Shown here in pieces: positions 1 to 64,000 of a stretch of 64,000 bases of DNA. This stretch comes from an uncultured Phycisphaerales bacterium (GTDB taxonomy: Bacteria; Planctomycetota; Phycisphaerae; Tepidisphaerales; Tepidisphaeraceae): NCBI GenBank assembly GCA_963704405.1, contig OY969903.1, positions 2,948,909 to 3,012,908 on the forward strand, in the 5' to 3' direction. The stretch's first letter is position 1; every line of letters begins with the position of its first letter. The notes beneath the pieces are model-generated. The model was not told the origin of the DNA. It saw nothing but the letters and a program-made list of their open reading frames with translations, and did no database searches. The position numbers and the translations under genes are program-made.

Positions 1-2
1 AA

Positions 3-494
3 GTGGGGCATCAAGGGCTTATGCATGACGAGGAGAGCGAGTTGGTTTATAATCGAGCAAGATACATTTGGCCGAGCTTAGGAAGATTTGGGCAACATGA
101 TCCTGTCGAATATATAGTCGGTAGGAACTTATATGAATACGAGAGTGGCCGACCCAATGTTCGTCTGGACCCGTCAGGCAAATGCTACGGTCTTTGCATG
201 GACGGACATTTTGAAGTACAAGGCAGCGCCGTGGGATTCAATCCTATATGCGAGATAGTTTGTGCCCTAGCTGGGCAAACTGCCACGGACCTTCTTAACA
301 CTGCTTATCATCCTTGTAAGGACGTCGAACATTGCTGTGAAAAGGGCACTGTGTTTGCAACAATGCCAGCGCAAGACTGGCGACCAACTCCACAGCTAAT
401 AGATCTTGATACGTTTGGATGCCAATGTAGCTTTCAAACGAGAAATTCAGCGCTAACATTCTGGAACACGGTAGAAAAAAAATGTTGCAAATAA
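3..494 (+). CDS. RHS repeat-associated core protein, C-terminal fragment with Cys-rich toxin-like tip (5' end outside window)
   Basis: ORF open to the window edge. LVYNRARYIWPSLGRFGQHDPVEY..GRNLYEYESGRPNVRLDPSG matches the conserved end of the RHS/YD core (YNRARYYDPxxGRFxxxDP..NLYxY..DPxG). It is followed by approx 100 aa with 11 Cys and no family I recognise. Confidence 0.75.
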   Translation: MGHQGLMHDEESELVYNRARYIWPSLGRFGQHDPVEYIVGRNLYEYESGRPNVRLDPSGKCYGLCMDGHFEVQGSAVGFNPICEIVCALAGQTATDLLNTAYHPCKDVEHCCEKGTVFATMPAQDWRPTPQLIDLDTFGCQCSFQTRNSALTFWNTVEKKCCK

Positions 495-895
495 TCAATA
501 ATTGCTCTCTTCGCGCATGGCGAAGAATTTCTCTAAAACTTGTCCGAGCAGATACGAGCATTTTCTTGATTGCTTTCTTTTTATTACTGTCATTAATGTC
601 GTGCAAATCAAATTCAGATTCTGAAGGTGACGCATCCAAGACATCCAAAGATGCCTATTTAGTGGCCGTTAGAGAAGGACAAGATGAAGCTGATCAGCAA
701 GTAAAGGATGGGAATCCGGTAATTTATACTTTTGGGCTTGCCCCACAATCTGGCTTCGATCCTAAAACTAAATTGCCACTCGTACCAATTAAGGGGTGTG
801 GAGTGGCGGCTACCGATTTCGGCCGCATTAATGGTCACAATGAGAGAATCCGTGAACTTTGGATGCAAGGAAAATTAAATTTGACCGTGAGGTAA
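482..895 (+). CDS. putative lipoprotein, candidate cognate immunity protein of the RHS tip
   Basis: 137-aa ORF overlapping the RHS stop by 13 nt. Hydrophobic N-terminus ends in a lipobox-like LSLMSC. The position is typical of RHS immunity genes; no recognisable family. Confidence 0.45.
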   Translation: MLQIINNCSLRAWRRISLKLVRADTSIFLIAFFLLLSLMSCKSNSDSEGDASKTSKDAYLVAVREGQDEADQQVKDGNPVIYTFGLAPQSGFDPKTKLPLVPIKGCGVAATDFGRINGHNERIRELWMQGKLNLTVR

Positions 896-950
896 AAAAA
901 CTCATCCGAGCATTCATGCAGCCCGTAGCGTATAAATATTCATCCGTGCA

Positions 951-1240
951 TTATGCAGCCGCCTTTCGGTGGTAGAATTTCAGCAATCCTCCGAGTCTTT
1001 CCCGGCAGATCACCGGGCCATCGCGTGGGAGCGGATCGGAGGTGTGCTGTGGGAACAACAGCAAGTTTTCCTTGCCTTGGTGCGGTCGCTCATGAAGGTA
1101 ATGATGTTCGACATATTCGGTGACAGCGCCGGAAAGACGGTTCGCCGAAGAAGATCATGCGGTCGAGGCACTCCTTTTTGATAGAACGGACAAATCTTTC
1201 GGCGAAGGCATTGAGGTTTGGACTTCGCGGCGGCGGGTCA
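951..1240 (-). pseudogene. remnant of the 3' end of an rve (DDE integrase-core) transposase
   Basis: Minus-strand translation gives [31 protein letters not shown]. In another frame it then gives [41 protein letters not shown]-stop. Upstream catalytic region is degenerate with stops. Confidence 0.6.
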
Positions 1241-1463
1241 GAAGTTCAACCATGTAACGTTCTGGCCCAACGCTTCAAAGCGGGACCTGGCGGGGCGCTG
1301 GGACAACTATAATCTTCATGGGCTTAAAATCGCGAGTTCGCTGCCAAGCCCCATCCGCGCGTCCGCGGGAAATTGCCGGACGTCTTCCAATGATCAGCCC
1401 TCCCACACCTCGCTGCTTTCATACTGCGTTCTATAATGTAAATATCGGTATGTCCCGGTAAGC

Positions 1464-4187
1464 CTATTTCCCGTATTTTTCCTTCCACTGCCTCAGCAGA
1501 TCAAACGCCTGGATCGGCGTCATTTCATCCAGCTTGGTCGCGGCCAGCAGTCGAACCAGCTCCTTCGCCGGATCGACAAACAACTGCAACTGACTCGCGT
1601 CTTCCGCCTTATCCACCTTTTTCCCGCGGCTGATCTTCGGCCGGCCAACATGCTGCACGGCCAATTCACTCAGGAGCTGACGCGCGCGATCGAGCACATC
1701 ACGCGGAACTCCAGCCAGCCGCGCGACGTGAATGCCGTATGACCGATCCGTCCCCCCTTCAACAATTCGATGCAGGAAGACCACCTGGTCTTCCCATTCG
1801 CGGACGGCGACGTTCAGATTCTTCACCCCATGAAAACGGTCAGCCAAATCCGTCAGCTCATGATAGTGCGTCGCAAACAGCGTCCGGCAATGCACGGTGG
1901 CGGCAATATGCTCGGCGATCGCCCATGCCAGGCTCAACCCATCCAGCGTACTCGTGCCTCGGCCAATCTCATCCAGCACCACCAAACTGCGCTCGGTGGC
2001 GTTGTTCAGAATGTTCGCCGTCTCCGTCATCTCAACCATGAAGGTGGATTGGCCGCTATGAAGCTCGTCACTGGCGCCGATGCGCGTGAACAGCCGGTCA
2101 ACCAGCCCGATCGTCGCAGACTTCGCCGGCACGTAGCTCCCCACCTGCGCCAGCAAAGCAATCAGCGCCACCTGCCGGATAAATGTACTCTTGCCCGCCA
2201 TGTTCGGGCCGGTGATGAGCTGCAGCGAATCTGCCGCCGCGAAGCGCACGTCATTGGCGACAAACTCAGATCCAAGCTGCTGATCGAGTACCGGATGCCG
2301 CCCGTCGATAATTTCCAGCACGCGATCCGTCGTGATGGTCGGCCGGCAATAGCGCCGCTCTTCCGCCAGCGCCGCCAGCGACGACAGCACATCCACGCGG
2401 GCGATCCCATACGCCAGTTCCTGAAAAGCCGCCACATGAGGCAGCAGCGCCTGGCGGATCTGCTCAAAAAGCTGCTGCTCCAGCGAAACCGCTTTGTCCC
2501 GCGCTCCCAGCGCTTCGTTTTCGAATGTCTTCAATTCCTGAGTGATGTATCGCTCTGAATTGGTCGTCGTCTGTTTGCGGGTCCACTCCGCCGGGGCTTT
2601 ATCGCGATGAACATTGGTTACTTCGATGTAGTAGCCAAAGACTTTATTGAAACCGACCTTCAGCGATGGGATGTTGGATTCTGCCGCCAGCTTTGCCTGA
2701 TACCGTGCCAGCCACTGCTGGCTGTTGGTCCCGATGTCGCGCAGCCGATCCAGTTCCGCATCATATCCCAAAGCGATGACCCCTCCCTCCCGCAAATGCG
2801 GCGCAGGCTCGGCCAGGATCGCCCCTTCCAGAAACATCGCCTGCTGCTCGCAGAATGGCCGCATCGCTACCAGTTCCGGCGCCACCTCGCCCGTCTGCGG
2901 CAGCGCCGCCAGCCGATCCAAAAAGCCCGGCATTCCGCCAAGGCACCGCCAAAGCGCCGCCAGATCGCGCGGCCCCACCCGCCCCACCGCAATCCGTCCC
3001 ACAATCCGCTCGATATCGCACACATCATCCAGTTGATCCACCACCGCCTTCAGCGCCCCCGGTGATTCCAGCAGCGCCGCGATCGCCGTCTGCCTCGCCA
3101 GAATATGATCCATCTCGCACAACGGATACCGCAGCCACTGCCGCAGCAATCTCGCGCCCATTGGCGTGCGCGTGCGGTCAACAGCCGCCAGCAACGACCC
3201 TTCAGTCCCGCCCGATCGCATCGTCCGATCGATCTCCAGGCTCCGCCAACTCGCCGGATCGATGCTCAGATGATCTTCCACCACATGCCGGCGCAACGGG
3301 CGAATATGCGTCAGGCTCGTCTTCTGAGTTTCCTCCAGATAGCTCAGAATCGCCGCGGCCGCAAAAACACCCGGATCATCATCGGCGAATCCAAAACCAC
3401 CAGCCGTTTGTGTCCGCCACTGCCGCTGCAACTGCTCCTTCGCATGATGCTGTGTGAACTGCCACCCCGGCCGCGCGGTGATCGCATGAACCCCCACCGC
3501 CGTAATCCGCTTTCCAATCTCGTGCGGCTGGCCTGACGCATGTTCAGGAACCATGATCTCCGCCGGACGCAGCCGCGCAATCTCATCCAGAACCTGCGCC
3601 TCCGTCCCGCTCATCGCAACACACGCCCCCGTCGAAAGCTCCACCCATGCCAGCCCCGCTCGATACCCATCCGCCCTGGTCACATTAAACGCAACCGCGG
3701 CCAAAAAATTATCCGTCCGCCCATCCAGCAGCGGATCATCCGTCAACGTCCCCGGTGTCATCAGCCTGACCACTTCCCGCTTAACCAATCCCTTGGCCAG
3801 CGCCGCATCCTCCATCTGCTCGCAAATCGCCACCTTATGGCCCGCCGCGATCATCTTCCGCAAATACCCCTCAACCGCATGAAACGGCACCCCCGCCATC
3901 GGAATCTCATCCGCCGATCCCTTATTGCGGCTGGTCAGCGCCACCCCAAGCACCTTCGCCGCCAACTGCGCGTCCTCCCAGAACATCTCGTAAAAATCGC
4001 CCATCCGAAAGAAAAGCGCATAACCCGGATACTGCGATTTAAACTGCCGATATTGCCGCATCGCCGGCGACAAATTCGCCATCCCCCCCGACGAAACCAC
4101 CGGCGCAAGCGGCCCCGGTGGCAAAGAGGATTTCTCCCCCACGGCCAAGCCTTCTGGCAGCGCGGATGTAATGCCCGAATCCTGCAT
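1464..4187 (-). CDS. mutS: DNA mismatch repair protein MutS
   Basis: 907-aa ORF with N-terminal mismatch-binding region (SPAMRQYRQFK, GDFYEMF), Walker A GPNMAGKSTF, STFMVEM and LDEIGRGTST motifs. Confidence 0.97.
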   Translation of the reverse strand: MQDSGITSALPEGLAVGEKSSLPPGPLAPVVSSGGMANLSPAMRQYRQFKSQYPGYALFFRMGDFYEMFWEDAQLAAKVLGVALTSRNKGSADEIPMAGVPFHAVEGYLRKMIAAGHKVAICEQMEDAALAKGLVKREVVRLMTPGTLTDDPLLDGRTDNFLAAVAFNVTRADGYRAGLAWVELSTGACVAMSGTEAQVLDEIARLRPAEIMVPEHASGQPHEIGKRITAVGVHAITARPGWQFTQHHAKEQLQRQWRTQTAGGFGFADDDPGVFAAAAILSYLEETQKTSLTHIRPLRRHVVEDHLSIDPASWRSLEIDRTMRSGGTEGSLLAAVDRTRTPMGARLLRQWLRYPLCEMDHILARQTAIAALLESPGALKAVVDQLDDVCDIERIVGRIAVGRVGPRDLAALWRCLGGMPGFLDRLAALPQTGEVAPELVAMRPFCEQQAMFLEGAILAEPAPHLREGGVIALGYDAELDRLRDIGTNSQQWLARYQAKLAAESNIPSLKVGFNKVFGYYIEVTNVHRDKAPAEWTRKQTTTNSERYITQELKTFENEALGARDKAVSLEQQLFEQIRQALLPHVAAFQELAYGIARVDVLSSLAALAEERRYCRPTITTDRVLEIIDGRHPVLDQQLGSEFVANDVRFAAADSLQLITGPNMAGKSTFIRQVALIALLAQVGSYVPAKSATIGLVDRLFTRIGASDELHSGQSTFMVEMTETANILNNATERSLVVLDEIGRGTSTLDGLSLAWAIAEHIAATVHCRTLFATHYHELTDLADRFHGVKNLNVAVREWEDQVVFLHRIVEGGTDRSYGIHVARLAGVPRDVLDRARQLLSELAVQHVGRPKISRGKKVDKAEDASQLQLFVDPAKELVRLLAATKLDEMTPIQAFDLLRQWKEKYGK

Positions 4188-4436
4188 GAATGATTCAGGA
4201 AGGTATGCCAGCTACCCGCCAAAGTGCAAATCCTCCGCTATAATTCCTCGCCTAAGAGTCCTGGTCGCTGCCCGCCGTCCCCGTCCCTCAAGCAAATCAT
4301 CACACCCCGGCCACAGCAAATTCGCACCCAAACCAAAATTTCCAAGCAATATATTGACAGAACATTTCAAAAATGTTGCATTTTGATTCATTTGTTTCAT
4401 TCCCTTCGCTGGATAAAAGAGCAATTGACACTAAAC

Positions 4437-6134
4437 ATGACAAAAAAATCCCCCACCTATATTGCCTATGGCCTCCTCGCCGTAACCTGCCTTGCCGGTT
4501 GGTTGCTCGGGGCTGACATAGTGGCCCAACTAGCCTCGCAACCTTCCCCGGTTCCCACCACCGCACCTTCCGACACGCGCCAATGGCTCGCCGTCAACGC
4601 CGCAGGAACGTTTCATGCGCGGGAAGAATGCGCCTTCGTCGAGTGTGGCGGAAAACTATTCCTGCTCGGCGGACGCGGAATAAACCCGGTCGATATTTTT
4701 GATCCCAAAACGCAGACATGGACACACGGAACGCCCCCGCCCGTGGAAGCGCATCATTTTCAGCCAGTCGTTTGGCGGCAGCGGATTTATATCGCCTGCG
4801 CCATGACCGGAAAATTCCCCCGCGAAAAGCCGCTCGACCATATCCTGATTTATGACCCCGCAAAGGACGCCTGGTCACTCGGCGACGCAATCCCGACCGA
4901 TCGCCGGCGCGGAAGCGCCGGGGCCGTCATCCATCACGACAAGCTGTATCTCGTCTGCGGCATCATCAACGGCCACACGGACGGCTGGGTGAACTGGACC
5001 GACAGCTATGACCTGCAAAGCGGCCAATGGGCAAAACTGCCCGATGCCCCCCGGGCCCGCGATCATTTTGAGGCGGCGATCATCGACGGAAAAATCTACG
5101 CCGCCGCCGGTCGCCGCAGTTCCTATGTCACACATCAACTCTTCGATCTGACCATTCCCGAAATCGATGTGTACGACATCGCGGCAAAATCCTGGAGCAC
5201 GCTGCCGCCGGCCCAAAACATCCCGACGCAACGCGCCGGCGCTGCGGCCCTGGCCGTGGGCTCAGACCTGATGATCTTTGGCGGCGAAAGCGTGGCCCAT
5301 AAGGCGGCGCATTCCGAGGTGCAGGCGCTCGACACACTGAGCGGAAAATGGCGCAGTTTGCCCGCATTTTTACAGGGCCGCCACGGCACTGGCGTGGTGC
5401 TTTATGATGGCGCATTTTATGTATGCACCGGCAGCGGCGCGATCGGTGGAAGCCCGCTTCTGCCAAGCATGGAGATGCTCAAGTCCGCCGAGGATGGGTT
5501 TACGATCGGCTCGCTGCAATACAGCGACGATTTTTCAAAGGGGCTGAACAACTGGTCCCCCGAATTGGAAAACGGCGGAACCGTGTCGGCTGTAAATGGC
5601 GCAATGGATATCGACGTCCCCGCAGGTTGCACCGTCTGGTTTAAGCCGGAGCTGACCGGACCGCTGATGATCGAGTATCAGGCCACGGCGATTTCAGCCG
5701 GCGGAACAAACGATCGAGTAAGCGATTTGAATTGTTTCTGGATGGCCCGTGATACGCGGAGCGACAAAGACATTTTCGCTCAGCCGCGCAGCGGAAAGTT
5801 TTCCGATTACGATCGCCTGCTGACCTATTACGCAAGCCTCGGCGGAAACGGCAACACAACCACTCGCTTTCGTCGCTACATAGGCGAACAGGCCAATCGT
5901 CCCCTCCGCCCCGAGCATGATCTATCCGCGGCCGAAGATTTGATCGCCGCCAACCATCCCCAAACCATCCGCCTGGTCGCCTGCGGATCGCTGATTCAAT
6001 ATTACCGGGATGGGAAAAAGCTGTTCGAGATGAAGGACGATAAGCCTTACGTAAAAGGATGGTTTGGAATCCGGACGACGAAGAATCATATGAGCGTAAA
6101 AAACTTTCGCGTCTATGAAGTTTCACCGGGCTAA
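4437..6134 (+). CDS. membrane-anchored/secreted Kelch-repeat protein with C-terminal concanavalin-A-like (lectin/glucanase fold) domain
   Basis: Start moved from 4224 to ATG 4437 (MTKKSPTYIAYGLLAVTCLAGWLLG hydrophobic leader). Repeated Kelch-like blades (GGxG..W..LP). C-terminal approx 200 aa ending WFGIRTTKNHMSVKNFRVYEV resemble DUF1961/DUF6250-type jelly-roll domains. Confidence 0.75.
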   Translation: MTKKSPTYIAYGLLAVTCLAGWLLGADIVAQLASQPSPVPTTAPSDTRQWLAVNAAGTFHAREECAFVECGGKLFLLGGRGINPVDIFDPKTQTWTHGTPPPVEAHHFQPVVWRQRIYIACAMTGKFPREKPLDHILIYDPAKDAWSLGDAIPTDRRRGSAGAVIHHDKLYLVCGIINGHTDGWVNWTDSYDLQSGQWAKLPDAPRARDHFEAAIIDGKIYAAAGRRSSYVTHQLFDLTIPEIDVYDIAAKSWSTLPPAQNIPTQRAGAAALAVGSDLMIFGGESVAHKAAHSEVQALDTLSGKWRSLPAFLQGRHGTGVVLYDGAFYVCTGSGAIGGSPLLPSMEMLKSAEDGFTIGSLQYSDDFSKGLNNWSPELENGGTVSAVNGAMDIDVPAGCTVWFKPELTGPLMIEYQATAISAGGTNDRVSDLNCFWMARDTRSDKDIFAQPRSGKFSDYDRLLTYYASLGGNGNTTTRFRRYIGEQANRPLRPEHDLSAAEDLIAANHPQTIRLVACGSLIQYYRDGKKLFEMKDDKPYVKGWFGIRTTKNHMSVKNFRVYEVSPG

Positions 6135-6174
6135 AGGCATCAGCAGTTTGCTGGAATAGACGACGCTATCTGCA

Positions 6175-7485
6175 TCAGCCGGCGAAAGGTTTTGTGGCTT
6201 CAGGGGTTTGTGAGTTCGGTGATGCGACAGGCGGCTTGCGCTTGGCGGCGGTTTGTTCATACAGATTCAGCATCTGAGGCAGGACAGCCTCGAGGCTGTA
6301 TCGCTCCATGATCGTCTGCTCGGCGGCGCGGCCAAGGGAACGGAAAGCGCCGGGGTCTTTCAGCACTTCCACCGCTTTGGCCGCGAAATCTTCCGGGTTA
6401 AAAAAGTCCGCCAGCAGGCCGTTCTGGCCGTGTTGGATCATTTCTTTTACCGGGCTGGTCGCCGAGCCCAGGACAACTGCGCCGGCGCTCATCGCGTCCA
6501 TCAGGCTCCAGGAGAGGACAAAAGGGACCGTGAGATAAATGTGCAGATCGGTGGACGCCAGGAGCGTGGCCAATTCCAGCGGAGGGATGCGGCCGACGAA
6601 GGCGAATTTAGAAAGATCGAATGACTCACGGGCGAAGACCCATTCCTTGAACGATTTGGTGCCCTCAATGTAGCTTTCGTCGCCGCCGTAGGCGATGCGG
6701 TCGGAGCCCACGACGATAAACAGAACATCAGGATAAAGTTCGGCGATGCGCGGCGCTGCGCATGAAAATATCGAAGCCGCGCATGCTTTCGAAGCCGCGG
6801 CTCACATAAGTGACAACGCGTGTGCTTGCAGGAACTGCAATTCCAGCGATGGTGCGCAGACCGCGCTTGCTGGCGGGAGGGCGGAGGGTTTCGTTGTGGC
6901 CGTGATAGACCGAGCGATCGACACCGTCGAAGATGATCTGAATTTTGTCCAGGTACTCTGAAGGGAATCGGGATTTCTGGAACTGGGTGGCGCGTACGCC
7001 GCATCGCAGTTCTGGAGGTCAAGCAGGATCATCGCATTGCGGCAGCGCGATCGCAGGTATTTTTCCTCGGGAATATGCCACCCCAGATCGCGCCGAAAAT
7101 CCATGTCGCTCTCGGCATCATGCGGGTTGTAGTAATACTCAAAAAAATTGATGCAGGGGATGTCGGGATAGAGCTCCCGGAGAAAGAGGGTTGAGCCAAA
7201 CCCGCTATGCCCAACGATCAGATCGGGCCTGATGTCCGGACGAGCCTTGAGCGCTTTGTAGACGGCGTCGCAGTGCCAGACCGTGTTTTCAAAGGTTCTT
7301 GAACAGAAATGATTCTGCTTGGTTGCGCCGCCTTCAAGTTTGTACTGGATTTTCTGGATGCCCGCCGCGATGCCCGACGGTGTTTCACTGACAAAGGTGC
7401 ATTGCCATTTGAGCTTCTGCACAAGATGGGCGGCAATGTGGCCAAACTGCGCGGGGAAATTCTGGTGGATATAGAGAACGTGCAT
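6175..7485 (-). pseudogene. GT4-like glycosyltransferase, frame broken by two compensating 1-nt indels (approx 6989 and approx 6751)
   Basis: N-terminal ORF 6802..7485 and C-terminal ORF 6175..6711 are in the same frame. The middle approx 240 nt reads as good GT sequence only in another frame (TQFQKSRFPSEYLDKIQIIFDGVDRSVYHG..VPASTRVVTYVSRGFESMRGFDIFMRSAA). Confidence 0.75.
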
Positions 7486-7605
7486 ATGGATTTGGGGTGT
7501 GTTGTCAGAGGAGTGAGAGGAGTTGTCAATGCGAGGTGCAATGTTGCCACTTTCACGGCCACTTCCAGGTCGCCTAAGCTTCTTGCCGCCATCTCTTTAA
7601 AAGGG

Positions 7606-9156
7606 ATGATGCAGGATATGGCGCGATTCAAAAATTGGCCTCCCGTGGTTTTCTATTCGGCTGCGATCTTCCTGGCCTTGCTGCCGGGGATTGGCCGAGC
7701 GGCCGGTTCGGGAGAGGTGGAGCAATGGGATATATTTGAATTGAAGCTGGCGGGACCGAGAAATGGGAATCCGTTTGTTGATACCCGGCTTGCGGCGCAG
7801 TTTGTGAATGGGAATGATTCGGTTTCGGTCCCGGGGTTTTATGATGGGGATGGGGTTTATCTCATTCGGTTTTCACCGCCGGCGCGGGGGGCATGGACAT
7901 ACCGGACCGCAAGCAATCGGCCGGAACTGGATGGCAAGAGCGGTGGGTTCACCGCGGTGGCGGCCACGGGGGATAATCATGGGCCGGTTCGGGTGTACAG
8001 GACGTTTCATTTTGCGTACGCCGACGGGAGTCCGTATTTCGAGGTGGGAACGACTTGTTATGCGTGGACTCATCAGACGGAGCAATTGCAGGAGCAGACG
8101 CTGAAGACGCTGGCAGCCGCGCCGTTTAATAAGTTGCGGATGTGCATATTCCCCAAGTCATATCGGTATAACCAGAACGATCCGCCGAACTATCCATTTG
8201 TGCGCGGATCGGACGGAAAGTTTGATTTTACACGGTTTGATCCGGCGAACTGGCGGCATCTGGAGCAGCGCGTCGCCGACTTGCGCAAGCTGGGGATACA
8301 GGCGGATTTGATCCTGTTTCATCCCTATGACCGCTGGGGTTTTGCGGACATGGATTCAACCGCTGACGATCGGTACCTGCGGTATGCCATCGCGCGGCTG
8401 TCGGCCTATCGGAATGTCTGGTGGTCGCTGGCCAACGAATATGACTTCATGACGCCGGAACTGCGAAAGACCAGGCACGGCAACAAGACGGTTGCAGACT
8501 GGGACCGGTTTTTCTCAATCCTTGAAAAAGAAGATCCCGTGGGTCACCTGCGCGGGATTCATCATGCTTCGAAAATGTACGATCACACCAAAGAGTGGGT
8601 GACGCACGCCAGCATTCAGAACAGCGATTTGACGAAAGTGATCGGGTGGCGGCAGAAATTTCAGAAGCCCATCGTCGTGGACGAGTGCAAGTATGAAGGA
8701 AATATTCCGGATAGCTGGGGACACCTGAGCGGACCGGAAATGGTGCGGCAGTTTTGGCTGGGCGCTGTTTGCGGCGGATATGTGGGGCATGGGGAAACAC
8801 TGAAGGATCCCAACGATGTTTTGTGGTGGTCAAAGGGCGGGGTTCTGCATGGGGAAAGTCCGTTGCGGATCACATTTTTTCAGAAGGTGATGGAAGAACT
8901 GCCGTATACGGACATGGAGCCGTCGAATCCGGAGCCGAATGTATATGTTCTGGCCAAACCGGGAGCGGTGTATCTTGCCTATGCGGTGAAGGAAGGGCCA
9001 ATTAAACTCAAGCTTGCAGGCGATCGGGATTATGTGGTGCAGGGGATTGATACCTGGAATATGAAGACGGAAAAGCTGGCGGTGGCCAAGGCCGGTGAGT
9101 TTAACTTCACGGCGCCGCGGGCAGATTTTTTGCTGCGGATCGAGGTGGGGAAATAA
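7606..9156 (+). CDS. DUF5060/DUF4038-type glycoside-hydrolase-like protein, secreted
   Basis: Start moved to the ATG cluster at 7606-7618 (MMQDMARFKNWPPVVFYSAAIFLALLPGIGRAAG signal peptide). N-terminal Ig-like segment, then a TIM-barrel-like region with WWSLANEYD (clan GH-A acid/base-type NE motif). Confidence 0.75.
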   Translation: MMQDMARFKNWPPVVFYSAAIFLALLPGIGRAAGSGEVEQWDIFELKLAGPRNGNPFVDTRLAAQFVNGNDSVSVPGFYDGDGVYLIRFSPPARGAWTYRTASNRPELDGKSGGFTAVAATGDNHGPVRVYRTFHFAYADGSPYFEVGTTCYAWTHQTEQLQEQTLKTLAAAPFNKLRMCIFPKSYRYNQNDPPNYPFVRGSDGKFDFTRFDPANWRHLEQRVADLRKLGIQADLILFHPYDRWGFADMDSTADDRYLRYAIARLSAYRNVWWSLANEYDFMTPELRKTRHGNKTVADWDRFFSILEKEDPVGHLRGIHHASKMYDHTKEWVTHASIQNSDLTKVIGWRQKFQKPIVVDECKYEGNIPDSWGHLSGPEMVRQFWLGAVCGGYVGHGETLKDPNDVLWWSKGGVLHGESPLRITFFQKVMEELPYTDMEPSNPEPNVYVLAKPGAVYLAYAVKEGPIKLKLAGDRDYVVQGIDTWNMKTEKLAVAKAGEFNFTAPRADFLLRIEVGK

Positions 9157-9300
9157 GAGTTTCCATTAAAGGGCCCCTAATACGCCAAAGGCGGGAAATG
9201 CGGCCAGGGAAGTTCCGCAGTTGATCCTTTTTTAAAAACCGCTCCAATACCAGACATGTCATTCACAGCGGCTTGCGACATCGAATCAGGCTTATCGCGC

Positions 9301-9939
9301 ATGTTGCGCGTGATGGGCTTTGTGTGCGCTATCGTTCCGGGGCTGCTGAGCGGCGGATGTGGAACGTCGCCGCCGGTGATTTCTGTGACGCCGCTTCGGT
9401 CAGATTTGAAATATCTTCAGAATTTTACACAGGCTTATACGACTCAGGATGCCGCTGGGGATTACCAGATCGTACTGGTGCATGATCCGGTGGATGACAT
9501 TCCATCAAGCGAGGCGGGGCAACGCCTGAATCCGGCCACGGTTCCGCCGGTGCGGCAGTACCTGCAAATCCGCGTGCTCTGGCGTCCCGTGCGGGGGGCG
9601 AGGGCCGATACACCAGCGGCGACCAACGCGGCGCTGCACTGGTACGTGCTGGAGGGGCCGACGGTCTCGGGAACGGGGATGATTCATTATGCGGGGACGG
9701 GGTTTGTCTCGGTGGTGAAGAATGGGCCGGGGGCGGAAGTGATCATTCGCAATGGGACATTGAAATTGGCGGAGCGGCGAGGCGATCTGGTGGACCCGCT
9801 GCATGAGTTTCGAGTGGATGGAAAATTCGACGCCGTTTCAGATGATGTTCGCGTGCGCCAGATGCTGGCCGACGTGAAAGAGGTGGCCGCGGAGCAGAAC
9901 AAACGGGACATGGATTCGGGGACAATGCCAACTCGATAA
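9301..9939 (+). CDS. hypothetical lipoprotein
   Basis: ORF 9256..9939. Internal ATG 9301 gives MLRVMGFVCAIVPGLLSGGCG (lipobox). No recognisable family. Confidence 0.5.
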   Translation: MLRVMGFVCAIVPGLLSGGCGTSPPVISVTPLRSDLKYLQNFTQAYTTQDAAGDYQIVLVHDPVDDIPSSEAGQRLNPATVPPVRQYLQIRVLWRPVRGARADTPAATNAALHWYVLEGPTVSGTGMIHYAGTGFVSVVKNGPGAEVIIRNGTLKLAERRGDLVDPLHEFRVDGKFDAVSDDVRVRQMLADVKEVAAEQNKRDMDSGTMPTR

Positions 9940-9947
9940 GAAACGTT

Positions 9948-10352
9948 ATGGAGACATTCAATTACGATCCGGAGATTCCTGCAAAGCCGCCGACCGCCGC
10001 GTTTGTGCAGACAATCGCGTTGCAATCGGATGGGAAGGCGGTTGGGGTGATCCGGTGGCATTCACCGGCGGACGCGGAGGCAGGGCTGGTGCAGATTCTG
10101 GATATTACGGTTTCTGTGGGGCTTCGCCGCGCGGGGAAGGGCAGGAAGCTGCTGGAGGCGGCAATCGGGCAGGCGCGGGAACTGCACCGCCGCCGCAAGT
10201 CACACGTGCGGCGGGTATGGATTTCGGTGGAGCAGAAGGCGCAGGTGATCGGGCGGGCGTTTTTGACCTCGGGAGGGTTTCATCACGTGGGAACAGTGAA
10301 TGGGCTTTATCTGGATCAGGATTTGATGATTTATGTGAAGTCGTTGGATTGA
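9948..10352 (+). CDS. small GNAT-family N-acetyltransferase
   Basis: 134 aa. ILDITVSVGLRRAGKGRKLLEAAIGQARE resembles the GNAT motif A acetyl-CoA binding segment (R/Q-x-x-G-x-G/A). Confidence 0.65.
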   Translation: METFNYDPEIPAKPPTAAFVQTIALQSDGKAVGVIRWHSPADAEAGLVQILDITVSVGLRRAGKGRKLLEAAIGQARELHRRRKSHVRRVWISVEQKAQVIGRAFLTSGGFHHVGTVNGLYLDQDLMIYVKSLD

Positions 10353-10374
10353 ATCTTCGGGCGTTTAACTTTTT

Positions 10375-10403
10375 CAAAGAGTGTCTCGCGCGGAGACTCT
10401 TTG
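10375..10403. terminator. imperfect hairpin between convergent genes (possible bidirectional terminator)
   Basis: caaagag(tg)tctc-gcgcg-gagactctttg: 7+4 bp stem with a 2-nt bulge. Lies between the stop of 9948..10352 (+) and the stop of 10411..10854 (-). Confidence 0.4.
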
Positions 10404-10410
10404 TAAATGC

Positions 10411-10854
10411 TCATTGTCCTGTTCGTCTTAATTCGACGGCGCGTTCCAGAAGCTTAAGGTTTCGGATGTTGGCTTTGTACCAGATGTCGGCGGCATCGCC
10501 GATGAGGGGGGTTACTCCGAGGAGCCATTCGATGCCCAGGTTCAAGGCCATGCGGACGCGGAGGGCCCGGCCCAGGTTATGGCGGCGGGCGACATAAATG
10601 GGATAGAGGCCGGCCAGCAGACCAAGGGTGTCGCCGACGATGGGGATGAGACCGACGATTCCTTCAAGGCCGAAACGAATGCCGAAGAGTTCGAATTTGG
10701 TGTCGAGCCAATTCGCCAGCCAACGGGCGCGGCAGAGGTCGGCTTCGAGATCAGGTGCGGCAGGTGTCACGATCAGAGGATTCATGGCAATGGACTGCAT
10801 GGTTGGCTCGCTCTTTGAAGTTAGACCAGGCGGTTTGATTATGTGGCTCATCAA
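10411..10854 (-). CDS. DUF4112 domain membrane protein
   Basis: FGIRFGLEGIVGLIPIVGDTLGLLAGLYPIYVARRHNL...GVTPLIGDAADIWYKANIRN is the characteristic DUF4112 pattern. Confidence 0.75.
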   Translation of the reverse strand: MMSHIIKPPGLTSKSEPTMQSIAMNPLIVTPAAPDLEADLCRARWLANWLDTKFELFGIRFGLEGIVGLIPIVGDTLGLLAGLYPIYVARRHNLGRALRVRMALNLGIEWLLGVTPLIGDAADIWYKANIRNLKLLERAVELRRTGQ

Positions 10855-10917
10855 TTAAACGTTTGCCGCGCCAGGAAGATCACTACAAAGTGCAGGAAAT
10901 CTTATAGAGCTTGAGCA

Positions 10918-11268
10918 TTATGGCGCCTCGGCGCCTTTGAGCAGGTCCGGGATTATTTCTACGAAGCGGCTGCGCGGCAGAATGCGGTCGATGCCGAGGG
11001 TGCGGGCGCGTTTGATCAAATCAGCGTCTACGTGGGAGACGAAGCCGATGATTTCTCGGGGCGTCTGGTTTTGCCATGCGACAGCCGCTTCCAAGGCGCC
11101 GTCCTGGTTCAGATCTACAATCAGCCGATCGGCGGTTTCAACAAAAAGTTTTGCCGGGTCGCGGATTAGTTTGATGGCGATACCCTCAGCGCGAGCGGTA
11201 GCACCGATCTTTGTGGCGAAGAGAAGGTCTTTGACTAAAACCAGAATGGGTGGAGGTTCAGCAGGCAT
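10918..11268 (-). CDS. hypothetical protein (weak receiver-like alpha/beta pattern)
   Basis: 116-aa ORF with alternating hydrophobic strand/helix pattern (ILVLVKDLLF..LIVDLNQDG..IIGFVSHVD). No firm family assignment. Confidence 0.45.
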   Translation of the reverse strand: MPAEPPPILVLVKDLLFATKIGATARAEGIAIKLIRDPAKLFVETADRLIVDLNQDGALEAAVAWQNQTPREIIGFVSHVDADLIKRARTLGIDRILPRSRFVEIIPDLLKGAEAP

Positions 11269-11479
11269 TTGTACATATTAGCCTGCGGGATAGAGGAGGC
11301 CCAATAGTGCATCGACGGGAGACGCTTCATCATGCAAAACGTCGATGGTTTTTATCCCCTCCGCAACCTACTTGAAAGACGCGAGCGGATTAGGCAATTG
11401 CCCGCAAATGGACTCGGGCTAAAGGAGTTCAAAAGTCGAGCGCATGGGCACTCCACCGTCACGTTTTGTGTTTTAGAGA

Positions 11480-12310
11480 TCAGTCATCGCTGGGAAGAAG
11501 GATGCTGTCGGTGGCGTCGGCGGGGCTGAGTTCCACGTTAGGGGTTACACCGTTTTTAGCCGTGTAGATGTTGTCTTGCTGAACGCCGCAGAGCGGGGTG
11601 ATTTGCCACGCGACATGACCGTCGCCATACAGGACGTTTTGGCCATCGCGTTCGTGGTTGGCGCTGTTCGCCTTTTGCATGACTGACGTGGGACTGTTTG
11701 GTCTGGCGGCGTAGACGTCGCTCTTTTTGGTGGTTGCATCCACACCAGGATTAAGGTCGGCGGCAATCGCAAATTCGGCAGAGAGTTTGTTGCAGAGGCG
11801 ATAGCCGGCAGCGCTGGCAGTGGTGTTGCCGTAGGGATTGGCAAAGCTGTAGCCAAGGTTTTTCTTATAATTGGTGAAGTTGGAGCGGCCGGCGATGGGA
11901 GCCGTGTCGGCACTGAAATCAGTTTCGTCGTTATAGGGGCAGATGAATACTTCGGGCGTAACCCTTTGGGATTTTAAAACCAAAAAAAGAGGAGCCGTGA
12001 GGTCGTTATAGCCGACGCCCCCCTGAAACGGGTCGGCGGCCATGATGCCGGTGCCTTTGGTCAGACCGGTTGGGAGGACTTTAGTGTACGTTTCGTCGGC
12101 AAGGGTGCGGGGATAGTTGCCGTGATTGTCGGATTCGTAGGTCGCGATCGCAAGGCCGATCTGGCGTAAGTTGCTGGCGCACTTGTCGATATAGGCCTGA
12201 TGACGGACGCGTTCGGCCGCCGGCAGGAGGATGGCCATCAGCACACCGATGATGCCAATGACGACGAGGACCTCAATGACGGTAAACGCATTTGGGCGGC
12301 GATTTCGCAT
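11480..12310 (-). CDS. DUF1559 / H-X9-DG prepilin-like protein
   Basis: N-terminal type IV pilin-like motif AFTVIEVLVVIGIIGVLMAILLPA. C-terminal HxxxGxNVLYGDGHV (H-X9-DG), typical of the expanded Planctomycetes family. Confidence 0.9.
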   Translation of the reverse strand: MRNRRPNAFTVIEVLVVIGIIGVLMAILLPAAERVRHQAYIDKCASNLRQIGLAIATYESDNHGNYPRTLADETYTKVLPTGLTKGTGIMAADPFQGGVGYNDLTAPLFLVLKSQRVTPEVFICPYNDETDFSADTAPIAGRSNFTNYKKNLGYSFANPYGNTTASAAGYRLCNKLSAEFAIAADLNPGVDATTKKSDVYAARPNSPTSVMQKANSANHERDGQNVLYGDGHVAWQITPLCGVQQDNIYTAKNGVTPNVELSPADATDSILLPSDD

Positions 12311-12467
12311 ATTTCAAAGGGACTATAACAAGTGAAGCTGACCGGAAGATGAGGGGAATGTTAAGACCCCGCGGTTCCAATAATATCTCAACCCATAGCG
12401 CCAGATGTGCCGAAATAAGGAATAAGGCGCGAGCCGGAATGCTCCCCTTCTTACCGAGAGAATGCCA

Positions 12468-13248
12468 ATGGATCTGGCGAGTATATTTGGAATGCTTCTG
12501 GCCTGGGGTGCTGTGCTGTTCTCAATGTGGCACGTCACCGAAGGCAACATGGGCGGCGTACTTCAAACCGCCGGAACTATTCCTGGTCTTCGGAGGATCG
12601 CTGGGGGCGGCGATGCTTTCCATGCCGCTGCATAACATCACCGGCGCTGTCGGTTATGTGAAAAAGTGGCTGTTCAACAAGCATTCGCACATTGAGCACA
12701 TCATCACGGAGATGGTGCAGTATGCAGAGACGGCTCGCCGCGACGGTGTGCTGGCGCTGGAGACAGTCGCGCGGGAAGCGCCCGATGCATTTCTGCGGCG
12801 CGGATTGCAGTTGACAATCGACGGGACCGATCCGGAAATCATCGAGCGCATTCTTCGAATTGAAATCGACGCCATGGTGGAACGCCACAAGCATGGCAAG
12901 CACCTGTTCCACACACTGGCAAAGTTCGGTCCGGGCTTTGGCCTGATGGCAACACTGATCGCACAGGTCGCAATGTTCCGCAGCCTCGGCGGCGATTCCG
13001 GTGCGATCGGACAGGCACTGGCAGTCGCGCTCACCGGAACGCTCTACGGCTGCATGTTGCAGAATCTTGTCGCCGGCCCGATCGCCGAAAAACTTTCGCT
13101 CCGATCCCAGGAAGAAGCCTTCGGCAAGGAAATCATGCTGCAGGGAATATTAAGCATCCAGGCAGGCAACAATCCCCGCGTAGTGGAAATGCAGTTGCTG
13201 AGCTTCCTGAGCAACAAGCAGCAGGAAGCCATGCCAAAGGCAGCGTAG
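12468..13248 (+). CDS. motA: flagellar stator protein MotA (MotA/TolQ/ExbB family), frame broken near 12551-12558
   Basis: ATG 12468 encodes MDLASIFGMLLAWGAVLFSMWHVTEGNMG (typical MotA TM1). It continues only after a 1-nt shift in a G/C run into ..YFKPPELFLVFGGSLGAAMLSMPL.. of ORF 12292..13248. The extension upstream of 12468 in that ORF looks non-coding. Confidence 0.85.
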
Positions 13249-13256
13249 AAGCATTT

Positions 13257-13284
13257 ACCGCAGAGACGCGGAGGCGCGGAGAAG
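13257..13284. repeat. left arm of 28-nt inverted repeat bracketing the GxxExxY gene
   Basis: accgcagagacgcggaggcgcggagaag versus the reverse complement of 13673..13700 (accgcagaggcgcggagacgctgagaag): 25/28 matches. Confidence 0.85.
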
Positions 13285-13287
13285 ACA

Positions 13288-13671
13288 ATGCAAGTTAATG
13301 AGCTCACCGATGCCATCATCTCTGCCGCAATCGAAGTGCATCGGGCGCTGGGGCCGGGACTTCTGGAATCTGTGTATCAACAGTGCCTGTGCCATGAGTT
13401 GCAGCTTCGAAACATTCCGTTTGAATTCCAGATGCGGCTTCCAGTTCACTACAAAAATGTGAAGCTCGATTGTGGGTATGTCGTTGATGTGCTCGTAGCA
13501 GGCATAGTTGTCGTGGAATTGAAATCAGTCGACAAGATTCACCCCATCCACGAGGCACAACTGCTTACTTATCTTCGCCTTGGCGGGTGGCAGGTTGGAT
13601 TACTCATTAACTTCAATGTGTCTTTGCTCAAAGACGGTATTCGCCGCCGAGTGCTTGGTCTAAAGGAATAA
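13288..13671 (+). CDS. GxxExxY protein (PD-(D/E)xK-like, PDDEXK_3-type)
   Basis: 127 aa. IISAAIEVHRALGPGLLESVYQQCL (GxxExxY motif), DVLVAG.IVVELKSV, HEAQLLTYLRL. Confidence 0.9.
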   Translation: MQVNELTDAIISAAIEVHRALGPGLLESVYQQCLCHELQLRNIPFEFQMRLPVHYKNVKLDCGYVVDVLVAGIVVVELKSVDKIHPIHEAQLLTYLRLGGWQVGLLINFNVSLLKDGIRRRVLGLKE

Positions 13672-13672
13672 T

Positions 13673-13700
13673 CTTCTCAGCGTCTCCGCGCCTCTGCGGT
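13673..13700. repeat. right arm of 28-nt inverted repeat bracketing the GxxExxY gene
   Basis: cttctcagcgtctccgcgcctctgcggt, complementary to 13257..13284 (25/28). Confidence 0.85.
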
Positions 13701-13709
13701 GAAAATATC

Positions 13710-14537
13710 ATGGCCAAAAAAGCCCCCCCCTGCCGTTGCAAGCCTCAGGAATGTGAAGAATGCCCCGAGTGGATCTTCACGTTCGCCGATCTGGTCATGC
13801 TGATGATGGGGTTCTTCGTGATCCTCTGGGTGTTGAAGCCTTCGCCAAATCCCAAGTCGGGCGGGGGGAATACAAACCAGGAATGGGTGAATACCGCGGC
13901 GGCGATTCGGGATGCATTTGGATATGTGCCTAACCCGGCCAGCACCGATCCGGTGGATGAGCAGATGATCTTTCAAAAACTGAACGGGCTGAAAGTCCCG
14001 GATGGACCAGGCAAGGGCGGCGAAACCAAGATTCATCGCCAGGGAGCGGATGGGACAGATCCTGAAGTAACGACGATTCGCGTCGGGAAGCAGGCCGTGG
14101 TTGGGGGACGGCTGCTGTTTGAGAAAAAGGACTTCAAATTGGTGCCGGGAACGCTGCGCATGGTAGATGAAATCGCAGCGCAGATTCGAGGACATCGCAA
14201 TATTGTGCTGGTAAAAGGACACACTTCACTGGACGATTTCGGTGACGAAGCGACGGCCGAGCAGAAAATGGATCTTTCGCTTCGGCGGGCGCAGTCCGTC
14301 GCCGACTACCTGACCGCACATGGCGTTTCGCCCGATATTTTGCGGGTGCAGGGGTGCTCCACCTTTGAACCTGTCATGCAGCGGGAATATACCCTGGATT
14401 CACAGGTGGTAAATCGGCGGGTGGAAGTGGAAGTCACCCCCACCCTGGTAACCGATCTGCAACAGAGTCCCAAGCCCTCAACTTCAGCGCCCGTTGAAGC
14501 ATCCGGACCGGTGCCGGTGCCGGCCACATTACCATAA
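13710..14537 (+). CDS. motB: flagellar stator protein MotB (OmpA-like C-terminal domain)
   Basis: N-terminal TM with conserved Asp (WIFTFADLVMLMMGFFVILWVL). C-terminal OmpA/MotB-like peptidoglycan-binding region (VLVKGHTS..LSLRRAQSVADYL..RVQGCS..P). Confidence 0.88.
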   Translation: MAKKAPPCRCKPQECEECPEWIFTFADLVMLMMGFFVILWVLKPSPNPKSGGGNTNQEWVNTAAAIRDAFGYVPNPASTDPVDEQMIFQKLNGLKVPDGPGKGGETKIHRQGADGTDPEVTTIRVGKQAVVGGRLLFEKKDFKLVPGTLRMVDEIAAQIRGHRNIVLVKGHTSLDDFGDEATAEQKMDLSLRRAQSVADYLTAHGVSPDILRVQGCSTFEPVMQREYTLDSQVVNRRVEVEVTPTLVTDLQQSPKPSTSAPVEASGPVPVPATLP

Positions 14538-15188
14538 GTCGCAGCACCTTCACCTCACCTTAACTTCAGTGTTGGCGACACCCTGTCGTCAAAAACGGAC
14601 ACCCTGTCTGCACGGATGGGCCTGCTAAAATACGCGGCGGTGCCCGTAGGTTTTTCTTAGCGCGATATTTTTCTTCATTAAATCCGAGAAATTCCCCATC
14701 TCTCCTACACCTCAGTCCGTCATCCCTCTGGCCTGGTGTGGTCGATTCGTTCATAGGCACACTTTTTGCTCAGTGCTTCACGGTAGACCAGAACGCCAAA
14801 TTAAAGCGAAGCATAAAAGCTGAGGTTGCGCTATGAAGCAAAATTCCAAAAGTGAAGCGGTGGACGCGCGGAAGAAGGCCGCCGAAAAGGTGAGTCTGAG
14901 CGCTGCGTCTGTCTGGAATACGCCTCTTGCGCCTTCACACCGGCCAGCTTCTCCCGCTCCGGCAGTCTGGACACGCTACATCGATAGCCGCCTGAAGCAA
15001 TTTAGCGCCCGTTAGTTGCGGCAATAACAATCGCGGCTGGGTCTCGTCCCATTCGGTAAGGGCACCGAAGTCGTTCCGGTTGAATCCACTTTAACCGGCT
15101 CCTTCGCCCGCCAAAGGTTTGAACAATCTGAAGACCAAACACCGCCCGTGAAATATGCGGGCTTAAAAGGAAGGATGAGCGTACGCGC

Positions 15189-17993
15189 ATGGTTTCCACC
15201 AACACTCAACTCAATCGGCTTAAGAGCCTGCCTGATTCACAGGACACCACACCACAAGCTTCTGATCTGTCGGCGGTCGAATCGCTTCCGGTGAAGGAAT
15301 TCATCTGGGGCGCCGGGATGGAATGCTCGTTCCTTCCCCACATGAAAGTGGATCAGTTTGAGTGGACGCAGCATGACCGTTTCTGGAAGGAAGACCTCCG
15401 CCGCGCCAAGGAAGAGGCGGGCATCACCAATCTTCGATATGCGTTTCCCTGGCATGTCCTGGAACCGGAGCCGGGGAAGTTTGACTGGACCTATTCTGAC
15501 GAGCGGATGGCGGAGTTCGACAAGCTGGGCATCAACCTGATGCTCGATGTCATGCACTTCGGCACCCCGACCTGGCTGAAGCAGGCGGTCGGCGATCCGG
15601 AATTTCCCGAAGCGCTGGAACGATTTGCCGACGCGCTGGTGACTCGCTATCGCAATCAGGTCAAGATTTGGTGCCCCTTTAATGAGCCGCTGGTGTCGGC
15701 CCTGTTCAGCGGCGATCTGGGATTCTGGCCGCCTTATCAGCGCAAGTGGCGTGGATATATGCCGGTGCTCGGCCGGATTGTGCAGGCGGTGAGCCGCGGC
15801 ATCCGGGCCATTCGCCGCGCGATGCCCGAAGCGACGGTGCTGCTGTGCGATGCAAGCGAAAATTTCAAAACCCGGATCGACAGCCTCCAGGCGGAATGCC
15901 GGCGGCGAAACCTGCGGCGGTTCATTGTGATGGACCTGCTGACTGGCCGCGTCGATCGCGATCATCCGCTGTACACCTGGGTCACAAGCTACGGCCTGAG
16001 CGAACTCGATCTGCAGTGGTTTCGGAATAATCCGCAGTCGCCCGACATTCTCGGCCTCGACTACTACCCCCACAGCGACTGGCAACTGGATATGCAGGGC
16101 AGCTCCATCAAGCAGCGCCGCGCGGATAATCCGGTCGGTCTGTATGGCATCAGCACCGCGTACTACAACCGCTACAACATCCCGCTGATGCTGACTGAGA
16201 CAAGCATTGAAGGGAAGCCGATCAACCGCGAAATCTGGCTCGATCGAACCATCGACGACATCAGGCAACTCCGCGAAGAAGGCGTGCCGATGCTTGGGTT
16301 CATCTGGTGGCCACTGCTCGACCAGCTTGACTGGGACGGAGCCATGACGCACCGGATCGGCAAGATCCATGAAGTCGGGATGTTCAATCTCCAGCGGCAG
16401 AACGATGGCACGCTTCGACGAAGCAGCACGCCGCTGATCAAACTGTTTAAGGCGGCGGTCGCCGGCGGTGAAGAGCGGATCGGCAAGCTTGAGAAAATCG
16501 TCCGATCGGCCGGGCTGGATGAAACGCAAACGCCCCTGTCGACCAGCGAATCCTGGGAGGAGCTGGAAAGCGCTGTCACCGCCCGCAAGAACGGCAATGG
16601 ATCAAATGGACACGATGGCAATGGCCACGCCAACGGAAACGGAAACGGCAAGAGCGCAGTAGAAGCAGCGATCAATCGGCTCGCCGATCCGGTCGCGGGC
16701 GCCGCAAATGAACTGACGGCGGCCACGAGCCGGTTGTCCACTGAAACGCCGGCACGCATCGCCGTGCAGGACAACAAAAACACGGACAAATACGGCGTGG
16801 TCGTCTTCAGCCACCTGCGCTGGGGATTCGTGTGGCAGCGTCCGCAGCAGTTCCTGTCGCGCTTTGCCAAGAAGCACAACGTGCTCTTTGTTGAAGAGCC
16901 TTTCTTTGATCGGCATGAAGGCGCCGAGCCCGAACTGCAATTCCATCGCGTGATGCCCAATGTCACGGTCGCCTGCCCCCATCTGGCGCCGTCTTGGAAT
17001 CACAATCCGGAACTGCCCGACCTGCTGCGCAAGTTCACCAGGCAGGCAATTGAAGAGATGAACGAGAACGGTGATTTCGATAAGCCGCTGCTCTGGTATT
17101 ACAGCCCGATGGATGCATCGTGGTCGCTCGGGCACTTTGAAAATCGCGGTATTGTCTACGATTCGATGGATGAGCTTTCGCAGTTCACCGGCGCTCTGCG
17201 CAGCCTGATCGCCAACGAGCGGCGGCTGATGGATCACGCCGACGTCGTCTTCACCGGTGGTTACGAGCTGTACCTGAAGAAGAAGCAGATGCACCCCAAC
17301 GTCCACTTCTTCGGCTGCGGTGTGGAATACAACCACTTCTCCCAGGCACAGGACATCAACACCAGCATCCCCCCGGACATCGACTTCATGGCCCGCCCCA
17401 TCCTCGGCTGGTTCGGCGTCGTCGATGAGCGCGTCGATTACAACATGGTCGGTGAGATGGCCCGGATGAAACCGGAATGGTCCTTTGCAATGGTCGGCCC
17501 GGTGGTGAAGGTAGACCCGAATCTGCTCCCGCACTTCCCGAATCTGTATTGGCTCGGCGGGCGAGATTACAGCGTCCTTCCGAATTATTGCCGCGCGTTC
17601 GACATCAACATGATGTGCTTCGCGATCAACGCGGCCACTCAATACATCAACCCCACCAAAGCCCTCGAATACCTGGCGACCGGAAAGCCGGTCATCAGCA
17701 CACCGGTGAAGGATGTCATCACGCAATACAGCGATCTGGTGGACATCGTAAAGACACCGGAAGAATTCGTCGCCGCCGCCGAGCGTGCGCTGCATAGCCC
17801 CGATCATGCCCGCATTCAGCGCGGCATAGAGAAGGCGCAGCAGAGCAGTTGGGAAAGCACCGTCAAGACGATGCAGGACCTGATCAGGCAGGCCGTCAGC
17901 CAATCCGACCGGCCAAGCACCCGCAAGGTAGAGGCCCTGCCGGAGTTTGATGATGCCAAGCTGTATCAGTATCAGCCCACGCAGGGATCATGA
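15189..17993 (+). CDS. fusion protein: GH1-like (clan GH-A) glycosidase domain + N/G/H-rich linker + GT1/GT4-type glycosyltransferase domain
   Basis: N-terminal FIWGAGMECSF..WCPFNEPLV (NEP acid/base) and LMLTETSIEG (nucleophile-type TE). Linker NGNGSNGHDGNGHANGNGNG. C-terminal VVVFSHLRWGFVWQRPQQFLSRF..GPVV..YL..GKPVISTPV glycosyltransferase pattern. Confidence 0.85.
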   Translation: MVSTNTQLNRLKSLPDSQDTTPQASDLSAVESLPVKEFIWGAGMECSFLPHMKVDQFEWTQHDRFWKEDLRRAKEEAGITNLRYAFPWHVLEPEPGKFDWTYSDERMAEFDKLGINLMLDVMHFGTPTWLKQAVGDPEFPEALERFADALVTRYRNQVKIWCPFNEPLVSALFSGDLGFWPPYQRKWRGYMPVLGRIVQAVSRGIRAIRRAMPEATVLLCDASENFKTRIDSLQAECRRRNLRRFIVMDLLTGRVDRDHPLYTWVTSYGLSELDLQWFRNNPQSPDILGLDYYPHSDWQLDMQGSSIKQRRADNPVGLYGISTAYYNRYNIPLMLTETSIEGKPINREIWLDRTIDDIRQLREEGVPMLGFIWWPLLDQLDWDGAMTHRIGKIHEVGMFNLQRQNDGTLRRSSTPLIKLFKAAVAGGEERIGKLEKIVRSAGLDETQTPLSTSESWEELESAVTARKNGNGSNGHDGNGHANGNGNGKSAVEAAINRLADPVAGAANELTAATSRLSTETPARIAVQDNKNTDKYGVVVFSHLRWGFVWQRPQQFLSRFAKKHNVLFVEEPFFDRHEGAEPELQFHRVMPNVTVACPHLAPSWNHNPELPDLLRKFTRQAIEEMNENGDFDKPLLWYYSPMDASWSLGHFENRGIVYDSMDELSQFTGALRSLIANERRLMDHADVVFTGGYELYLKKKQMHPNVHFFGCGVEYNHFSQAQDINTSIPPDIDFMARPILGWFGVVDERVDYNMVGEMARMKPEWSFAMVGPVVKVDPNLLPHFPNLYWLGGRDYSVLPNYCRAFDINMMCFAINAATQYINPTKALEYLATGKPVISTPVKDVITQYSDLVDIVKTPEEFVAAAERALHSPDHARIQRGIEKAQQSSWESTVKTMQDLIRQAVSQSDRPSTRKVEALPEFDDAKLYQYQPTQGS

Positions 17994-18067
17994 AGAACCC
18001 TGCACTTCCCTCTCCCGGAGTTGCCGGGAGAGGAGGATAGAAATTAAAAATTGAAGGAGTACGCAAT

Positions 18068-19735
18068 ATGGATCCGCGAACCAAAGTAGTCATCATCGGG
18101 GCCGGGCCGACGGGCCTGGGGGCTGGATACCGATTAAAAGAATTAGGCCACGAAAACTTTGCCATCTATGAGCGCAGCCCGCAGATTGGCGGCCTGGCCA
18201 GCAGCTTCACGGATTCAGCCGGGTTCACCTGGGACATCGGCGGGCACGTGATGTTTTCCCACTATAAATATTACGACAAGTGCTTCGACGATCTGATGGG
18301 AAAAGATTTCCAGCTCAACAACCGCGAATGCTGGGTGCGCATGTTTGAGAAATGGGTGCCCTACCCGTTCCAGAACAACATCAGGTATCTCCCCAGGGAA
18401 GTCACCTATGAATGCCTCACCGGCCTGATCGAGGCGCAGACAAAGCGAGACCACAAATCCGCAAAGAATTTTGGCGAATTCATTGATGCAGTGTTCGGCG
18501 ATGGAATCGTCAAGCACTTCATGAAGCCCTACAACTTCAAAGTCTGGGCGCATCCCGCCGAGATGATGAACAAGGAGTGGATCGGCGAGCGCGTCGCAAT
18601 GGTCGACGTGAACCGCGCCATTAAGAATGTCATCCTCGGCACCGACGACTTTGGCTGGGGTCCGAACAATCAGTTCAAATTTCCGCTCTTCGGCGGCACC
18701 GGTGAATTTTATCGCCGATTCGGCGACCCGCTCCAAGGTAAAGTTCACCTGAACAAAACGGTCGATTTCATCAATCTGGTGAAAAAAGAAATCCGCTTCA
18801 AAGACGGCGAAATCGTCAAGTACGACAAGCTCATCTCGGCGATGCCGTTGGATGTGTTGTGCAACGATATTCTCAACGGCGAAGTGCCGCGCGAGATCAA
18901 GAAAGCCACCGCATCACTCCGCCACAGCGGCGGATACATGGTCGGCATCGGCATCAAGCAACCTTGCCCGTCCACCAAGTCATGGATGTATTTCCCGGAA
19001 GACAACTGCCCGTTCTACCGCGTCACATATCTGAGCAATTACAGCCCGTTCATGACGCCGGATAATAAGACGCATTACAGCCTGCTGTGCGAAACCAGCT
19101 ACAGCGAGTTCAAGGAAGTCGATGGCCGCCGCATCGTTGAAGACACCATCCGCGGCCTGATCAACGCCGGAATGCTGAAAGAAGAAGACCGCAACGATAT
19201 CGTGGACACCTGGACCTACCATGCCAAATACAGCTACCCCACGCCGAGCGTGGAGCGCGACGGCATTCTGAGCCAGGCGATTCCATTCCTGGAGAAGCAT
19301 GACATCTATTCCCGCGGCCGCTTCGGCATGTGGAAATATGAAGTCTCCAATACCGACCACACGCTCATGCAAGGCGTCGAACTGGTGAACCGCTGGATGC
19401 TCGGCGAGCCTGAATCAACCATCGGCATCAAGTACGAAAGCACCCTGGACGGCCGCAACGCCGCCATCCATGAACGATCATCGCTGGCAGGCAGCGGCGA
19501 TCCGAAAAAAGCAAAGATCGCCAAAGATTCGCCTGAGCCGGCAAAGCCACTCGCTCATGCCGGCGAAGGACCGAAAGCAGCGCCGCATTTTAATGTCAGC
19601 AAAACTCTGGGCTTGGACGGATCGGCCAGCAAGACAAAAATCGGCGTCGGCGGACCCGGCGATAAGCTGGAAGTTCATACATCCGAAGAAGAACTCGGCG
19701 TGACCACGCCGCTGGAAGAGGAGTTGGACTCATGA
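18068..19735 (+). CDS. glf: UDP-galactopyranose mutase, long eukaryote-type form, with approx 90-aa low-complexity C-terminal tail
   Basis: VVIIGAGPTGLGAG FAD motif. GGHVMFSHYKYYD, WVPYPFQNN, KPYNFKVWAHP, WMYFPEDNCPFYRVTYLSNYSP and YSRGRFGMWKYEVSNTDHTLMQGVE match my recollection of fungal/kinetoplastid UGM rather than the approx 370-aa bacterial Glf. Confidence 0.8.
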   Translation: MDPRTKVVIIGAGPTGLGAGYRLKELGHENFAIYERSPQIGGLASSFTDSAGFTWDIGGHVMFSHYKYYDKCFDDLMGKDFQLNNRECWVRMFEKWVPYPFQNNIRYLPREVTYECLTGLIEAQTKRDHKSAKNFGEFIDAVFGDGIVKHFMKPYNFKVWAHPAEMMNKEWIGERVAMVDVNRAIKNVILGTDDFGWGPNNQFKFPLFGGTGEFYRRFGDPLQGKVHLNKTVDFINLVKKEIRFKDGEIVKYDKLISAMPLDVLCNDILNGEVPREIKKATASLRHSGGYMVGIGIKQPCPSTKSWMYFPEDNCPFYRVTYLSNYSPFMTPDNKTHYSLLCETSYSEFKEVDGRRIVEDTIRGLINAGMLKEEDRNDIVDTWTYHAKYSYPTPSVERDGILSQAIPFLEKHDIYSRGRFGMWKYEVSNTDHTLMQGVELVNRWMLGEPESTIGIKYESTLDGRNAAIHERSSLAGSGDPKKAKIAKDSPEPAKPLAHAGEGPKAAPHFNVSKTLGLDGSASKTKIGVGGPGDKLEVHTSEEELGVTTPLEEELDS

Positions 19736-19932
19736 AAGATTGCAATCCCGCCAGGCAGCACCATCCCGGCAAGGACATCCGCCGCCCCCACGCATGGCGA
19801 AGAAAGACCAACCCCGACCGCCCCCGGCTAAAGCGTTCGCGGTCTTAAGGGTGCTGTGAATGTTGCGAATTGCAACATGGATCAACCCCATGTTTCCCTG
19901 ATGGCACCCTAACCATCTATTGCGTCCCCTGA

Positions 19933-19967
19933 GCAAGCGGGCGACCCACCACGGGCCGCCCGCTTGC
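19933..19967 (+). terminator. 11-bp perfect-stem hairpin downstream of the mutase gene
   Basis: gcaagcgggcg-(13 nt)-cgcccgcttgc. No U-tract follows, so terminator function is uncertain. Confidence 0.35.
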
Positions 19968-20067
19968 ATTGGCATGTGACAGCCACGAAATAACCGCTGA
20001 ACTTCCGAGCCACGTCAAATATGGCGGAAGAGCAAGACGAAAATAAAGACAAAGAGAGAAACAAATC

Positions 20068-21578
20068 ACAGCCGCAGCAGCCCTCACCCTTACCCACAAG
20101 TTGCATCGATTCGGTTTTGCTGTGTGAGTTCGATGCCGTGTGCGATTCGGGAGACGATTTCCCAGCCGATCCAGATTGCTTTCCAGCCGGGGCGGGGATC
20201 GTGTTTTCTGCCCAGCCAGCCGCCCTGGTGAGCCAGGGTTTGCCAGAATTGCCGGGGGCTCATTTGATCAATCCGGCATTGGCCTAGCGCTGCCGCGGCT
20301 TGGATCATTGCCTGCGGCACCTTCTGCTGCAGGTCGAGTTTGGCGGCTGCAGGTTCGTTGCGCGGCAGGTTGGCCCAATCACGCAGCTGCAATAATCGCA
20401 CTGCCACGGGAGAGAGCATGCTGATCAATCGAAGCAGGTTATCAATACTTTGCAACTGGGATTCGCCAAGTCTGCAACCTTCTTTCAGTGCCCGGTGCCA
20501 TTCTTCAATGACCCAGCGAATGCAGTAGTAGTCGATGATCGTCAATGCATCGGCCAGATTCTCCACCGGCAAATTGGTCAGCAGCATCCACTCCAGCGAC
20601 GCAGCGCCTTCGAGGGGTTCTTTGAGATAAACGACATTCACCGTCAACGGTTGGGTGGACGGCGCGCTTTTGGCCGGAGGTTGCAGTTGCACCGTTGCAA
20701 ACCGCACTTGTAATTGGGCCATGCGGGCGGGACGCGGCAGGCGCTGGGTGACGCCTTTGATCTTGCGTTTGACGCATCGCTGCTGACCGATCTCAATATC
20801 GATTTGTCCGCTGACCGGAACCTGCGCCATGTAAGACCACAGCTTGTCGGTTGCCTGCTCGATGTTGCGGTCGTGACGGGCCCGGATGACAAAACCGTTC
20901 GATGCCGCCACGCAACTGTGCATCAGACGCAGATCGTCCGCCCCTCGATCACAGATATGGATCAGGTGCGTATGGGGTGAGTTGGCCGCTTTGACGGCCT
21001 GGACGGCGTCAATCCAGACATCGCTCTCTCGAAAGCGATCACGCCTGGCTTTTTTGCTCTCCCGTGCCGCTCGCTTCACCCGCTTGAAAAATCGCTGGTC
21101 GAGCAACCCTAAAACTTCGCCGCTTGGCGTGACCGCCAGCGCCGAATGCATCACCCATTGGCCTCCAGCAATACGGCTGGCTTGCACATTGGAGCCATCC
21201 TGCACGCACAGGACCACCGGATGCTCGCGGCACGATTGGAAAGTCACCCGCCGGTGCTGGGCTTGCAGCGCATCGGGATTAATCTGTGGATTGTCGAAAA
21301 ACCGGTAAGCTGCTTTCAGCTCCGCCCACTGCTTATGTTGCACAGGCAGGGATTGACCCGGAGTCGCCGCCATTTGGGCTGCGAGTGTAACAACCCTTTT
21401 GAACGACGACGATCACCCAGATCCAACGATCCAAAATGCTGATGAGCCCACTGATGGGCTTGGCAGACCATCATCACGACCTCCATGTCTGGAAAAAATC
21501 GAGGTACGTTGAAGAAAGCGAAAATGTTCTCAAAAACACTTCGGAGTTGTGGGTAAGGGTGAGGGCTGCTGCCCCTGT
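20068..21578 (-). mobile_element. IS4-family insertion sequence, 1511 bp, 32-bp terminal inverted repeats (30/32)
   Basis: 20068..20099 acagccgcagcagccctcacccttacccacaa versus the reverse complement of 21547..21578 acaggggcagcagccctcacccttacccacaa. A single DDE transposase lies between them. Confidence 0.85.
20090..21486 (-). CDS. IS4-family DDE transposase, first approx 29 codons in another frame (indel in A/T run 21397-21400)
   Basis: Main ORF has D (VLCVQDGS), D (HICDRGADD) and the YREK-type signature YYCIRWVIEEWHRALKEG. ATG 21486 encodes MEVVMMVCQAHQWAHQHFGSLDLGDRRRSK, which joins RVVTLAAQMAATPGQSLP only after a 1-nt correction. Confidence 0.85.
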
Positions 21579-21665
21579 ACGGACCGGGGACATGGGTAAC
21601 ACATGTGCGGGGACATGGGTGGCGCTTTTATCCTGCAAGCTTGAACCTTTACCGGGAGTTCAAGC

Positions 21666-21899
21666 ATGCCGTGGATGGAGGCTTCTACTGTGTGTCTCAG
21701 ACAAGAATTTGTTTCGTTGGCGATCCAGCCCCGTTGTAATCTGGCGGCGTTGTGTCGTCGTTTTGCCATCAGTCGCAAGACCGCCTACAAGTGGATGGAT
21801 CGCGCCAAACGCCAAGAGAATGGCGTCGTCAGCGCCCAGGGGATGGCGGATCGCTCCCGCCGCCCCTTGCTGTCGCCAGGCAGGACTGCCGGGTCGCTG
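21666..21899 (+). pseudogene. 5' fragment of an IS481-like transposase (HTH region only)
   Basis: MPWMEASTVCLRQEFVSLA..NLAALCRRFAISRKTAYKWMDR..ADRSRRP is the usual IS481-family N-terminus. It stops abruptly at approx 21899, where recombinase-derived sequence begins in the same ORF. Confidence 0.6.
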
Positions 21900-22315
21900 G
21901 ATATGCGGCTCGACCGCCTCATGGCGGCCTATATCGACCGGGTTGTAACCCTACCGGAATACAAAACGGCTAAGAACAAGATGATGGATGAGAAGCGGCT
22001 TTTGGCCGAAAATCTCACGTCAGTGGAGAAACAACGAAATACAGCCTTCGAACCGCTGAAATCCTATATTTTGGCTATAAAACAGGCCAAAACGCTCGGA
22101 GAGACGGGAAAACCCGAGGAACAACGCGATTTCTTCAAAACCATCACTTCGAACCCAAACGTGTTCAATCGGGAGCTTCGGTTTGAACCACGCGGAGCGT
22201 GGCAACTCGTTATCCGACAAGGCTCTTTTGCCCAACACAACACCGCGCCCGCCTTAGCGGGCGCGGTGTTCCTTGGTAAAACTCGCGATGTCGTATTAAA
22301 GCGGAGAGGGGGAGA
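21900..22315 (+). repeat. left copy of a 416-bp direct repeat (right copy 45970..46385)
   Basis: Manual alignment: no indels, constant offset of 24070 nt, approx 38 mismatches (approx 91% identity), with a block at 22141..22230 identical to its partner. Confidence 0.9.
22239..22270 (+). terminator. 14-bp perfect-stem hairpin inside the repeat (twin at 46309..46340)
   Basis: aacaccgcgcccgc-ctta-gcgggcgcggtgtt. The loop differs (gata) in the right copy while both stems are intact. Confidence 0.4.
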
Positions 22316-22604
22316 AACCGCCTCCGTTCAGCCGTGAGATAGTACATCCGCGATCTCACGGTCGCCAGCCGCATTTTCGGATCATTTTGAGGGGTCTTCG
22401 ACGGCTCTGAAACCGCGTATTCGTTCCGATTCGTTACTGATTGACAGGACAGTGCGCAGGACAGCGCGGATGCGGCTTGCGGACAAGGAGTGACTCATGC
22501 CCGTGCCTGCCCGTTTGCGATCTCTAACAGCGATTTTGGCGCAGACCTTGAACCGTGCAAAGTTCCAAGCGTCTACTGGGGAACCTGTTACCTTTTTTAC
22601 CGCT

Positions 22605-23288
22605 TCATTGTGGGGGAGAGGGGGCAACGATCTTTGCACCAAGCATTTCTAAAGTATCCACCGTCGCCTCCTTGGGGATTTCGCTCAACGGAACTGGATA
22701 CGCATGGAAATGCCGCGCCGCGCAGTCAACGTCAAACAACACGTAGGGAGTCGGTTGCCCCCTCGCAGCCCCAATGTCTCGGTCGGCTTTCATGTAAAAA
22801 TACCTTTCCTTCTGATCGAGAAACTCTTCCAAATGGCGTGCCATGATTAGGCACATCCAGCCGTACACGAGTTGTTCGGTAGCTTGCGGATAAAAGCACC
22901 CATCGCCCGACTTGCGACTGCCAGCATCCACGTCTTTATCGTTCATCCATGCATACGGCCAATGCTTCTTTCTCTCCTCGCGCTCGATAATCCTCATGTT
23001 CAACACGGGCGATACGATGTCGTAATAATGATCCTCCCGATGTTCGAGCCAAGTTCGAAATCGATCAAGTTCCGTACGGAAGCCCTCATCATCCAGCCCA
23101 GGAAGCATCATCATGTATGTCTCAAGTGACCAGGACCACGCCTCTTTAGTGTAATGGCGGAACTCAAAGAAGAAGTTCCAGAACTCTGCCAAGCGATACC
23201 GCAACACCTGCTGGGGCGGAAACTCTGGCATTGATAACGGGCACTGCGCCATCGCCGTCAGTTGCTCAATGAAGTCGCGCTGATCCAT
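22605..23288 (-). CDS. hypothetical protein, no recognisable family
   Basis: 227-aa ORF, Trp/aromatic-rich (EFWNFFFEFRHYTKEAWSWSLETYMMML). No motif I can assign. Confidence 0.6.
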   Translation of the reverse strand: MDQRDFIEQLTAMAQCPLSMPEFPPQQVLRYRLAEFWNFFFEFRHYTKEAWSWSLETYMMMLPGLDDEGFRTELDRFRTWLEHREDHYYDIVSPVLNMRIIEREERKKHWPYAWMNDKDVDAGSRKSGDGCFYPQATEQLVYGWMCLIMARHLEEFLDQKERYFYMKADRDIGAARGQPTPYVLFDVDCAARHFHAYPVPLSEIPKEATVDTLEMLGAKIVAPSPPQ

Positions 23289-23448
23289 TTCAATCGTCCC
23301 TCATGCAGTTACTCGCTTTGATCTCCCATCAATGGACTTTCATCGGTCCATGGTGGGATTGTACCCGACCAACCTCACTGAAGGACTACGCATATATTTG
23401 GCGGAAAAGAAGCGTGTTATCGGGACACGTTCAACATTGGGGACAAAC

Positions 23449-23631
23449 ATGAGCAAGGAACAAGAAGAACAAGCCGAGATCGAAGCCGCAATGACGCGGC
23501 TGAAGGGGTTCATCAAGAAACCCGTCAACTACCACGACTCGGAGAAGATGCGGCGGATCAAGGAAGGCCGCGAGCATGAGCCGCATGGTGTCAGATGGCG
23601 AGAACTGGGACGGCGATTTCGCGTGACATGA
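23449..23631 (+). CDS. possible small protein (60 aa) with HTH-like C-terminus
   Basis: ATG 23449 within ORF 23332..23631 (MSKEQEEQAEIEAAMTRLKG..EGREHEPHGVRWRELGRRFRVT). A degenerate second copy of its 3' 62 nt occurs at 24651..24712. Confidence 0.3.
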   Translation: MSKEQEEQAEIEAAMTRLKGFIKKPVNYHDSEKMRRIKEGREHEPHGVRWRELGRRFRVT

Positions 23632-23834
23632 CTAAGACCTCAGCATTTCATCGGAAGACTACTCGTCATGTGTTTCCTTTGACGCATCGGACGGCATCGC
23701 CGAAGTATCCAATGATGCTGATTTTGCCAACTCCATTGCAAACTCGCAGATCAGTTCTTGTTCCAACTCGTTCATGCAGGCAAACAGCCGTTTCAAAAAC
23801 TGCTCGTCTTGCTGAATACGGGGGTCGTTCAGGC

Positions 23835-24599
23835 TCATTGTTGTCCATTCGCCCAGAGTGGGTTGTCGCGCTCATCCCAGACGGCGACATAAACAGTGTT
23901 GTCTACATCGCCTTTGGACCAAAGAGCGACGAACTCGCCGTCCCATCGCCTTATCTCGCCACTTCTCGTCCATCCATCATTTACCAAGTTCATGCCTACG
24001 AGAAATAGCGTGTCGGCACCATATCGACGTTGGCGTGATCGCGTATCGTACATCGTGAGGTCATCATCCCAAGGCCGCGCTTTTATCACATCGACAACTG
24101 CGACGTTTTGCTTTCGCAACGCACTCAGATCGAGGATGTCTGCGAGTTTCTCCCGCCATTCAACAAGAAGCTGCACAATCTGATTTAGCGGTACATAAGT
24201 ACGAGGCTCGCCATTAGGATCGAGCGGCAAGCCTTCCGCGAATCGCTTTAGCTCATCGGCGCGGATTGAATCAAACTCGCAGGACGCGAAGACGGTACTG
24301 AAGACACGCTCGGGCCACGCATGCGACACAAGCTCGGAATCGTGAATGGTCAACTCCTTCCACGGCAGATGCGGCAGGACGCCTGGAGCGGTGAGGCGTT
24401 CGTCAACGGTGTCTTCGACGATCTCAAGTTGTTCTTTTCTTTTTGCGGACTCCAACTGACGAGAAACAGGCGACAACGGCAATCGGCTGAGTAAATCCTC
24501 ACCTGCCCTTTGCAGAAGGCCGCTTCGCATTTCAGCGGGCATGGCGCGGAATACTTGTGCAAGCTGTTCTTCGCCCGACTTACATGTATCTTGATTCAT
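23835..24599 (-). CDS. hypothetical protein, co-oriented 132 nt downstream of the pAgo gene
   Basis: 254-aa ORF with no recognisable family. The C-terminal half is rich in W/D (WDDDLTMYD..WDGEFVALWSKGD..VWDERDNPLW). Confidence 0.6.
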   Translation of the reverse strand: MNQDTCKSGEEQLAQVFRAMPAEMRSGLLQRAGEDLLSRLPLSPVSRQLESAKRKEQLEIVEDTVDERLTAPGVLPHLPWKELTIHDSELVSHAWPERVFSTVFASCEFDSIRADELKRFAEGLPLDPNGEPRTYVPLNQIVQLLVEWREKLADILDLSALRKQNVAVVDVIKARPWDDDLTMYDTRSRQRRYGADTLFLVGMNLVNDGWTRSGEIRRWDGEFVALWSKGDVDNTVYVAVWDERDNPLWANGQQ

Positions 24600-24731
24600 T
24601 CACAGCCCTCCAAAACGCTCGGCTTCCGAACTTTCGATCATATCGGTCACGAGGAAGGACGCGAGCGTGCGCCGCATGGCGTTTGTTTGCGAGAACTCGC
24701 GCGACTGTATCGAACAAAGTGCCGTCTCGCG

Positions 24732-26190
24732 CTACATGTAGAAGCTGTAGTGCGGATTGATTTCAGCATCTTCTGGGATGTATTTGACCACATCTCCGAC
24801 TTGCCGCGCGGCCGCAAGAGTGATCGGCATCGAGTTGTCGAACTGGGTGTTATTCCAGTTCATTTTTGTCAGTCCCAGCACCTCTTTCGCAAGATATTTC
24901 GGAGTCTGATCCCCATATTCTAAGCGCATCCGAAGTGGGCGAGGCGTGTACATGCCTGGATACGTTTCAAAAAACTGAACACTGCCTCGTGAATACAGCA
25001 GGTGGTGTTTTGCATCCATCGAAAGAAAGGTTCCTCGAATCGGCGGATAAACGCCGAGTCTGTACAGTCTCGTCAGCGACCTCGATACGCTCAGAAGATC
25101 GACCTGATCGACCCCAACGCTACGAATGGCAGCAAGACAGCCATCGCGCTCTGCATTGTCAAACCAAGAACTCTTATGAGCGACCAAGCGCGCGGGCAAG
25201 TGCCCATGCTCTTTCTTGTAGCGCAGCAGTGCTTTTGAGACGACTTCTCGAATCTGTTCGCCCGAGAGATGGGGAGTGCGATCTTCTTTATCAAGCCGAG
25301 CTTCGCCGCCACGAACGATGATCCCATCACCACGCTCGTTGAACACCTGTGCCAAACTCGAAGCCACTGACTTCGCGTTCAGCGTTCGATAAAACGTGAT
25401 CCCGACGTAGCATGTCTGAAACTCATTCGTATCGCGCGTCAATCGCCAAGGTGTCCCGCCGCCCTTGTAGTACAACGCCGTGTGAAAGTTCCAAGCTCGC
25501 GTGGCCTCGTCTTGAAGCGCGCGGTCCGCTTGGCCGTCTTTGCGAGCCGTCGCCTTTTTGGGCATTTTCTGTCCGTATGTACTTGGCAGAACAAGCTGAA
25601 CAGAACGATCAAGCGGCATCGCCTTGGCTTTCAGAAGATGCCGAAAATCGAGATGCAAGGAACCCACTTCGGGTGTGTCCTCATCTTCATTGGGTGATGT
25701 CGCGGGTGCTGGTCGCTCCATGAGTTCTAACATGCGATATGGAACGGCGCATACAATGGCTTTTACTGGGGTGTTCTCTTTCAGCCATAATCTCGTCAAG
25801 GAATAAGTCGACTGCTGCTTCCACAAACTCATCAGCCGAACGGCGTGAGGCGAGTTGCTCGATGTCGGAACTTCGGATTGCCCGCTGCCAACGAGAATCA
25901 CAAGTAACGCCGCAACCGAAGCATGAATCGTCGCCAAAGCCAGGGAAGCGCGGAAACAGATTTGGCTGCTTACTTTGCTTCGCATCGACTCCTGTCTGAC
26001 ACTTGGCAAGCCAAGAGAGAATGCCCTCGATGCTCTGGGTTGTGCCTACTACGCCAAGAGAGATTGAAGTCGGCGACTCAGGCCGTCCTCTTCCCCATGC
26101 ACCACGATTCATTATTCCGAATCGCACGTCGATGTGGCGACCCACGCCGAACTCAAGCTCTGGCTCCTCGATCAAGATTGATGCGTTCAT
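24732..26190 (-). CDS. short prokaryotic Argonaute (MID-PIWI), frame broken near 25779-25781
   Basis: ORF 25687..26190 (MNASILIEEPELEFG..) joins ORF 24732..26009 (..NTPVKAIVCAVPY..YVGITFYR..LVAHKSS..NWNNTQFDNSMPITLAAARQVG..HYSFYM-stop) after a 1-nt shift in an A-run. Total approx 486 aa, with a PIWI-type C-terminus. Confidence 0.85.
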
Positions 26191-27534
26191 TTGAATAACC
26201 CCCCGAACTCTGGTTCGCTTTCAAGCGTTTCTTTTGAAATGTCACTTTCACGATTGCGCCAGTCGGCATCATCCACACCGAAGGGGAAGTCGAACGTAAG
26301 CTGTGGATTGAATCGCAAGTACGGATAGTCAGCCAAGTACAAGTCGGCGGGCTTTGTAAGAAGCTCTGCCCACATGACGACTTGGCCAAGAACAGCCAGG
26401 TTCTTTTCAAGTCGCTTCACACCCTTGAGCAAGTCACCATCAAACTGCGACATATTCTTGCCATCGTAGGTGTAGAAATATGTCGGAGTAACTTCCAGGA
26501 ACCACTCATCATCGAAACGGTAGAAGTGCCCCTCGAACGCAGCATGACGGTAGTACGCGACCCGACTTGCATCTTTCTTGTTCGTGTAAGCGCGAAACAC
26601 GTCCCTCGATGTGTGCTTGAGAAGGCTTCGATACGGATAAGTGCGGGTTTTTAGCGAGAACTGTGGCGGCAAAAAATAGTAACGCTTCGTCAGCGGGTGA
26701 AAGCGAACACCGTGTGGACGCAGCTTTTCCTTGAGGCATTGATTGAGCAATCGCACAAACTGTCGCTGGCGGTCGGCATCATCAGAAAGGCTCCATTCGC
26801 TGGCGTCGTCTCGTTCAACCGTTCCACGTTCGCACACCGTCGGCCACGGATCAACTCGAAGGTCGTGAATGCTGATAAGTTGTCCGCCTGCGATATACCA
26901 CTCACTCGGAAGCAGTGTTTCGTTCTCTCGCCCATTGCCAAATGTCGCCAGGACGCTTGTGCGTCGTTTCCGCGCGAAAGATGTGGGGATTGATCCCTGA
27001 GACTGGCAACAGATTCGACAGAAGCGACTCCCGCTTGGGGATCGGTGCGAAATAGAATCCCGCATCTTTTGGAACCGCCAGTTTCGCCAAGGCTGCCTTG
27101 CACGATTCATCGAAACGATTTGCCGACTTGCTGAATACGATGCGGCGTTCTTTTCGCCTTGTGGTATCGGAAAACCACTCTCGAAGGTCGATCCAATACC
27201 CTTCATTCGTCATTGGGCGCGAAGCAACAAGAATGATTGGTGTGTTCCCCGTCATCCAATGGTCGATGTCTTTCTCTTCGCAAAGAAACTCAAAGCCCGT
27301 GTCGGTTTCGGCTGTGAACTTGCCAGATTCGGCTTTGCTTTGAACTTGAAGAATGCAGTTTGTAGCGCGTTCAGTTTCGGTGTCCCGTATCTCGATGAAG
27401 CCATCTATTCCTGCTTCGATGGCTTGATTTGTCGGATGAAAGGCGAATCCGATCTTCGAACAAATGGAATGGATAAACGCAACCCCACGATCTCCAGAAA
27501 TTGCCTGTTTGCTGATCTTCTTGAAGGTCGCCAT
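26187..27534 (-). CDS. DREN (DUF4365 nuclease)-APAZ partner of short pAgo (SPARDA-type), frame broken near 26921-26935
   Basis: N-terminal GDRGVAFIHSICSKIGFAFHPTNQAIEAGIDGFIEIRD..ILQVQSK is the DUF4365 PD-(D/E)xK pattern. The C-terminal approx 300 aa (ORF 26187..27206) sit in the APAZ position. The stop overlaps the pAgo start (ATGA). Confidence 0.8.
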
Positions 27535-27671
27535 GCACCGATTGTACAGGCGTCAGTGTAAGGGTAAAGTACGGATTGAAAATTGAGTCTTTTTGTTTGT
27601 CGCTCACCAAACGCGCGAGCGATGCGACATGTGTTCAAGACCGCGTCAACGCATGCACCGCTACATTCGAG

Positions 27672-28559
27672 CTAACTATGCAGCGGTAGTTCGACACAGC
27701 CTGCCAGAAAATGATCCAAAGGTTCTGGTCGAGTGAAAGGTAAAAGCATTTGCTGCTCTGCTGGGACTCGAAAGGCGGTCTCGTTGCCTGAATCCGCGTG
27801 CGATCGCAGTCGAGCGATTAGCTCATGAAGCTCAGTGGCCGCAAAGGACGCTCGGCCGTAGTGAGATAACATCGCCTTCTCAATCTTTGGCAAAGACAAT
27901 CGCTTTGCCCAATCCGCCAAATGTCGGACAAGCTCGATGTCCAACGCAAAGTCAAGTTTTCGGGCTAAAGCGAAAGCGCGAACAATGCACAGTTCGGGGT
28001 ACGGATTGTCAGGGAGGTTTAGCATGATCGTCCGTGTCTCAACCGATTCCAAAAACTTATTTTGATAAATCGTTCGAGGCACGCCTTGCTTCGCCTCCAA
28101 TTCGATGGCAATTGCTTCGACACTGAAAAACGTCGTTCTCGGTAGAACTGAAAATGAATGCGAGAACAAAGGAAAAAACTTACAACCCCAAGTTGAGGCC
28201 AGCGGCCAAACGTCAAACAGCCAACCCCCCATGTTCAACGTCAATCCGCCAAATCGCGTCCTTCGCACCAATACATCGGCGAATGCATTTTCCAAATCTT
28301 CTGTTGAAACTTCGGCAACAACTATGTCGATGTCACGAGTTTCAACCCATGGAGATTTTACAACTATGTCGCGGACCACGCCGCCGAAAAGGCAAGATTT
28401 CCAGCCGTGGTCCATGATGCGACGCAACGCATCTGCTCGTGCAGCCTTGCGCTCTCTCTCGTCCCACAGGAAATGCCGAAGCCGATGCCGAACTTTGGCC
28501 TGAAAATGTCCCAAAGATCGATCACCCATGACTAAGCGATCCGTAGAGGTTGCTTGCAA
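27672..28559 (-). CDS. Pol-beta superfamily nucleotidyltransferase (CCA-adding/poly(A) polymerase head-type)
   Basis: LFGGVVRDIVVKSPWVETRDIDIVV is the GG-x-VRD..D-x-D signature of the PolyA_pol/tRNA nucleotidyltransferase head. The start (28559, or ATG 28529) overlaps the upstream dGTPase stop. Confidence 0.7.
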   Translation of the reverse strand: MQATSTDRLVMGDRSLGHFQAKVRHRLRHFLWDERERKAARADALRRIMDHGWKSCLFGGVVRDIVVKSPWVETRDIDIVVAEVSTEDLENAFADVLVRRTRFGGLTLNMGGWLFDVWPLASTWGCKFFPLFSHSFSVLPRTTFFSVEAIAIELEAKQGVPRTIYQNKFLESVETRTIMLNLPDNPYPELCIVRAFALARKLDFALDIELVRHLADWAKRLSLPKIEKAMLSHYGRASFAATELHELIARLRSHADSGNETAFRVPAEQQMLLPFTRPEPLDHFLAGCVELPLHS

Positions 28560-30036
28560 ATGAATCAGTCATGCCGCCAACATAATCAGTAAGCAGTAGA
28601 AGACCATAGTAGCGTTCGATCTGTTCTGCTGAAAAACCGTAATAGCCTTTCGACTTTGCATGCTCCAACTCGAAATCGTGCAGATGTCGGTAGCTCTGCG
28701 AGATCAAGCTGTGACATCTCTTCCCATCATCTTCGTGTTTTGTCGTCGGATCGATGCCAAGCCAAAGTATATCCATGAGCGACTGGATGATTTTGCCGCC
28801 ACGTAGTTCAAGCTCAATTGTAGGGCGGGTACTATAAATCTTCGCACCTCCGAGCTTTTTACACGCCTTGACGAGCGATTTGGCAACCCCCGCCTCGTCG
28901 TCGGCAACGAGTTCATCCTTGTAAGCCCCTGCCATGATCTCGTCGTACCGATGCAAAAACGCGTTAGCAGAACCTTCCACCGTCTTCCCAATTACCATGA
29001 CGCGAAACATCTGCATGTACGAGTCTTCTCGCGCATGATCGGATAACTTCGGGCCGCTTGACACGCCCTTGTCGATGGAGTCCTTTGCCTTCTGAGCGAT
29101 GGACTGAACCGCGCCAGCATCAAGTTTGTGATCGTTTGCCTTTTCGATCAGCCCGTTTACTGCTGCGTCAAAAGACAGGATTCCCTTTCTCACGCCATCT
29201 TCAACGTCGCAGATCGAGTAAACGCAATCGTCGGCGGCTTCCACAAGGTAGACCAGCGGATGGCGGAACTGACCCACGCCAAGCTCTTCTCTGACCTTTT
29301 CGAGCATCTCTTTCTCGGCGAAAAGAAATCCTGGCTTCGTGAGTCGGTGATCTTTTGATTTCCGATCTGCATCGTGAGATGCCACCACGTACTTCATGGT
29401 CGCACCAATCAGCGCAGCCGTCGGATTCATTCCGTGTTGGTCCGACAACACTTGCAAATGGCACAGGAGCCGCAAAGTTCGAGCGTTCCCTTCGAACTTC
29501 GTGAAGTCGGCGTGAAGTTCTGGCACGTTGGCAATCGAACCGAGGGCATTCTTTCCAACACCACCTTCGAACCACTTCGAGATTGCCGTCTCACCGTAGT
29601 GCCCGAACGGCGGGTTGCCGAGATCATGAATGAGACCCGCTGTTCCGCAAATGTCTTCGATGGCTCTCGCCTGTACCGCGTCGATCTTCTCTTTCTTCAC
29701 CAATTCATTCGCTACGCGCTGGCCCAAGCCGCGCGCAACGCATGAGACTTCCAACGAGTGAGTCAAGCGCGTTCGCACCGCGTCGTTCAAATCCAATGGA
29801 AAAACCTGAGCTTTGTCCTGCAACCGCTTCACTGGAGACGAAAAGACGAGGCGGTCAAAGTCGCTCTGAAACGGCGTACGGTGATCATTTACAGCACTTG
29901 CAGTTCCCCCCATGAGTTCGCGGATGCGACGATGTGAAAGCAGCTTGTCCCATTGCATCATCACTGAAGTATATCGCTGGTTACCGTATGAGGCGAGCAT
30001 CGCGGCAGGCAACGGCTCAACTGCGATTTGCCGCAC
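28522..30036 (-). CDS. dGTPase-family HD-domain dNTP triphosphohydrolase
   Basis: RTPFQSDFDRLVFSSPVKRLQDKAQVFPL..VRTRLTHSLEV (His of HD) and GLIHDLGNPPFGHYGE are classic Dgt-family motifs. An alternative start MMQWDKLL lies at 29961. Confidence 0.9.
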   Translation of the reverse strand: MRQIAVEPLPAAMLASYGNQRYTSVMMQWDKLLSHRRIRELMGGTASAVNDHRTPFQSDFDRLVFSSPVKRLQDKAQVFPLDLNDAVRTRLTHSLEVSCVARGLGQRVANELVKKEKIDAVQARAIEDICGTAGLIHDLGNPPFGHYGETAISKWFEGGVGKNALGSIANVPELHADFTKFEGNARTLRLLCHLQVLSDQHGMNPTAALIGATMKYVVASHDADRKSKDHRLTKPGFLFAEKEMLEKVREELGVGQFRHPLVYLVEAADDCVYSICDVEDGVRKGILSFDAAVNGLIEKANDHKLDAGAVQSIAQKAKDSIDKGVSSGPKLSDHAREDSYMQMFRVMVIGKTVEGSANAFLHRYDEIMAGAYKDELVADDEAGVAKSLVKACKKLGGAKIYSTRPTIELELRGGKIIQSLMDILWLGIDPTTKHEDDGKRCHSLISQSYRHLHDFELEHAKSKGYYGFSAEQIERYYGLLLLTDYVGGMTDSFASNLYGSLSHG

Positions 30037-30431
30037 TGAGTGCTTGCAGCAGCGCGGCCCGTTGGTCGTCGGTAAGTTCCGCAGGTGGCAGCAATCCCAT
30101 CTTCGTGCTGGAAAGCGGTACGTGCTTTCTCAGTTCGTCAGCGTTCAAAGCACGCTTGAATGCTTTGGCATCATCGACACGCACCTGCCAAGGGAAACTT
30201 CGCCGCGTTTTCTTCCAAGCGGTGGGGTCGATGTTCAGCTTGCACGCGGTCGCTGCCGTTGAACGGACCTCGCATCTGCCCCGTCTCGAAGTTGTACAGA
30301 AACAGGGTGTCGCCGAATGCGATCTTGGAGTAATGATGCTGATGCATCTCGCCAGGGTTTGTGCCAAACAGCTTTCGCTCAAGGCATTCCTGTTCGGTTG
30401 AAAAATCGCAGAGAAAAATAAACGCGCCCAT
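30017..30431 (-). CDS. DCD (development and cell death) domain protein, PUA-like fold, frame broken near 30259-30260
   Basis: MGAFIFLCDFSTEQECLERKLFGTNPG..GDTLFLYNFETGQMRGPF joins ..AATACKLNIDPTAWKKTRRSFPWQVRVD.. after removing 1 nt. This matches the plant/bacterial DCD consensus (FIFxCN..T..EC..LFG..LFLYN..L.G.F.A.S.G..NI.P.A..FPxQVR). Confidence 0.75.
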
Positions 30432-30576
30432 GACTTCGCCTCGGTCAGCACCGTCTCAACACCTCGATCTTGGCGTCTGGCGATAAAACCGCAAGCGGTT
30501 ACACTTCTTACGAGGGGCTGGACGGGCAGGCACGTCGCCAAGTCAAGGTCGGCCTCGATCAGGAAGCTGCGAGCCG

Positions 30577-32979
30577 ATGGCACTCAAAAAATCCGAACTT
30601 TATTCGTCCCTTTGGTCCAGTTGCGACGAGCTTCGCGGCGGAATGGACGCCAGCCAGTACAAGGATTACGTCCTCGTGTTGCTGTTCGTGAAGTACGTCA
30701 GCGACAAGTACGCGGGTGTCCCCTACGCGCCCATCACCATTCCAGACGGGGCGAGCTTCAAGGACATGGTGGACCTCAAGGGCAAGACCGACATCGGCGA
30801 TCAGATCAACAAGAAAATCATCGGCCCCCTCGCCAACGCCAACAAGCTGTCGGACATGCCCGACTTCAACGATGCGACGAAGCTCGGCAGCGGCAAGGAC
30901 ATGGTGGATCGCCTCACCAACCTGATCGCCATCTTCGAGAACAAATCGCTCGACTTCTCCAAAAACCGCGCCGATGGCGACGACATTCTCGGCGATGCCT
31001 ACGAATACCTCATGCGGCACTTCGCCACCGAAAGTGGCAAGTCCAAGGGACAGTTCTACACACCCGCCGAGGTCAGTCGCATCATGGCGGAAATCCTTGG
31101 CATCCGAAACGCCAAGACCACCAACAACACCACCGTTTACGATCCCACCTGCGGCTCGGGTTCTTTGCTGCTGAAGGTCGGCGATGAAGCCACCGCTCAA
31201 GTCACGCTCTACGGCCAAGAAAAAGATGCGGCAACGTCGGGTCTTGCCCGCATGAACATGATCCTGCACAACAACCCGACCGCGCTCATCAAGCAGGGAA
31301 ACACGCTCGCTAATCCGCTCTTTACGACGGAAGACGGGCATCTCAAAACCTTCGATTACGTCGTCGCCAATCCACCGTTCAGCGACAAGCGTTGGAGCAA
31401 CGGAATCGATGCCGCCAATGATCCGCACGAGCGGTTCAAGCATTTCGGTACGCCACCCTCCAAGCAAGGTGACTACGCCTATCTGCTTCACATCGTTCGT
31501 TCGCTGAAATCCAATGGCAAAGGTGCCTGCATTCTTCCACACGGCGTTCTGTTCCGTGGCAACGCTGAAGCCGAAATCCGCAAGAACCTCATCCGCCAGG
31601 GATTCATCAAGGGCATCATCGGTCTACCTGCCAACCTGTTCTACGGCACTGGCATCCCCGCGTGCATCGTCGTCATTGACAAGGAACATGCCCACACCCG
31701 CAAAGGCATCTTCATGATCGACGCCTCCAGCGGCTTCATGAAGGATGGTCCCAAGAATCGCCTGCGCAGCATGGACCTGCACAAGATCGTTGACGCCTTC
31801 AACAAGCAGCTTGAGCTTCCGAAATACTCCCGCATGGTGTCCGTCGAAGAAATCGAGAAGAACGACTTCAACCTCAACATCCCGCGCTACATCGACAGCC
31901 AGCAGGCCGAAGACGTTCAAGACATCGACGGTCATCTGCGTGGTGGCATCCCCGAAAGCGACATCGATGCGCTGTCGAGCTACTGGTCTGTCTGCCCCAA
32001 TCTGCGTAAAGCACTTTTCAAGGCCAATCGAAAGGGCTATCTCGATTTGGCCGTGGCGAAGGACGCGATCAAATCCACCATCTACGGCCACCCCGAGTTC
32101 ACCACCTTCATCGGAGGCATGAACGATCATTTCGCCAAGTGGCGAAAGGCGACTGTGCCCGCCCTCAAAGACTTGCAGATGGGCTGCAAACCAAAGCAGG
32201 TCATCGGCGCGTTGTCCGAGGGTCTGCTCGCTCACTACACCGCCAAGCCGCTCATCAACAAGTACGACGTTTATCAGCACGTCATGGACTACTGGGCGAC
32301 GACGATGCAGGATGACTGCTACGCCATCGCTGCCGATGGATGGAAGGCAGAAACATCCCGCGTCATGGAGAAGGACAAAAAGGGCAAAGAGAAAGACAAG
32401 GGTTGGGTCTGCGATCTCGTGCCCAAGTCGTTCATTGTAGCCCGCTATTTCGCCAAGCAGCAGGAAGCGATCACCAAGCTCGAAGTGGAGCTTGAATCCG
32501 CCACGGCAAAACTCGCCGAACTCGAAGAAGAACATGGCGGTGAAGACGGCCTCTTCTCCGAACTCGACAAGGTGAACAAAGCTGAGGTCACCAAACGTCT
32601 CAAGGAAATTAAAGGCGACAAAGAAGCCAAGGACGAAGCCGATGCGCTCAACGAATGGCTAAAGATTAGCGAGTCTGATGCTGCGTTGAAAAAGTGTCTC
32701 AAAGATACTGAAGCCGAGTTGGATCAACTGGCCTACAAGAAGTATCCGATGCTCAGCCAGGACGAAGTGAAGTCGCTGGTTGTCGAAGACAAATGGCTCG
32801 CCACATTGGAAGCCGCCGTCCACAGTGAGATGGATCGCGTAAGCCAAGCACTTACTCATCGCGTCAAAGAGCTTGCCGAGCGGTACGAGACGCCGTTGCC
32901 AAAACTGACGGACGAAGTAGTCACCTTGGAGAAGGCTGTGAACCAGCATCTTGAAAGGATGGGGTTCAGATGGAAATGA
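30577..32979 (+). CDS. hsdM: type I restriction-modification system methyltransferase subunit HsdM with approx 300-aa C-terminal coiled-coil extension
   Basis: N-terminal HsdM domain (LWSSCDELRG), AdoMet motif VYDPTCGSGSLLL, catalytic VVANPPFS. Lys/Glu-rich helical tail. Confidence 0.95.
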   Translation: MALKKSELYSSLWSSCDELRGGMDASQYKDYVLVLLFVKYVSDKYAGVPYAPITIPDGASFKDMVDLKGKTDIGDQINKKIIGPLANANKLSDMPDFNDATKLGSGKDMVDRLTNLIAIFENKSLDFSKNRADGDDILGDAYEYLMRHFATESGKSKGQFYTPAEVSRIMAEILGIRNAKTTNNTTVYDPTCGSGSLLLKVGDEATAQVTLYGQEKDAATSGLARMNMILHNNPTALIKQGNTLANPLFTTEDGHLKTFDYVVANPPFSDKRWSNGIDAANDPHERFKHFGTPPSKQGDYAYLLHIVRSLKSNGKGACILPHGVLFRGNAEAEIRKNLIRQGFIKGIIGLPANLFYGTGIPACIVVIDKEHAHTRKGIFMIDASSGFMKDGPKNRLRSMDLHKIVDAFNKQLELPKYSRMVSVEEIEKNDFNLNIPRYIDSQQAEDVQDIDGHLRGGIPESDIDALSSYWSVCPNLRKALFKANRKGYLDLAVAKDAIKSTIYGHPEFTTFIGGMNDHFAKWRKATVPALKDLQMGCKPKQVIGALSEGLLAHYTAKPLINKYDVYQHVMDYWATTMQDDCYAIAADGWKAETSRVMEKDKKGKEKDKGWVCDLVPKSFIVARYFAKQQEAITKLEVELESATAKLAELEEEHGGEDGLFSELDKVNKAEVTKRLKEIKGDKEAKDEADALNEWLKISESDAALKKCLKDTEAELDQLAYKKYPMLSQDEVKSLVVEDKWLATLEAAVHSEMDRVSQALTHRVKELAERYETPLPKLTDEVVTLEKAVNQHLERMGFRWK

Positions 32980-34190
32980 AGGCCACGTTCAAAAACTCCG
33001 AGTTCGGCGCAATTCCATCTGACTGGGTTGAATATACCGTTGGAGAATTGATCACCTTTGAGGGAGGTTCTCAACCTGATAAGAGCGTCTTCCGACCGAC
33101 TCCAAAACAAGGGTACACACGACTGATTCAGATTCGGGACTATAAATCGGATCGTTTTGAAACTTACGTGCCAACACATCTTGCGCGAAGATTTTGTTCC
33201 AACCGTGACATCATGATTGGGAGGTATGGTCCCCCAATCTTCCAAATACTCCGTGGATTAGCAGGTGCATACAACGTCGCACTGATCAAAGCAGTGCCGC
33301 GACAAGAACTGAATACCGATTATGCCTATTTCTTTTTGACACAAGAAAGATTGTTCGCCTTCGTTGAAAAGCTATCACAGCGATCCTCTGGGCAAACGGG
33401 AGTTGATCTCAAGGAATTGCGCGCCTATTCCCTTCCCTTGCCGCCGACCAAGGCCGAGCAGGAGGCTATTGCTGGGGCGTTGAGTGATGCGGATCGGCTG
33501 ATCGAATCGCTGGAGCGGCTCATCGCCAAGAAATTGCAACTCAAGCAGGCGGCGATGGCGGAATTGTTGACGGGCAAAAGGCGATTGCCTGGGTTCAGCG
33601 GAGAATGGAACATCGTCAAGCTCGGTGAAGTTGCGAACATTCGCAGCGGCGGCACTCCCAGTACAACGAATCCGTCCTTTTGGGATGGCGGCATTCCATG
33701 GTGTACACCGACCGACATCACTGCACTGGAAGGAAAGCGATGGCTTTCCCGAACTTCACGAACGATCACCAGCGAGGGCCTTCAAGTGTCGTCTGCTGAA
33801 ATCATTCCCGCGAACTCTGTCGTCATGACATCCAGGGCCACTATTGGCGAATGCGCGATCAACACGGTCGCGCTGACAACGAACCAGGGCTTCAAGAACT
33901 TCATCCCGAGTCGGGTGAACGTTGAGTTCCTGTACTACCTCCTTCTCACCCAGCGCAACGGCTTCGTGAGGCTCTGCGGCGGCAGCACCTTCCTCGAAAT
34001 CGGTAAAGTCCAGCTACAGAGCTACGAAGTTTCTGTTCCACCGACAACAACCGAACAAGCCGAGATTGGTCACTTGCTTTCAGCTTTTGATGACGAGCTT
34101 GAAATTCTGGAGACAAAGCTCGGGAAGGCGCACCAAATCAAACAAGGCATGATGCAAACGCTCCTCACGGGAAAGGTCAGGCTCGTATGA
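32970..34190 (+). CDS. hsdS: type I R-M specificity subunit HsdS
   Basis: Two target-recognition halves separated by conserved helices (LPPTKAEQEAIAGALSDADRLIESLERLIAKK.. and PPTTTEQAEIGHLLSAFDDELEILETKL..LLTGKVRLV). Overlaps the hsdM stop and the hsdR start. Confidence 0.92.
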   Translation: MEMKATFKNSEFGAIPSDWVEYTVGELITFEGGSQPDKSVFRPTPKQGYTRLIQIRDYKSDRFETYVPTHLARRFCSNRDIMIGRYGPPIFQILRGLAGAYNVALIKAVPRQELNTDYAYFFLTQERLFAFVEKLSQRSSGQTGVDLKELRAYSLPLPPTKAEQEAIAGALSDADRLIESLERLIAKKLQLKQAAMAELLTGKRRLPGFSGEWNIVKLGEVANIRSGGTPSTTNPSFWDGGIPWCTPTDITALEGKRWLSRTSRTITSEGLQVSSAEIIPANSVVMTSRATIGECAINTVALTTNQGFKNFIPSRVNVEFLYYLLLTQRNGFVRLCGGSTFLEIGKVQLQSYEVSVPPTTTEQAEIGHLLSAFDDELEILETKLGKAHQIKQGMMQTLLTGKVRLV

Positions 34191-37100
34191 CCATCGGCCA
34201 AGCTGAACGCATTACACAGAATCGGGTCATCAAGCTGTTCAAGGAACAGCTTGGCTACAAATACCTTGGCGACTGGTGCAACCGCAGCGGTAACAGCAAC
34301 ATCGAAGCTGCAATGCTGGGCGACTACCTCAAGCGGCGCGGATACTCCGCAGCCCAGATCAATCAGGTGACCTACAGGCTCACAACCGAAGCGAATAACC
34401 CCAACCGAAGCCTGTACGACAACAATAAAGAAGTCTACTCCCTTCTTCGCTACGGCGTGGACGTGAAGACCGAGGCTGGCGAGAACACGGAAAAAGTGAA
34501 GCTGATCGACTGGCAGAACCCCGAGCAGAATGATTTTGCTGTCGCAGAAGAAGTAACGCTAAGTGGCAATCTCGAACGCCGCCCCGATGTCGTTGTGTAC
34601 GTCAATGGCATTGCGCTCGGCGTCATCGAGCTAAAGAACAGCCGCGTGTCGATTGGCGATGGGATCAGGCAACTGATCTCGAACCAGCAGCCGCAGTTCA
34701 ATGCGTGGTTTTTCTCGACGGTGCAGATCGTCATCGCAGGCAACGACTCTGAAGGGATGCAGTACGGCGCAATCGGGACGGAAGAGAAGTTCTTCCTGAG
34801 ATGGAAGGAAGACGAGCAGGACAACGCGCATTTCAAGCTGGACAAGTATCTGCTGAAGATGTGCAACAAGTCGCGTTTGATCGAGTTGATGTACGACTTC
34901 GTGCTGTTTGACGGCGGCGTGAAAAAGCTCCCGCGCGTTCATCAATACTTCGGCATCAAGGCGGCGCAGCAGCACGTTGAGAAGTTCAAGGGCGGAATCA
35001 TCTGGCATACGCAGGGCAGCGGGAAGAGCATCGTGATGGTGCTGCTGGCGAAGTGGATTCTGGAGAACAAGCCCAATGCGCGGGTGGTCATCATCACCGA
35101 CCGCGACGAGTTGGATAAGCAGATCGAAGGCGTGTTCAGCGACGCGGGCGAGAAGATCGTCCGCACGACCAGTGGACAAGACTTGATGAGTAAGTTGAGC
35201 CAGGCGAAGCCAAGGCTGCTTTGCTCGCTGGTGCATAAGTTCGGCAAGCGTGACGTGGAGAACTTCGAGCAGTTCATCAAGGAACTGCAAGCCCAGCCCA
35301 GTCATACGGTCGGTGACATTTTTGTGTTTGTCGATGAATGTCATCGAACCCAGAGCGGCAAGCTCCATCGAACGATGAAGGCGATTGTGAAGAACGCCGT
35401 CTTCATCGGCTTCACGGGCACGCCGTTGCTCAAGCAGGATAAGCAAACGAGCCTTGAAGTGTTTGGCGGGTACATCCACACGTACAAGTTCAGCGAAGCT
35501 GTTGAAGACGATGTTGTGCTGGATTTGATCTACGAAGCCCGCGACATCGATCAGCGACTTGGCTCGGAGGAAAAGATCGACGCATGGTTCGAGGCGAAGA
35601 CCGCTGGGCTGAACGACTGGCAGAAGGCCGCATTGCGCGAGCAATGGGGAACGATGCAGCATGTGCTGAGTTCCAAGTCGCGCATGGATCGGGTGGTTGC
35701 GGACATCGTGTTCGACTTTGGCGTGAAGCCGAGGCTCAGCAACAACCGAGGCAACGCAATGCTCGTGGTGTCAAGCATTTATGAAGCCTGCAAGTATTTC
35801 GAGCTATTCCAGAAGACAGCTTTCAAGGCCAAGAGCGCGGTCATCACATCGTACAACCCCCAGACCAAGGACATCACCACCGAGGATACGGGCGCGAACA
35901 CGGAAACCGACAAGGAGTACATCTACAACGTCTACTCTGAGTTGCTGAAGAACGTGAACGCGACGGGCGGGATGAGCAAGACGGAAGCGTACGAGGAAAG
36001 GGCCAAGGCACTGTTCAAGAAGCAGCCCGCGAATATGAAACTGCTGATCGTAGTGGACAAGTTGCTGACGGGATTTGATGCGCCGAGTTGCACCTACCTG
36101 TACATCGACAAGGAAATGCGCGACCACGGTTTGTTCCAGGCGATCTGCCGAACGAACCGATTGGACGGCGAAGACAAAGAGTACGGCTACATCGTTGGCT
36201 ATAAGAACCTGTTCAACAAAGTCGCGGACGCCATCAAGGTGTACACGGCGGAACTCGATCACAGTGACGACGGCAGCGGCGTTGATCCCGATGTGCTGAT
36301 GAAGGATCGGCTGACCGAAGGGAAGCGGCGACTCGACAACGCCCTCGAAGCGGCGGCGATGATTTCGGAGCCAGTCCTACCGCCCAAGGGTGAGCTTGAA
36401 CACATTCACTACTTCTGCGGCAACACCGAGATTCCCGACGACCTCAAGGAACATGAGCCTCAGCGTGTGGGCTTGTACAAGGCGACGGCAGGACTCGTCC
36501 GCGCGTATGCAAACATTTCTGATGAGTTGGAGGCGGCAGGCTACAGCGTAGCCGATGTTGCTCGCGTCAAGGCTGATGTGCAGCGTCAGTTGAAACTGCG
36601 CGAAATCATTCGCAAGGCGAGTGGCGAAACCATCGACCTGAAGGCGTACGAAGCCGACATGCGCCATTTGATCGACACATACATTGAGGCAGACGCACCA
36701 AGAAAGATTTCGCCGTTCGACAACATGCCATTGCTTGAACTGATTGTGAACACGGGCATCGCGGATGCGATCAAGGGATTGCCCGAGGGAATCAAGGGCA
36801 GCGAGACCGCAGTTGCCGAGACGATTGAGAACAATGTTCGCAGCAAGATCATCAAGGATCATCTGAACGATCCCGCCTTCTACGCGAAGATGTCGGCACT
36901 ACTGGACGAGATCATCGCCGCGCGAAAAGCAAAGGCGATTGAGTATGAAGCGTATCTGAAGAAGATTGCCGAACTGGCGAAACTGGTGCAGGCGGGACAG
37001 GCAGCGGATACGCCCGTCGCGTTGAACACGCCTGGCCGACGCGCGTTGTACAACAATCTGGGCCAGAACGAAGAACTGGCGATCAAGATCGATGAGATCG

Positions 37101-37239
37101 TCAAACACGTTCGCCCCGATGGTTGGCGCGGCGTGCAGCGCGCGAGCAAATCATCAAGCGAGGCTTGTACGATGTGCTGAAAAGCGTTGACGAAGTTGAG
37201 CGGGTGTTTCTTATTGTTCGCCAGCAGCGGGAATACTGA
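34187..37239 (+). CDS. hsdR: type I restriction enzyme R subunit HsdR, last approx 32 codons in another frame (indel in CG repeat 37138-37144)
   Basis: N-terminal nuclease region (RPDVVVYVNGIALGVIELK), helicase motifs (HTQGSGKS, FVDECHRTQ). After ..VRPDGWRGVQ the expected tail REQIIKRGLYDVLKSVDEVERVFLIVRQQREY-stop is read only in a different frame. It ends at TGA 37237-37239, overlapping the next ATG. Confidence 0.93.
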
Positions 37240-37955
37240 TGGTGACGCAGCTACAGCTTGGCGAAATCATCGTGGATGTCGTCAAGAAGGACATCAAGAA
37301 CATCCACCTGAGCGTTCATCCGCCAACAGGCAGGGTACGCATCTCCGCGCCGCTGCGTCTAAGCACGGACACGATTCGGGTGTTTGCCATCGACAAGCTG
37401 GGTTGGATCAAGCAGCATCAGCACAAAGTCGTCAATCAAGATCGAGAGACGCCGCGAGAGTTTCTTGACCGCGAAAGCCACTACGTCTGGGGAAAACGCT
37501 ATCTGCTGAAGATCATCGAAGCGGAGGCAAAGCCCGAAGTTGATCTCAAGCACCGCCACATCGTCCTCAAAGTTCGCAGCGGGTCAGATCATTCAAAGAA
37601 GCAGGCAATGCTCGATGACTGGTATCGAGGCCAGGTCAAAACTGTGATTGTGCCGTTGATCGAGAAGTGGCAACGGCTCATGAACGTGAAAGCAGAAAAA
37701 TGCTTTGTGCAGCGGATGAAGACGCGATGGGGAACCTGCAACGCCAAGGCGAAAAGCGTTCGCTTCAACTCGGAGCTTGCGAAGAAGCCAATCGAGTGCC
37801 TTGAGTACATTGTCGTGCATGAACTGGCCCATTTGCTTGAGCCGACGCACAATCGCAAGTTTGTGAAGGCGATGGATTACTTCATGCCCGACTGGCAACA
37901 CCGTAAGCAACTGCTGAATAGCCTTCCCCTCCGTCATGAAAACTGGAAGTATTGA
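37239..37955 (+). CDS. DUF45 / YgjP-like (SprT/M48-like) zinc metallopeptidase, common type I R-M companion
   Basis: WGTCNAKAKSVRFNSELAKKPIECLEYIVVHELAHLLEPTHNRKF carries the HExxH motif. Confidence 0.85.
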   Translation: MVTQLQLGEIIVDVVKKDIKNIHLSVHPPTGRVRISAPLRLSTDTIRVFAIDKLGWIKQHQHKVVNQDRETPREFLDRESHYVWGKRYLLKIIEAEAKPEVDLKHRHIVLKVRSGSDHSKKQAMLDDWYRGQVKTVIVPLIEKWQRLMNVKAEKCFVQRMKTRWGTCNAKAKSVRFNSELAKKPIECLEYIVVHELAHLLEPTHNRKFVKAMDYFMPDWQHRKQLLNSLPLRHENWKY

Positions 37956-37961
37956 ATGAAA

Positions 37962-37991
37962 GAGACGCCCGAGCATTCTCTCGGGCGTCTC
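37962..37991. terminator. 12-bp perfect-stem hairpin between convergent genes (bidirectional terminator candidate)
   Basis: gagacgcccgag-cattct-ctcgggcgtctc between stop 37955 (+) and stop 38011 (-). aaa lies 5' and gtt 3' of the hairpin. Confidence 0.55.
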
Positions 37992-38010
37992 GTTCCTGTG
38001 ACCGCTCTGC

Positions 38011-38463
38011 TCATTCGCTACCGAGCTTGAACAGCCCAGCCATTTTCTGCCGCCCGTCATATCGAACTTCGTACCCCTTGGCATGGAGGGGCTTTGCGTA
38101 CGAAACTCTTGTGAGGACACTGAGGTTCTGTAGCGTCCGACTTTCTGCATCCTTGCCCGTCTTCTCATTCCGCGCGTCCTTTTCCGCGAATGCCTTCCAT
38201 TGCTCGCCCATGACCCGCTTGACGGCTGGGACGATCTTGTCGAAGGGATGCATCTTGCCGACGCCCAGAGCTTGGAGGGCTTCGGCAGCCGCCCAATAGC
38301 TGCCGCCGACGCGATACGGATTCAGCGAGCCGCTTGTGACGCTGCCAGTCGCATTCTGGGGCGTTGCGGCCTTTTTCTTGCCCTTTGCTGCCTTCTTCGG
38401 CTTCGCGGCCTTCTGGGTCTTGCTGGTTGCCTTCTTCGACGCCTTCTTCTTCGCTGCTGCCAT
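38011..38463 (-). CDS. hypothetical protein with histone-H1-like Lys/Ala-rich N-terminus
   Basis: MAAAKKKASKKATSKTQKAAKPKKAAKGKKKAA.. followed by an approx 110-aa globular region. No family recognised. Confidence 0.6.
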   Translation of the reverse strand: MAAAKKKASKKATSKTQKAAKPKKAAKGKKKAATPQNATGSVTSGSLNPYRVGGSYWAAAEALQALGVGKMHPFDKIVPAVKRVMGEQWKAFAEKDARNEKTGKDAESRTLQNLSVLTRVSYAKPLHAKGYEVRYDGRQKMAGLFKLGSE

Positions 38464-38647
38464 TGTGACTCCCTGCGGCCTTTGCCGCGATTGATTGATG
38501 ATCGGCGACGAACGCTCGTCGCGGCTTGACCATTCAGGTCAACTTCAATGGCATAGTGCGAGTGGAACCTGTGAGATTGTCGATACCGAACGCGGGATAC
38601 CCAAATCGGTCTTGGAGTCCCAAAGGGAACCTATGCGAGCGCGATTC

Positions 38648-38660
38648 ACCCATCCCAAAA
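38648..38660 (-). promoter_or_regulatory. copy 1 of 13-nt motif TTTTGGGATGGGT (read on minus strand)
   Basis: Exact 13-mer, 184 nt upstream of the start of 38011..38463 and in the same orientation as that gene. Confidence 0.5.
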
Positions 38661-38795
38661 GTTGCACATCGAATGCGCGGCTGAGTTGGCGAAGCGTTCG
38701 ATTGGTGTTCCTATGGCGGCGTCGGAGTACCTTTTCAGACCCCTTCCCCCTGGGTACGGGGGTGTCCCGCAGAACTTTCTTCGCGCAGAAAACTC

Positions 38796-38831
38796 GTCGG
38801 CCCCATCGACTATCCCGCCGATGGGGCCGAC
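38796..38831 (-). terminator. 13-bp perfect-stem hairpin followed by TTTT on the minus strand
   Basis: gtcggccccatcg-(10 nt)-cgatggggccgac, 19 nt downstream of the stop of 38850..39161. The minus-strand 3' flank reads gagttttctg. Confidence 0.6.
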
Positions 38832-38849
38832 GCGATCTGTGACATCCGA

Positions 38850-39161
38850 TCAGATCAACTCCCATGTTCCATCGGCGCGCTGGTACTCGATGTCGGTCGC
38901 GCCCGCATTCGGCTTTCCGAAGTCGTCGAGCGGACGGAACTCTGCTTCATCACCATCGTCGGCTGTGACGACCATGATGCCTTCATAGTAAAGCTCGCCA
39001 TCATCGTCCTTCATGCGGAACTTGCGGCCCTCAGGGTGCGCGATGATCTGGGCGGCTGTGAGCTTTGCGTTGCGCGGGCCGACCATTCCTACCGCGTTGG
39101 CGTTCGATGGCTGACGGGCAGTCGGGTCGGCGATGAAGTCCTTTGTGATTGTCCAAGGCAT
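38850..39161 (-). CDS. hypothetical small protein (103 aa)
   Basis: Intact ORF with its own upstream motif copy and downstream hairpin. No family recognised. Confidence 0.55.
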   Translation of the reverse strand: MPWTITKDFIADPTARQPSNANAVGMVGPRNAKLTAAQIIAHPEGRKFRMKDDDGELYYEGIMVVTADDGDEAEFRPLDDFGKPNAGATDIEYQRADGTWELI

Positions 39162-39226
39162 AGGGTTCTCCTTTATCGCCAGTGCCGAGTTGATTGCTGT
39201 GACTTCCGCCGTCGAGCCGACGCGAC

Positions 39227-39239
39227 ACCCATCCCAAAA
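39227..39239 (-). promoter_or_regulatory. copy 2 of 13-nt motif TTTTGGGATGGGT (minus strand)
   Basis: Exact 13-mer, 66 nt upstream of the start of 38850..39161. Confidence 0.5.
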
Positions 39240-39260
39240 CTCGTTGCGCCCCCAGACGAC

Positions 39261-39563
39261 TCAATAGTCGTCGGGCATCAAGACGCAGGTGCTTGACCGA
39301 TCCGCTTCTGTGATGACCCAGACCTTGGTCCCCCCGTCCTTCAGCATGTACGCGGAGAACACCCGTTCGCCCTGCGCAAGCGCATCGACATTCGCCTGCC
39401 AGTCCTCTTTGCAGACAACGCCGAAGTCGCCTGTGACATGCCGCGCGAGAAGCGCATGCGCTGAGTCGCCTGTCCTGGCGAGTTCCGCCAGCGCGGCGGG
39501 CGTAGCGACAATGCGACCGAGGGGAAACTTCGGACCCGATGATGTGTTGTTGATTGCGACCAT
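39261..39563 (-). CDS. hypothetical small protein (100 aa) of a type common in plasmid/ICE accessory regions
   Basis: HVTGDFGVVCKEDWQANVDALAQGERVFSAY...KVWVITEADRSSTCVLMPDDY resembles a widespread plasmid-associated family (HxxGDWG..N..A...G.R..S.Y...IWIITEADRS.TT.LLP.EY) recalled from memory. Confidence 0.6.
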   Translation of the reverse strand: MVAINNTSSGPKFPLGRIVATPAALAELARTGDSAHALLARHVTGDFGVVCKEDWQANVDALAQGERVFSAYMLKDGGTKVWVITEADRSSTCVLMPDDY

Positions 39564-39609
39564 GCCGCCATTCGCTTAGCTGCGCCTGTGACATCCCTCA
39601 TCTGCGAAG

Positions 39610-39622
39610 ACCCATCCCAAAA
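39610..39622 (-). promoter_or_regulatory. copy 3 of 13-nt motif TTTTGGGATGGGT (minus strand)
   Basis: Exact 13-mer, 47 nt upstream of the start of 39261..39563. Confidence 0.5.
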
Positions 39623-39694
39623 ACACCTTACGCTGCGCCAAAGTCACAGACTTGTCGCGCCGCCCTTTGACGGTCCTCAACAAAGGAACGTCAA

Positions 39695-40621
39695 ATGGCC
39701 CTTATCGCTGATCTTCATACAAATCCACGTCGGTTCGGTTGCGAGTATGAAATGGCTATGCCACTTTTGGGCATTGGCTCGGCATCGGACCTACGGCGCG
39801 TCGTTTCGGAAGTTCTCACAAGCAACGGCGTCCGAAGTATTCAACGAAACTACACACACGAACCCGTCCCCGAGGGAATCGACGCGGTGGTCGAATACGA
39901 TTCATCGGTTCAAGGCGAAACGAAGTACAACGGAATCACATGGTTTCCATTGGAAGTCAAAACGCGCATCTGCGGTTCGATGGCCGACTGGGAGAGCTTT
40001 GCGCCGAAGATGCTGGAAATCGTCCGCTACCTTGGCGGGCGCATCAACAATAGCACGGGCGGTCATGTTCACATCGCCGTCCCTGAAGCGGTCGAGCGGC
40101 CCGCCGTTCTGCGGTCGATCTACAACTTCATGCACCGCTATGAGCCGTTGGTGTACTCGATCATTCCGCCGTCACGACTCAACTGCGGATACGCAAGGCC
40201 GATGGAAGATCGCGCCAAACTGCTGCATGGTTGCAAGACCCTCGCCTGCTATCGGCGCGCGTTGGCGTCGATGGATCGATACTACGGATTGAACTGGAGC
40301 CACGCTTTCGGCTCACAAGAATCAGCGCGGCTTGAGTTTCGATACGCCCAGTCCACCCTCAACCCCGAGAAGGCCAAGCGTTGGCTCTCGTTCTGCCTTC
40401 AAATCGTCAACCACTGCGTTCTACGCAACTGCCAAGCGGGGGAGCGCATCATTCCGACGCGCGATGCTCTGGATCGCTTGATGATTTCGGCGGGTTTCCG
40501 CGTCAACACAAAGGTGTATTCGCGCGTTTGCCCCGAACTTCGCAAGACGGGGCGGTGGCTGATTCAACGTTATCGCCAATTCAATCAACTGAGCGGCGCA
40601 GCGTCCGATTCGGAGGGATAA
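39695..40621 (+). CDS. amidoligase (Amidoligase_2, glutamine-synthetase-like fold) family protein
   Basis: RRFGCEYEMAMPL..VVEYDSSVQGE..PLEVKTRI..GGRINNSTGGHVHIAV follows the Amidoligase_2 pattern (GxExE .. D.S .. E.. S .. CG.HVH). Confidence 0.8.
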   Translation: MALIADLHTNPRRFGCEYEMAMPLLGIGSASDLRRVVSEVLTSNGVRSIQRNYTHEPVPEGIDAVVEYDSSVQGETKYNGITWFPLEVKTRICGSMADWESFAPKMLEIVRYLGGRINNSTGGHVHIAVPEAVERPAVLRSIYNFMHRYEPLVYSIIPPSRLNCGYARPMEDRAKLLHGCKTLACYRRALASMDRYYGLNWSHAFGSQESARLEFRYAQSTLNPEKAKRWLSFCLQIVNHCVLRNCQAGERIIPTRDALDRLMISAGFRVNTKVYSRVCPELRKTGRWLIQRYRQFNQLSGAASDSEG

Positions 40622-40645
40622 GCGGCGGAAGTCACAGCTTTCGAC

Positions 40646-41452
40646 ATGGCGCGAATGGCGACACCAACAAAGGAGGTCGCCATTTGCGCCATCGTCGGAA
40701 TGATTGGTAAGACACAAGAGAATCGACATGCTGAAAGCTACTCGCTGATGCGCGAGTTGATGATCGCCGCTCAAAGTCGCGGCACCGATGCGAGCGGCAT
40801 CGCGTACAGAAGCGCGCCGTACGACCGCCCGTCACAGGGCCGCGTCGTCATGTCAAAGGCAGCGTTGCCCGCCGAACAGTTCGTTTGCGAAGACACCGCA
40901 TTTCGCGCGCTGGCGCATCGGCGTTCGTCGGCCTTTATAGGGCATTGTCGAATGGCGACACATGGCGACCCCAGCGCGGGCGGCGGAATGCTCAACAATC
41001 ATCCGTTCGTATCGCGGGACGGCTCGCTGTATCTCGTTCACAACGGTGTTCTGTCCCAGCACCGCGAAACCGCCGATGCTTTCGCGCTTACGCTGGAGTC
41101 ACATTGCGACTCGGAGCTTCTGTTGAGAATTGTCGAGTCCGCGCCAAACCCCATTGTTGGTTTGCTGGATTGCCTTTTGGTGCGCGGCACCATGGCCGTT
41201 GCTGTTTACGACGCGCGGCGGAATAAGGTGTATCTGATTCGCAACGCGGGGAGGCCGCTTTGGTTGATGCGGTTCACAGGAGAGCGGAAATGGTGGATTG
41301 CATCGACCGATGCGATTCACCTGACCGCCGTCGAGCGGGCTTACGGTCGCGCTGGACTGCGTCGGATCGAAACACTGATGCCCATCCCCGCAGGCGTACC
41401 GCTCGCCTTGTCCCCAGATGGTCATTTGGTGGCAGCATCGGCGATGAAATGA
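40646..41452 (+). CDS. class II (Ntn-type) glutamine amidotransferase-like protein
   Basis: ..CAIVGMIG..AQSRGTDASGIAY..GHCRMATHG..NNHPF..LVHNGV.. is a typical GATase class II pattern. The catalytic Cys is preceded by 13 residues, so either a propeptide or a different start is implied. Confidence 0.78.
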   Translation: MARMATPTKEVAICAIVGMIGKTQENRHAESYSLMRELMIAAQSRGTDASGIAYRSAPYDRPSQGRVVMSKAALPAEQFVCEDTAFRALAHRRSSAFIGHCRMATHGDPSAGGGMLNNHPFVSRDGSLYLVHNGVLSQHRETADAFALTLESHCDSELLLRIVESAPNPIVGLLDCLLVRGTMAVAVYDARRNKVYLIRNAGRPLWLMRFTGERKWWIASTDAIHLTAVERAYGRAGLRRIETLMPIPAGVPLALSPDGHLVAASAMK

Positions 41453-41592
41453 CCCGTCTGGAGGGGCGCGGGGAAGAGGAATACCCGCGCAGGTCACAAC
41501 CAGCTACTTCAGTTTTTAGGCAAGACTGAGCGTAAAGCCGCTTGGCTAATCGAATACTCGCGGGCACGGACAGACATCGAGCCATCTCAACC

Positions 41593-41634
41593 CCGCCGCC
41601 GACATTCTGCTGTCGGCGTCGGCGGTTTTGGCGG
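41593..41634 (+). terminator. GC-rich hairpin followed by TTTTGGCGGTTTTGG (intrinsic terminator candidate)
   Basis: ccgcc-gccgaca-ttctgc-tgtcggc(gtc)ggcgg, then a T-rich tract, approx 140 nt after the amidotransferase stop. Confidence 0.55.
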
Positions 41635-41647
41635 TTTTGGGATGGGT
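41635..41647 (+). promoter_or_regulatory. copy 4 of 13-nt motif TTTTGGGATGGGT (plus strand)
   Basis: Exact 13-mer, 187 nt upstream of ATG 41834 and in the same orientation as that gene. Confidence 0.5.
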
Positions 41648-41833
41648 GCCGCCGCAACCAGCAGGAAGAGGGAAATGTGCGAAGAGGTTCCCACATCCAG
41701 CCAAGCCACGCTCCCTTCGGCGGAAAAGGATGAGTAAAGCCGCTCTGGCGACTGACGGTGTGTGGTCAGTCGGTTTCGGACCCGATGATTCGCCGTCTAA
41801 TCCTGTGAGCTTTGTTGGTATCCGATCCTTAAG

Positions 41834-43791
41834 ATGGAGTGGATCGAGGGCGAACCACTCAACACTTACATCGCCAAGAATCTCGGACAGCCACATAAAC
41901 TTTTGCAGTTGAGCCGCGACTGGTCGGAAATGATGGCATCCTTGCGTGCAGCCCAAATCGCGCACGGCGATCTACAGCACGGTAATATCTTGGTGACACC
42001 GACCGGCCTTCGCCTCATTGACTATGACGGCATGTACGTCCCTTCTTTGAATGGTTGTGTAAGTCACGAAGAGGGTCATCGGAACTATCAGCACCCGGAG
42101 CGCACAGGTCGTGATTTCGGGCCATATCTCGATAACTTTTCAGCGTGGGTAATTTTCTCATCTGTAATGCTCGTTGCCCTGGAACCAAGACTGTGGCAAT
42201 TGCTGAAAGGGGGCGACGAATGCCTATTGTTTCGCCGTGACGACTTTAAACGACCGGACCGGTCTAGCGCATTTCAGGTATTGGAGAGCAGTAGCCCCGA
42301 AGTAAAAGCCCTCGCCGGACAGTTTCGCTCACTGCTCTCAATGCCTTTGCGACAAATTCCGGCTTTGGACGGACGGGTAGTCGTGCAAACGACACCTGCG
42401 CCACAACGGACGACAGTCCCAGGAGCGGTTCCGGACTGGCTCGCTGGCCACATCGCGCCAATGAGCCAAAGCACCGCAGTGGCGACAAAGCAGGTGATCG
42501 CGGAAGATGAAGGCCCTGCAATGGTCGCCACAGCCGATTGGATCATCGATCATTTAGTTGATAGCGAAACGCCGATTCCCACGTTGCGAGCTCATTCGTT
42601 CGTTGTCGAACGCCTTGCATTGTTGCTTACACTTTGCGTGAGTGTTGTTGCGGGTTGGAGTGCAGCGGTCAGCTTTATTCCTATCGCGACGGGAATGGTT
42701 TTTATCGCAGTCACGGTCGGGGCATACTCAATTTTATTGATGGCCAGGTATCGACGTGCCTCCGGCATGAAAGAGCGCCGTGAAATCGTGATTTCGCTGA
42801 GAACCGCCCGGGACACAGCCGAACGACAACAAGCCGAGATCAAAGTGGCATTGTCGAAACGTAAGAAACTAGCTTTACCTTTGGAAGCATTGGAAGCCGA
42901 ATTTCGCGCGTTGCCAGCGAAAATCAATGAGGAAATTTTTGCCATGCAGGTCCGTATTGATGGCATCCATGGATCTTATTCGAATAAACGACAGGAACTG
43001 GCTGACGAAGAGTCTCAAGCGATTCGCCATGTCGAGGACGAGGCCCGTCGTCGCCTGGGACCGTTGCAGATCGAACGAAATGGCATTGATCAGAAGGAAC
43101 GCACAGAAGTGGCAAAAGCCATAAACGCAGTGCAAGAGGCTTACATCAACAGTCGGCTTGCCAACGCCACTATTGATGGCGCGAGTCTCATGGGGATTGG
43201 TCCAAAATTGAAAGCGACGCTGAAAGCCCACGGAATTTATTCTGCACGTGATGTAGACTCTTGGAGAATTCGAAATGTAAGAGGAATCGGAGAGGCAAAG
43301 CAAGCGGAACTGATGGCCTGGAGAAGTCAGATCATTTATGACACACCCGTGCAAGCGTCGCTTTCGAGAGACCAAGAATTAAACATCCGCAACCAGTTTG
43401 TCAGGCGGAGAAACGAATTAGATCAACAGTTGCGCCAATCGAAGAGTCAGAGCGGCGGCAACGCCAAGCCGCGCTCGATCGATTCACGCAGAGCCAAATG
43501 AGGCTAGATGAGTCAGAGCGGCAAGAAACAAGAACACACGAAGCTGCGATTCAAGCCATACATGCAAAATTGCAAAGTGAACGGCATCGGATTGATGCCG
43601 AGTACAGGCACCTAAAGGTAAAACTCGCATCAGTCCAAAAGGAATACAATCAGAGGCTCGGCGAGATGAATCGCAATGCAACGCAACAACGATTTGTCGT
43701 ATGCAAACTTGAAAAAGAATTGCATCGGTATCACGGAGTGTCGCCACAGCGATATCTCACAAGAATCATCGGACTACGCCAGGCAGGCTAA
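41834..43791 (+). pseudogene. kinase-like (C-lobe only) / transmembrane / coiled-coil / HhH protein gene, 5'-truncated and frameshifted near 43435-43445
   Basis: Begins at the kinase hinge (WYPILK-MEWIEGEPL) with catalytic loop HGDLQHGNILV and IDYDGM. No N-lobe is readable upstream (stops in all frames). Two TM helices, a long coiled coil and GIGPKLKATLKAHGIYSARDV..RGIGEAKQAELMAW follow. ORF 43498..43791 continues the coiled coil in another frame. Confidence 0.6.
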
Positions 43792-43805
43792 AAAGTTGAG
43801 AAACA

Positions 43806-44105
43806 ATGAAATTCGGATTTCGAAGACCATCGTTGCGAAAGAGCATTGCAGCGCGCACGTCTGTTAAAAGATACGTTCGCCATTCTCTCGGCTTCAAAGC
43901 TCCTCGTGGGTGGGGATGGCTAACCAATTCGAAAAAGGCTGCTTACAACCGGATGTATTATCGAACGACGTTCGGCTGGCAAGACTTATTCAAAATTCGA
44001 GGGCGAAGACAAGCATCGCAAGGCTGCCTTGTGACAATTATCCTCGCAGTCGGTCTTGTGTGCAGTGTTCTTGCTGGTGTTTCAATAGCTCACTTTCTCA
44101 CTTGA
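43806..44105 (+). CDS. small basic protein with C-terminal TM helix
   Basis: 99 aa. Arg/Lys-rich N-terminal part, C-terminal LVTIILAVGLVCSVLAGVSIAHFL. Confidence 0.5.
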   Translation: MKFGFRRPSLRKSIAARTSVKRYVRHSLGFKAPRGWGWLTNSKKAAYNRMYYRTTFGWQDLFKIRGRRQASQGCLVTIILAVGLVCSVLAGVSIAHFLT

Positions 44106-44247
44106 TTCGGATCATTTTAAACACTTACGCTCAGTCACAGGGAGCAACTAGACAGAGCAATCATGGACCGAGGGGTGCGGATTGCAACATCGATCGCAAA
44201 AGAACAACGAACCTCCCTCGTAACTCTAACGCAATACAGGTTTAGGA

Positions 44248-44748
44248 ATGAAAAGTGATACAACGCCTAGAGGTTGTTTAGGCTTCCTGTTCAAGCTATT
44301 CACAGGCGATGAACAAGATGAAAAGCAGGCCGCCTTCCCAAAAATCCAAATCAACAAATATTTCATCTCCGACGCCGAAGCCGACTTTTTCCGAGTTCTT
44401 ACACGCGTCGTCAGTGATCGTGGACATATCTTAGCTCAGGTGTCCCTAAAGCAACTCTTTTGGCTTCCTGGCAGAAACCAAGACACTCCCGGACGTGCGA
44501 CGTGGCAGAACAAAATAAACCAAAAAGCTGTTGATTTCGTCGTCTGTGACCCGGCCACGCTTCGACCGTTGCTTGCCATCGAATTGGATGAACCATCACA
44601 TACTCGAGCCGACCGGATCATACGAGATGAAGAATTGAAAAAAATGTTCGAGGCCGCTGGACTCGTGCTACTTCGCGAGCCCACATGCCGTACGTACGAC
44701 ACCCGGCAACTCGCACAAAGAGTATTGCCACATCTTGGCACACAATAA
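44248..44748 (+). CDS. DUF2726 domain protein (PD-(D/E)xK-like)
   Basis: FISDAEADFFRVL..ILAQVSLKQLF..VDFVVCD..LRPLLAIELDEPSH.. matches the DUF2726 pattern. Confidence 0.8.
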   Translation: MKSDTTPRGCLGFLFKLFTGDEQDEKQAAFPKIQINKYFISDAEADFFRVLTRVVSDRGHILAQVSLKQLFWLPGRNQDTPGRATWQNKINQKAVDFVVCDPATLRPLLAIELDEPSHTRADRIIRDEELKKMFEAAGLVLLREPTCRTYDTRQLAQRVLPHLGTQ

Positions 44749-44865
44749 CGATCTAGGGTTCCTGGGACTCGCGCGTCCCCGCGCGGAATAAATATCTCCA
44801 TTCCACGGCGCAACCAAGCCATTTTATACTTGCTGTATCCTCTACAATCGCGCTAGAATGGCCGC

Positions 44866-46482
44866 ATGACCAACAACGCATATTTTCTCTATGCCCGCAA
44901 GTCAACCGACGACGGCACCCGTCAAGTCAGAAGCATCGTCGATCAGCTTGCCGAAGGCCGCGATCTCGCCGCCCGCGAGGGATTGGTCATCCTCGAAGCC
45001 TTGGTCGAGAAGCAAACCGCGAAGAAGCCGGGCCGTCCGGTCTTCAACGAGATGCTCGACCGGATAGAGAAGGGCGAAGCTGCTGGCATCATCGCCTGGC
45101 ACCCCGACCGTCTTGCTCGGAACTCACTCGACGGCGGCAGGATCATTTGGCTCGTCGATACCGGCAAGATTCTCGACCTGAAGTTCCCGAGCTACCGCTT
45201 CGACGTGACGCCCCAGGGCAAGCTCTCCCTCGCCATCGAATTTGGCATCAGCAAGTATTACGTGGACAAGCTTTCGGAAGACATCAAGCGGGGCCAGAGC
45301 CGGAAACTGAAAGACGGCCTGTGGCCGAAGATCGCACCGCTCGGCTACAAGAACGACCACGCCACGAAACGGATCGTGCCCGATCCGGTCAAGGCCCCGC
45401 TCATCCGCAAGGCCTTCACCATGTACGCGACCGGCGACTATACACTGCGGCAAGTGAAGAATGCCTTGAATGACCTTGGCCTGGTTGGCATCAAGGGCGG
45501 AACGCTCTGGGTCGCGAACTACCAATACATCCTCAAGAACCCGGTGTACTACGGCACGATGCGATATGGCGGGGAATACTACGAGGGAAAGCACGAGCCC
45601 TTGATTACCAAAGCCCTGTTCGACCAAGCCCAAGCGGTGATGAGCGAGAAATCCAAGCCGAAATCAAACAACCGGAAGCCCTACCTCTATCGCGGCATGT
45701 TCCACTGCGGCGAATGCGGTCGCCTTGTGACGACTGAGACACAGAAGGGCCACAACTACCTTCGCTGCTCGAAGTGGGAAGTCACATGTTCGCAGCGGTA
45801 CGTAAGGGAAGAGAAGATCACCGAGGCTGTCGCCGATGCGATCGGGCTTGTGGCGTTGCCAGTGGAATGGACGGACTGGCTACTCGCGAAGACCGATGAG
45901 GAAGCCGAAGTGGCAAAGGCAGATACTGTGGGGATCGTTCACGATCTCAAAGACAAAATCAAAGAAGCCGATATGCGGCTCGACCGCCTCATGGCGGCCT
46001 ATATCGACCGGGTTGTTACCCTGCCGGAATACAAAACGGCTAAGAACAAGATGCTGGATGAGAAGCGGATTCTTGCTGAAAACCTCGCCTCAGTTGAGGA
46101 CGAGCGTTCACACGCCTTCGAACCGCTGAAATCCTTTATTTTGGCTGTAAAACACGCCAAAACGCTCGGAGAGACGGGAAAACCGGAGGAACAACGCGAT
46201 TTCTTCAAAACCATCACTTCGAACCCAAACGTGTTCAATCGGGAGCTTCGGTTTGAACCACGCGGAGCGTGGCAACTCGTTATCCGACAAGGCTCTTTTG
46301 TCCAACAGAACACCGCGCCCGCGATAGCGGGCGCGGTGTTTCTTGGTGAAACTCACCATGTCGTTCAAATGCGGAGAGGGGGAGAGTCGAAACGGCTCAA
46401 ACCCACAAACTCCTATTATCCCTCTATTTACATCTTAAAGCTAGCGATTTCAAGGATTTGGCACGTCTCGTTGATGTGCTGA
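44866..46482 (+). CDS. large serine recombinase
   Basis: Resolvase-type N-terminus (YARKSTDD..QVRSIVDQ), recombinase domain and zinc ribbon (CGECGRLVTTETQKGHNYLRCSKW), then a coiled coil. The last approx 50 codons run through a terminator-like hairpin, so the true stop is uncertain. Confidence 0.92.
   Translation: MTNNAYFLYARKSTDDGTRQVRSIVDQLAEGRDLAAREGLVILEALVEKQTAKKPGRPVFNEMLDRIEKGEAAGIIAWHPDRLARNSLDGGRIIWLVDTGKILDLKFPSYRFDVTPQGKLSLAIEFGISKYYVDKLSEDIKRGQSRKLKDGLWPKIAPLGYKNDHATKRIVPDPVKAPLIRKAFTMYATGDYTLRQVKNALNDLGLVGIKGGTLWVANYQYILKNPVYYGTMRYGGEYYEGKHEPLITKALFDQAQAVMSEKSKPKSNNRKPYLYRGMFHCGECGRLVTTETQKGHNYLRCSKWEVTCSQRYVREEKITEAVADAIGLVALPVEWTDWLLAKTDEEAEVAKADTVGIVHDLKDKIKEADMRLDRLMAAYIDRVVTLPEYKTAKNKMLDEKRILAENLASVEDERSHAFEPLKSFILAVKHAKTLGETGKPEEQRDFFKTITSNPNVFNRELRFEPRGAWQLVIRQGSFVQQNTAPAIAGAVFLGETHHVVQMRRGGESKRLKPTNSYYPSIYILKLAISRIWHVSLMC
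45970..46385 (+). repeat. right copy of the 416-bp direct repeat (left copy 21900..22315)
   Basis: See the left copy. Covers the 3' end of the intact recombinase gene, including hairpin 46309..46340. Confidence 0.9.
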
Positions 46483-46515
46483 ACCTACACGGTTTTTTAC
46501 CATGTTTTGACGGAC

Positions 46516-46537
46516 TTTGAGGGCAATTTGAGGGCAA
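46516..46537. repeat. tandem duplication of an 11-mer (tttgagggcaa x2)
   Basis: Exact head-to-tail repeat, 34 nt after the nominal recombinase stop and 49 nt before the next gene. Confidence 0.8.
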
Positions 46538-46585
46538 TCGCGCGCTATTTTCAGAAACCAACCTCGTGACGAAAAGGAGAATCAT

Positions 46586-47074
46586 ATGAAGCGTTTTCAG
46601 ACATTGAGTTCCCAGTTTAGCAGCGTCAATCTTTTGACCGTGATGATTCTGTGCGCGTTGACATTCGGCATCATGGGATGTGACGGGGGCGTTGGCGAAG
46701 TCGCCGTGATAGACGCCGCCGCGACAGACGCCGCCGCTGCCGCGGCAACAGATGTCGCTGCCGAAACGGCTGCTGACGCCGTGACGGAAACCGCAATTGG
46801 CGGTACCACAAATATTGCGCTCGATCTCGGTGGTGACATTATCACCGTTGAACCGTTTTGCCCTGTTTTAGAAACAGGTGATGGCGCTGAGGACATGGTT
46901 GTCGGCCTGAGATCTACTAACCCCTCTGGCACGACAGTAAGCGAACTAGACAACAAAGCCGGCGACCTCCGGATGGTTGCGATGACGACACGAAAAATTT
47001 TCCGGCTAGAAGCGGCATTTTTGGACATTCAAAACAAGCGATTGATCGTAAAAGCTGTTGAAAACAAAAGGTGA
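46586..47074 (+). CDS. hypothetical lipoprotein with Ala/Asp/Thr-rich linker
   Basis: aaggaga RBS 7 nt upstream. Signal/lipobox LTFGIMGCDGG. No family recognised. Confidence 0.6.
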   Translation: MKRFQTLSSQFSSVNLLTVMILCALTFGIMGCDGGVGEVAVIDAAATDAAAAAATDVAAETAADAVTETAIGGTTNIALDLGGDIITVEPFCPVLETGDGAEDMVVGLRSTNPSGTTVSELDNKAGDLRMVAMTTRKIFRLEAAFLDIQNKRLIVKAVENKR

Positions 47075-47468
47075 GGCAACGACTTGGAGGTCTTTCAGGC
47101 TTGGCGACAGAGTCATAAGTGATTTGCAACAATCGAAAAAGACCAAGTTCACCGGTGCGGACGAGAAGCCAGTCGTATTTGAAGTCCAGCGGTGATTGGG
47201 CCTTAGCGACAAGATCAAGCCGATGGGGAGTCGACAGACTCCGGCCCGCGAATCCCGACATACCCTGAGTGAGCGCCGGCTCGGATGCGGAAGGTGTCGT
47301 ATTCGCGTTCAACTGAGTGTGACTCGCTCTTATCTGGTCAAAGGAGAAGTCTCCGGAAAACGTAGAGGCTAACCCTCGGTTCCGAAGCTACTTCTCTAAA
47401 CCAGAAGCACTTGCGAATACGAGCGTTACGATTCGCATAGTTTACATAATTTCACATATTTGTCAAGA

Positions 47469-47490
47469 GTTTAGTACGGGTTTAGTACGG
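47469..47490. repeat. tandem duplication of an 11-mer (gtttagtacgg x2), followed by 14-bp palindrome caacatatatgttg at 47499..47512
   Basis: Exact repeats read directly from the sequence. They lie downstream of the ImmA-like gene stop. Confidence 0.8.
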
Positions 47491-47563
47491 AAATTTTGCA
47501 ACATATATGTTGTTTGGAGTAATCACGATCATAAATCCCCGGTACAGGTTATACCGGAGGCCG

Positions 47564-48181
47564 CTACGATCCTCGGCGGTGTCGCAAAATTCTCTTGTAA
47601 ACAGGCTCACCAAAGATGTTCTCTTCCAGCTTCTTCCACTGAATACGATCCAGGCTTCCAGCGGGAGCCAAGCCAAAAAAGAGCGCGCGTTTTGCCAAGC
47701 CCGTATAACTCAAGGTTGTTCGCGTATCGTGTTTAAGGTGAACAATAGTTTCCGGACAGCATTTGCCGGCCGTTATTCCTTTGGCGGCGAGGGCGTCGAT
47801 AAAATCCTGTTCGGGGAAAATGAATTCCGCGGCGAAGATCTCCGCGCCAATCTCGATATGCTCGTTGATATTACGATCGCTGCAACACGCTACCGGACGA
47901 TCACGATCAACAAGATGGTGTTTGAGTTCGTGCGCCATCGTAAAAACCATGGGATCTTCCGGCAAGCGTTTCGCCAGCATCACGGTTGCGCCAAGGTCGT
48001 CGTTAAAATAAGCGCCGCGAACCTCGCGAAGCCGGTGCGGCCATAGATCGATTTTAATCTTTTGATCACGATAAATTGTTCGGAGATGTGACTTCTGCAC
48101 ACGGGGAGATTCAAGGCCATATTTAGCACGCATTTCCCGTGCGAGTTCTTTCATTTCGTTGTAATACACGGATCGGTTCAC
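47564..48181 (-). CDS. ImmA/IrrE-family zinc metallopeptidase (CapP/ImmA-like)
   Basis: HELKHHLVD (HExxH) in a 205-aa protein, immediately downstream of an XRE repressor gene. Confidence 0.85.
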   Translation of the reverse strand: MNRSVYYNEMKELAREMRAKYGLESPRVQKSHLRTIYRDQKIKIDLWPHRLREVRGAYFNDDLGATVMLAKRLPEDPMVFTMAHELKHHLVDRDRPVACCSDRNINEHIEIGAEIFAAEFIFPEQDFIDALAAKGITAGKCCPETIVHLKHDTRTTLSYTGLAKRALFFGLAPAGSLDRIQWKKLEENIFGEPVYKRILRHRRGS

Positions 48182-48211
48182 GCTTGACTCCTCCCTGGAT
48201 GGGGCGGGCTT

Positions 48212-48595
48212 TCATCCCTGCGGTCTCCCTACCTTTTTCTTAACGGCCATACTTCCCATCAGGGCACGAGCCCTGCGATATTCAGCGTATTTCTGCAACT
48301 CATCAATGTCATCTTCCGGCAGGTCTTTCGCAGCTCGAAGCAACGCCGTGACCTTTGACTCCGCCGGTTCATCATCTTTTGGAAAAAACTCGAGGATGGA
48401 CACTCTAAAAAACCGACTTAATGCGTCGAGGTCTTCTAGGCTGGGGCGATATGTGCCTGTTTCCCAACGAGAAACTGTATTCCCGGCCATCTTGAGCGAT
48501 TTCGCAAGCTCCTCTTGCGAAATGCCGTTTCCGCCGTAGTTGTTACGTAACTGGCGAATCCGTTCACCGACGTAACGAATAAGTTCCATTCGCAT
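48212..48595 (-). CDS. XRE-family helix-turn-helix transcriptional regulator (CapH/ImmR-like)
   Basis: ISQEELAKSLKMAGNTVSRWETGTYRPSLEDLDAL is a canonical Cro/C1-type HTH. Confidence 0.85.
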   Translation of the reverse strand: MRMELIRYVGERIRQLRNNYGGNGISQEELAKSLKMAGNTVSRWETGTYRPSLEDLDALSRFFRVSILEFFPKDDEPAESKVTALLRAAKDLPEDDIDELQKYAEYRRARALMGSMAVKKKVGRPQG

Positions 48596-48604
48596 CTCCT
48601 ATGG

Positions 48605-48621
48605 TTTCCTGAATCAGGAAA
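48605..48621. promoter_or_regulatory. 17-bp palindrome tttcctga-a-tcaggaaa in the divergent promoter region (candidate XRE operator)
   Basis: Perfect palindrome 10 nt upstream of the XRE start. An extra half-site tttcctg sits at 48626..48632 and a second palindrome aggata-a-tatcct at 48658..48670. Confidence 0.5.
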
Positions 48622-48708
48622 TAATTTTCCTGTTTATGTTGACCGTGCTCTGCCGAAAGGATAATATCCTGTATCGGGACAATTGATCAACACAAAAAGG
48701 AGAATACC

Positions 48709-49191
48709 GTGACTGATACCAGCGACGCAAGCGAAAAGAAGGAACACCATCACAGGGTGCGTATCCACATTGACGAGAAATCCCACGAATCGCCCAATCC
48801 GACTACGGGCGAAGCACTTTATGCGCTCGGCGAGGTGAAGCATGGTCTCGAACTCTTCAGGGAGGTTGATGGCGACCGAGAAGATCCCGGCGTCGATAGA
48901 GGGCCGGAGACCATTCATCTGAAAGAAGACGAACATTTCCACAGCGGCCCCCCAAGGGAAATCACCATAATCGTAAATACCCGCAAGAAGAAAGTGACAG
49001 CCACAAAGTTGGCGTTTATCGAAGTGGTAGCTCTCGCCTATCAGCCTGTGCGTACGGACCCCAAGGTTCTTTACACGGTTACGTACGGACGCGGCCCTAA
49101 AGCGAACCCCGAAGGCGAACTCCTCGCGGGTCACACGGTCAAGCTAAAAGATGGGATGGTGTTTCTTGTCACAGAAACCGATAAATCATAG
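48709..49191 (+). CDS. multiubiquitin domain protein (tandem beta-grasp)
   Basis: GTG start with an aaggaga RBS. Two repeats of the pattern I..D....S..PTTG..LY..G (HIDEKSHESPNPTTGEALYALGEV and IIVNTRKKKVTATKLAFIEVVALAY), as in the Multi_ubiq family. No C-terminal Gly (ends TETDKS). Confidence 0.78.
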   Translation: MTDTSDASEKKEHHHRVRIHIDEKSHESPNPTTGEALYALGEVKHGLELFREVDGDREDPGVDRGPETIHLKEDEHFHSGPPREITIIVNTRKKKVTATKLAFIEVVALAYQPVRTDPKVLYTVTYGRGPKANPEGELLAGHTVKLKDGMVFLVTETDKS

Positions 49192-50353
49192 CGATGATTT
49201 GAAGCGGCTTCGAGCCGAAGGCTACAACATTGAGATCAAAGCGGGATTCCTTCTCGTGAAGGAAGTGCCATATCTGAACTCAAAGAAAGAAGTAAAACGT
49301 GGGATTCTCGTGGACAAGCTCAAGCTTGCCGGCGACGTAGCGGAACCTCCGGAAGATCACGTCGCGCACTTCATGGGAGAATACCCTTGCCATCAGGATG
49401 GCAAGCCAATCGAACAGATCGGCAACAGCAGCCAACAGCGCCCATTGGCCGAAGGTGTAACGATCGATCATACATTTTCCGCCAAGCCTCAGCCGGCGGG
49501 AAAATATACGGATCACCATGCAAAGGTCGCAGCCTATTGCTCGATTCTCGGCGGTCCGGCAAGAACGGTCGAACCATCAGCCACTGCCAGAACTCATTCC
49601 CCTGTGACGCCTGAAGATGAAGACAAATCAATATTCAATTACATCGACACAGCATCCAGCCGCGCTGAAATAGGCATCGCAACTCAGAAACTCGCGCTCG
49701 AAAAAGTTGCGATTATTGGCCTTGGCGGAACGGGCTCTTATGTCTTGGATCTGGTGGCAAAGACGCCAATCCGTGAAATTCACCTCTTTGACAACGATGT
49801 TCTCCTAACACACAACGCTTTCCGAGCGCCTGGCGCTCCGTCGCTAGAAGAACTGCGGGGCAAGCCGCGCAAAGTTAATTACTTTGCGGCGATTTACTCT
49901 AAAATGCATCGGGGCATCATCGCTCACGCTACACATATTGATGCGGATAACATCGATCTGTTGCGAGGAATGAAGTTTGTGTTCTTGTGTTTTGATGATG
50001 GCATGGCGAAACGCTACGTCATTGATAAGTTGCACGAGTTCGATATTCCCTTCGTTGACGTTGGCATGGGAATCTACATGGGCGAGGAATCGCTCGGGGG
50101 GCATCTGAGAGTGACAACAAGCACCCCCCGAAAGCGCGACCATGTACCGGCGCGAATTCCGCTGTCCGAAGGCGCCGGAGAAAACGAGTATTCATCCAAC
50201 ATCCAAATTGCTGATCTGAACGCCCTGAACGCTGCATTGGCCGTCGGCCGCTGGAAGAAGCTCTTCGGCTTCTATGCCGACTACAACAATGAACATCACG
50301 TCACATACGGCATTGAGCTTCAGTCGCTCACCAGGGCCGAGGAGCAGCCATGA
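49151..50353 (+). CDS. ThiF/E1-like adenylyltransferase with approx 170-aa N-terminal domain in the position of an E2-like module
   Basis: VAIIGLGGTGSYVLDLVAKTPIREIHLFDNDVLLTHNAFRAPGA is the ThiF/MoeB/E1 Rossmann motif. The N-terminal domain has a Cys in YPCHQDG. Overlaps the neighbouring genes at both ends. Confidence 0.85.
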   Translation: MGWCFLSQKPINHSDDLKRLRAEGYNIEIKAGFLLVKEVPYLNSKKEVKRGILVDKLKLAGDVAEPPEDHVAHFMGEYPCHQDGKPIEQIGNSSQQRPLAEGVTIDHTFSAKPQPAGKYTDHHAKVAAYCSILGGPARTVEPSATARTHSPVTPEDEDKSIFNYIDTASSRAEIGIATQKLALEKVAIIGLGGTGSYVLDLVAKTPIREIHLFDNDVLLTHNAFRAPGAPSLEELRGKPRKVNYFAAIYSKMHRGIIAHATHIDADNIDLLRGMKFVFLCFDDGMAKRYVIDKLHEFDIPFVDVGMGIYMGEESLGGHLRVTTSTPRKRDHVPARIPLSEGAGENEYSSNIQIADLNALNAALAVGRWKKLFGFYADYNNEHHVTYGIELQSLTRAEEQP

Positions 50354-50808
50354 AGCGACAGACGATACTTACGCACCGATTTGTAGAATCGGCACCGGAT
50401 GTGCTTGAGGAGGGCATATTATACGTTTCGATCGAGTACACGACGGCAATACACAAATGCTGTTGCGGCTGCGGAAGAGAAGTGGTTACGCCGATAACAC
50501 CCACCGACTGGAAGCTCATTTTTGATGGTAAAACTATCTCGCTTGAACCATCAATCGGTAATTGGAGCTTGCCGTGCCAGTCGCACTATTGGATTAGGAA
50601 CAATCAGGTTCGATGGGCCGGAAAGTGGACGCAAGAACGGATTCGGACTGGCAGAGCGCACGACGCCAAGGTGAAACAAACATATTTCAGCCGAGCCAGA
50701 ACCCAAGATTCCGAGATCGCGGCAGGTGTGACGGCTGGGGATAATATTAGCGACAAGCCGCGTAAGGGTATCTTGGCGACGCTAAAGCACCTGTTCAAAC
50801 GCAGATAA
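50350..50808 (+). CDS. DUF6527 family protein (Cys-rich, probable Zn-binding)
   Basis: LEEGILYVSIEYTTAIHKCCCGCGREVVTPITPTDWKL..SLEPSIGNWSLPCQSHYWI matches my recollection of DUF6527. ATGA overlap with the E1 stop. Confidence 0.72.
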   Translation: MKRQTILTHRFVESAPDVLEEGILYVSIEYTTAIHKCCCGCGREVVTPITPTDWKLIFDGKTISLEPSIGNWSLPCQSHYWIRNNQVRWAGKWTQERIRTGRAHDAKVKQTYFSRARTQDSEIAAGVTAGDNISDKPRKGILATLKHLFKRR

Positions 50809-50837
50809 AATGTGATCAATCAACAAGGAGCTACGCC

Positions 50838-51053
50838 ATGCCAAAGGACGCAAAGCATTGTAATGCCGGGTTAGATCAACGGTGCCGTGATCTCAACGGC
50901 GAAATTCGCCAGAAGCGCGGAGATACGTTGGTTCGGACATTGCGCGAGACATATGGATCTGATTTTGCGCCGGGGGTCCGGAGCGACACGCGCTTGGACA
51001 CCCTACGCGACCGAGCGAGCGGAGAATCGTTGTCGAAGATATTGAAAAAGTAA
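50838..51053 (+). CDS. small hypothetical protein (71 aa)
   Basis: aaggag RBS 7 nt upstream, 29 nt after the DUF6527 gene. No family recognised. Confidence 0.5.
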   Translation: MPKDAKHCNAGLDQRCRDLNGEIRQKRGDTLVRTLRETYGSDFAPGVRSDTRLDTLRDRASGESLSKILKK

Positions 51054-51346
51054 TAGAACAGGACATCCCGGACAGGTTACGCGGCGCTTTGCGCCGACTG
51101 CCGCAGGTCCGTCTATCCAGGACGCAGCGAAGCTACATGCGCGAGCGATTGCGCGTGGGTCATTTACATCTTCTGCTTCGTCGCCATCGCCATCGGTCGG
51201 GTATGCAGCGGCCGATGCCGCGAAGCGGCTACAATTGGCCGCGTCCGACCGAGGGTTGATGGCGGGCTGAATTCCTACCGCTGCTTCAGAGCCTGAGCCG
51301 GAGGTGGGTCGTGTCGCCTCTAGTGCGGCAAGTCCCTAATTTTGTT

Positions 51347-51670
51347 TTACGCGATTCCGTCCAGGCCTTTACGTTCCACTAATGAGAGCAGCTTGAGTGA
51401 CGGACCCGCAGGTTTCTTTTCACCGCGTTCCCACTTGCTGACAGAATCCTTCGTGACGTTCAGATACGTCGCGAATACGGATTGGCTCACATCCTCGCGC
51501 TCACGCAGCGCCCGGATTTCATAGGCGCTGAATTCATGGATCGGCGTCAGGCACGAAGTATCAAATCGCCGCATGGTCTGCCGGTCAATGATGCCAACGC
51601 TGTGCAGACCGCTCGCGATCTCGTGGATCGCCGCTTTCACGTCGCTCTTGTACTTCTTAGTCTTTTTCAT
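51347..51670 (-). CDS. HTH antitoxin (HigA/MqsA-like, XRE-type)
   Basis: IRALREREDVSQSVFATYLNVTKDSVSKWERGEKKPAGPSLKLL. Overlaps the upstream toxin gene by 14 nt. Confidence 0.8.
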   Translation of the reverse strand: MKKTKKYKSDVKAAIHEIASGLHSVGIIDRQTMRRFDTSCLTPIHEFSAYEIRALREREDVSQSVFATYLNVTKDSVSKWERGEKKPAGPSLKLLSLVERKGLDGIA

Positions 51671-52058
51671 AACACTTCACCTCCACAAATTCATTACTCT
51701 CAAGCAGTTTTTTCACCTCTTCGTCCGAAGCAGCCAACAGGATCTGAGCCAGCTCCTTGAAATCACGTTCGTCGCTTTCGTCGATATTCGCCTGCTCGCT
51801 TTTGGCAAATCCATAGACGAAGAACGACCTCTCGCCACGGCAGAACAGAATGATTGAGCGATATCCGCCCGACTTGCCTTCATTAGGCCGGGCGATTCGC
51901 TGCTTGATCACACCACCGCCGTAATCCGCATCTACCAGCCCACGTTCAGCGTCCTTCACCGCTTTGCAAAGGCTGGCGTCGGCGATGCGTTCCTTACGGG
52001 CGAATTTTGCGAAACGTTTGCTCTTAAAAACTCGCACGCAGGGCCTTTTCGCTTCCAT
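51657..52058 (-). CDS. RelE/ParE-superfamily toxin (HigB-2-like; toxin encoded first)
   Basis: FKSKRFAKFARKERI..VDADYGGGVIKQRIARPNEGKSGGYRSIILFCRGERSFFVYGFAKSE resembles the COG4737-type RelE-like toxin. Gene order is toxin then antitoxin. Confidence 0.72.
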   Translation of the reverse strand: MEAKRPCVRVFKSKRFAKFARKERIADASLCKAVKDAERGLVDADYGGGVIKQRIARPNEGKSGGYRSIILFCRGERSFFVYGFAKSEQANIDESDERDFKELAQILLAASDEEVKKLLESNEFVEVKCYEKD

Positions 52059-52225
52059 TTTCTACACGTTCAATATATAGCACTAAGAGCTACAGTTCAA
52101 CACAATAAATTATCGGCTCGTTTGGCTTGCAACCACCGCCCAAAATCGGGGTTTTTCGTGCTTTATCGAGCTTAATACGCGGCGCACGACAAGCCAACGG
52201 TAATGGCCAGGAGCGTCCCATCCTT

Positions 52226-55066
52226 CTACTCAATCCGTCGTCGCGCTTTAACGAGATCTGCTAGCAGTTGCTCGAACACAGCTACATCAGCATTCGGCTC
52301 TGCATACATCACGAAAAGCATCATAGCAGTGACTAACTGTGGAAGTTCACGGACGATCTTCTGTTTCAAGTCGTCAATGAACACTTCGATCCGCTCGTGG
52401 GCTGAAGAATCCGTCGGAGCTTCGCCCGCGATGAGTTGCTCCGCCTTGGCTTGGAGTGATGTCGAAGCAAATGACTCCGCGGTTCGGTATGCTTCAATGA
52501 TGTCACCTCCATTAAGCAGTGACTGCACAACTTCGGGCAAATTGGCGGGCTTTAACGGGCGGCGTGTGCTCGTCCTTAATCCTCTTAGTTCGGGTACTGT
52601 ACCGCTCAATTGTGCGCAAGTTTCAAGAATGGTTTCTGTCGAGATTTCTGCGGCTCCAAACCATTCTCTTTGATCCATCTTTTGCCATATTGCGGCGGCG
52701 GTTCGCACCTCATAGCAGGTCCGCACGACGGTTTGGCCTAACGGCGTCAAGGTCAGCGGACTGTTCATTGTCGCCAGCGGCTCGCCGAATTCAGTGCCGG
52801 CGAGCATTAACGCCTCGTAATTCGTCTGTGCATCACTGCCCAAACCACCCTTTACCGCATCGCCGAACATGCGGCCGCGGTAGTCATCCAGAATGCCGTC
52901 GGTTCCTGGCCACCGCAGGAGGACTTTGTCGAAAGATGCGAAAAGATGGGCGGCGGCTAGAGTGCGTTCGGGCTTCGACAAGCCGTCATCCAGTGACGAC
53001 CGAACGACTGACCTGTCAGGATCGAGCAAATGTTCGAGAAACACTGCGTGCGATTGGATGTTCTTCCCGTCAGAGTCCGTCATCTCGAACGGCGTATACA
53101 TTTGGACAACATCGCCGACAAGGTGTCCCGATGTTCGCCCGCCGCGCCCGGCGATATTGCGCATTAACAGAGGGGACATTGCGGCTTGTGTTTCCTCTTC
53201 CCAGTCATAGTGACTTGGGGAAGCGATGACTACCGATCGGAACGGAAAATCAGAACCCTCCGCAAGCGTTGTAGTGGCATACACAATTGGCACTGCGGCC
53301 GCTTGGAATGCATCTTCGAGAGATCGGCGGACTTCTGCCGGCAATGCTGCGTTGTGATAGGCCACGCCACGTTCCAAGCAGTAATTCAGCAGGCTGAGAT
53401 ACGGATACTTTGTTTCAATGAGTTTGCGAACTGTTGTTGTCTCCGCTGCGATGGAACCAACTGAACGGCGTTCCGCAGCAATGACGGCAAGTTCGCGAGT
53501 CTGTTTTCGAGATGAGCAGAAGACAACTACCGGTCCGTTCGACCGCTCGTGCCATCGTTCGGCGTACCAAGCAACTCGACCGCCCAACGGGTTTTTCAGC
53601 TGCTGAGCAATGCCGTGCTCATTTTTCGCGGTTGGCCAAGCTGGCATTTTCGGACAGAAATCCTCCAAGACTGTGATATTGGAATCTGATACATCCTCCA
53701 GATCGGTAACCACAAAAAGCTTGTCCTTCGGATGCCAGTAGGCCGGATACAGTGGGTTTGGCCGCCAGCTGCCAACAACCAAGCTGGACGATGGAACTTT
53801 AAGCCACTTCGCCAAATCATTGATGTTCGATATGACCGCCGACATACCGAATACGCGAGAAGGATGACCGGTATTGGCCTGCTCCAGCAGCACACGAGCA
53901 ATCAGACACTCGTAAAAAGCACCGCGACCTGCCTGAGAGAGCATATGCAATTCGTCAAAGACGATCGTACGGACACGTTGCAGTAGTTTCGGCTCAGCGA
54001 GGAGGAGTGAGTCGAGTTTTTCAGGCGTCGCAACAAGGACTGCCTTTCCGGCTTTGAGATACTGTGAATCGACCTGATCCTCGCCGTATGCGCCAACTAC
54101 CTCAATATCAGAGTCCTTCAGTCTCGTCCGCATCGTCTTTTCAACCCCGTAAGCAATTGCCTGATATGGCACGACAAAGACAGAAATGCCGGAACCTTTA
54201 GCTTCCAGCGTGAGAATGCTGACAATCTCTGCCACGAAAGTTTTTCCGCTGCTTGTCGGCGTGCAAAGTAGACCGTTCCCCACGTCGGACTTGAGCCACT
54301 GTCGGATCGCAGGTTCTTGGCTTGGCAAAAGTATCAGCCTTTGAGCGCGGGCCAGAGACCGGCGATACCATTGCGGTAGCGCAACACCCGCCACTCGGAC
54401 GACCTTCAGAAGGCTAAGTGAACCCACAAGCGGCAGTGTCTGACTTATGCGATAGCCGAGCGCCTTGTCTACAGATAATGCATGTGACGGCCGCGTGCTA
54501 ATGTCGTAGAGGCGCTCCTGCCCTTCGGTGAGATCGGACATACGGGCGCACCGCCAAGGCTTTGTGACTGCATCTGGCAGCAAAGACTTTTCCGCATCGC
54601 TTAAACGCCGGACGGCGAGGACTGCATCTAAGAAGACATCACCTGGGACTGCTACGGCAGAATGGTGCCTAGAAATACTGAGCGCAATACGTGCGGCAGC
54701 AAAATTACCACTCTGCAAATAAGCGATGCTTGCTTCACGTGCCCAATGTGCCTTGAGCGTCACGTCCTGAAGTAATTCAGCAACGAAGTACATGACTCGC
54801 GCCGCGCGTGCGATCGGTGATCGATTGTCCGTCGGCACCTTGCGTGTTGTAAGTTTAGGCAAATCGGCCCACATCGAAACGATGTTTCTCGCAGAAGCGG
54901 CAAACTGAATTAGCGTATCGCGTTTTGGCGGTTCGACGTCGTCGTACAGGAAGGATCGATAATAGCTAGCCACAAGCGATCGCTCGTGCTCAATCAATTT
55001 GTATTGCTTCTCCTTATCGAGAATGCGTTTTAGGGATTCGCTCATCAACAACGCCCCTTTCCGCAT
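52226..55066 (-). CDS. superfamily 2 DEAD/DEAH-box helicase, HamB-like
   Basis: Motif I CTPTSSGKTFVAE, motif II VFDELHML, C-terminal helicase lobe (VVFCSSRKQ..VAYHNAALP..ATTTLAEGSDFP). 946 aa. The upstream partner gene overlaps it by 22 nt. Confidence 0.85.
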   Translation of the reverse strand: MRKGALLMSESLKRILDKEKQYKLIEHERSLVASYYRSFLYDDVEPPKRDTLIQFAASARNIVSMWADLPKLTTRKVPTDNRSPIARAARVMYFVAELLQDVTLKAHWAREASIAYLQSGNFAAARIALSISRHHSAVAVPGDVFLDAVLAVRRLSDAEKSLLPDAVTKPWRCARMSDLTEGQERLYDISTRPSHALSVDKALGYRISQTLPLVGSLSLLKVVRVAGVALPQWYRRSLARAQRLILLPSQEPAIRQWLKSDVGNGLLCTPTSSGKTFVAEIVSILTLEAKGSGISVFVVPYQAIAYGVEKTMRTRLKDSDIEVVGAYGEDQVDSQYLKAGKAVLVATPEKLDSLLLAEPKLLQRVRTIVFDELHMLSQAGRGAFYECLIARVLLEQANTGHPSRVFGMSAVISNINDLAKWLKVPSSSLVVGSWRPNPLYPAYWHPKDKLFVVTDLEDVSDSNITVLEDFCPKMPAWPTAKNEHGIAQQLKNPLGGRVAWYAERWHERSNGPVVVFCSSRKQTRELAVIAAERRSVGSIAAETTTVRKLIETKYPYLSLLNYCLERGVAYHNAALPAEVRRSLEDAFQAAAVPIVYATTTLAEGSDFPFRSVVIASPSHYDWEEETQAAMSPLLMRNIAGRGGRTSGHLVGDVVQMYTPFEMTDSDGKNIQSHAVFLEHLLDPDRSVVRSSLDDGLSKPERTLAAAHLFASFDKVLLRWPGTDGILDDYRGRMFGDAVKGGLGSDAQTNYEALMLAGTEFGEPLATMNSPLTLTPLGQTVVRTCYEVRTAAAIWQKMDQREWFGAAEISTETILETCAQLSGTVPELRGLRTSTRRPLKPANLPEVVQSLLNGGDIIEAYRTAESFASTSLQAKAEQLIAGEAPTDSSAHERIEVFIDDLKQKIVRELPQLVTAMMLFVMYAEPNADVAVFEQLLADLVKARRRIE

Positions 55067-55827
55067 GCGAATGCCTTATAGTTCTCCTCGATTGAAGGCA
55101 CACGCAAATACATTCCGTGGGCGGACGGCCAGCCATCCTCCTTTAAGTTCTCCACAATTGACTCGATCTTCTTAACGCACTTGGCGTTGTCAGCAGCGTC
55201 TCCAGAAACCCCTGTGGGAATGAGATTGACCTTTGACGAGTCTTTCGGGCAGGTTCCCAGGCAATCGTTGACGCGTGGAATCAGTTTCTTCTTCTTTGCA
55301 TGCTGAAGGTCCCATTTCAAATGTTCGGCAGTCGAGGCCAGTCGCGACGTTGCGTACAGTCCTGCGAAGTCGCCCTCACAGGCACCAAAATATTGGGGAT
55401 TGTCGCGCGTGGCCTTCACCTCCTGCATGTGCAGTCGATCCTTCGTGCTGTCTTTTTTAGGCCGGAAAATGCTGATATCGACAAGCGGAAAATTCGCCGA
55501 TCCGAGCGGGTCCGGTGCACGAAAGCAATGGATGAATGGATGGCTGAATGCATCGTGTACACATCGAATGACGTAGACAGCAAACTCGGAGATCGATCCC
55601 AGCAGGCCATCACCAATGAGAGCGCCGCTGCCGGACTTGATGGTCGCCTTAACCTCAGCAGTGGTGCGGTATTTGTAGCCCGCCAGAAGATGTTCACTAA
55701 GCATCGCAATGAAATCGTCGGAGTTGGTGATATCCACCAAGACCGCCGCAGAACTGGCTTTTGAATCCCATTTGTAGCAGTTCGCCAATTTTAGATCCGT
55801 CCTTCCCCATGAGACGGCAGTCTTCAC
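55045..55827 (-). CDS. HamA-like (DUF1837-type PD-(D/E)xK) protein, partner of the helicase
   Basis: 260 aa directly upstream of, and overlapping, the helicase gene. Candidate nuclease motif D(ISIF)...QEVKAT. The assignment rests mainly on gene architecture. Confidence 0.55.
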   Translation of the reverse strand: MKTAVSWGRTDLKLANCYKWDSKASSAAVLVDITNSDDFIAMLSEHLLAGYKYRTTAEVKATIKSGSGALIGDGLLGSISEFAVYVIRCVHDAFSHPFIHCFRAPDPLGSANFPLVDISIFRPKKDSTKDRLHMQEVKATRDNPQYFGACEGDFAGLYATSRLASTAEHLKWDLQHAKKKKLIPRVNDCLGTCPKDSSKVNLIPTGVSGDAADNAKCVKKIESIVENLKEDGWPSAHGMYLRVPSIEENYKAFACGKGRC

Positions 55828-56108
55828 CAGCCGATCGCAATTTGCAACGAGCTTTCACTTGATCGCACAATTGTAACTACACTAATGCCGTCTCTCGTCC
55901 AAGTGTACTCGATCGACACCTCTGGCGCGGCGCGTCCCGTCTACAAAATCGAGGGACAATACGGCGGAGCGACGCTATCAGAAGATGGTCGAAAACTGGC
56001 TGTGCATGGCCCGCACGGCTCCGCAAGAGACAACGCCTTCTGCTTTTTCGCCAACCAATGGAACTCATCCCGTTTGACTCCGAGTCGTCAACCGGCGCAC
56101 AATGTGAA

Positions 56109-56153
56109 AATATAACGAAAACAACTTGCGTCAGATTTCATTTTCGTTATATT
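56109..56153. promoter_or_regulatory. 13-bp perfect inverted repeat (aatataacgaaaa / ttttcgttatatt) with 19-nt spacer, ending 6 nt before ATG 56160
   Basis: Read directly from the sequence. AT-rich arms in an otherwise GC-rich region, immediately upstream of the first gene of the GHKL cassette. Confidence 0.6.
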
Positions 56154-56159
56154 ACGGTA

Positions 56160-56774
56160 ATGGACAGTGTGAAGCGCGCTATCGAAGCTCTCCGACAGGC
56201 CGAAGCCAGCCTGCGGGAAATTGTAACCAAAGCGGCCACGACGGGCGACTACGGGAGCGTTGTTAAGATCGCATCGTGGGCAAGTGCGATGAGCGCGCTG
56301 CTGAAGGAGGCAGGTGTAGGTAATGGCGCCCAATCGCCGGTACCTAACCAGAAGAAGTCTCATTTTCAGGCAGGGAATTCTCAGTCACAAGCGACACCCA
56401 GGCGAACCAAACATTCCGTCGCCGATGAGTACCCCCAATTCTTCCGAAATGAAGATCAACTCATTCGTGTCGCGTGGTCGAAAAAGGAAAAAACGGAATA
56501 CCAGCATAAGGTGCCATCGCCGGTACTCAAGTTATTGGCTAAAGCGATGGCCAAAGCCGGTACAGACGGACGCATTTTTTCCACCGACCAATTTCTGCCG
56601 ATCCATGACGCCGATGGTGAGAAGATTCCAAGCTACCAAGCATATGTCGGCATTGCATTGATGAAACACGCCGGGCTGTTAGATCAGCACGGGCGTCAGG
56701 GCTATTCCATTCCTAGACTTGAAGAGTTCCAGAATGCTGTTGAGTCGGTGTGGCAGAAAGTTCCTAAACAATAA
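56160..56774 (+). CDS. hypothetical protein (204 aa), first gene of the GHKL cassette
   Basis: Start moved to ATG 56160 (MDSVKRAIEALRQAEASL..). Helical N-terminus, Gln/Ser-rich linker, C-terminal globular part. No family recognised. Confidence 0.6.
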   Translation: MDSVKRAIEALRQAEASLREIVTKAATTGDYGSVVKIASWASAMSALLKEAGVGNGAQSPVPNQKKSHFQAGNSQSQATPRRTKHSVADEYPQFFRNEDQLIRVAWSKKEKTEYQHKVPSPVLKLLAKAMAKAGTDGRIFSTDQFLPIHDADGEKIPSYQAYVGIALMKHAGLLDQHGRQGYSIPRLEEFQNAVESVWQKVPKQ

Positions 56775-56793
56775 TCATTTCGGAGGCCATATC

Positions 56794-57882
56794 ATGATTG
56801 AACCGACGTTGCTCGACAAACACGTAGTGCCAGTAGATTTCATTTCGCGAGCGGTGAAGGCAACCACCACCGTCGCCATCACCAAGCTGCTCGAAGAACT
56901 GCCGATCACGCCGGAGGATGAGTACGCCTATAACGACGACAAGCCGGAGGATGGCTGGCAAGCCGGCAAGTTCCACTGGGTGCCGGTCGGCGGTGAGCGG
57001 GGAAATGCCGGACGCATCAAACAGGCCAACCAGCCGGTCAGCCCCTTGGCCGAGCGTACCGTGAACGGCATGGAAGCCATCATTGAGATGGCCCGTCAAC
57101 GCGAGCTGCTGGCAACTCCAGACGCTCCCGCGCCAACCACTCCACGCGATGCCGTTGCGCGCTACTTCGATATTCCGGCGCTGGACCAGCTGCCCAAGCT
57201 CGACGGTTCGCCCGCTTCAAAGGCAATTCGCGCGAGAGCGCGCGACCTGGCTCGGCAACTCCGCATCCGTCTCCTCTTTGATAAGCCGTCCAAGGAATTC
57301 ACTGTTGCGATCGAGGATGATGGAATCGGTCAGCCGCCATCGCTCATCCACAGTACACTTCTTTCGCTCGGCTCTACGACCAAAGCCGACAAGTGGTATC
57401 TCATCGGCATCTTCGGCCAGGGCGGGTCGTCTGCCTATTCGGAGTGCAAATACTCGTGGTTGATCTCCCGCCGCAGCAAAGATCTCCTTCAAGGCGCGGC
57501 CGACGGCGTCGGCTGGACGATTATCAAACAGTTCTTTCCCAAAGGGCGGCGCGACGCCTATTTCGCGTACCTGGCCTGCCACCCCGATGGACGAGTGCCC
57601 TTCATCTCTGCTGGCGATGCCGAGACGGCGAAGATCCCTCACGGCACGCGCTTCGTCCACATTGACTATGACTTTGGCCGCGGAGGTTCCGCCATCACCC
57701 GCCAACTCTATACGTCAATGAATCACGTCCTTTACAACCCGGTGCTGCCATTTGAGCTGTATGTCGGCAACACCGTCGCCATTGTGAACGGCAACGGTTA
57801 TCGACTTTCCTCACTCGGATCGCGCGACACCAACCCCGCCATACTCGACAAACTCTTTCCGCCACAGCCGGTCGGCGCTTAA
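56794..57882 (+). CDS. GHKL (Bergerat-fold, HATPase_c_3-like) ATPase
   Basis: ggagg RBS, ATG 56794. N-box-like LAERTVNGMEAIIEMA, G1 box IEDDGIGQ, G2 box GIFGQGGSSAY. Ends with a double stop TAATAG. Confidence 0.72.
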   Translation: MIEPTLLDKHVVPVDFISRAVKATTTVAITKLLEELPITPEDEYAYNDDKPEDGWQAGKFHWVPVGGERGNAGRIKQANQPVSPLAERTVNGMEAIIEMARQRELLATPDAPAPTTPRDAVARYFDIPALDQLPKLDGSPASKAIRARARDLARQLRIRLLFDKPSKEFTVAIEDDGIGQPPSLIHSTLLSLGSTTKADKWYLIGIFGQGGSSAYSECKYSWLISRRSKDLLQGAADGVGWTIIKQFFPKGRRDAYFAYLACHPDGRVPFISAGDAETAKIPHGTRFVHIDYDFGRGGSAITRQLYTSMNHVLYNPVLPFELYVGNTVAIVNGNGYRLSSLGSRDTNPAILDKLFPPQPVGA

Positions 57883-57894
57883 TAGGAATCCAAC

Positions 57895-59715
57895 ATGCCA
57901 GCAATCACACAGCTCGACAAAGTGCTCGATACTTCCCTCAGCGAGGGACACGGTACGATCACGATCCGCGTGGTAGTGCTTGACAAAACTATGGCATCCG
58001 GCGCCGCGCCGAAAGCCAGCGATGCCCCACCAGTCGATGCGGAGCCTGACGAGGTTCTACCGGACACTGACAAGCGGCCAGTCTCAACCTTCATGGAAGA
58101 ACCGAAGCGCGGCAAGCAATGCTGTGTTTTTCTCATAAACGGGCAGCGCCAGCATGCATGGGATAATACCTTCATCGTGCGCGATCTTGACCTCAAATAT
58201 ATTCGCAACCGAATGATTGTGGTGGTGGATTGCGATGGGCTCAAGCCGGAGGCGATCGCGGAACTGATGCGCGGACACCGCCTTCAGTTTTACGAAGGTA
58301 CGGTTTTCTTCGCCTTGGAGCAGCGCGTCATCGCCACTCTGAAAGGCGATCCGGACCTCCGGCGCATCGAAGAGGAAGCCGAGGAAGAGATTTCCAGCCT
58401 TGATGCTGGCGACGAAGCCGTCAAACATGCGCTCGATCAACTCATCGAAGCGCATCACGACGCCGCTGCGCACGTTGATTTCGGTCAGAAGGAGGCAGGG
58501 GAAGAGAGTCGTCTCGATGCAACTGGCGGGAAGATTATTCAGCAGCAGCCAGTCGTGATCGATGCTGACCAGCCCATTGGTAAGGATGCGACCGAACCGG
58601 TGCTTCAGCTTCGACCGGAGATCACAACCATTCGCTTGAAGCCCAACGAAACGCGCAAATGCGTCATTGCGTCGCGACCGGACGCCGCATGGACGAGCGT
58701 CGAATCGCTTGGCGTGACATTCGATCCGCCGGTCAAGGAACTCAACGTCACGCGCACCGCCCAGGTGTCCGGTGAAGAGATTGCACTCAAATTCGTCCAA
58801 CCCACCGATTTCGACGACGACGAATATCCAATCGAGACCGTAATGCGCTGTACCTCGATGTTCAAGGGCCATCCCGAAGCCCGCATCCTAGAGCGCCGTG
58901 TCGTCATCACTCCCGGCAAGAAGAAGCAGTCAAAGCCCATCGTCCTGAAGGACGACCCGACCTATATACGGGTTGCAAGCCGACAACCAATTAAGCTTGT
59001 CATCGGAGGCCCAGACCTGCACGTCAAAATCAAGTGGGACGGCAAAGATGAATTGCTGGCCGGGAACCCACCGCTGTGGGCAATTAAGATCAATTGCGAA
59101 TCGCCGTCTGTTGAACCCCAATCATTCCCGACGCATCCAAACGGCGGACGCTTTGAACTGCTCATCCAAGCCACGCCAGGACTCGCTGCTGGCGAACAAC
59201 TCAAGTTCGATGTCGAGGCGGTTGGCCCTGGCAAGACTCTCTCCACCGCTTTCCTTGTCGATGTCGTTGAGCCACCCACCGCGCGCAAGGTTACGGACAA
59301 AACACCAGGCGGCGGGCAGCGCAGGCCACCCTACGAGCTGAAGTACGTCAAACGTGAGAATTGGGACAGTCCGACTTGTTGGGCACAGCCGTGGACCGGC
59401 GTCGATCCAGGATCATTCGACGCTCCCACCGCCAAGTCGCCACTGTTCATCTACATCAACCAGGATACCGACCTTCTAACGACGTACCGCGACTCTCTGC
59501 TCGCCAAAAAGCTGGCCGAGAACACGATCCAGCAGCGCATTAACAAATACACGGCACACGTCGCCTTTCACCTTTACCAGATGTACGAGAACAAAAAGCG
59601 CCGTGATGCTGATCCCGGTTATGCAAAAGACAGCGCCCAGGACGATGACGCGATCATGCGCGACGAAATTCATCGCGTGGCACGGACACTCATCAAGCTG
59701 ATGGACGTGACTTAA
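57895..59715 (+). CDS. hypothetical large protein (606 aa), third gene of the GHKL cassette
   Basis: 12 nt after the ATPase gene. Contains CCVFLINGQRQHAWDNTF.., an acidic helical linker (RRIEEEAEEEISSLDAGDE) and beta-rich middle repeats. No nuclease or other motif recognised. Confidence 0.68.
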   Translation: MPAITQLDKVLDTSLSEGHGTITIRVVVLDKTMASGAAPKASDAPPVDAEPDEVLPDTDKRPVSTFMEEPKRGKQCCVFLINGQRQHAWDNTFIVRDLDLKYIRNRMIVVVDCDGLKPEAIAELMRGHRLQFYEGTVFFALEQRVIATLKGDPDLRRIEEEAEEEISSLDAGDEAVKHALDQLIEAHHDAAAHVDFGQKEAGEESRLDATGGKIIQQQPVVIDADQPIGKDATEPVLQLRPEITTIRLKPNETRKCVIASRPDAAWTSVESLGVTFDPPVKELNVTRTAQVSGEEIALKFVQPTDFDDDEYPIETVMRCTSMFKGHPEARILERRVVITPGKKKQSKPIVLKDDPTYIRVASRQPIKLVIGGPDLHVKIKWDGKDELLAGNPPLWAIKINCESPSVEPQSFPTHPNGGRFELLIQATPGLAAGEQLKFDVEAVGPGKTLSTAFLVDVVEPPTARKVTDKTPGGGQRRPPYELKYVKRENWDSPTCWAQPWTGVDPGSFDAPTAKSPLFIYINQDTDLLTTYRDSLLAKKLAENTIQQRINKYTAHVAFHLYQMYENKKRRDADPGYAKDSAQDDDAIMRDEIHRVARTLIKLMDVT

Positions 59716-60917
59716 ATGGCGCGATGGATCAGCACGACTTCGTTAGAGGAGTGAGTCTTGCCGCGCAGTGTCGCATGCCACTTGCGATGAGGTACCTGCC
59801 TCCAAATTCGATTATCAGCGCCGATAGGTGCTTCGGCAAATCCCGCTGTTTGCATATTCTCTAGGTAGCGCGGAAGCTGTTCATCCGGACGGTTGAATGC
59901 CACCATTTGAATAACGTATCCGCCATCTTGCATGACGCGGCGGATGGCATGCAGAGTCTTCAGTGACGTGCGAAAATAATTATCGGCAGCAGACTGTCGC
60001 CGATCACCAAAGTTATAGAACGACGCGCCCTCGCCGTCATTGCATCCTGCGATCCAGTATGGAGCTGGCGTTTCACGTCGGCCATCTACTTGCCAACGAT
60101 GATAGAGCACATGTACACCTGGATAAGGCGGGCTTGTGATGACCAGAGCCGCTCGTCGCTTGTCTTCCAGAAACAGCGGCACTTGATCCAATTCGGCGGC
60201 ATCGCCATTAAATATCGTCGCTCGCCCGCCAGACTGTTCGATCCGATCAGCAAATATCTCCGATGCTCCCAGCATTTCTTCGGTCGTACTCGCCAGCTTA
60301 CGCCTGAAGTCAGACAGCGGCGTATGACGCTCTCGGCCGTCCAAGGCCCATTGACTTACTCGGAGGACGACGCACCGTGCGAAGTCCTGGGCGTTCCGCG
60401 TCGGTAAATCGGCAATAGCCGAAAGAGCAACGGCGACTGCCTTCTTTATGAAGCGAGCTTTGACTAGCGATAGGTTTTTCGTCTTGTCAACATCGATGAA
60501 CGCGACAAGTTCATCAGCGGACCGGCCGTAGGTAAACCCAGGCACATCTTCCACCGCCCATCGCCTAATCATGCGACTTTCGGTGAGCGTCAGACTTGTA
60601 GTTTTGACTTTGGTGATGAATGCTGCAAGCGAATTTAAGTCATTGCCGACAACGTGGCGACCGGCAACAACTCCTTCGACGACGGCGGTCCCTCCCCCCA
60701 TGTACGGGTCCAGAACTAGGTCTCCTGGTTTAGAGAAACAAGCAATAGCGGCAGCAGCAAAACGGGGCGAGAATCGCGCTGGATAACGATAGAAGTTATG
60801 TGTCCAGCCCGTCACCGGCTTACGGTCTTTAGCTGCCTCGGCCAAAACCGAAAAAGCTTCGGCTGATATTTCGTCGGCCTGGTCTAAGGGAACATGACTT
60901 CCGTGTCGTGTACTCAT
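59712..60917 (-). CDS. DNA methyltransferase (amino-MTase; motif I before SPPY motif IV)
   Basis: LVLDPYMGGGTAVVEG (AdoMet motif I-like) at approx aa 70 and ALVITSPPYPGVH (motif IV; the SPPY variant is frequent in N4-cytosine enzymes) at approx aa 265. Its stop codon overlaps the stop of the convergent 606-aa gene. Confidence 0.85.
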   Translation of the reverse strand: MSTRHGSHVPLDQADEISAEAFSVLAEAAKDRKPVTGWTHNFYRYPARFSPRFAAAAIACFSKPGDLVLDPYMGGGTAVVEGVVAGRHVVGNDLNSLAAFITKVKTTSLTLTESRMIRRWAVEDVPGFTYGRSADELVAFIDVDKTKNLSLVKARFIKKAVAVALSAIADLPTRNAQDFARCVVLRVSQWALDGRERHTPLSDFRRKLASTTEEMLGASEIFADRIEQSGGRATIFNGDAAELDQVPLFLEDKRRAALVITSPPYPGVHVLYHRWQVDGRRETPAPYWIAGCNDGEGASFYNFGDRRQSAADNYFRTSLKTLHAIRRVMQDGGYVIQMVAFNRPDEQLPRYLENMQTAGFAEAPIGADNRIWRQVPHRKWHATLRGKTHSSNEVVLIHRAI

Positions 60918-60945
60918 TTGCTATTCCAATTATCGGCGGTTTATC

Positions 60946-61154
60946 TCATCCATGCGTAGGCCGTTCCATGCGACGGGTTGACGGCTGGTTGGTCACGTTC
61001 GCAGCGAGATACTCATCGAGCGCCCAGCGGACCACAGTGGCAGCCGATGTTCGGCGCTCTGCGCGATTGCTGCAACCTGGCGCCTTTGATCGTCACCCAA
61101 TGTGATCGTCAATCGCTCAGATTTCCCCGGATGATCGTTTTCAGTTTGCTTCAT
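60946..61154 (-). CDS. ribbon-helix-helix (CopG/Arc-like) protein, frame broken near 61050-61058
   Basis: Not in the ORF track (each piece is under 60 aa). MKQTENDHPGKSERLTITLGDDQRRQVAAIAQSA joins RTSAATVVRWALDEYLAANVTNQPSTRRMERPTHG-stop after a 1-nt shift, giving a beta-strand plus two helices typical of RHH. Ends 28 nt before the MTase start. Confidence 0.6.
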
Positions 61155-61744
61155 CAGACCTCACCACTGCGATGAATATCTCATCAGTATGATGTAGCCA
61201 CCTTCGAAAATCAACGCTTTTTTTATGTCGTTCCAGAACGCCCAACCGTAAAATGCTGCTCCAGCGAATAGACGTCCAAACTTGGCCGAGATGACTTACT
61301 TACCCGATTTCACCATCATGCTTCTGAAAACCCCTTTAGAATTCGTTATTGGGCTATGTCCGTGCCAAGGTTGAGGCCTTTATACTGCCAAGCAGTCTTC
61401 TCTCCACGCGGTAAAGCGGTGCTGATTTGGTTGAAACACCCCATCGCTTCCTGAGTGTTATCCACAGAATAGACGGTCATTCACGGGTCAGCAGCGGTTC
61501 TCCCCAAGATGCTCGTGCCGCCGCCGTCGCCAGCGTACCTTGCGGCGCGCTCCGCCGTCGGCCCGGAAAAGAAGCTGTTTTAAGTATAAGAAAGAGGAAC
61601 CCATTAACCGATTGAATTTCCTCAAACCGAAACGTCAATTTCAGTCGGTCAACCGTCACGATCGGTCGGTGAAGCGTCAAAATCTGCTTGCGCCTTTGTC
61701 GTTTAACTGCCATACCTCTGTCTGTTAAGTGACAAATTTGGAGG

Positions 61745-62359
61745 ATGAAAATGACGGTTGAGCGCCAGATTGTTGAGATTCCCGAGAACCAGATCTCCAC
61801 GAAGCGGGGATTCCCGGTTTACCGCACCAATCCAAGTGTGCCGGCAACGAATGGTCTGCCGACACGGACGAAGCGCATCAACGTGCCTGGCGGCCGTGGT
61901 TCCGTCCTCATTGACAACTCCACCGGCGAATTGAAGGGTATCGGGGGAATGGGATTCTGGTGGGAAGAGGAAGTCGATACCACCCGCTTCGTCAAGCTGT
62001 TCCTCGACGGCATCAAACAAGCCGCTGGACTTTCCAAGACCGGCATCCAGGTCTTCGAACTCGTCTACCACGAAATGCGGGCCAATCCCGGCAAGGATGA
62101 AATCAAACTCAATCAGTATGTGGCCAAGGATCACGGCATCAGCGACCGCACCTATCAGCGCGGCGTGCGGGAATTACTCGAAAAGCAATTTCTCTACCGC
62201 AGCCCGAGCGATGGCGTGTTCTTCGTCAACATCCGCTTCATGTTCAACGGCGACCGCCTCGCCTTCGTCAAATCCTATCACCTGAAGGATGCGAGCCGTC
62301 AGCAGGAATTGCCGCTGATGGATGTCACGCCCCTCCCCGTTCCTGCCGATTCAGAATAG
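61745..62359 (+). CDS. RepL-like winged-helix replication/maintenance protein
   Basis: FVKLFLDGIKQAAGLSKTGIQVFELVYHEM.....VAKDHGISDRTYQRGVRELLEKQFLYRS...GVFFVNIRFMFNGD follows the RepL-type pattern. The second ATG (61751) has better spacing from the ggagg RBS. Confidence 0.55.
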   Translation: MKMTVERQIVEIPENQISTKRGFPVYRTNPSVPATNGLPTRTKRINVPGGRGSVLIDNSTGELKGIGGMGFWWEEEVDTTRFVKLFLDGIKQAAGLSKTGIQVFELVYHEMRANPGKDEIKLNQYVAKDHGISDRTYQRGVRELLEKQFLYRSPSDGVFFVNIRFMFNGDRLAFVKSYHLKDASRQQELPLMDVTPLPVPADSE

Positions 62360-62362
62360 ATT

Positions 62363-62662
62363 TCAGCGGATGTATCCGTTATCCCGAAGCCAGGGTTCGA
62401 TGGCCTGCTCCAAAATGTCCTGAAGCGTGTTGGGTTCAACCTTGTTGAGCTGCCGCTCCAGGGATGCGCGTTTCAAGGCATCGGCGTATTCAGCGCGAAT
62501 CCTCGTGCTGATCGGCACGCGTGCAAACGGTGACGCCGCCCGCTGTTCGTTGGCCGGCGTCGCCTTGGTGCCATGCACAAACTCCCGCTCCAGCTTCGGG
62601 TCAATCACCGGCGCCGGGGTTGTGGGTTTGAGTCCCTCGATAAGTGGTCTGCGTTCTGCCAT
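62363..62662 (-). CDS. ParG-like small centromere-binding protein (RHH-type C-terminus)
   Basis: Internal ATG 62662 (MAERRPLIEGL..), 11 nt after the parA stop. C-terminal VPISTRIRAEYADALKRASLERQL..LQDILEQAIEPWL is beta-strand plus helices. Confidence 0.6.
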   Translation of the reverse strand: MAERRPLIEGLKPTTPAPVIDPKLEREFVHGTKATPANEQRAASPFARVPISTRIRAEYADALKRASLERQLNKVEPNTLQDILEQAIEPWLRDNGYIR

Positions 62663-62673
62663 TGTCCCCTTCC

Positions 62674-63339
62674 CTATTTCGCCGCGGTTTGACGAATGAC
62701 GCGGCGCTTCGCCGCTTCGGGCAGAATCTCCCGGAAGATCTGATCCACTTCCTCGGCGGCTTCCCGGGCACGCGATCCCATATTCCACACAACTGCCCCC
62801 TGCCCTGGCGCATCGGCATAAATCTGGCGCAGGATCATGGGCCGCGATGCCAGCGGCAGGTTGAGCGCCGCCGCTGCATCCCGCATGTCTTGGGTGAGTC
62901 GATAATTCTTGCCCACCATGCTGAGCACGATAATGGCCTTGGGCAAACCCGCCCGAATGTCCTGGGACACCCGCAGTACCTCCGTCGCCTTGGCAAGCGC
63001 CCTCACCTCCAGCATCGACGCCTTGCAGGGCACGATGGCCAGATCAGCGCGAAGCAATAGCGCCCGGCTGGTTTCGGTCTGGCTGCCGGGTCCATCGGCG
63101 ATCACGAAGTCGGTATCGGCGTTGAGGCTCGGAAGTTCATTCAGGATTACGTCGGGACTGTCGAGGCGAACGGCTTTCACCTCCGGCACCGCCTCGCGAA
63201 TCCATTCCGAACTACTCTGCTGTGTGTCGCAATCGGCAAGGGTCACGCGGTGGCCCTGCTCGTGCAGCCATGCTGCCAGATGCACGGCGAACGTCGATTT
63301 ACCCACGCCCCCTTTGGAATTTGCGACCACGATGATCAT
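62674..63339 (-). CDS. parA: ParA-family partition ATPase
   Basis: Deviant Walker A MIIVVANSKGGVGKSTFAVHLA. 221 aa (type Ib size). Confidence 0.92.
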   Translation of the reverse strand: MIIVVANSKGGVGKSTFAVHLAAWLHEQGHRVTLADCDTQQSSSEWIREAVPEVKAVRLDSPDVILNELPSLNADTDFVIADGPGSQTETSRALLLRADLAIVPCKASMLEVRALAKATEVLRVSQDIRAGLPKAIIVLSMVGKNYRLTQDMRDAAAALNLPLASRPMILRQIYADAPGQGAVVWNMGSRAREAAEEVDQIFREILPEAAKRRVIRQTAAK

Positions 63340-63340
63340 G

Positions 63341-63710
63341 CTTTACTGATAGCATGCCTGCCTGCATGAGCGCAAGCAGTATTTCATGATGGCAATCAAG
63401 CCGGTCATCATGCAAGCGTGCATGTTGGCTTTCTGGCTTACATGCCATCACGCAATCCTGATGTCATGCAGACATGTTCACAAAAAATCAATCCAGACTG
63501 CATGAAAGAAAGTCTGATTGATTTCATTCAAGCTGGCATGTCGGAATGACAACATGCATGTTGTCATGCAATCTGGCCATCTGGCAATCCAGCATGCTGG
63601 CTGGCATTGATTTTCCCGGGGAAAAGACATCCTAAGCCACGCTTAGGGGAGATGTCTGACAAACAATATTGCAAGCCAGCATGATTGCATGCGCAATTGC
63701 CATTGGCTCC
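63341..63710. promoter_or_regulatory. CATG-dense, palindrome-rich region upstream of parA (candidate centromere/operator array)
   Basis: Approx 16 CATG tetramers in approx 370 bp by my count. Includes an 18-bp perfect palindrome gacaacatgcatgttgtc (63548..63565) and a 12-bp palindrome ccagcatgctgg (63589..63600). Confidence 0.6.
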
Positions 63711-63798
63711 CGTGCAGGTGGTGTCGGCGATGATTTCGGCGTCAGTGTCGGCGTTGGACAGTGCCTGGAGCGTCGGCGTCCGCGGGGAGGGGAGGCCG

Positions 63799-63966
63799 TC
63801 AGAGCATCCCGCCCTTGAACGTGAAATTCCGCATCTGTCGCTGGCGTTCGCTCTCCGCCATCGCATCGCGTTCTGCCCAGGCCTGGCGAATGACTTCCCG
63901 CTGGATGATCTCGGTGTCATCGAGCTGGGTGTATTCATAGAAAGAGGGGTCTACTGGCGGTTGCAT
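63799..63966 (-). CDS. possible small protein (55 aa)
   Basis: Minus-strand ATG 63966 gives MQPPVDPSFYEYTQLDDTEIIQREVIRQAWAERDAMAESERQRQMRNFTFKGGML-stop. Below the ORF-track cutoff, with no family recognised. Confidence 0.3.
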   Translation of the reverse strand: MQPPVDPSFYEYTQLDDTEIIQREVIRQAWAERDAMAESERQRQMRNFTFKGGML

Positions 63967-64000
63967 TTGTCGTCCTTATATATGGACGATCAAATCTACG

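Follow-up and report, generated by a model that had tools for sequence, protein, structure and literature searches.

On balance, the 450 bp at positions 13254–13703 of the window, the whole 64,000-nucleotide stretch of DNA from an uncultured Phycisphaerales bacterium that was analysed, are probably an old resident copy of a widespread, horizontally moving cassette in which a nuclease gene is combined with flanking repeats, whose short units are read by the cassette's own nuclease. This cassette separates the two stator genes motA and motB. On the forward strand, motA (stator protein A; 12467..13248, with the stop codon TAG at 13246–13248) is recognized by MotP/PomA/MotA models (E 1e-56) and by PF01618 from 12571 on, and motB (stator protein B; 13710..14537, with its ATG at 13710) by PF13677 (MotB_plug), PF00691 (OmpA) and MotB family models. 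Between them, the GxxExxY gene (13288..13671, 127 aa) is transcribed in the same direction and enclosed by a left arm (13254..13285) and a right arm (13672..13703), which a repeat finder reports as inverted repeats of 32 nt, 386 nt apart and complementary at 28/32 positions (88%). The preliminary description of this DNA had placed 28-nt inverted repeats around the ORF, starting 8 nt after the motA stop and ending 9 nt before the motB ATG. That core (13257–13284 and 13673–13700) sits within the 32-nt arms, and both offsets agree with the positions of the two codons; a feature beyond that description is that each arm constitutes an array of three 7-nt units with a period of 8 nt. Between the two 38–39-nt spacers that join motA to the ORF and the ORF to motB, the highest score of an ungapped inverted repeat is 20, a value found in 0 of 5000 shuffles of these spacers (maximum 11), and when the same geometry was applied to 20,000 random places of the genome, a single one scored 14 or more. 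Therefore, the complementarity of the arms is beyond chance. The upstream gene shows a peculiarity of its own, since motA as assembled contains one extra base near 12553–12560 (ATGGGCGGCGTACTTC here versus ATGGGGGCGTACTTC in relatives). Thus, the first 30 residues of MotA (12467–12556), which match the N-termini of the MotA proteins of relatives, lie in another frame than the remainder, and the extra base represents either a pseudogene or an assembly error.

The protein encoded in the cassette matches TIGR04256 with 151 bits (cut-off 35; profile positions 1–115 of 116) and PF13366 (PDDEXK_3) with 148 bits (cut-off 22), with no other Pfam match and, in particular, no Pfam or NCBIfam match to a GIY-YIG domain. 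Its motif reads G24-L-L-E27-S-V-Y30. The residues E27, Y30, D67, E77, K79, Q91 and Y95 are invariant or near-invariant in two alignments, D67 and K79 being invariant in both, and E77 in one of them, with near-invariance in the other. This corresponds to the D...ExK...QxxxY pattern of RecB-like nucleases, where Q91 and Y95 form the QxxxY part. In an AlphaFold2 model with a mean pLDDT of 95, the nearest folds retrieved by Foldseek are Cas4 SSO0001 (4ic1), LHK-Exo (3syy), lambda exonuclease and RecE, all of them weak matches (E 3e-3 to 6e-2, TM 0.45–0.54), and a sequence-profile search of the PDB returned no solved structure at E up to 1. The GxxExxY protein is, thus, a predicted minimal nuclease of the RecB/Cas4-like PD-(D/E)XK type. 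We know of no activity established for GxxExxY proteins. In the 2012 survey of PD-(D/E)XK proteins, the PF13366 family was entered as "unknown, multiple transfers".

The two arms of the window follow a simple design, namely TTYAC followed by three CGCNGAG units at 8-nt spacing. From the outside inwards, the left arm consists of TTTAC (13254–13258) and the units CGCAGAG (13259–13265), CGCGGAG (13267–13273) and CGCGGAG (13275–13281). The right arm shows the complements CTCAGCG (13676–13682), CTCCGCG (13684–13690) and CTCTGCG (13692–13698) and closes with the outer end GTGAA (13699–13703), so that, read outside-in, its units are CGCAGAG, CGCGGAG and CGCTGAG. A common grammar holds over the cassettes compared, in which an outer end T(T)CAC or AAC is followed by three units of the form C-R-Y-N-R-A-K, with a unit period of 8 nt in 76 cases and 9 nt in 119. 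The genome of the window contains four full GxxExxY genes and three fragments, and arms alike in design and different in sequence are present at all four full copies and at one fragment, with the unit variants CGCNGAG, CRCRGAT (period 9), CGCRAAG, CGCAGATT and AACGCCAAGG. The preliminary description had pointed to the other paralogues as the place to look for similar repeats, and comparable inverted repeats indeed accompany every full gene. The same holds for 21 of the 24 GxxExxY copies in seven related genomes of the same family and for about 68 of 80 homologues in other phyla (protein identity 52–72%), including Chloroflexota, Acidobacteriota, Bacteroidota, Thermodesulfobacteriota and Verrucomicrobiota. 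Unit types and protein clades go together, a pattern that shared descent alone would also produce. The end motif TTCACC/GGTGAA was considered as a native target site and ruled out, because it is a conserved cassette end around homologues in many phyla. As a separate observation, three loci (L064, L074 and L094, at about 1570–1680) present the layout arm–ORF–arm–loop–arm, with a forward arm copy after the ORF, a short loop and a reverse arm, as if the gene adjoined a complete gene-less hairpin.

The limits of homology between distant copies define the extent of the element. Among 5.8 billion proteins, no homologue comes closer to the protein of the window than 76% identity; a search at E 1e-30 yielded more than 5,400 matches, none of them above this value, and an exact-sequence look-up returned no match. 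Therefore, the copy in the window has not been mobile recently. One of the 76% identical proteins belongs to a type II secretion operon in a different genome (L135), and the alignment of both loci reveals homology from ACCGCAGAG to CTGCGGTGAAA, that is, from one arm end to the other, between unrelated flanks. At third codon positions, the two ORFs are only 34% identical and, thus, saturated, whereas the non-coding arms retain about 90% identity and differ at unit position 4 and in the spacers. Likewise, the cassettes of L064/074/089/094, L066/069 and L101/104 share 83–87% DNA identity in unrelated contexts of different orders or phyla; their homology does not extend beyond the cassette, and on the left the alignment stops at the outer arm end. 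Judged from these alignments, inheritance and transfer concern the entire cassette, and its arms are conserved far above synonymous sites. Inspection by eye of eight motA–motB copies revealed no target-site duplication. As regards the proposal of a small mobile cassette in the preliminary description, the discrete unit ending at the arms is thus borne out, while mobility itself is read from comparison and not from observed movement, and the cassette appears mobile in this sense.

The comparison of the motA–motB site in 29 relatives, all belonging to different genera, provides a record of its history. The gap measures 0–45 nt outside the family and 4–45 nt within it when empty, and other relatives bear cassettes or leftover arm ends, in agreement with the earlier claim of a discrete cassette in an otherwise short gap. 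Three of these relatives (L014, L016 and L022) carry a GxxExxY cassette with the same arm type at the same point, which is also occupied by GxxExxY cassettes in two further GTDB genomes (L052 and L081) and four metagenome contigs (L132–134 and L137). Two others (L002 and L019) have a gene for a PF05635 "23S rRNA intervening sequence protein" in the gap, between arms composed of other 7-mers with a period of 7, and four (L015, L018, L020 and L023) contain gene-less hairpins of tandem 7-mers. In the tree of MotA and MotB, the GxxExxY carriers are scattered and 4 changes are needed, and the sister of the window genome (support 99) has a PF05635 cassette in the gap instead. The arm-end hexamers TTCACC, CACCGC, GCGGTG or GGTGAA are found in 5/13 unoccupied gaps, amounting to 10 matches versus 0.69 expected and 0 in the reversed control. 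Precise excision of the cassette would leave a scar like GGTTCACC..GGTGAACC; the gap of L005 reads GGTTCACCACAAAGTCTCTGCGGTGAACC, which equals two cassette ends joined. Moreover, L137 contains a second tandem copy between its GxxExxY cassette and motB (L137:2391-2633), where both arms and the first few codons persist and the gene has been lost; it illustrates directly what a gene-less derivative looks like. Most of the proteins closest to that of the window are encoded at syntenic positions, and the GxxExxY protein tree of 102 sequences is poorly resolved, with 8 starred branches. Given the syntenic homologues, the site shared among relatives and the joined or leftover arm ends, the favoured history is that of an old insertion that would have been inherited, repeatedly deleted leaving its arm ends, and sometimes replaced by cassettes of the second type, although insertion may also have occurred repeatedly at the same point. 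A further structure of this gap is found at L015:1182-1486 (in motA-to-motB orientation), where gene-less arms of GGTAGTT arrays surround a separate pair of perfect 27-nt palindromes (CGTTTAGCGGCCCCGCTTGCGGGGCGT).

Arrays of the same units are dispersed in the genome, mostly apart from any gene. The window's genome contains 43 three-unit CRCNGAG arrays, most of them gene-less, and each of the unit classes GAG, GAT and AAG of its paralogues has gene-less hairpin counterparts. In relatives, 0–410 such arrays are found, as compared with 0–17 per strand for a control pattern. Arrays exceed GxxExxY genes 10- to 100-fold, and the numbers of both are correlated over 41 genomes (Spearman 0.42, p 0.006). 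One relative (G018, 93% complete) contains 99 three-unit CRCNGAG arrays and lacks a GxxExxY gene at E 1e-10. Two abundant gene-less families with CGCNGAG arrays in the window's genome bear further outer inverted repeats of their own, and something else may move them. The first is a MITE-like palindromic family of ~165 nt with the outer ends AAGCTCCTAACA...TGTTAGGAGCTCT and an inner hairpin in which arms of three CGCNGAG units enclose a loop of 47 nt. It comprises about 10 near-identical copies (G000:C1 591326, 871064, 1188463, 1297815, 2908255, 3983751, 4025614, 4157234, 4764843 and 4770856), and this near-identity indicates a recent spread within the genome. The second MITE-like family, of about 170–190 nt, occupies about 22 sites (for example G000:C1 342969, 507535, 565549, 1057012, 1230945, 2335765 and 4409844), has the terminal inverted repeats GGGTGTAACGCTCGATTGTGGCGG.../...CCGCCACAAACGGGAGTTACACCC and encloses one ACGCGGAGGCGCTGAGACGCAGAG array together with a degenerate partner.

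The second cassette type is also represented in this genome. Its sole PF05635 (23S IVS protein/Avd-like) gene (C1:4399212-4399532, minus strand) lies between two type IV pilus/secretion ATPase-like genes and is flanked by inverted GTCCGTT/GTCAGTG arrays with a period of 7. Gene-less tandem 7-mer hairpins of GTCCGTT/GTCAGTT, which share the unit of this cassette, number about 50 genome-wide, and at G000:C1:1335337-1350549 GTCCGTT hairpins occupy nearly every intercistronic gap of a ribosomal protein operon, around rplW, rplB, rpsC, rplP, rpsQ, rplN and rpoA. Pairs of GTCCGTT arrays 388–1454 nt apart were examined as candidates for further cassettes and rejected, since they turned out to be gene-less hairpins next to each other, on either side of ribosomal protein genes. 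With arm periods of 8–9 nt around GxxExxY genes and of 7 nt around PF05635 genes, there are, therefore, two families with two repeat grammars.

What is preserved in the arms was assessed in 69 cassettes, for each of which the right arm was reverse-complemented and compared with the left one. Arm-versus-arm mismatches amount to 13/1008 (1.3%) at the six core positions of the units, 28/168 (17%) at unit position 4 and 76/199 (38%) in the 1–2-nt spacers, and the difference between core and spacers is highly significant (Fisher p 7e-52). Furthermore, unit position 2 differs in 34% of the comparisons between cassettes and in 5.5% of those among the roughly six units within a cassette, and unit position 5 in 47% and 3.2%, respectively, so that the units inside one arm are copies of each other. 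Since pairing demands neither a conservation limited to the core nor like units within one arm, a stem selected for pairing alone is not indicated. The units are better understood as targets of a sequence-specific reader, given that within any cassette all six adhere to the variant of that cassette while the spacers drift. The arms would, in this sense, be arrays of recognition sites, with a variant peculiar to each cassette.

From these observations, a mechanism can be outlined. The cassette would consist of a PD-(D/E)XK nuclease gene of ~125 aa and two inverted arrays, each with an outer end TTCAC/AAC and three units spaced by 8–9 nt. If the units are recognition sites of a sequence-specific reader, the most economical candidate is the cassette's own nuclease, and it is probably this protein that reads them. 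By analogy with the dependence of REP sequences on RAYT proteins or the association of NTS/SRM repeats with Ssn nucleases, gene-less arrays may be derivatives that depend on the cassette nuclease. Against a simple dependence of the arrays on the gene stand the arrays of G018, a genome that lacks the gene, the families with extra outer repeats, and the want of any close relative of the window copy, which has therefore not moved recently. A more far-reaching version of this scheme, which we put forward only tentatively and consider rather doubtful in its entirety, is that GxxExxY cassettes are undescribed minimal selfish elements whose nuclease, as the sole factor, would read its own 7-nt units (three per arm, perhaps one for each subunit of an oligomer), cut the arms and thereby cause the cassette and its far commoner gene-less hairpin derivatives to be excised, inserted or copied into intercistronic gaps; the PF05635 (Avd-like) cassettes would operate a parallel period-7 system, and the motA–motB gap of Tepidisphaeraceae would document in nature how such elements are gained and lost, how they replace each other and how they decay.

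The position of the cassette within an operon has to be considered in weighing what else the arms could be. A scan found no promoter-like or terminator-like site within the cassette. Among callable cases, GxxExxY genes have the same direction as their upstream neighbour in 33 cases and the opposite one in 3, and the corresponding numbers downstream are 24 and 7; all motA–motB copies are co-directional with the stator genes. Moreover, the last unit of the left arm provides GGAG 6 nt before the ATG of the GxxExxY gene. For these reasons, the gene likely lacks a promoter of its own and is co-transcribed with the stator genes. The preliminary description suggested that the arms can pair in the mRNA, and a thermodynamic model reproduces this pairing with a probability of about 1 and a duplex energy of -55 kcal/mol; the RNA stem is physically plausible on this model and may well affect the expression of motB (or motA). 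One rival explanation is that the arms are kept as an RNA stem, a processing or stabilising site of the RNase III type that uncouples motA from motB and frees the nuclease mRNA, as in the intervening sequences of 23S rRNA. The predicted pairing, the co-directional, intercistronic position without promoter or terminator, the PF05635 genes within hairpin arms at the same site in sister genomes and the similar gene-less hairpins in the gaps of the ribosomal protein operon all speak for it. However, arm mismatches are concentrated in the spacers and almost absent from unit cores, the units within one arm resemble each other in a way that pairing does not require, and G.U-type mismatches on the sense strand (50) do not significantly outnumber those of the A.C type (37). 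In addition, the same arm design is found at copies that are not co-directional with their neighbours, and no rRNA or Rfam match was obtained for 12000–15000 at E up to 1. We, thus, consider this explanation unlikely, and the earlier suggestion of a stem maintained for RNase III is not supported as the main point. The pairing of the arms in RNA would be a physical consequence of their inverted arrangement and not what selection preserves.

Another explanation assigns the unit arrays to a host protein, such as a nucleoid or regulatory factor, in which case the GxxExxY gene would be a passenger in hairpin loops and the arrays would spread or persist for reasons of the host. The 99 arrays of G018, the 10- to 100-fold excess of arrays over genes and the presence of arrays inside two MITE-like families with other outer ends would fit such a factor. 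Nevertheless, the unit variants specific to each cassette travel with the gene across phyla, so that a host factor would be required to change in parallel in each recipient, and GxxExxY and PF05635 cassettes differ in their grammar (period 8–9 versus period 7). This renders a host reader improbable. Finally, the inverted repeat could have been made locally, by duplication in the motA–motB gap around a horizontally acquired gene, and be a functionless look-alike of a cassette, but this proposal, consistent as it is with the lack of a target-site duplication and of a recent copy, is hardly credible, since the arms are about 90% identical between the window and L135, whose ORFs are saturated at synonymous sites, and since homologues in many phyla are surrounded by the same ends and units.

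Understood as a nuclease-plus-repeat cassette, the locus of the window adds to current knowledge a range of states observed at a single orthologous site, limits of homology that coincide exactly with the arm ends, and the opposition of saturated synonymous sites to conserved arms. The cassette family is very large, extends over many bacterial phyla and has apparently not been described in print; the literature on GxxExxY and PF13366, as covered by a full-text search, does not treat flanking repeats. The conservation pattern of the arms offers a concrete substrate candidate for the PF13366 protein, namely three phased 7-nt units in a variant specific to the cassette. If the protein reads its own units, the family would represent many small nucleases with different short specificities. 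Moreover, the cassette reading would account for a large class of repeat hairpins that lie between cistrons in Planctomycetota and other phyla; these hairpins probably shape the mRNA structure of operons, including those of the flagellar stator and of ribosomal proteins.

Several known systems share part of this organization. In REP/RAYT systems, a small single gene is located between inverted short repeats, and many gene-less copies of the repeat, often as hairpin doublets, occupy intergenic and intercistronic gaps; RAYT proteins are HUH/Y1 transposases (IS200/IS605-like) with few copies per genome, and each variant is associated with its own repeat variant. The cassette of the window resembles these systems (REPtron or REPIN-RAYT) in that the gene is flanked by an inverted repeat that is also dispersed without it. 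However, its protein is of the RecB/Cas4-like PD-(D/E)XK type, with matches to PF13366 only and not to an HUH/Y1 transposase, and its arms are phased arrays of three 7-nt units, whereas REPs are single imperfect palindromes. The intervening sequences of 23S rRNA with PF05635 ORFs, as in Leptospira and Coxiella, are excised by RNase III. They are similar to the cassette in their ORF of roughly 120 aa, which is enclosed by arms whose complementarity gives rise to a long stem in the transcript, and they are linked to it by the PF05635 cassettes that hold the same motA–motB gap in two related genomes (L002 and L019), but the ORF of the window belongs to PF13366 and not to PF05635, and the host transcript is the motA–motB mRNA instead of rRNA. 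Discrete ends, terminal inverted repeats and gene-less derivatives are shared with MITEs and insertion sequences with multi-site ends, from which the cassette differs in having no recognised transposase and, at the motA–motB copies examined, no target-site duplication. The Ssn proteins are widespread small GIY-YIG single-strand nucleases that recognise a flanking hairpin-forming repeat present in hundreds of copies per genome, and 42% of the homologues are flanked on both sides by this NTS/SRM repeat (PMC11893778). Both systems combine a small nuclease family with a repeat on either side of the gene, recognition being presumed for GxxExxY by inference; in contrast, the fold of the window's protein is PD-(D/E)XK and not GIY-YIG, the Ssn repeat is a single hairpin motif and not a phased array, and Ssn nucleases have been described as modulating transformation (PMC11893778) and not as a mobile cassette. 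Therefore, the cassette resembles REP/RAYT, Ssn and 23S intervening sequences in layout and is a member of none of them, since its enzyme fold differs and its arms are phased arrays instead of single palindromes.

Follow-up and report, generated by a model that had tools for sequence, protein, structure and literature searches.

The described systems closest to the locus studied here are the MORC and paraMORC ATPases (Iyer, Abhiman & Aravind 2008, PMC2292703), which were predicted to manipulate DNA in restriction-like conflict systems and of which paraMORC1-5 are defined by their contexts, with an SF-II helicase, Vsr, REase-fold, TIR or HxH nuclease as partner. Here too, a mobile operon encodes a GHKL ATPase of the HATPase_c_3 type together with a DNA methyltransferase, and a further domain follows the ATPase at the position of the S5 transducer. 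In MORC and paraMORC proteins an S5 fold lies C-terminal to the GHKL domain, whereas here residues ~8-150 of a separate gene product (C) take that place and have no sequence match to MutL or MORC (hhalign gives no significant alignment to E. coli MutL). Our locus also differs in that the ATPase is split over two genes, in that no SF-II helicase or nuclease partner accompanies it, and in that the two Ig-like domains and the helical hairpin of C are not described for those families.

Several other systems share parts of this design. BREX combines self-marking by a methyltransferase with ATPase effectors that lack a recognisable nuclease, and its expected outcome is likewise a block of replication without obvious cleavage; however, the present locus is much smaller, with two effector genes, its ATPase is GHKL rather than AAA+/P-loop, and it shows no homology to PglX, PglZ, BrxC, BrxL, BrxA or BrxB (PADLOC). 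Type II restriction-modification (R-M) systems with a controller (C) protein have the same convergent R and M units, each with a small DNA-binding gene before it, a palindromic operator over the promoter of the 'R' operon and a methyltransferase of the N6/N4 (SPPY) class. Unlike in those systems, the 'R' part here is not a recognisable endonuclease, the methyltransferase regulator is a ribbon-helix-helix (RHH) protein, and the putative controller, A, is a 204-aa protein with a novel fold and not an ~80-aa HTH protein. Distant homologues with B and C fused adjoin sspA/B/D or dndB, the usual site of the restriction partner (SspE, SspFGH, DndFGH) in SspABCD-SspE/SspFGH and Dnd systems, but the window (the whole 64-kb stretch of DNA that was analysed) has no phosphorothioation (PT) genes, and B-C has no similarity to SspE, SspFGH or DndFGH (PADLOC). 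SspF, with its Walker A motif, and the FtsK-like SspH are not GHKL proteins (PMC8092258). Finally, GHKL modules serve bacterial immunity in GHKL-fused Shedu (VcSduA), as regulator of a nuclease (PMC12137116), and in CapK/CapS, as kinase of a DNA-binding repressor (PMC13373217). Our locus shares this use of GHKL modules, but it lacks the DUF4263 PD-(D/E)xK domain and any STAS domain, and it matches these proteins neither in sequence nor in fold.

The features of the locus, in window coordinates, are:

56109-56153, no strand assigned: operator-like perfect inverted repeat, AATATAACGAAAA-N19-TTTTCGTTATATT, with 13-nt arms
56160-56774, + strand: gene A, 204 aa from the internal start used in the initial annotation; N-terminal helical hairpin, variable disordered linker, conserved C-terminal alpha/beta domain
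56794-57882, + strand: gene B, 362 aa, likewise from the internal start; by its motifs an ATP-binding domain of the GHKL (Bergerat-fold) type; N-terminal strap
57895-59715, + strand: gene C, 606 aa; N-domain at the position of a GHKL transducer (~8-150 aa), long acidic helix (153-190 aa) and then a disordered linker, two Ig-like beta-sandwiches in the AF2 model (236-340 and 358-458 aa), a conserved, poorly modelled W-rich segment (QRRPPY...W...W), C-terminal helical hairpin (525-605 aa)
59712-60917, - strand: convergent DNA methyltransferase, 401 aa (PF01555 E=3.9e-12; PADLOC MTase_II E=5.9e-18)
60946-61154, - strand: small RHH gene, 5' of the methyltransferase

The ORF listing of the window places + strand ORFs at 56058-56774, 56719-57882 and 57895-59715, and within them A, B and C are undisrupted and run in the same direction, separated by 19 nt (A-B) and 12 nt (B-C), in agreement with the initial annotation. 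Shine-Dalgarno-like sequences stand ~8 nt 5' of the ATG of B (GGAGG) and of C (AGGA); a search upstream of A gave none. Because the homologous 90%-clusters are many (610 for B, 489 for C and 209 for A) and mostly at 45-94% identity and of the same length, we take all three to be real genes and not chance ORFs.

The initial annotation regarded these as a three-gene cassette. We find A-B-C, or at least B-C, together in essentially every locus with enough flank, so the synteny stands, while the limit to three genes does not, because the convergent methyltransferase and the RHH gene belong to the unit as well. Linkage to the methyltransferase is near-universal: B-C occurs with a convergent SPPY methyltransferase in ~30 of 42 loci, usually with the RHH gene preceding it, and the remaining loci without a methyltransferase are either ended by contig ends or are remnants. 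These ~30 loci are spread over at least five phyla (Planctomycetota, Acidobacteriota, Verrucomicrobiota, Pseudomonadota and Rokubacteria), and the identity of the methyltransferase tracks that of B (~65-75% when B is at ~70%, ~38-54% when B is at ~50%). The functional unit is a conserved, horizontally mobile module of five genes (A, B, C, the methyltransferase and the small RHH regulator gene), whose proposed layout is two convergent operons, operator/promoter-A-B-C and RHH-methyltransferase.

The genes flanking this module vary by locus, and several are defence or mobile genes (Cas12/Cas1-Cas4, AbiEii, ThsB-TIR, Eco57I R-M, RES toxins, integrases and a resolvase). In the window, it has a Hachiman pair on one side and a RepL/ParA segment on the other; the same stretch also holds a Type I R-M system and a multiubiquitin-E1 system. 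The neighbours initially named are borne out, with HamB (PADLOC E=3.9e-52; its 260-aa partner is without a match) on one flank and the N6_N4-family methyltransferase on the other. The surroundings had also been called a plasmid-like element, and RepL-like, ParA and serine recombinase genes are indeed present; proteins identical to those of the window occur on a 4.89-Mb contig, so that the element appears to be an integrated island.

Judged by its sequence, B is an ATP-binding domain of the GHKL class, and none of the catalytic motifs is missing. The N-box E87/N91 (ERTVNGMEA), G1 (D175-G-I-G179) and G2 (G205..G208-Q-G-G211) that were originally quoted are present and invariant in 40 homologues; with the G3 motif, G284-T285, which was missing from that list, B has all four GHKL motifs. 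The N-box residues of the ExxxN signature (catalytic Glu, Mg-binding Asn) are kept in 40/40 homologues and in 25/25 superfamily members, fused forms included. D175, G177, G179, G205, G210, G211 and G284 are each found in 25/25 members, K197 is superfamily-invariant as well, and T285 is nearly invariant (at least 90% of the 40 close homologues). Likeness to solved GHKL proteins is weak (E ~1e-3) and spans the G1-G2 region only, the B profile matching the HtpG/Hsp90 N-domain at E=8.5e-4 and MORC4 at E=0.02 in the PDB. PF13589 (HATPase_c_3) is matched by 29 of the 40 B members (best 1.3e-4) and the histidine-kinase HATPase_c by 4; the window's B alone is sub-threshold against HATPase_c_3 (16.1 bits), and a fused relative (P0471) scores above the PF13589 gathering cutoff (29.9 bits against 25).

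The fused relatives bear on how B and C are related. Proteins of 750-916 aa join B and C colinearly and retain the methyltransferase architecture, as at L040, where a 114-aa gene, a fused 907-aa protein, a convergent N6_N4 methyltransferase and a 48-aa gene are found; B aligns to a fused 805-aa protein with an hhalign probability of 99.1% (E=1.8e-18). The colinear fusion shows that B and C are a split single protein, the two halves of one polypeptide. In homologues on Ensifer and Devosia plasmids, B is matched at a probability of 99.1% and the C N-domain at 88.6%, and these homologues adjoin SspD, SspB and SspA (PADLOC E=1e-69 to 1e-116); a further homologue (L007) has DndB before it (PADLOC E=1e-112). 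The Ssp-linked loci hold, beside the fused homologue, a second GHKL protein that matches PADLOC REase_II models. Since fused relatives lie next to a methyltransferase or next to SspABD/DndB, B-C has the look of the effector half in systems that tell self from non-self by DNA modification.

Both A and C define new protein families. C has no sequence matches in the PDB or Pfam, the AF2 pLDDT is only ~60-70 over its N-domain, and Foldseek with the whole model returns only tandem-Ig matches, the Ig domains dominating the search. Within the N-domain, G83-Q84 and R129 are invariant in all 25 superfamily members and N82 is kept in 23 of 25.

The methyltransferase has motif I (DPYMGGG) near its N-terminus and motif IV (SPPY) at ~aa 272, an order of I before IV that is permuted relative to PF01555, and SPPY is found in all 30 methyltransferase matches long enough to reach motif IV. 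Its best PDB match is an N4-cytosine methyltransferase (E=1e-4), and its product is predicted to be N4-cytosine or N6-adenine. Apart from a weak match to PADLOC mad2 (6e-5), it matches generic MTase_II models. Its stop codon overlaps that of C, in TTAA. The RHH gene is broken in the window by a 1-nt frameshift, with frame 1 and frame 0 together restoring the protein, and intact homologues of 59-67 aa (..ERLTITL..ATVIRWALDEY..) occupy the same position in three other loci (L001, L004 and L006). It is likely a regulator of the methyltransferase. In the proposed scheme the RHH protein would autoregulate the methyltransferase and, with A, would give the methylase-before-effector timing that is typical of R-M controller proteins.

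What then is the role of A? Between the arms of the inverted repeat in front of it lies a -35-like TTGCGT (56126-56131), and the repeat also overlaps with a -10-like TATATT (56148-56153); because the ATG of A comes 6 nt past this hexamer, a leaderless transcript is suggested. When the 64-kb window is scanned, the arm motif is found at these two places only. Palindromes with co-varying arms (ATAGACCGAAA, ATATAGCGAAA, ATAGAGCGAAA) recur at ~-50 to -8 from the A start in >20 loci and are confined to loci with A, being missing from those without it. The AF2 model of A has a pLDDT of 86 and no significant match in the PDB or BFVD; its weak fold matches are winged-helix proteins, which the C-terminal domain, with its invariant beta-hairpin QHGRQGYS, weakly resembles. 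None of 39 A members belongs to a Pfam family, and PADLOC gives only a spurious E2 match (E=0.0075). In sister clades A is replaced by a VapB antitoxin (Pfam-confirmed) with VapC, or by proteins of 370-400 aa that look RHH...wHTH-like by eye, and it is absent or substituted in many loci where B-C persists. A palindrome over the promoter that co-varies, co-occurs with A and is unique in the window, together with the weakly winged-helix-like domain and the swapping of the first gene, argues that A is probably a controller or autorepressor of the A-B-C operon rather than an effector subunit. We infer its binding from co-occurrence: A would bind the palindrome and repress A-B-C. The binder could instead be the RHH protein or a host factor, and if a second promoter-like site further upstream (56074-56103, consensus scan) is used, the palindrome would be transcribed and could act as an RNA hairpin.

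The claim that the genes match no named system holds in profile searches. PADLOC v2 (models up to 2023, including BREX, DISARM, Dnd/Ssp, Hma, Mza and MADS), Pfam, NCBIfam and PHROGs return nothing significant for A and C, and B and C have no match at E<=0.1 in PADLOC-DB v2.0, where the signature proteins PglZ/BrxC, DrmA/B, HmaA-C, MzaA-E, Mad1-8 and DndFGH/SspE/SspFGH are also unmatched. PDB searches and the literature offer no name for A or C, and we found no description of the module in the literature. Nor is there a recognisable nuclease or helicase, as first suggested. No conserved signature occurs in A, B or C, and, besides a few structural residues, the superfamily alignment (25 members, fused forms included) has only the ATPase motifs and G83/Q84/R129 as invariants; A, B and C match no nuclease family in Pfam, PADLOC, NCBIfam or the PDB, Type II endonuclease classes (PD-(D/E)xK, HNH, GIY-YIG, PLD) included. 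Across the 42 loci, no gene for an SF-II helicase, Vsr, REase fold, TIR or HxH protein lies within the conserved module; the HamB helicase next door belongs to the neighbouring Hachiman pair and does not recur together with the module. The absence of a recognisable nuclease is negative evidence, and C has ~150 conserved but unmodelled residues.

The module looks like an undescribed defence system of the restriction-modification type, a paraMORC-type variant without a recognisable nuclease, with function and mechanism both inferred. We lean slightly towards reading it as a self-contained, horizontally mobile R-M-like module of two convergent operons, in which the methyltransferase would mark host DNA and B-C would be the effector acting on unmarked DNA. 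The N-domain of C would serve as transducer, in which R129 and the invariant NGQ loop would detect the gamma-phosphate of B-bound ATP, and ATP-driven dimerisation of B, together with the coiled coil and the C-terminal hairpin of C, would close a clamp of MORC/MutL/Hsp90 type on DNA. Because no catalytic nuclease constellation is conserved, this clamp would most likely not cut by itself but block replication or transcription of unmodified DNA or recruit a host nuclease, a BREX-like outcome. Among the observations that count against this reading is one on conservation: in classical R-M systems specificity diversifies rapidly, whereas all components of this module are unusually conserved (65-75% identity across phyla).

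The same R-M-like architecture and clear methyltransferase linkage would also be expected of a true restriction enzyme, with a cryptic or divergent endonuclease site in B-C or A, as in the MutL C-terminal domain, and ATP-dependent, methylation-sensitive cutting. Among GHKL relatives a nuclease part or a nuclease partner is frequent (Iyer et al. 2008, PMC2292703; VcSduA Shedu, PMC12137116), and in the Ssp-linked loci the fused homologue comes with the REase_II-matching GHKL protein. The strongly conserved, unmodelled segment 463-524 of C, the near-invariant polar residues Y552, H559, E591 and R594 of C and the invariant E113, H116, H177 and R179 of A also speak for this reading. However, no D/E/K/H constellation is invariant beyond the ATPase motifs in the 25-member alignment, fused relatives have lost the DCDG and HxxxH motifs that the window family carries, nuclease families are unmatched in the four databases named above, and A is dispensable in sister clades; we consider cutting possible and, on balance, unlikely. 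Less probable still is a selfish addiction or epigenetic module that stabilises the mobile island, in which the methyltransferase is the antidote, B-C becomes a toxin upon loss of methylation and phage protection is incidental. In favour of it, the module travels as a compact unit, with very high identity across phyla and contexts that are unrelated, and its sites are integrative or plasmid-like elements; VapBC pairs are inserted directly 5' of B in three loci, and the close arrangement with two regulators is reminiscent of R-M systems that act by post-segregational killing. But the repeated neighbours (CRISPR-Cas, AbiE, Thoeris-like TIR, Hachiman, R-M) fit defence islands, phage and viral contig collections gave no matches, and addiction and defence are not mutually exclusive in R-M systems. 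It is very improbable that A-B is a sensor/regulator pair controlling C and/or the methyltransferase (a GHKL protein kinase, not an effector ATPase, and its DNA-binding substrate), for although the order of genes is reminiscent of CapS/CapK (PMC13373217), with a small DNA-binding-like protein, which here has a conserved operator, and then a 360-aa GHKL protein, both encoded 5' of a further gene, the fusion partner of B in relatives is C and not A, many loci keep B-C with A absent or replaced, B has an ATPase-type ExxxN general base and matches HATPase_c_3/Hsp90/MORC and not the histidine-kinase HATPase_c (29 versus 4 of 40), neither protein has a STAS match in Pfam, and A has no STAS fold and no PDB fold match even though CapS structures exist.

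If the module functions as we propose, with marking by the methyltransferase and B-C acting on unmarked DNA, then a compact module of two effector genes, one methyltransferase and two regulators would discriminate self by DNA modification without a nuclease or helicase. It would offer a tractable system for modification-based immunity without DNA cutting, a question still open for BREX, and would let the 2008 prediction of prokaryotic MORC-like GHKL ATPases in R-M-type conflicts be tested. More tentatively, and with considerable doubt, B-C could be a prokaryotic, nuclease-free, MORC-like ATP-driven clamp that loads on DNA without the cognate mark and silences or immobilises it, its superfamily acting as a general 'reader-effector'. 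If true, the superfamily would be plugged into at least two self-marking chemistries, with base methylation as the mark in this module and phosphorothioation in the relatives linked to Ssp or Dnd, and B-C would correspond in function, in bacteria, to the silencing of invasive DNA by MORC proteins in eukaryotes. Of the sspBCD loci, ~84% have neither SspE nor SspFGH (PMC8092258), and B-C would also be a candidate restriction partner, otherwise missing, for some of these. The second linkage of the superfamily, to phosphorothioation genes, points to a modular effector able to read more than one kind of epigenetic mark. The module is abundant among soil phyla that have been little studied (Planctomycetota, Acidobacteriota, Verrucomicrobiota), and the defence-annotation tools now in use do not see it.

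Three co-directional genes, A, B and C, lie with gaps of 19 nt (A-B) and 12 nt (B-C) in the ORF table, in agreement with the initial annotation, which had proposed here an undescribed cassette centred on a GHKL ATPase. A Shine-Dalgarno-like GGAGG precedes B and AGGA precedes C. We find that A, B and C are real genes, with 209, 610 and 489 homologous clusters (90% identity) respectively, alike in length and mostly 45-94% identical; these clusters carry no precomputed Pfam domain and every one is annotated 'hypothetical'. The module that we describe consists of this operon, a convergent methyltransferase and a small ribbon-helix-helix (RHH) gene:

56160-56774, + strand: A, 204 aa
56794-57882, + strand: B, GHKL ATPase, 362 aa
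57895-59715, + strand: C, 606 aa
59712-60917, - strand: N6_N4 DNA methyltransferase, 401 aa, convergent to C
60946-61154, - strand: RHH gene, frameshifted

The GHKL motifs first noticed in B are indeed present and are invariant across 40 aligned homologues: the N-box (E87/N91), G1 (D175xGxG179) and G2 (G205..GQGG211). The same alignment also holds a G3 motif (G284-T285) that was absent from the initial list. Searched against the PDB, the B family profile finds MORC4 (E=0.02) and the N-domains of HtpG/Hsp90 (8.5e-4) along the G1-G2 region, and PF13589 (HATPase_c_3) is matched by 29/40 members compared with 4/40 for the histidine-kinase model PF02518. Since B has the general base of ExxxN type, we predict that it works as an ATPase and not as a kinase.

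How B relates to C becomes clear from distant relatives. A profile of C searched against 1.84 billion representatives returns 359 hits, many of them fragments, which marks a small isolated family. About 10 of these hits are proteins of 750-916 aa in which C aligns with the C-terminal half and the N-terminal half carries the GHKL motifs of B (ERITNxxDA, DxGIGQ, GxYGHGGSS). One such fusion, P0471, scores 29.9 bits for HATPase_c_3, above the Pfam gathering cutoff of 25. Its locus has the architecture of the window in fused form: a 114-aa gene comes first, followed by the GHKL-C fusion itself (907 aa), a convergent methyltransferase of the N6_N4 type and a gene of 48 aa. More distant homologues of 804-806 aa occur in L007, a locus from another genome, and on plasmids of Ensifer and Devosia. 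Aligned by hhalign, the Ensifer protein and B match over residues 5-311 (probability 99.1%, E=1.8e-18), and residues 362-468 of the Ensifer protein match the N-domain of C (74-184; probability 88.6%, E=2.6e-6), so that the match is colinear with B followed by C. Judged from these alignments, B and C are a single protein that is split in the window.

The AlphaFold2 (AF2) model of C (pLDDT 63.6, pTM 0.26) has the following parts:

8-150: N-domain of five beta-strands and two helices
153-190: long acidic helix, followed by a disordered linker
236-340 and 358-458: two Ig-like beta-sandwiches (pLDDT ~80-88)
463-524: conserved W-rich stretch, unmodelled
525-605: C-terminal helical hairpin

Foldseek with the full model gives tandem-Ig matches only, and C together with the fused family has zero sequence matches in the PDB or Pfam. 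We turn next to what the superfamily retains, using an alignment of 25 members that spans split forms, methyltransferase-linked fusions and phosphorothioation-linked fusions, with conservation defined as at least 23/25. The conserved positions are the ATPase motifs in B and, in C, N82-G83-Q84, R129, a few Leu/Pro/Gly/Trp residues, Y552, H559, E591 and R594. By its position the N-domain of C would be the GHKL transducer, a role with which the invariant NGQ loop and R129 are compatible. Two stretches of this domain ('FLINGQR', 'VVVDCDGL..GSRHQF') suggest, by eye, a possible homology to the S5/transducer of MutL; the hhalign comparison with E. coli MutL is not significant and PDB profile searches give no support.

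The main rival to the model that we prefer is a cryptic nuclease in the module, which we consider unlikely. The window family does offer candidate residues in its DCDG, HH and HxxxH motifs, none of which is conserved in the fused relatives, and across the 25-member alignment no nuclease-like D/E/K/H constellation survives. A Toprim reading of 'DCDG' is further undercut by the AF2 model, where the N-domain is a beta-meander followed by helices and not a Rossmann-like alpha/beta fold; HxxxH (H555/H559) and HH (187/188) fail as metal or nuclease sites, being lost in some fused relatives. Nuclease and helicase families are undetectable in the module.

We retrieved the contexts of B homologues and used tblastn to place the methyltransferase and all three cassette genes in 42 loci. 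B always lies next to C, apart from loci that are cut by a contig end or reduced to remnants. The methyltransferase lies 0-2.5 kb from B-C in ~30/42 loci, nearly always convergent, and its identity to the window enzyme tracks that of B (~65-75% where B is ~70% identical, 38-54% where B is ~50%). The functional unit is larger than three genes. Its hosts include Planctomycetota, Acidobacteriota, Verrucomicrobiota (Methylacidiphilum), alpha-, gamma- and deltaproteobacteria and Rokubacteria, and the closest relatives are Phycisphaerales/Planctomycetota MAGs. The module is widespread, extremely conserved and compact, and since the flanking genes vary between loci, it moves as a unit. Neighbours elsewhere include defence genes (Cas12 with Cas1-Cas4/Cas2, AbiEii, Eco57I-type R-M, a ThsB-type TIR with a caspase-like peptidase, RES-Xre toxin-antitoxin pairs) and mobile-element genes (resolvase, integrase, a terminase-small-subunit region). 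We left out of the evidence the apparent 'decay' of four loci with a frameshifted B or methyltransferase (L022, L034, L037, L039): these are MFD-series MAGs, which we take to be long-read assemblies, and the frameshifts may for that reason be sequencing errors.

The methyltransferase and C end in the same TTAA. The enzyme is permuted relative to PF01555, which covers residues 39-96 only: motif I (DPYMGGG) lies near residue 70 and motif IV (SPPY) near residue 272, the latter present in 30/30 hits long enough to reach it. An SPP[YF] motif favours m4C over m6A without being decisive, and the best solved relatives are N4-cytosine methyltransferases (E=1e-4). An RHH gene of 59-67 aa precedes the methyltransferase in L001, L004 and L006; the window copy is split by a 1-nt frameshift (GCGGCA to GCGCA-like), and its frames 1 and 0, when joined, give a homologue of the intact proteins. 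The frameshift could be a real inactivation that deregulates the methyltransferase, or an assembly error.

The fused relatives extend this linkage to a second kind of DNA marking:

L044, Ensifer adhaerens pC, NZ_CP101520.1 99642-114418: fused 805-806 aa GHKL+C-like protein by sspA/B/D
L045, Devosia neptuniae plasmid, NZ_CP104964.1 511725-526507: fused 805-806 aa GHKL+C-like protein by sspA/B/D
L007, 4390-7904: DndB homologue (PADLOC E=1.1e-112) overlapping the start of an 804-aa fused GHKL+C-like gene

In the Ensifer and Devosia loci, PADLOC identifies the adjoining genes as SspD (E=1.9e-116), SspB (1.5e-112) and SspA (4.5e-69). Both also hold a second GHKL-like protein of 776-786 aa, annotated 'sensor histidine kinase' and matching PADLOC REase_II models, as well as an unannotated 635-680 aa protein. 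We rule out that the Ssp-linked relatives are SspFGH, since a Walker A motif marks SspF, SspH resembles FtsK (PMC8092258) and PADLOC gives no hits for such an identity. As a candidate restriction partner of Ssp phosphorothioation, the gene set would be new and would differ from both SspE and SspFGH. In L007 the 804-aa gene is directly upstream of an A-less B-C-methyltransferase cassette, which places two paralogous GHKL effectors in tandem. Given the ssp, dndB and methyltransferase linkages, the GHKL+C superfamily stands in the place of a 'restriction partner' next to at least two kinds of self-marking machinery, and this is the strongest argument for B-C as the effector of a modification-dependent self/non-self system.

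We now consider A. Its AF2 model is confident (pLDDT 86). Residues 2-50 form a helical hairpin, a disordered linker of variable sequence follows, and the C-terminal domain (beta3-alpha...alpha-beta2-alpha) contains the hairpin QHGRQGYS, which is invariant. Foldseek against the PDB and BFVD finds no significant neighbour, the weak top matches being winged-helix proteins (TubR, Sso10a, PadR, Cul1-WHB), and no Pfam family is found among 39 members. Directly upstream of A is a perfect 13-nt inverted repeat, AATATAACGAAAA-N19-TTTTCGTTATATT (56109-56153). A -35-like TTGCGT lies between its arms, and a -10-like TATATT, which the repeat overlaps, ends 6 nt before the ATG; a search of the window for the 12-mer, allowing one mismatch, finds no further site. 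The same arrangement recurs at about -50 to -8 from the start of A in more than 20 loci from several phyla, as arm, TTG(A/C), arm with TATA(T/C)T and, 6-10 nt further on, the start codon; the arms co-vary between loci (ATAGACCGAAA/TTTCGGTCTAT, ATATAGCGAAA/TTTCGCTATA and others). In A-less loci the repeat is absent. A has no Shine-Dalgarno, and in most loci across phyla TATA(T/C)T ends 6-10 nt before its start (window 56126-56160); the A mRNA appears to be leaderless or near-leaderless.

The first gene of the cassette is also its variable one. In the 50%-identity clade A is replaced by a 370-400 aa protein, by eye RHH-like at the N-terminus and wHTH-like at the C-terminus (two members searched gave no meaningful Pfam or PADLOC domain match), and in L035 and L040 by a helical protein of 86-114 aa. 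Three independent loci (B 52-71% identical to the window) instead have a MazE/AbrB-type antitoxin and PIN (VapC) toxin immediately upstream of B:

L012, 7295-7994
L021, 7337-7980
L025, 1210-1898

From the conservation of the operator, its co-occurrence with A and the variability of the first gene, we infer that A is probably an autoregulatory controller of the effector operon, paired with an RHH autoregulator of the methyltransferase. Alternatively, the RHH protein and not A could bind the palindrome, a DNA element found together with A; or transcription could start at a promoter-like site at 56074-56103, and the repeat, which itself brackets a -35-like element, would then be transcribed as an RNA hairpin.

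The surroundings of the module hold further defence genes, namely Type I R-M, a multiubiquitin/E1/DUF6527 system, a HigBA-like pair and Hachiman:

30577-37180: complete Type I R-M operon, HsdM (800 aa, unusually long), HsdS (406 aa), HsdR (997 aa)
39695-40621: amidoligase-2 protein
41834-43501: kinase-like 555-aa protein
44866-46482: large serine recombinase
47564-48595 and 51347-52058, - strand: small regulatory/TA-like pairs flanking the ubiquitin-like cassette
48709-50808: ubiquitin-like cassette upstream of Hachiman, multiubiquitin (PF14452), DUF6791-ThiF E1-like, DUF6527
52226-55827, - strand: Hachiman pair with a 946-aa helicase that is clearly HamB (PADLOC E=3.9e-52)
61745-62359: RepL-like protein
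62674-63339: ParA

Ubiquitin-like conjugation systems of the multiubiquitin/E1 kind are linked to phage defence. One of the pairs flanking the cassette looks, by eye, like a 127-aa XRE-HTH next to a 205-aa HExxH protein of ImmA/IrrE-like type, and the other is HigB/HigA-like (133 and 107 aa). The 260-aa partner of HamB matches no HamA model, Pfam or NCBIfam entry and may be a divergent or novel HamA. Searches for a plasmid, phage or viral origin gave no near plasmid DNA match and no protein match in phages or viral contigs, and the window has no tRNA genes. Proteins identical to those of the window lie on a 4.89-Mb contig, so that the element appears to be chromosomally integrated; its contents and the contig size together suggest a plasmid- or ICE-like island that has integrated and is dense in defence systems.

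Searches of PADLOC, Pfam, NCBIfam and PHROGs for known systems, made with the three proteins, with alignments of each and with the fused forms, give only weak HATPase_c_3 matches; both A and C represent new families. The module is none of BREX, DISARM, Hma, Mza, MADS, Dnd or Ssp (PADLOC v2; models up to 2023), and we likewise rule out identity with GHKL-Shedu and analogy to CapK/CapS. We found no description of it in the literature. The early interpretation of a conserved, unnamed, GHKL-centred and methyltransferase-linked cassette with no recognisable nuclease is essentially supported. The closest concept is that of the MORC/paraMORC GHKL ATPases, which were predicted to function in R-M systems (Iyer et al. 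2008, PMC2292703). The module has in common with them a HATPase_c_3-type ATPase, methyltransferase linkage and mobility, but it is without their defining helicase or endonuclease partners, its S5 domain is putative and its ATPase is split; we class it with the paraMORC-type R-M-like systems, as a variant.

On balance we lean towards a module of R-M-like type in which the GHKL effector is split and two regulators are present, with a putative role in defence. In the mechanism that we propose, B-C would act, quite speculatively, as a non-nucleolytic clamp, with the NGQ loop and R129 of C serving as the transducer of the ATPase, while A would bind the operator and, together with RHH, would set the regulatory timing by the same logic as in C-protein-controlled R-M. 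The module is compact and experimentally tractable, and it directs attention to a wider superfamily of effectors that is coupled to phosphorothioation.
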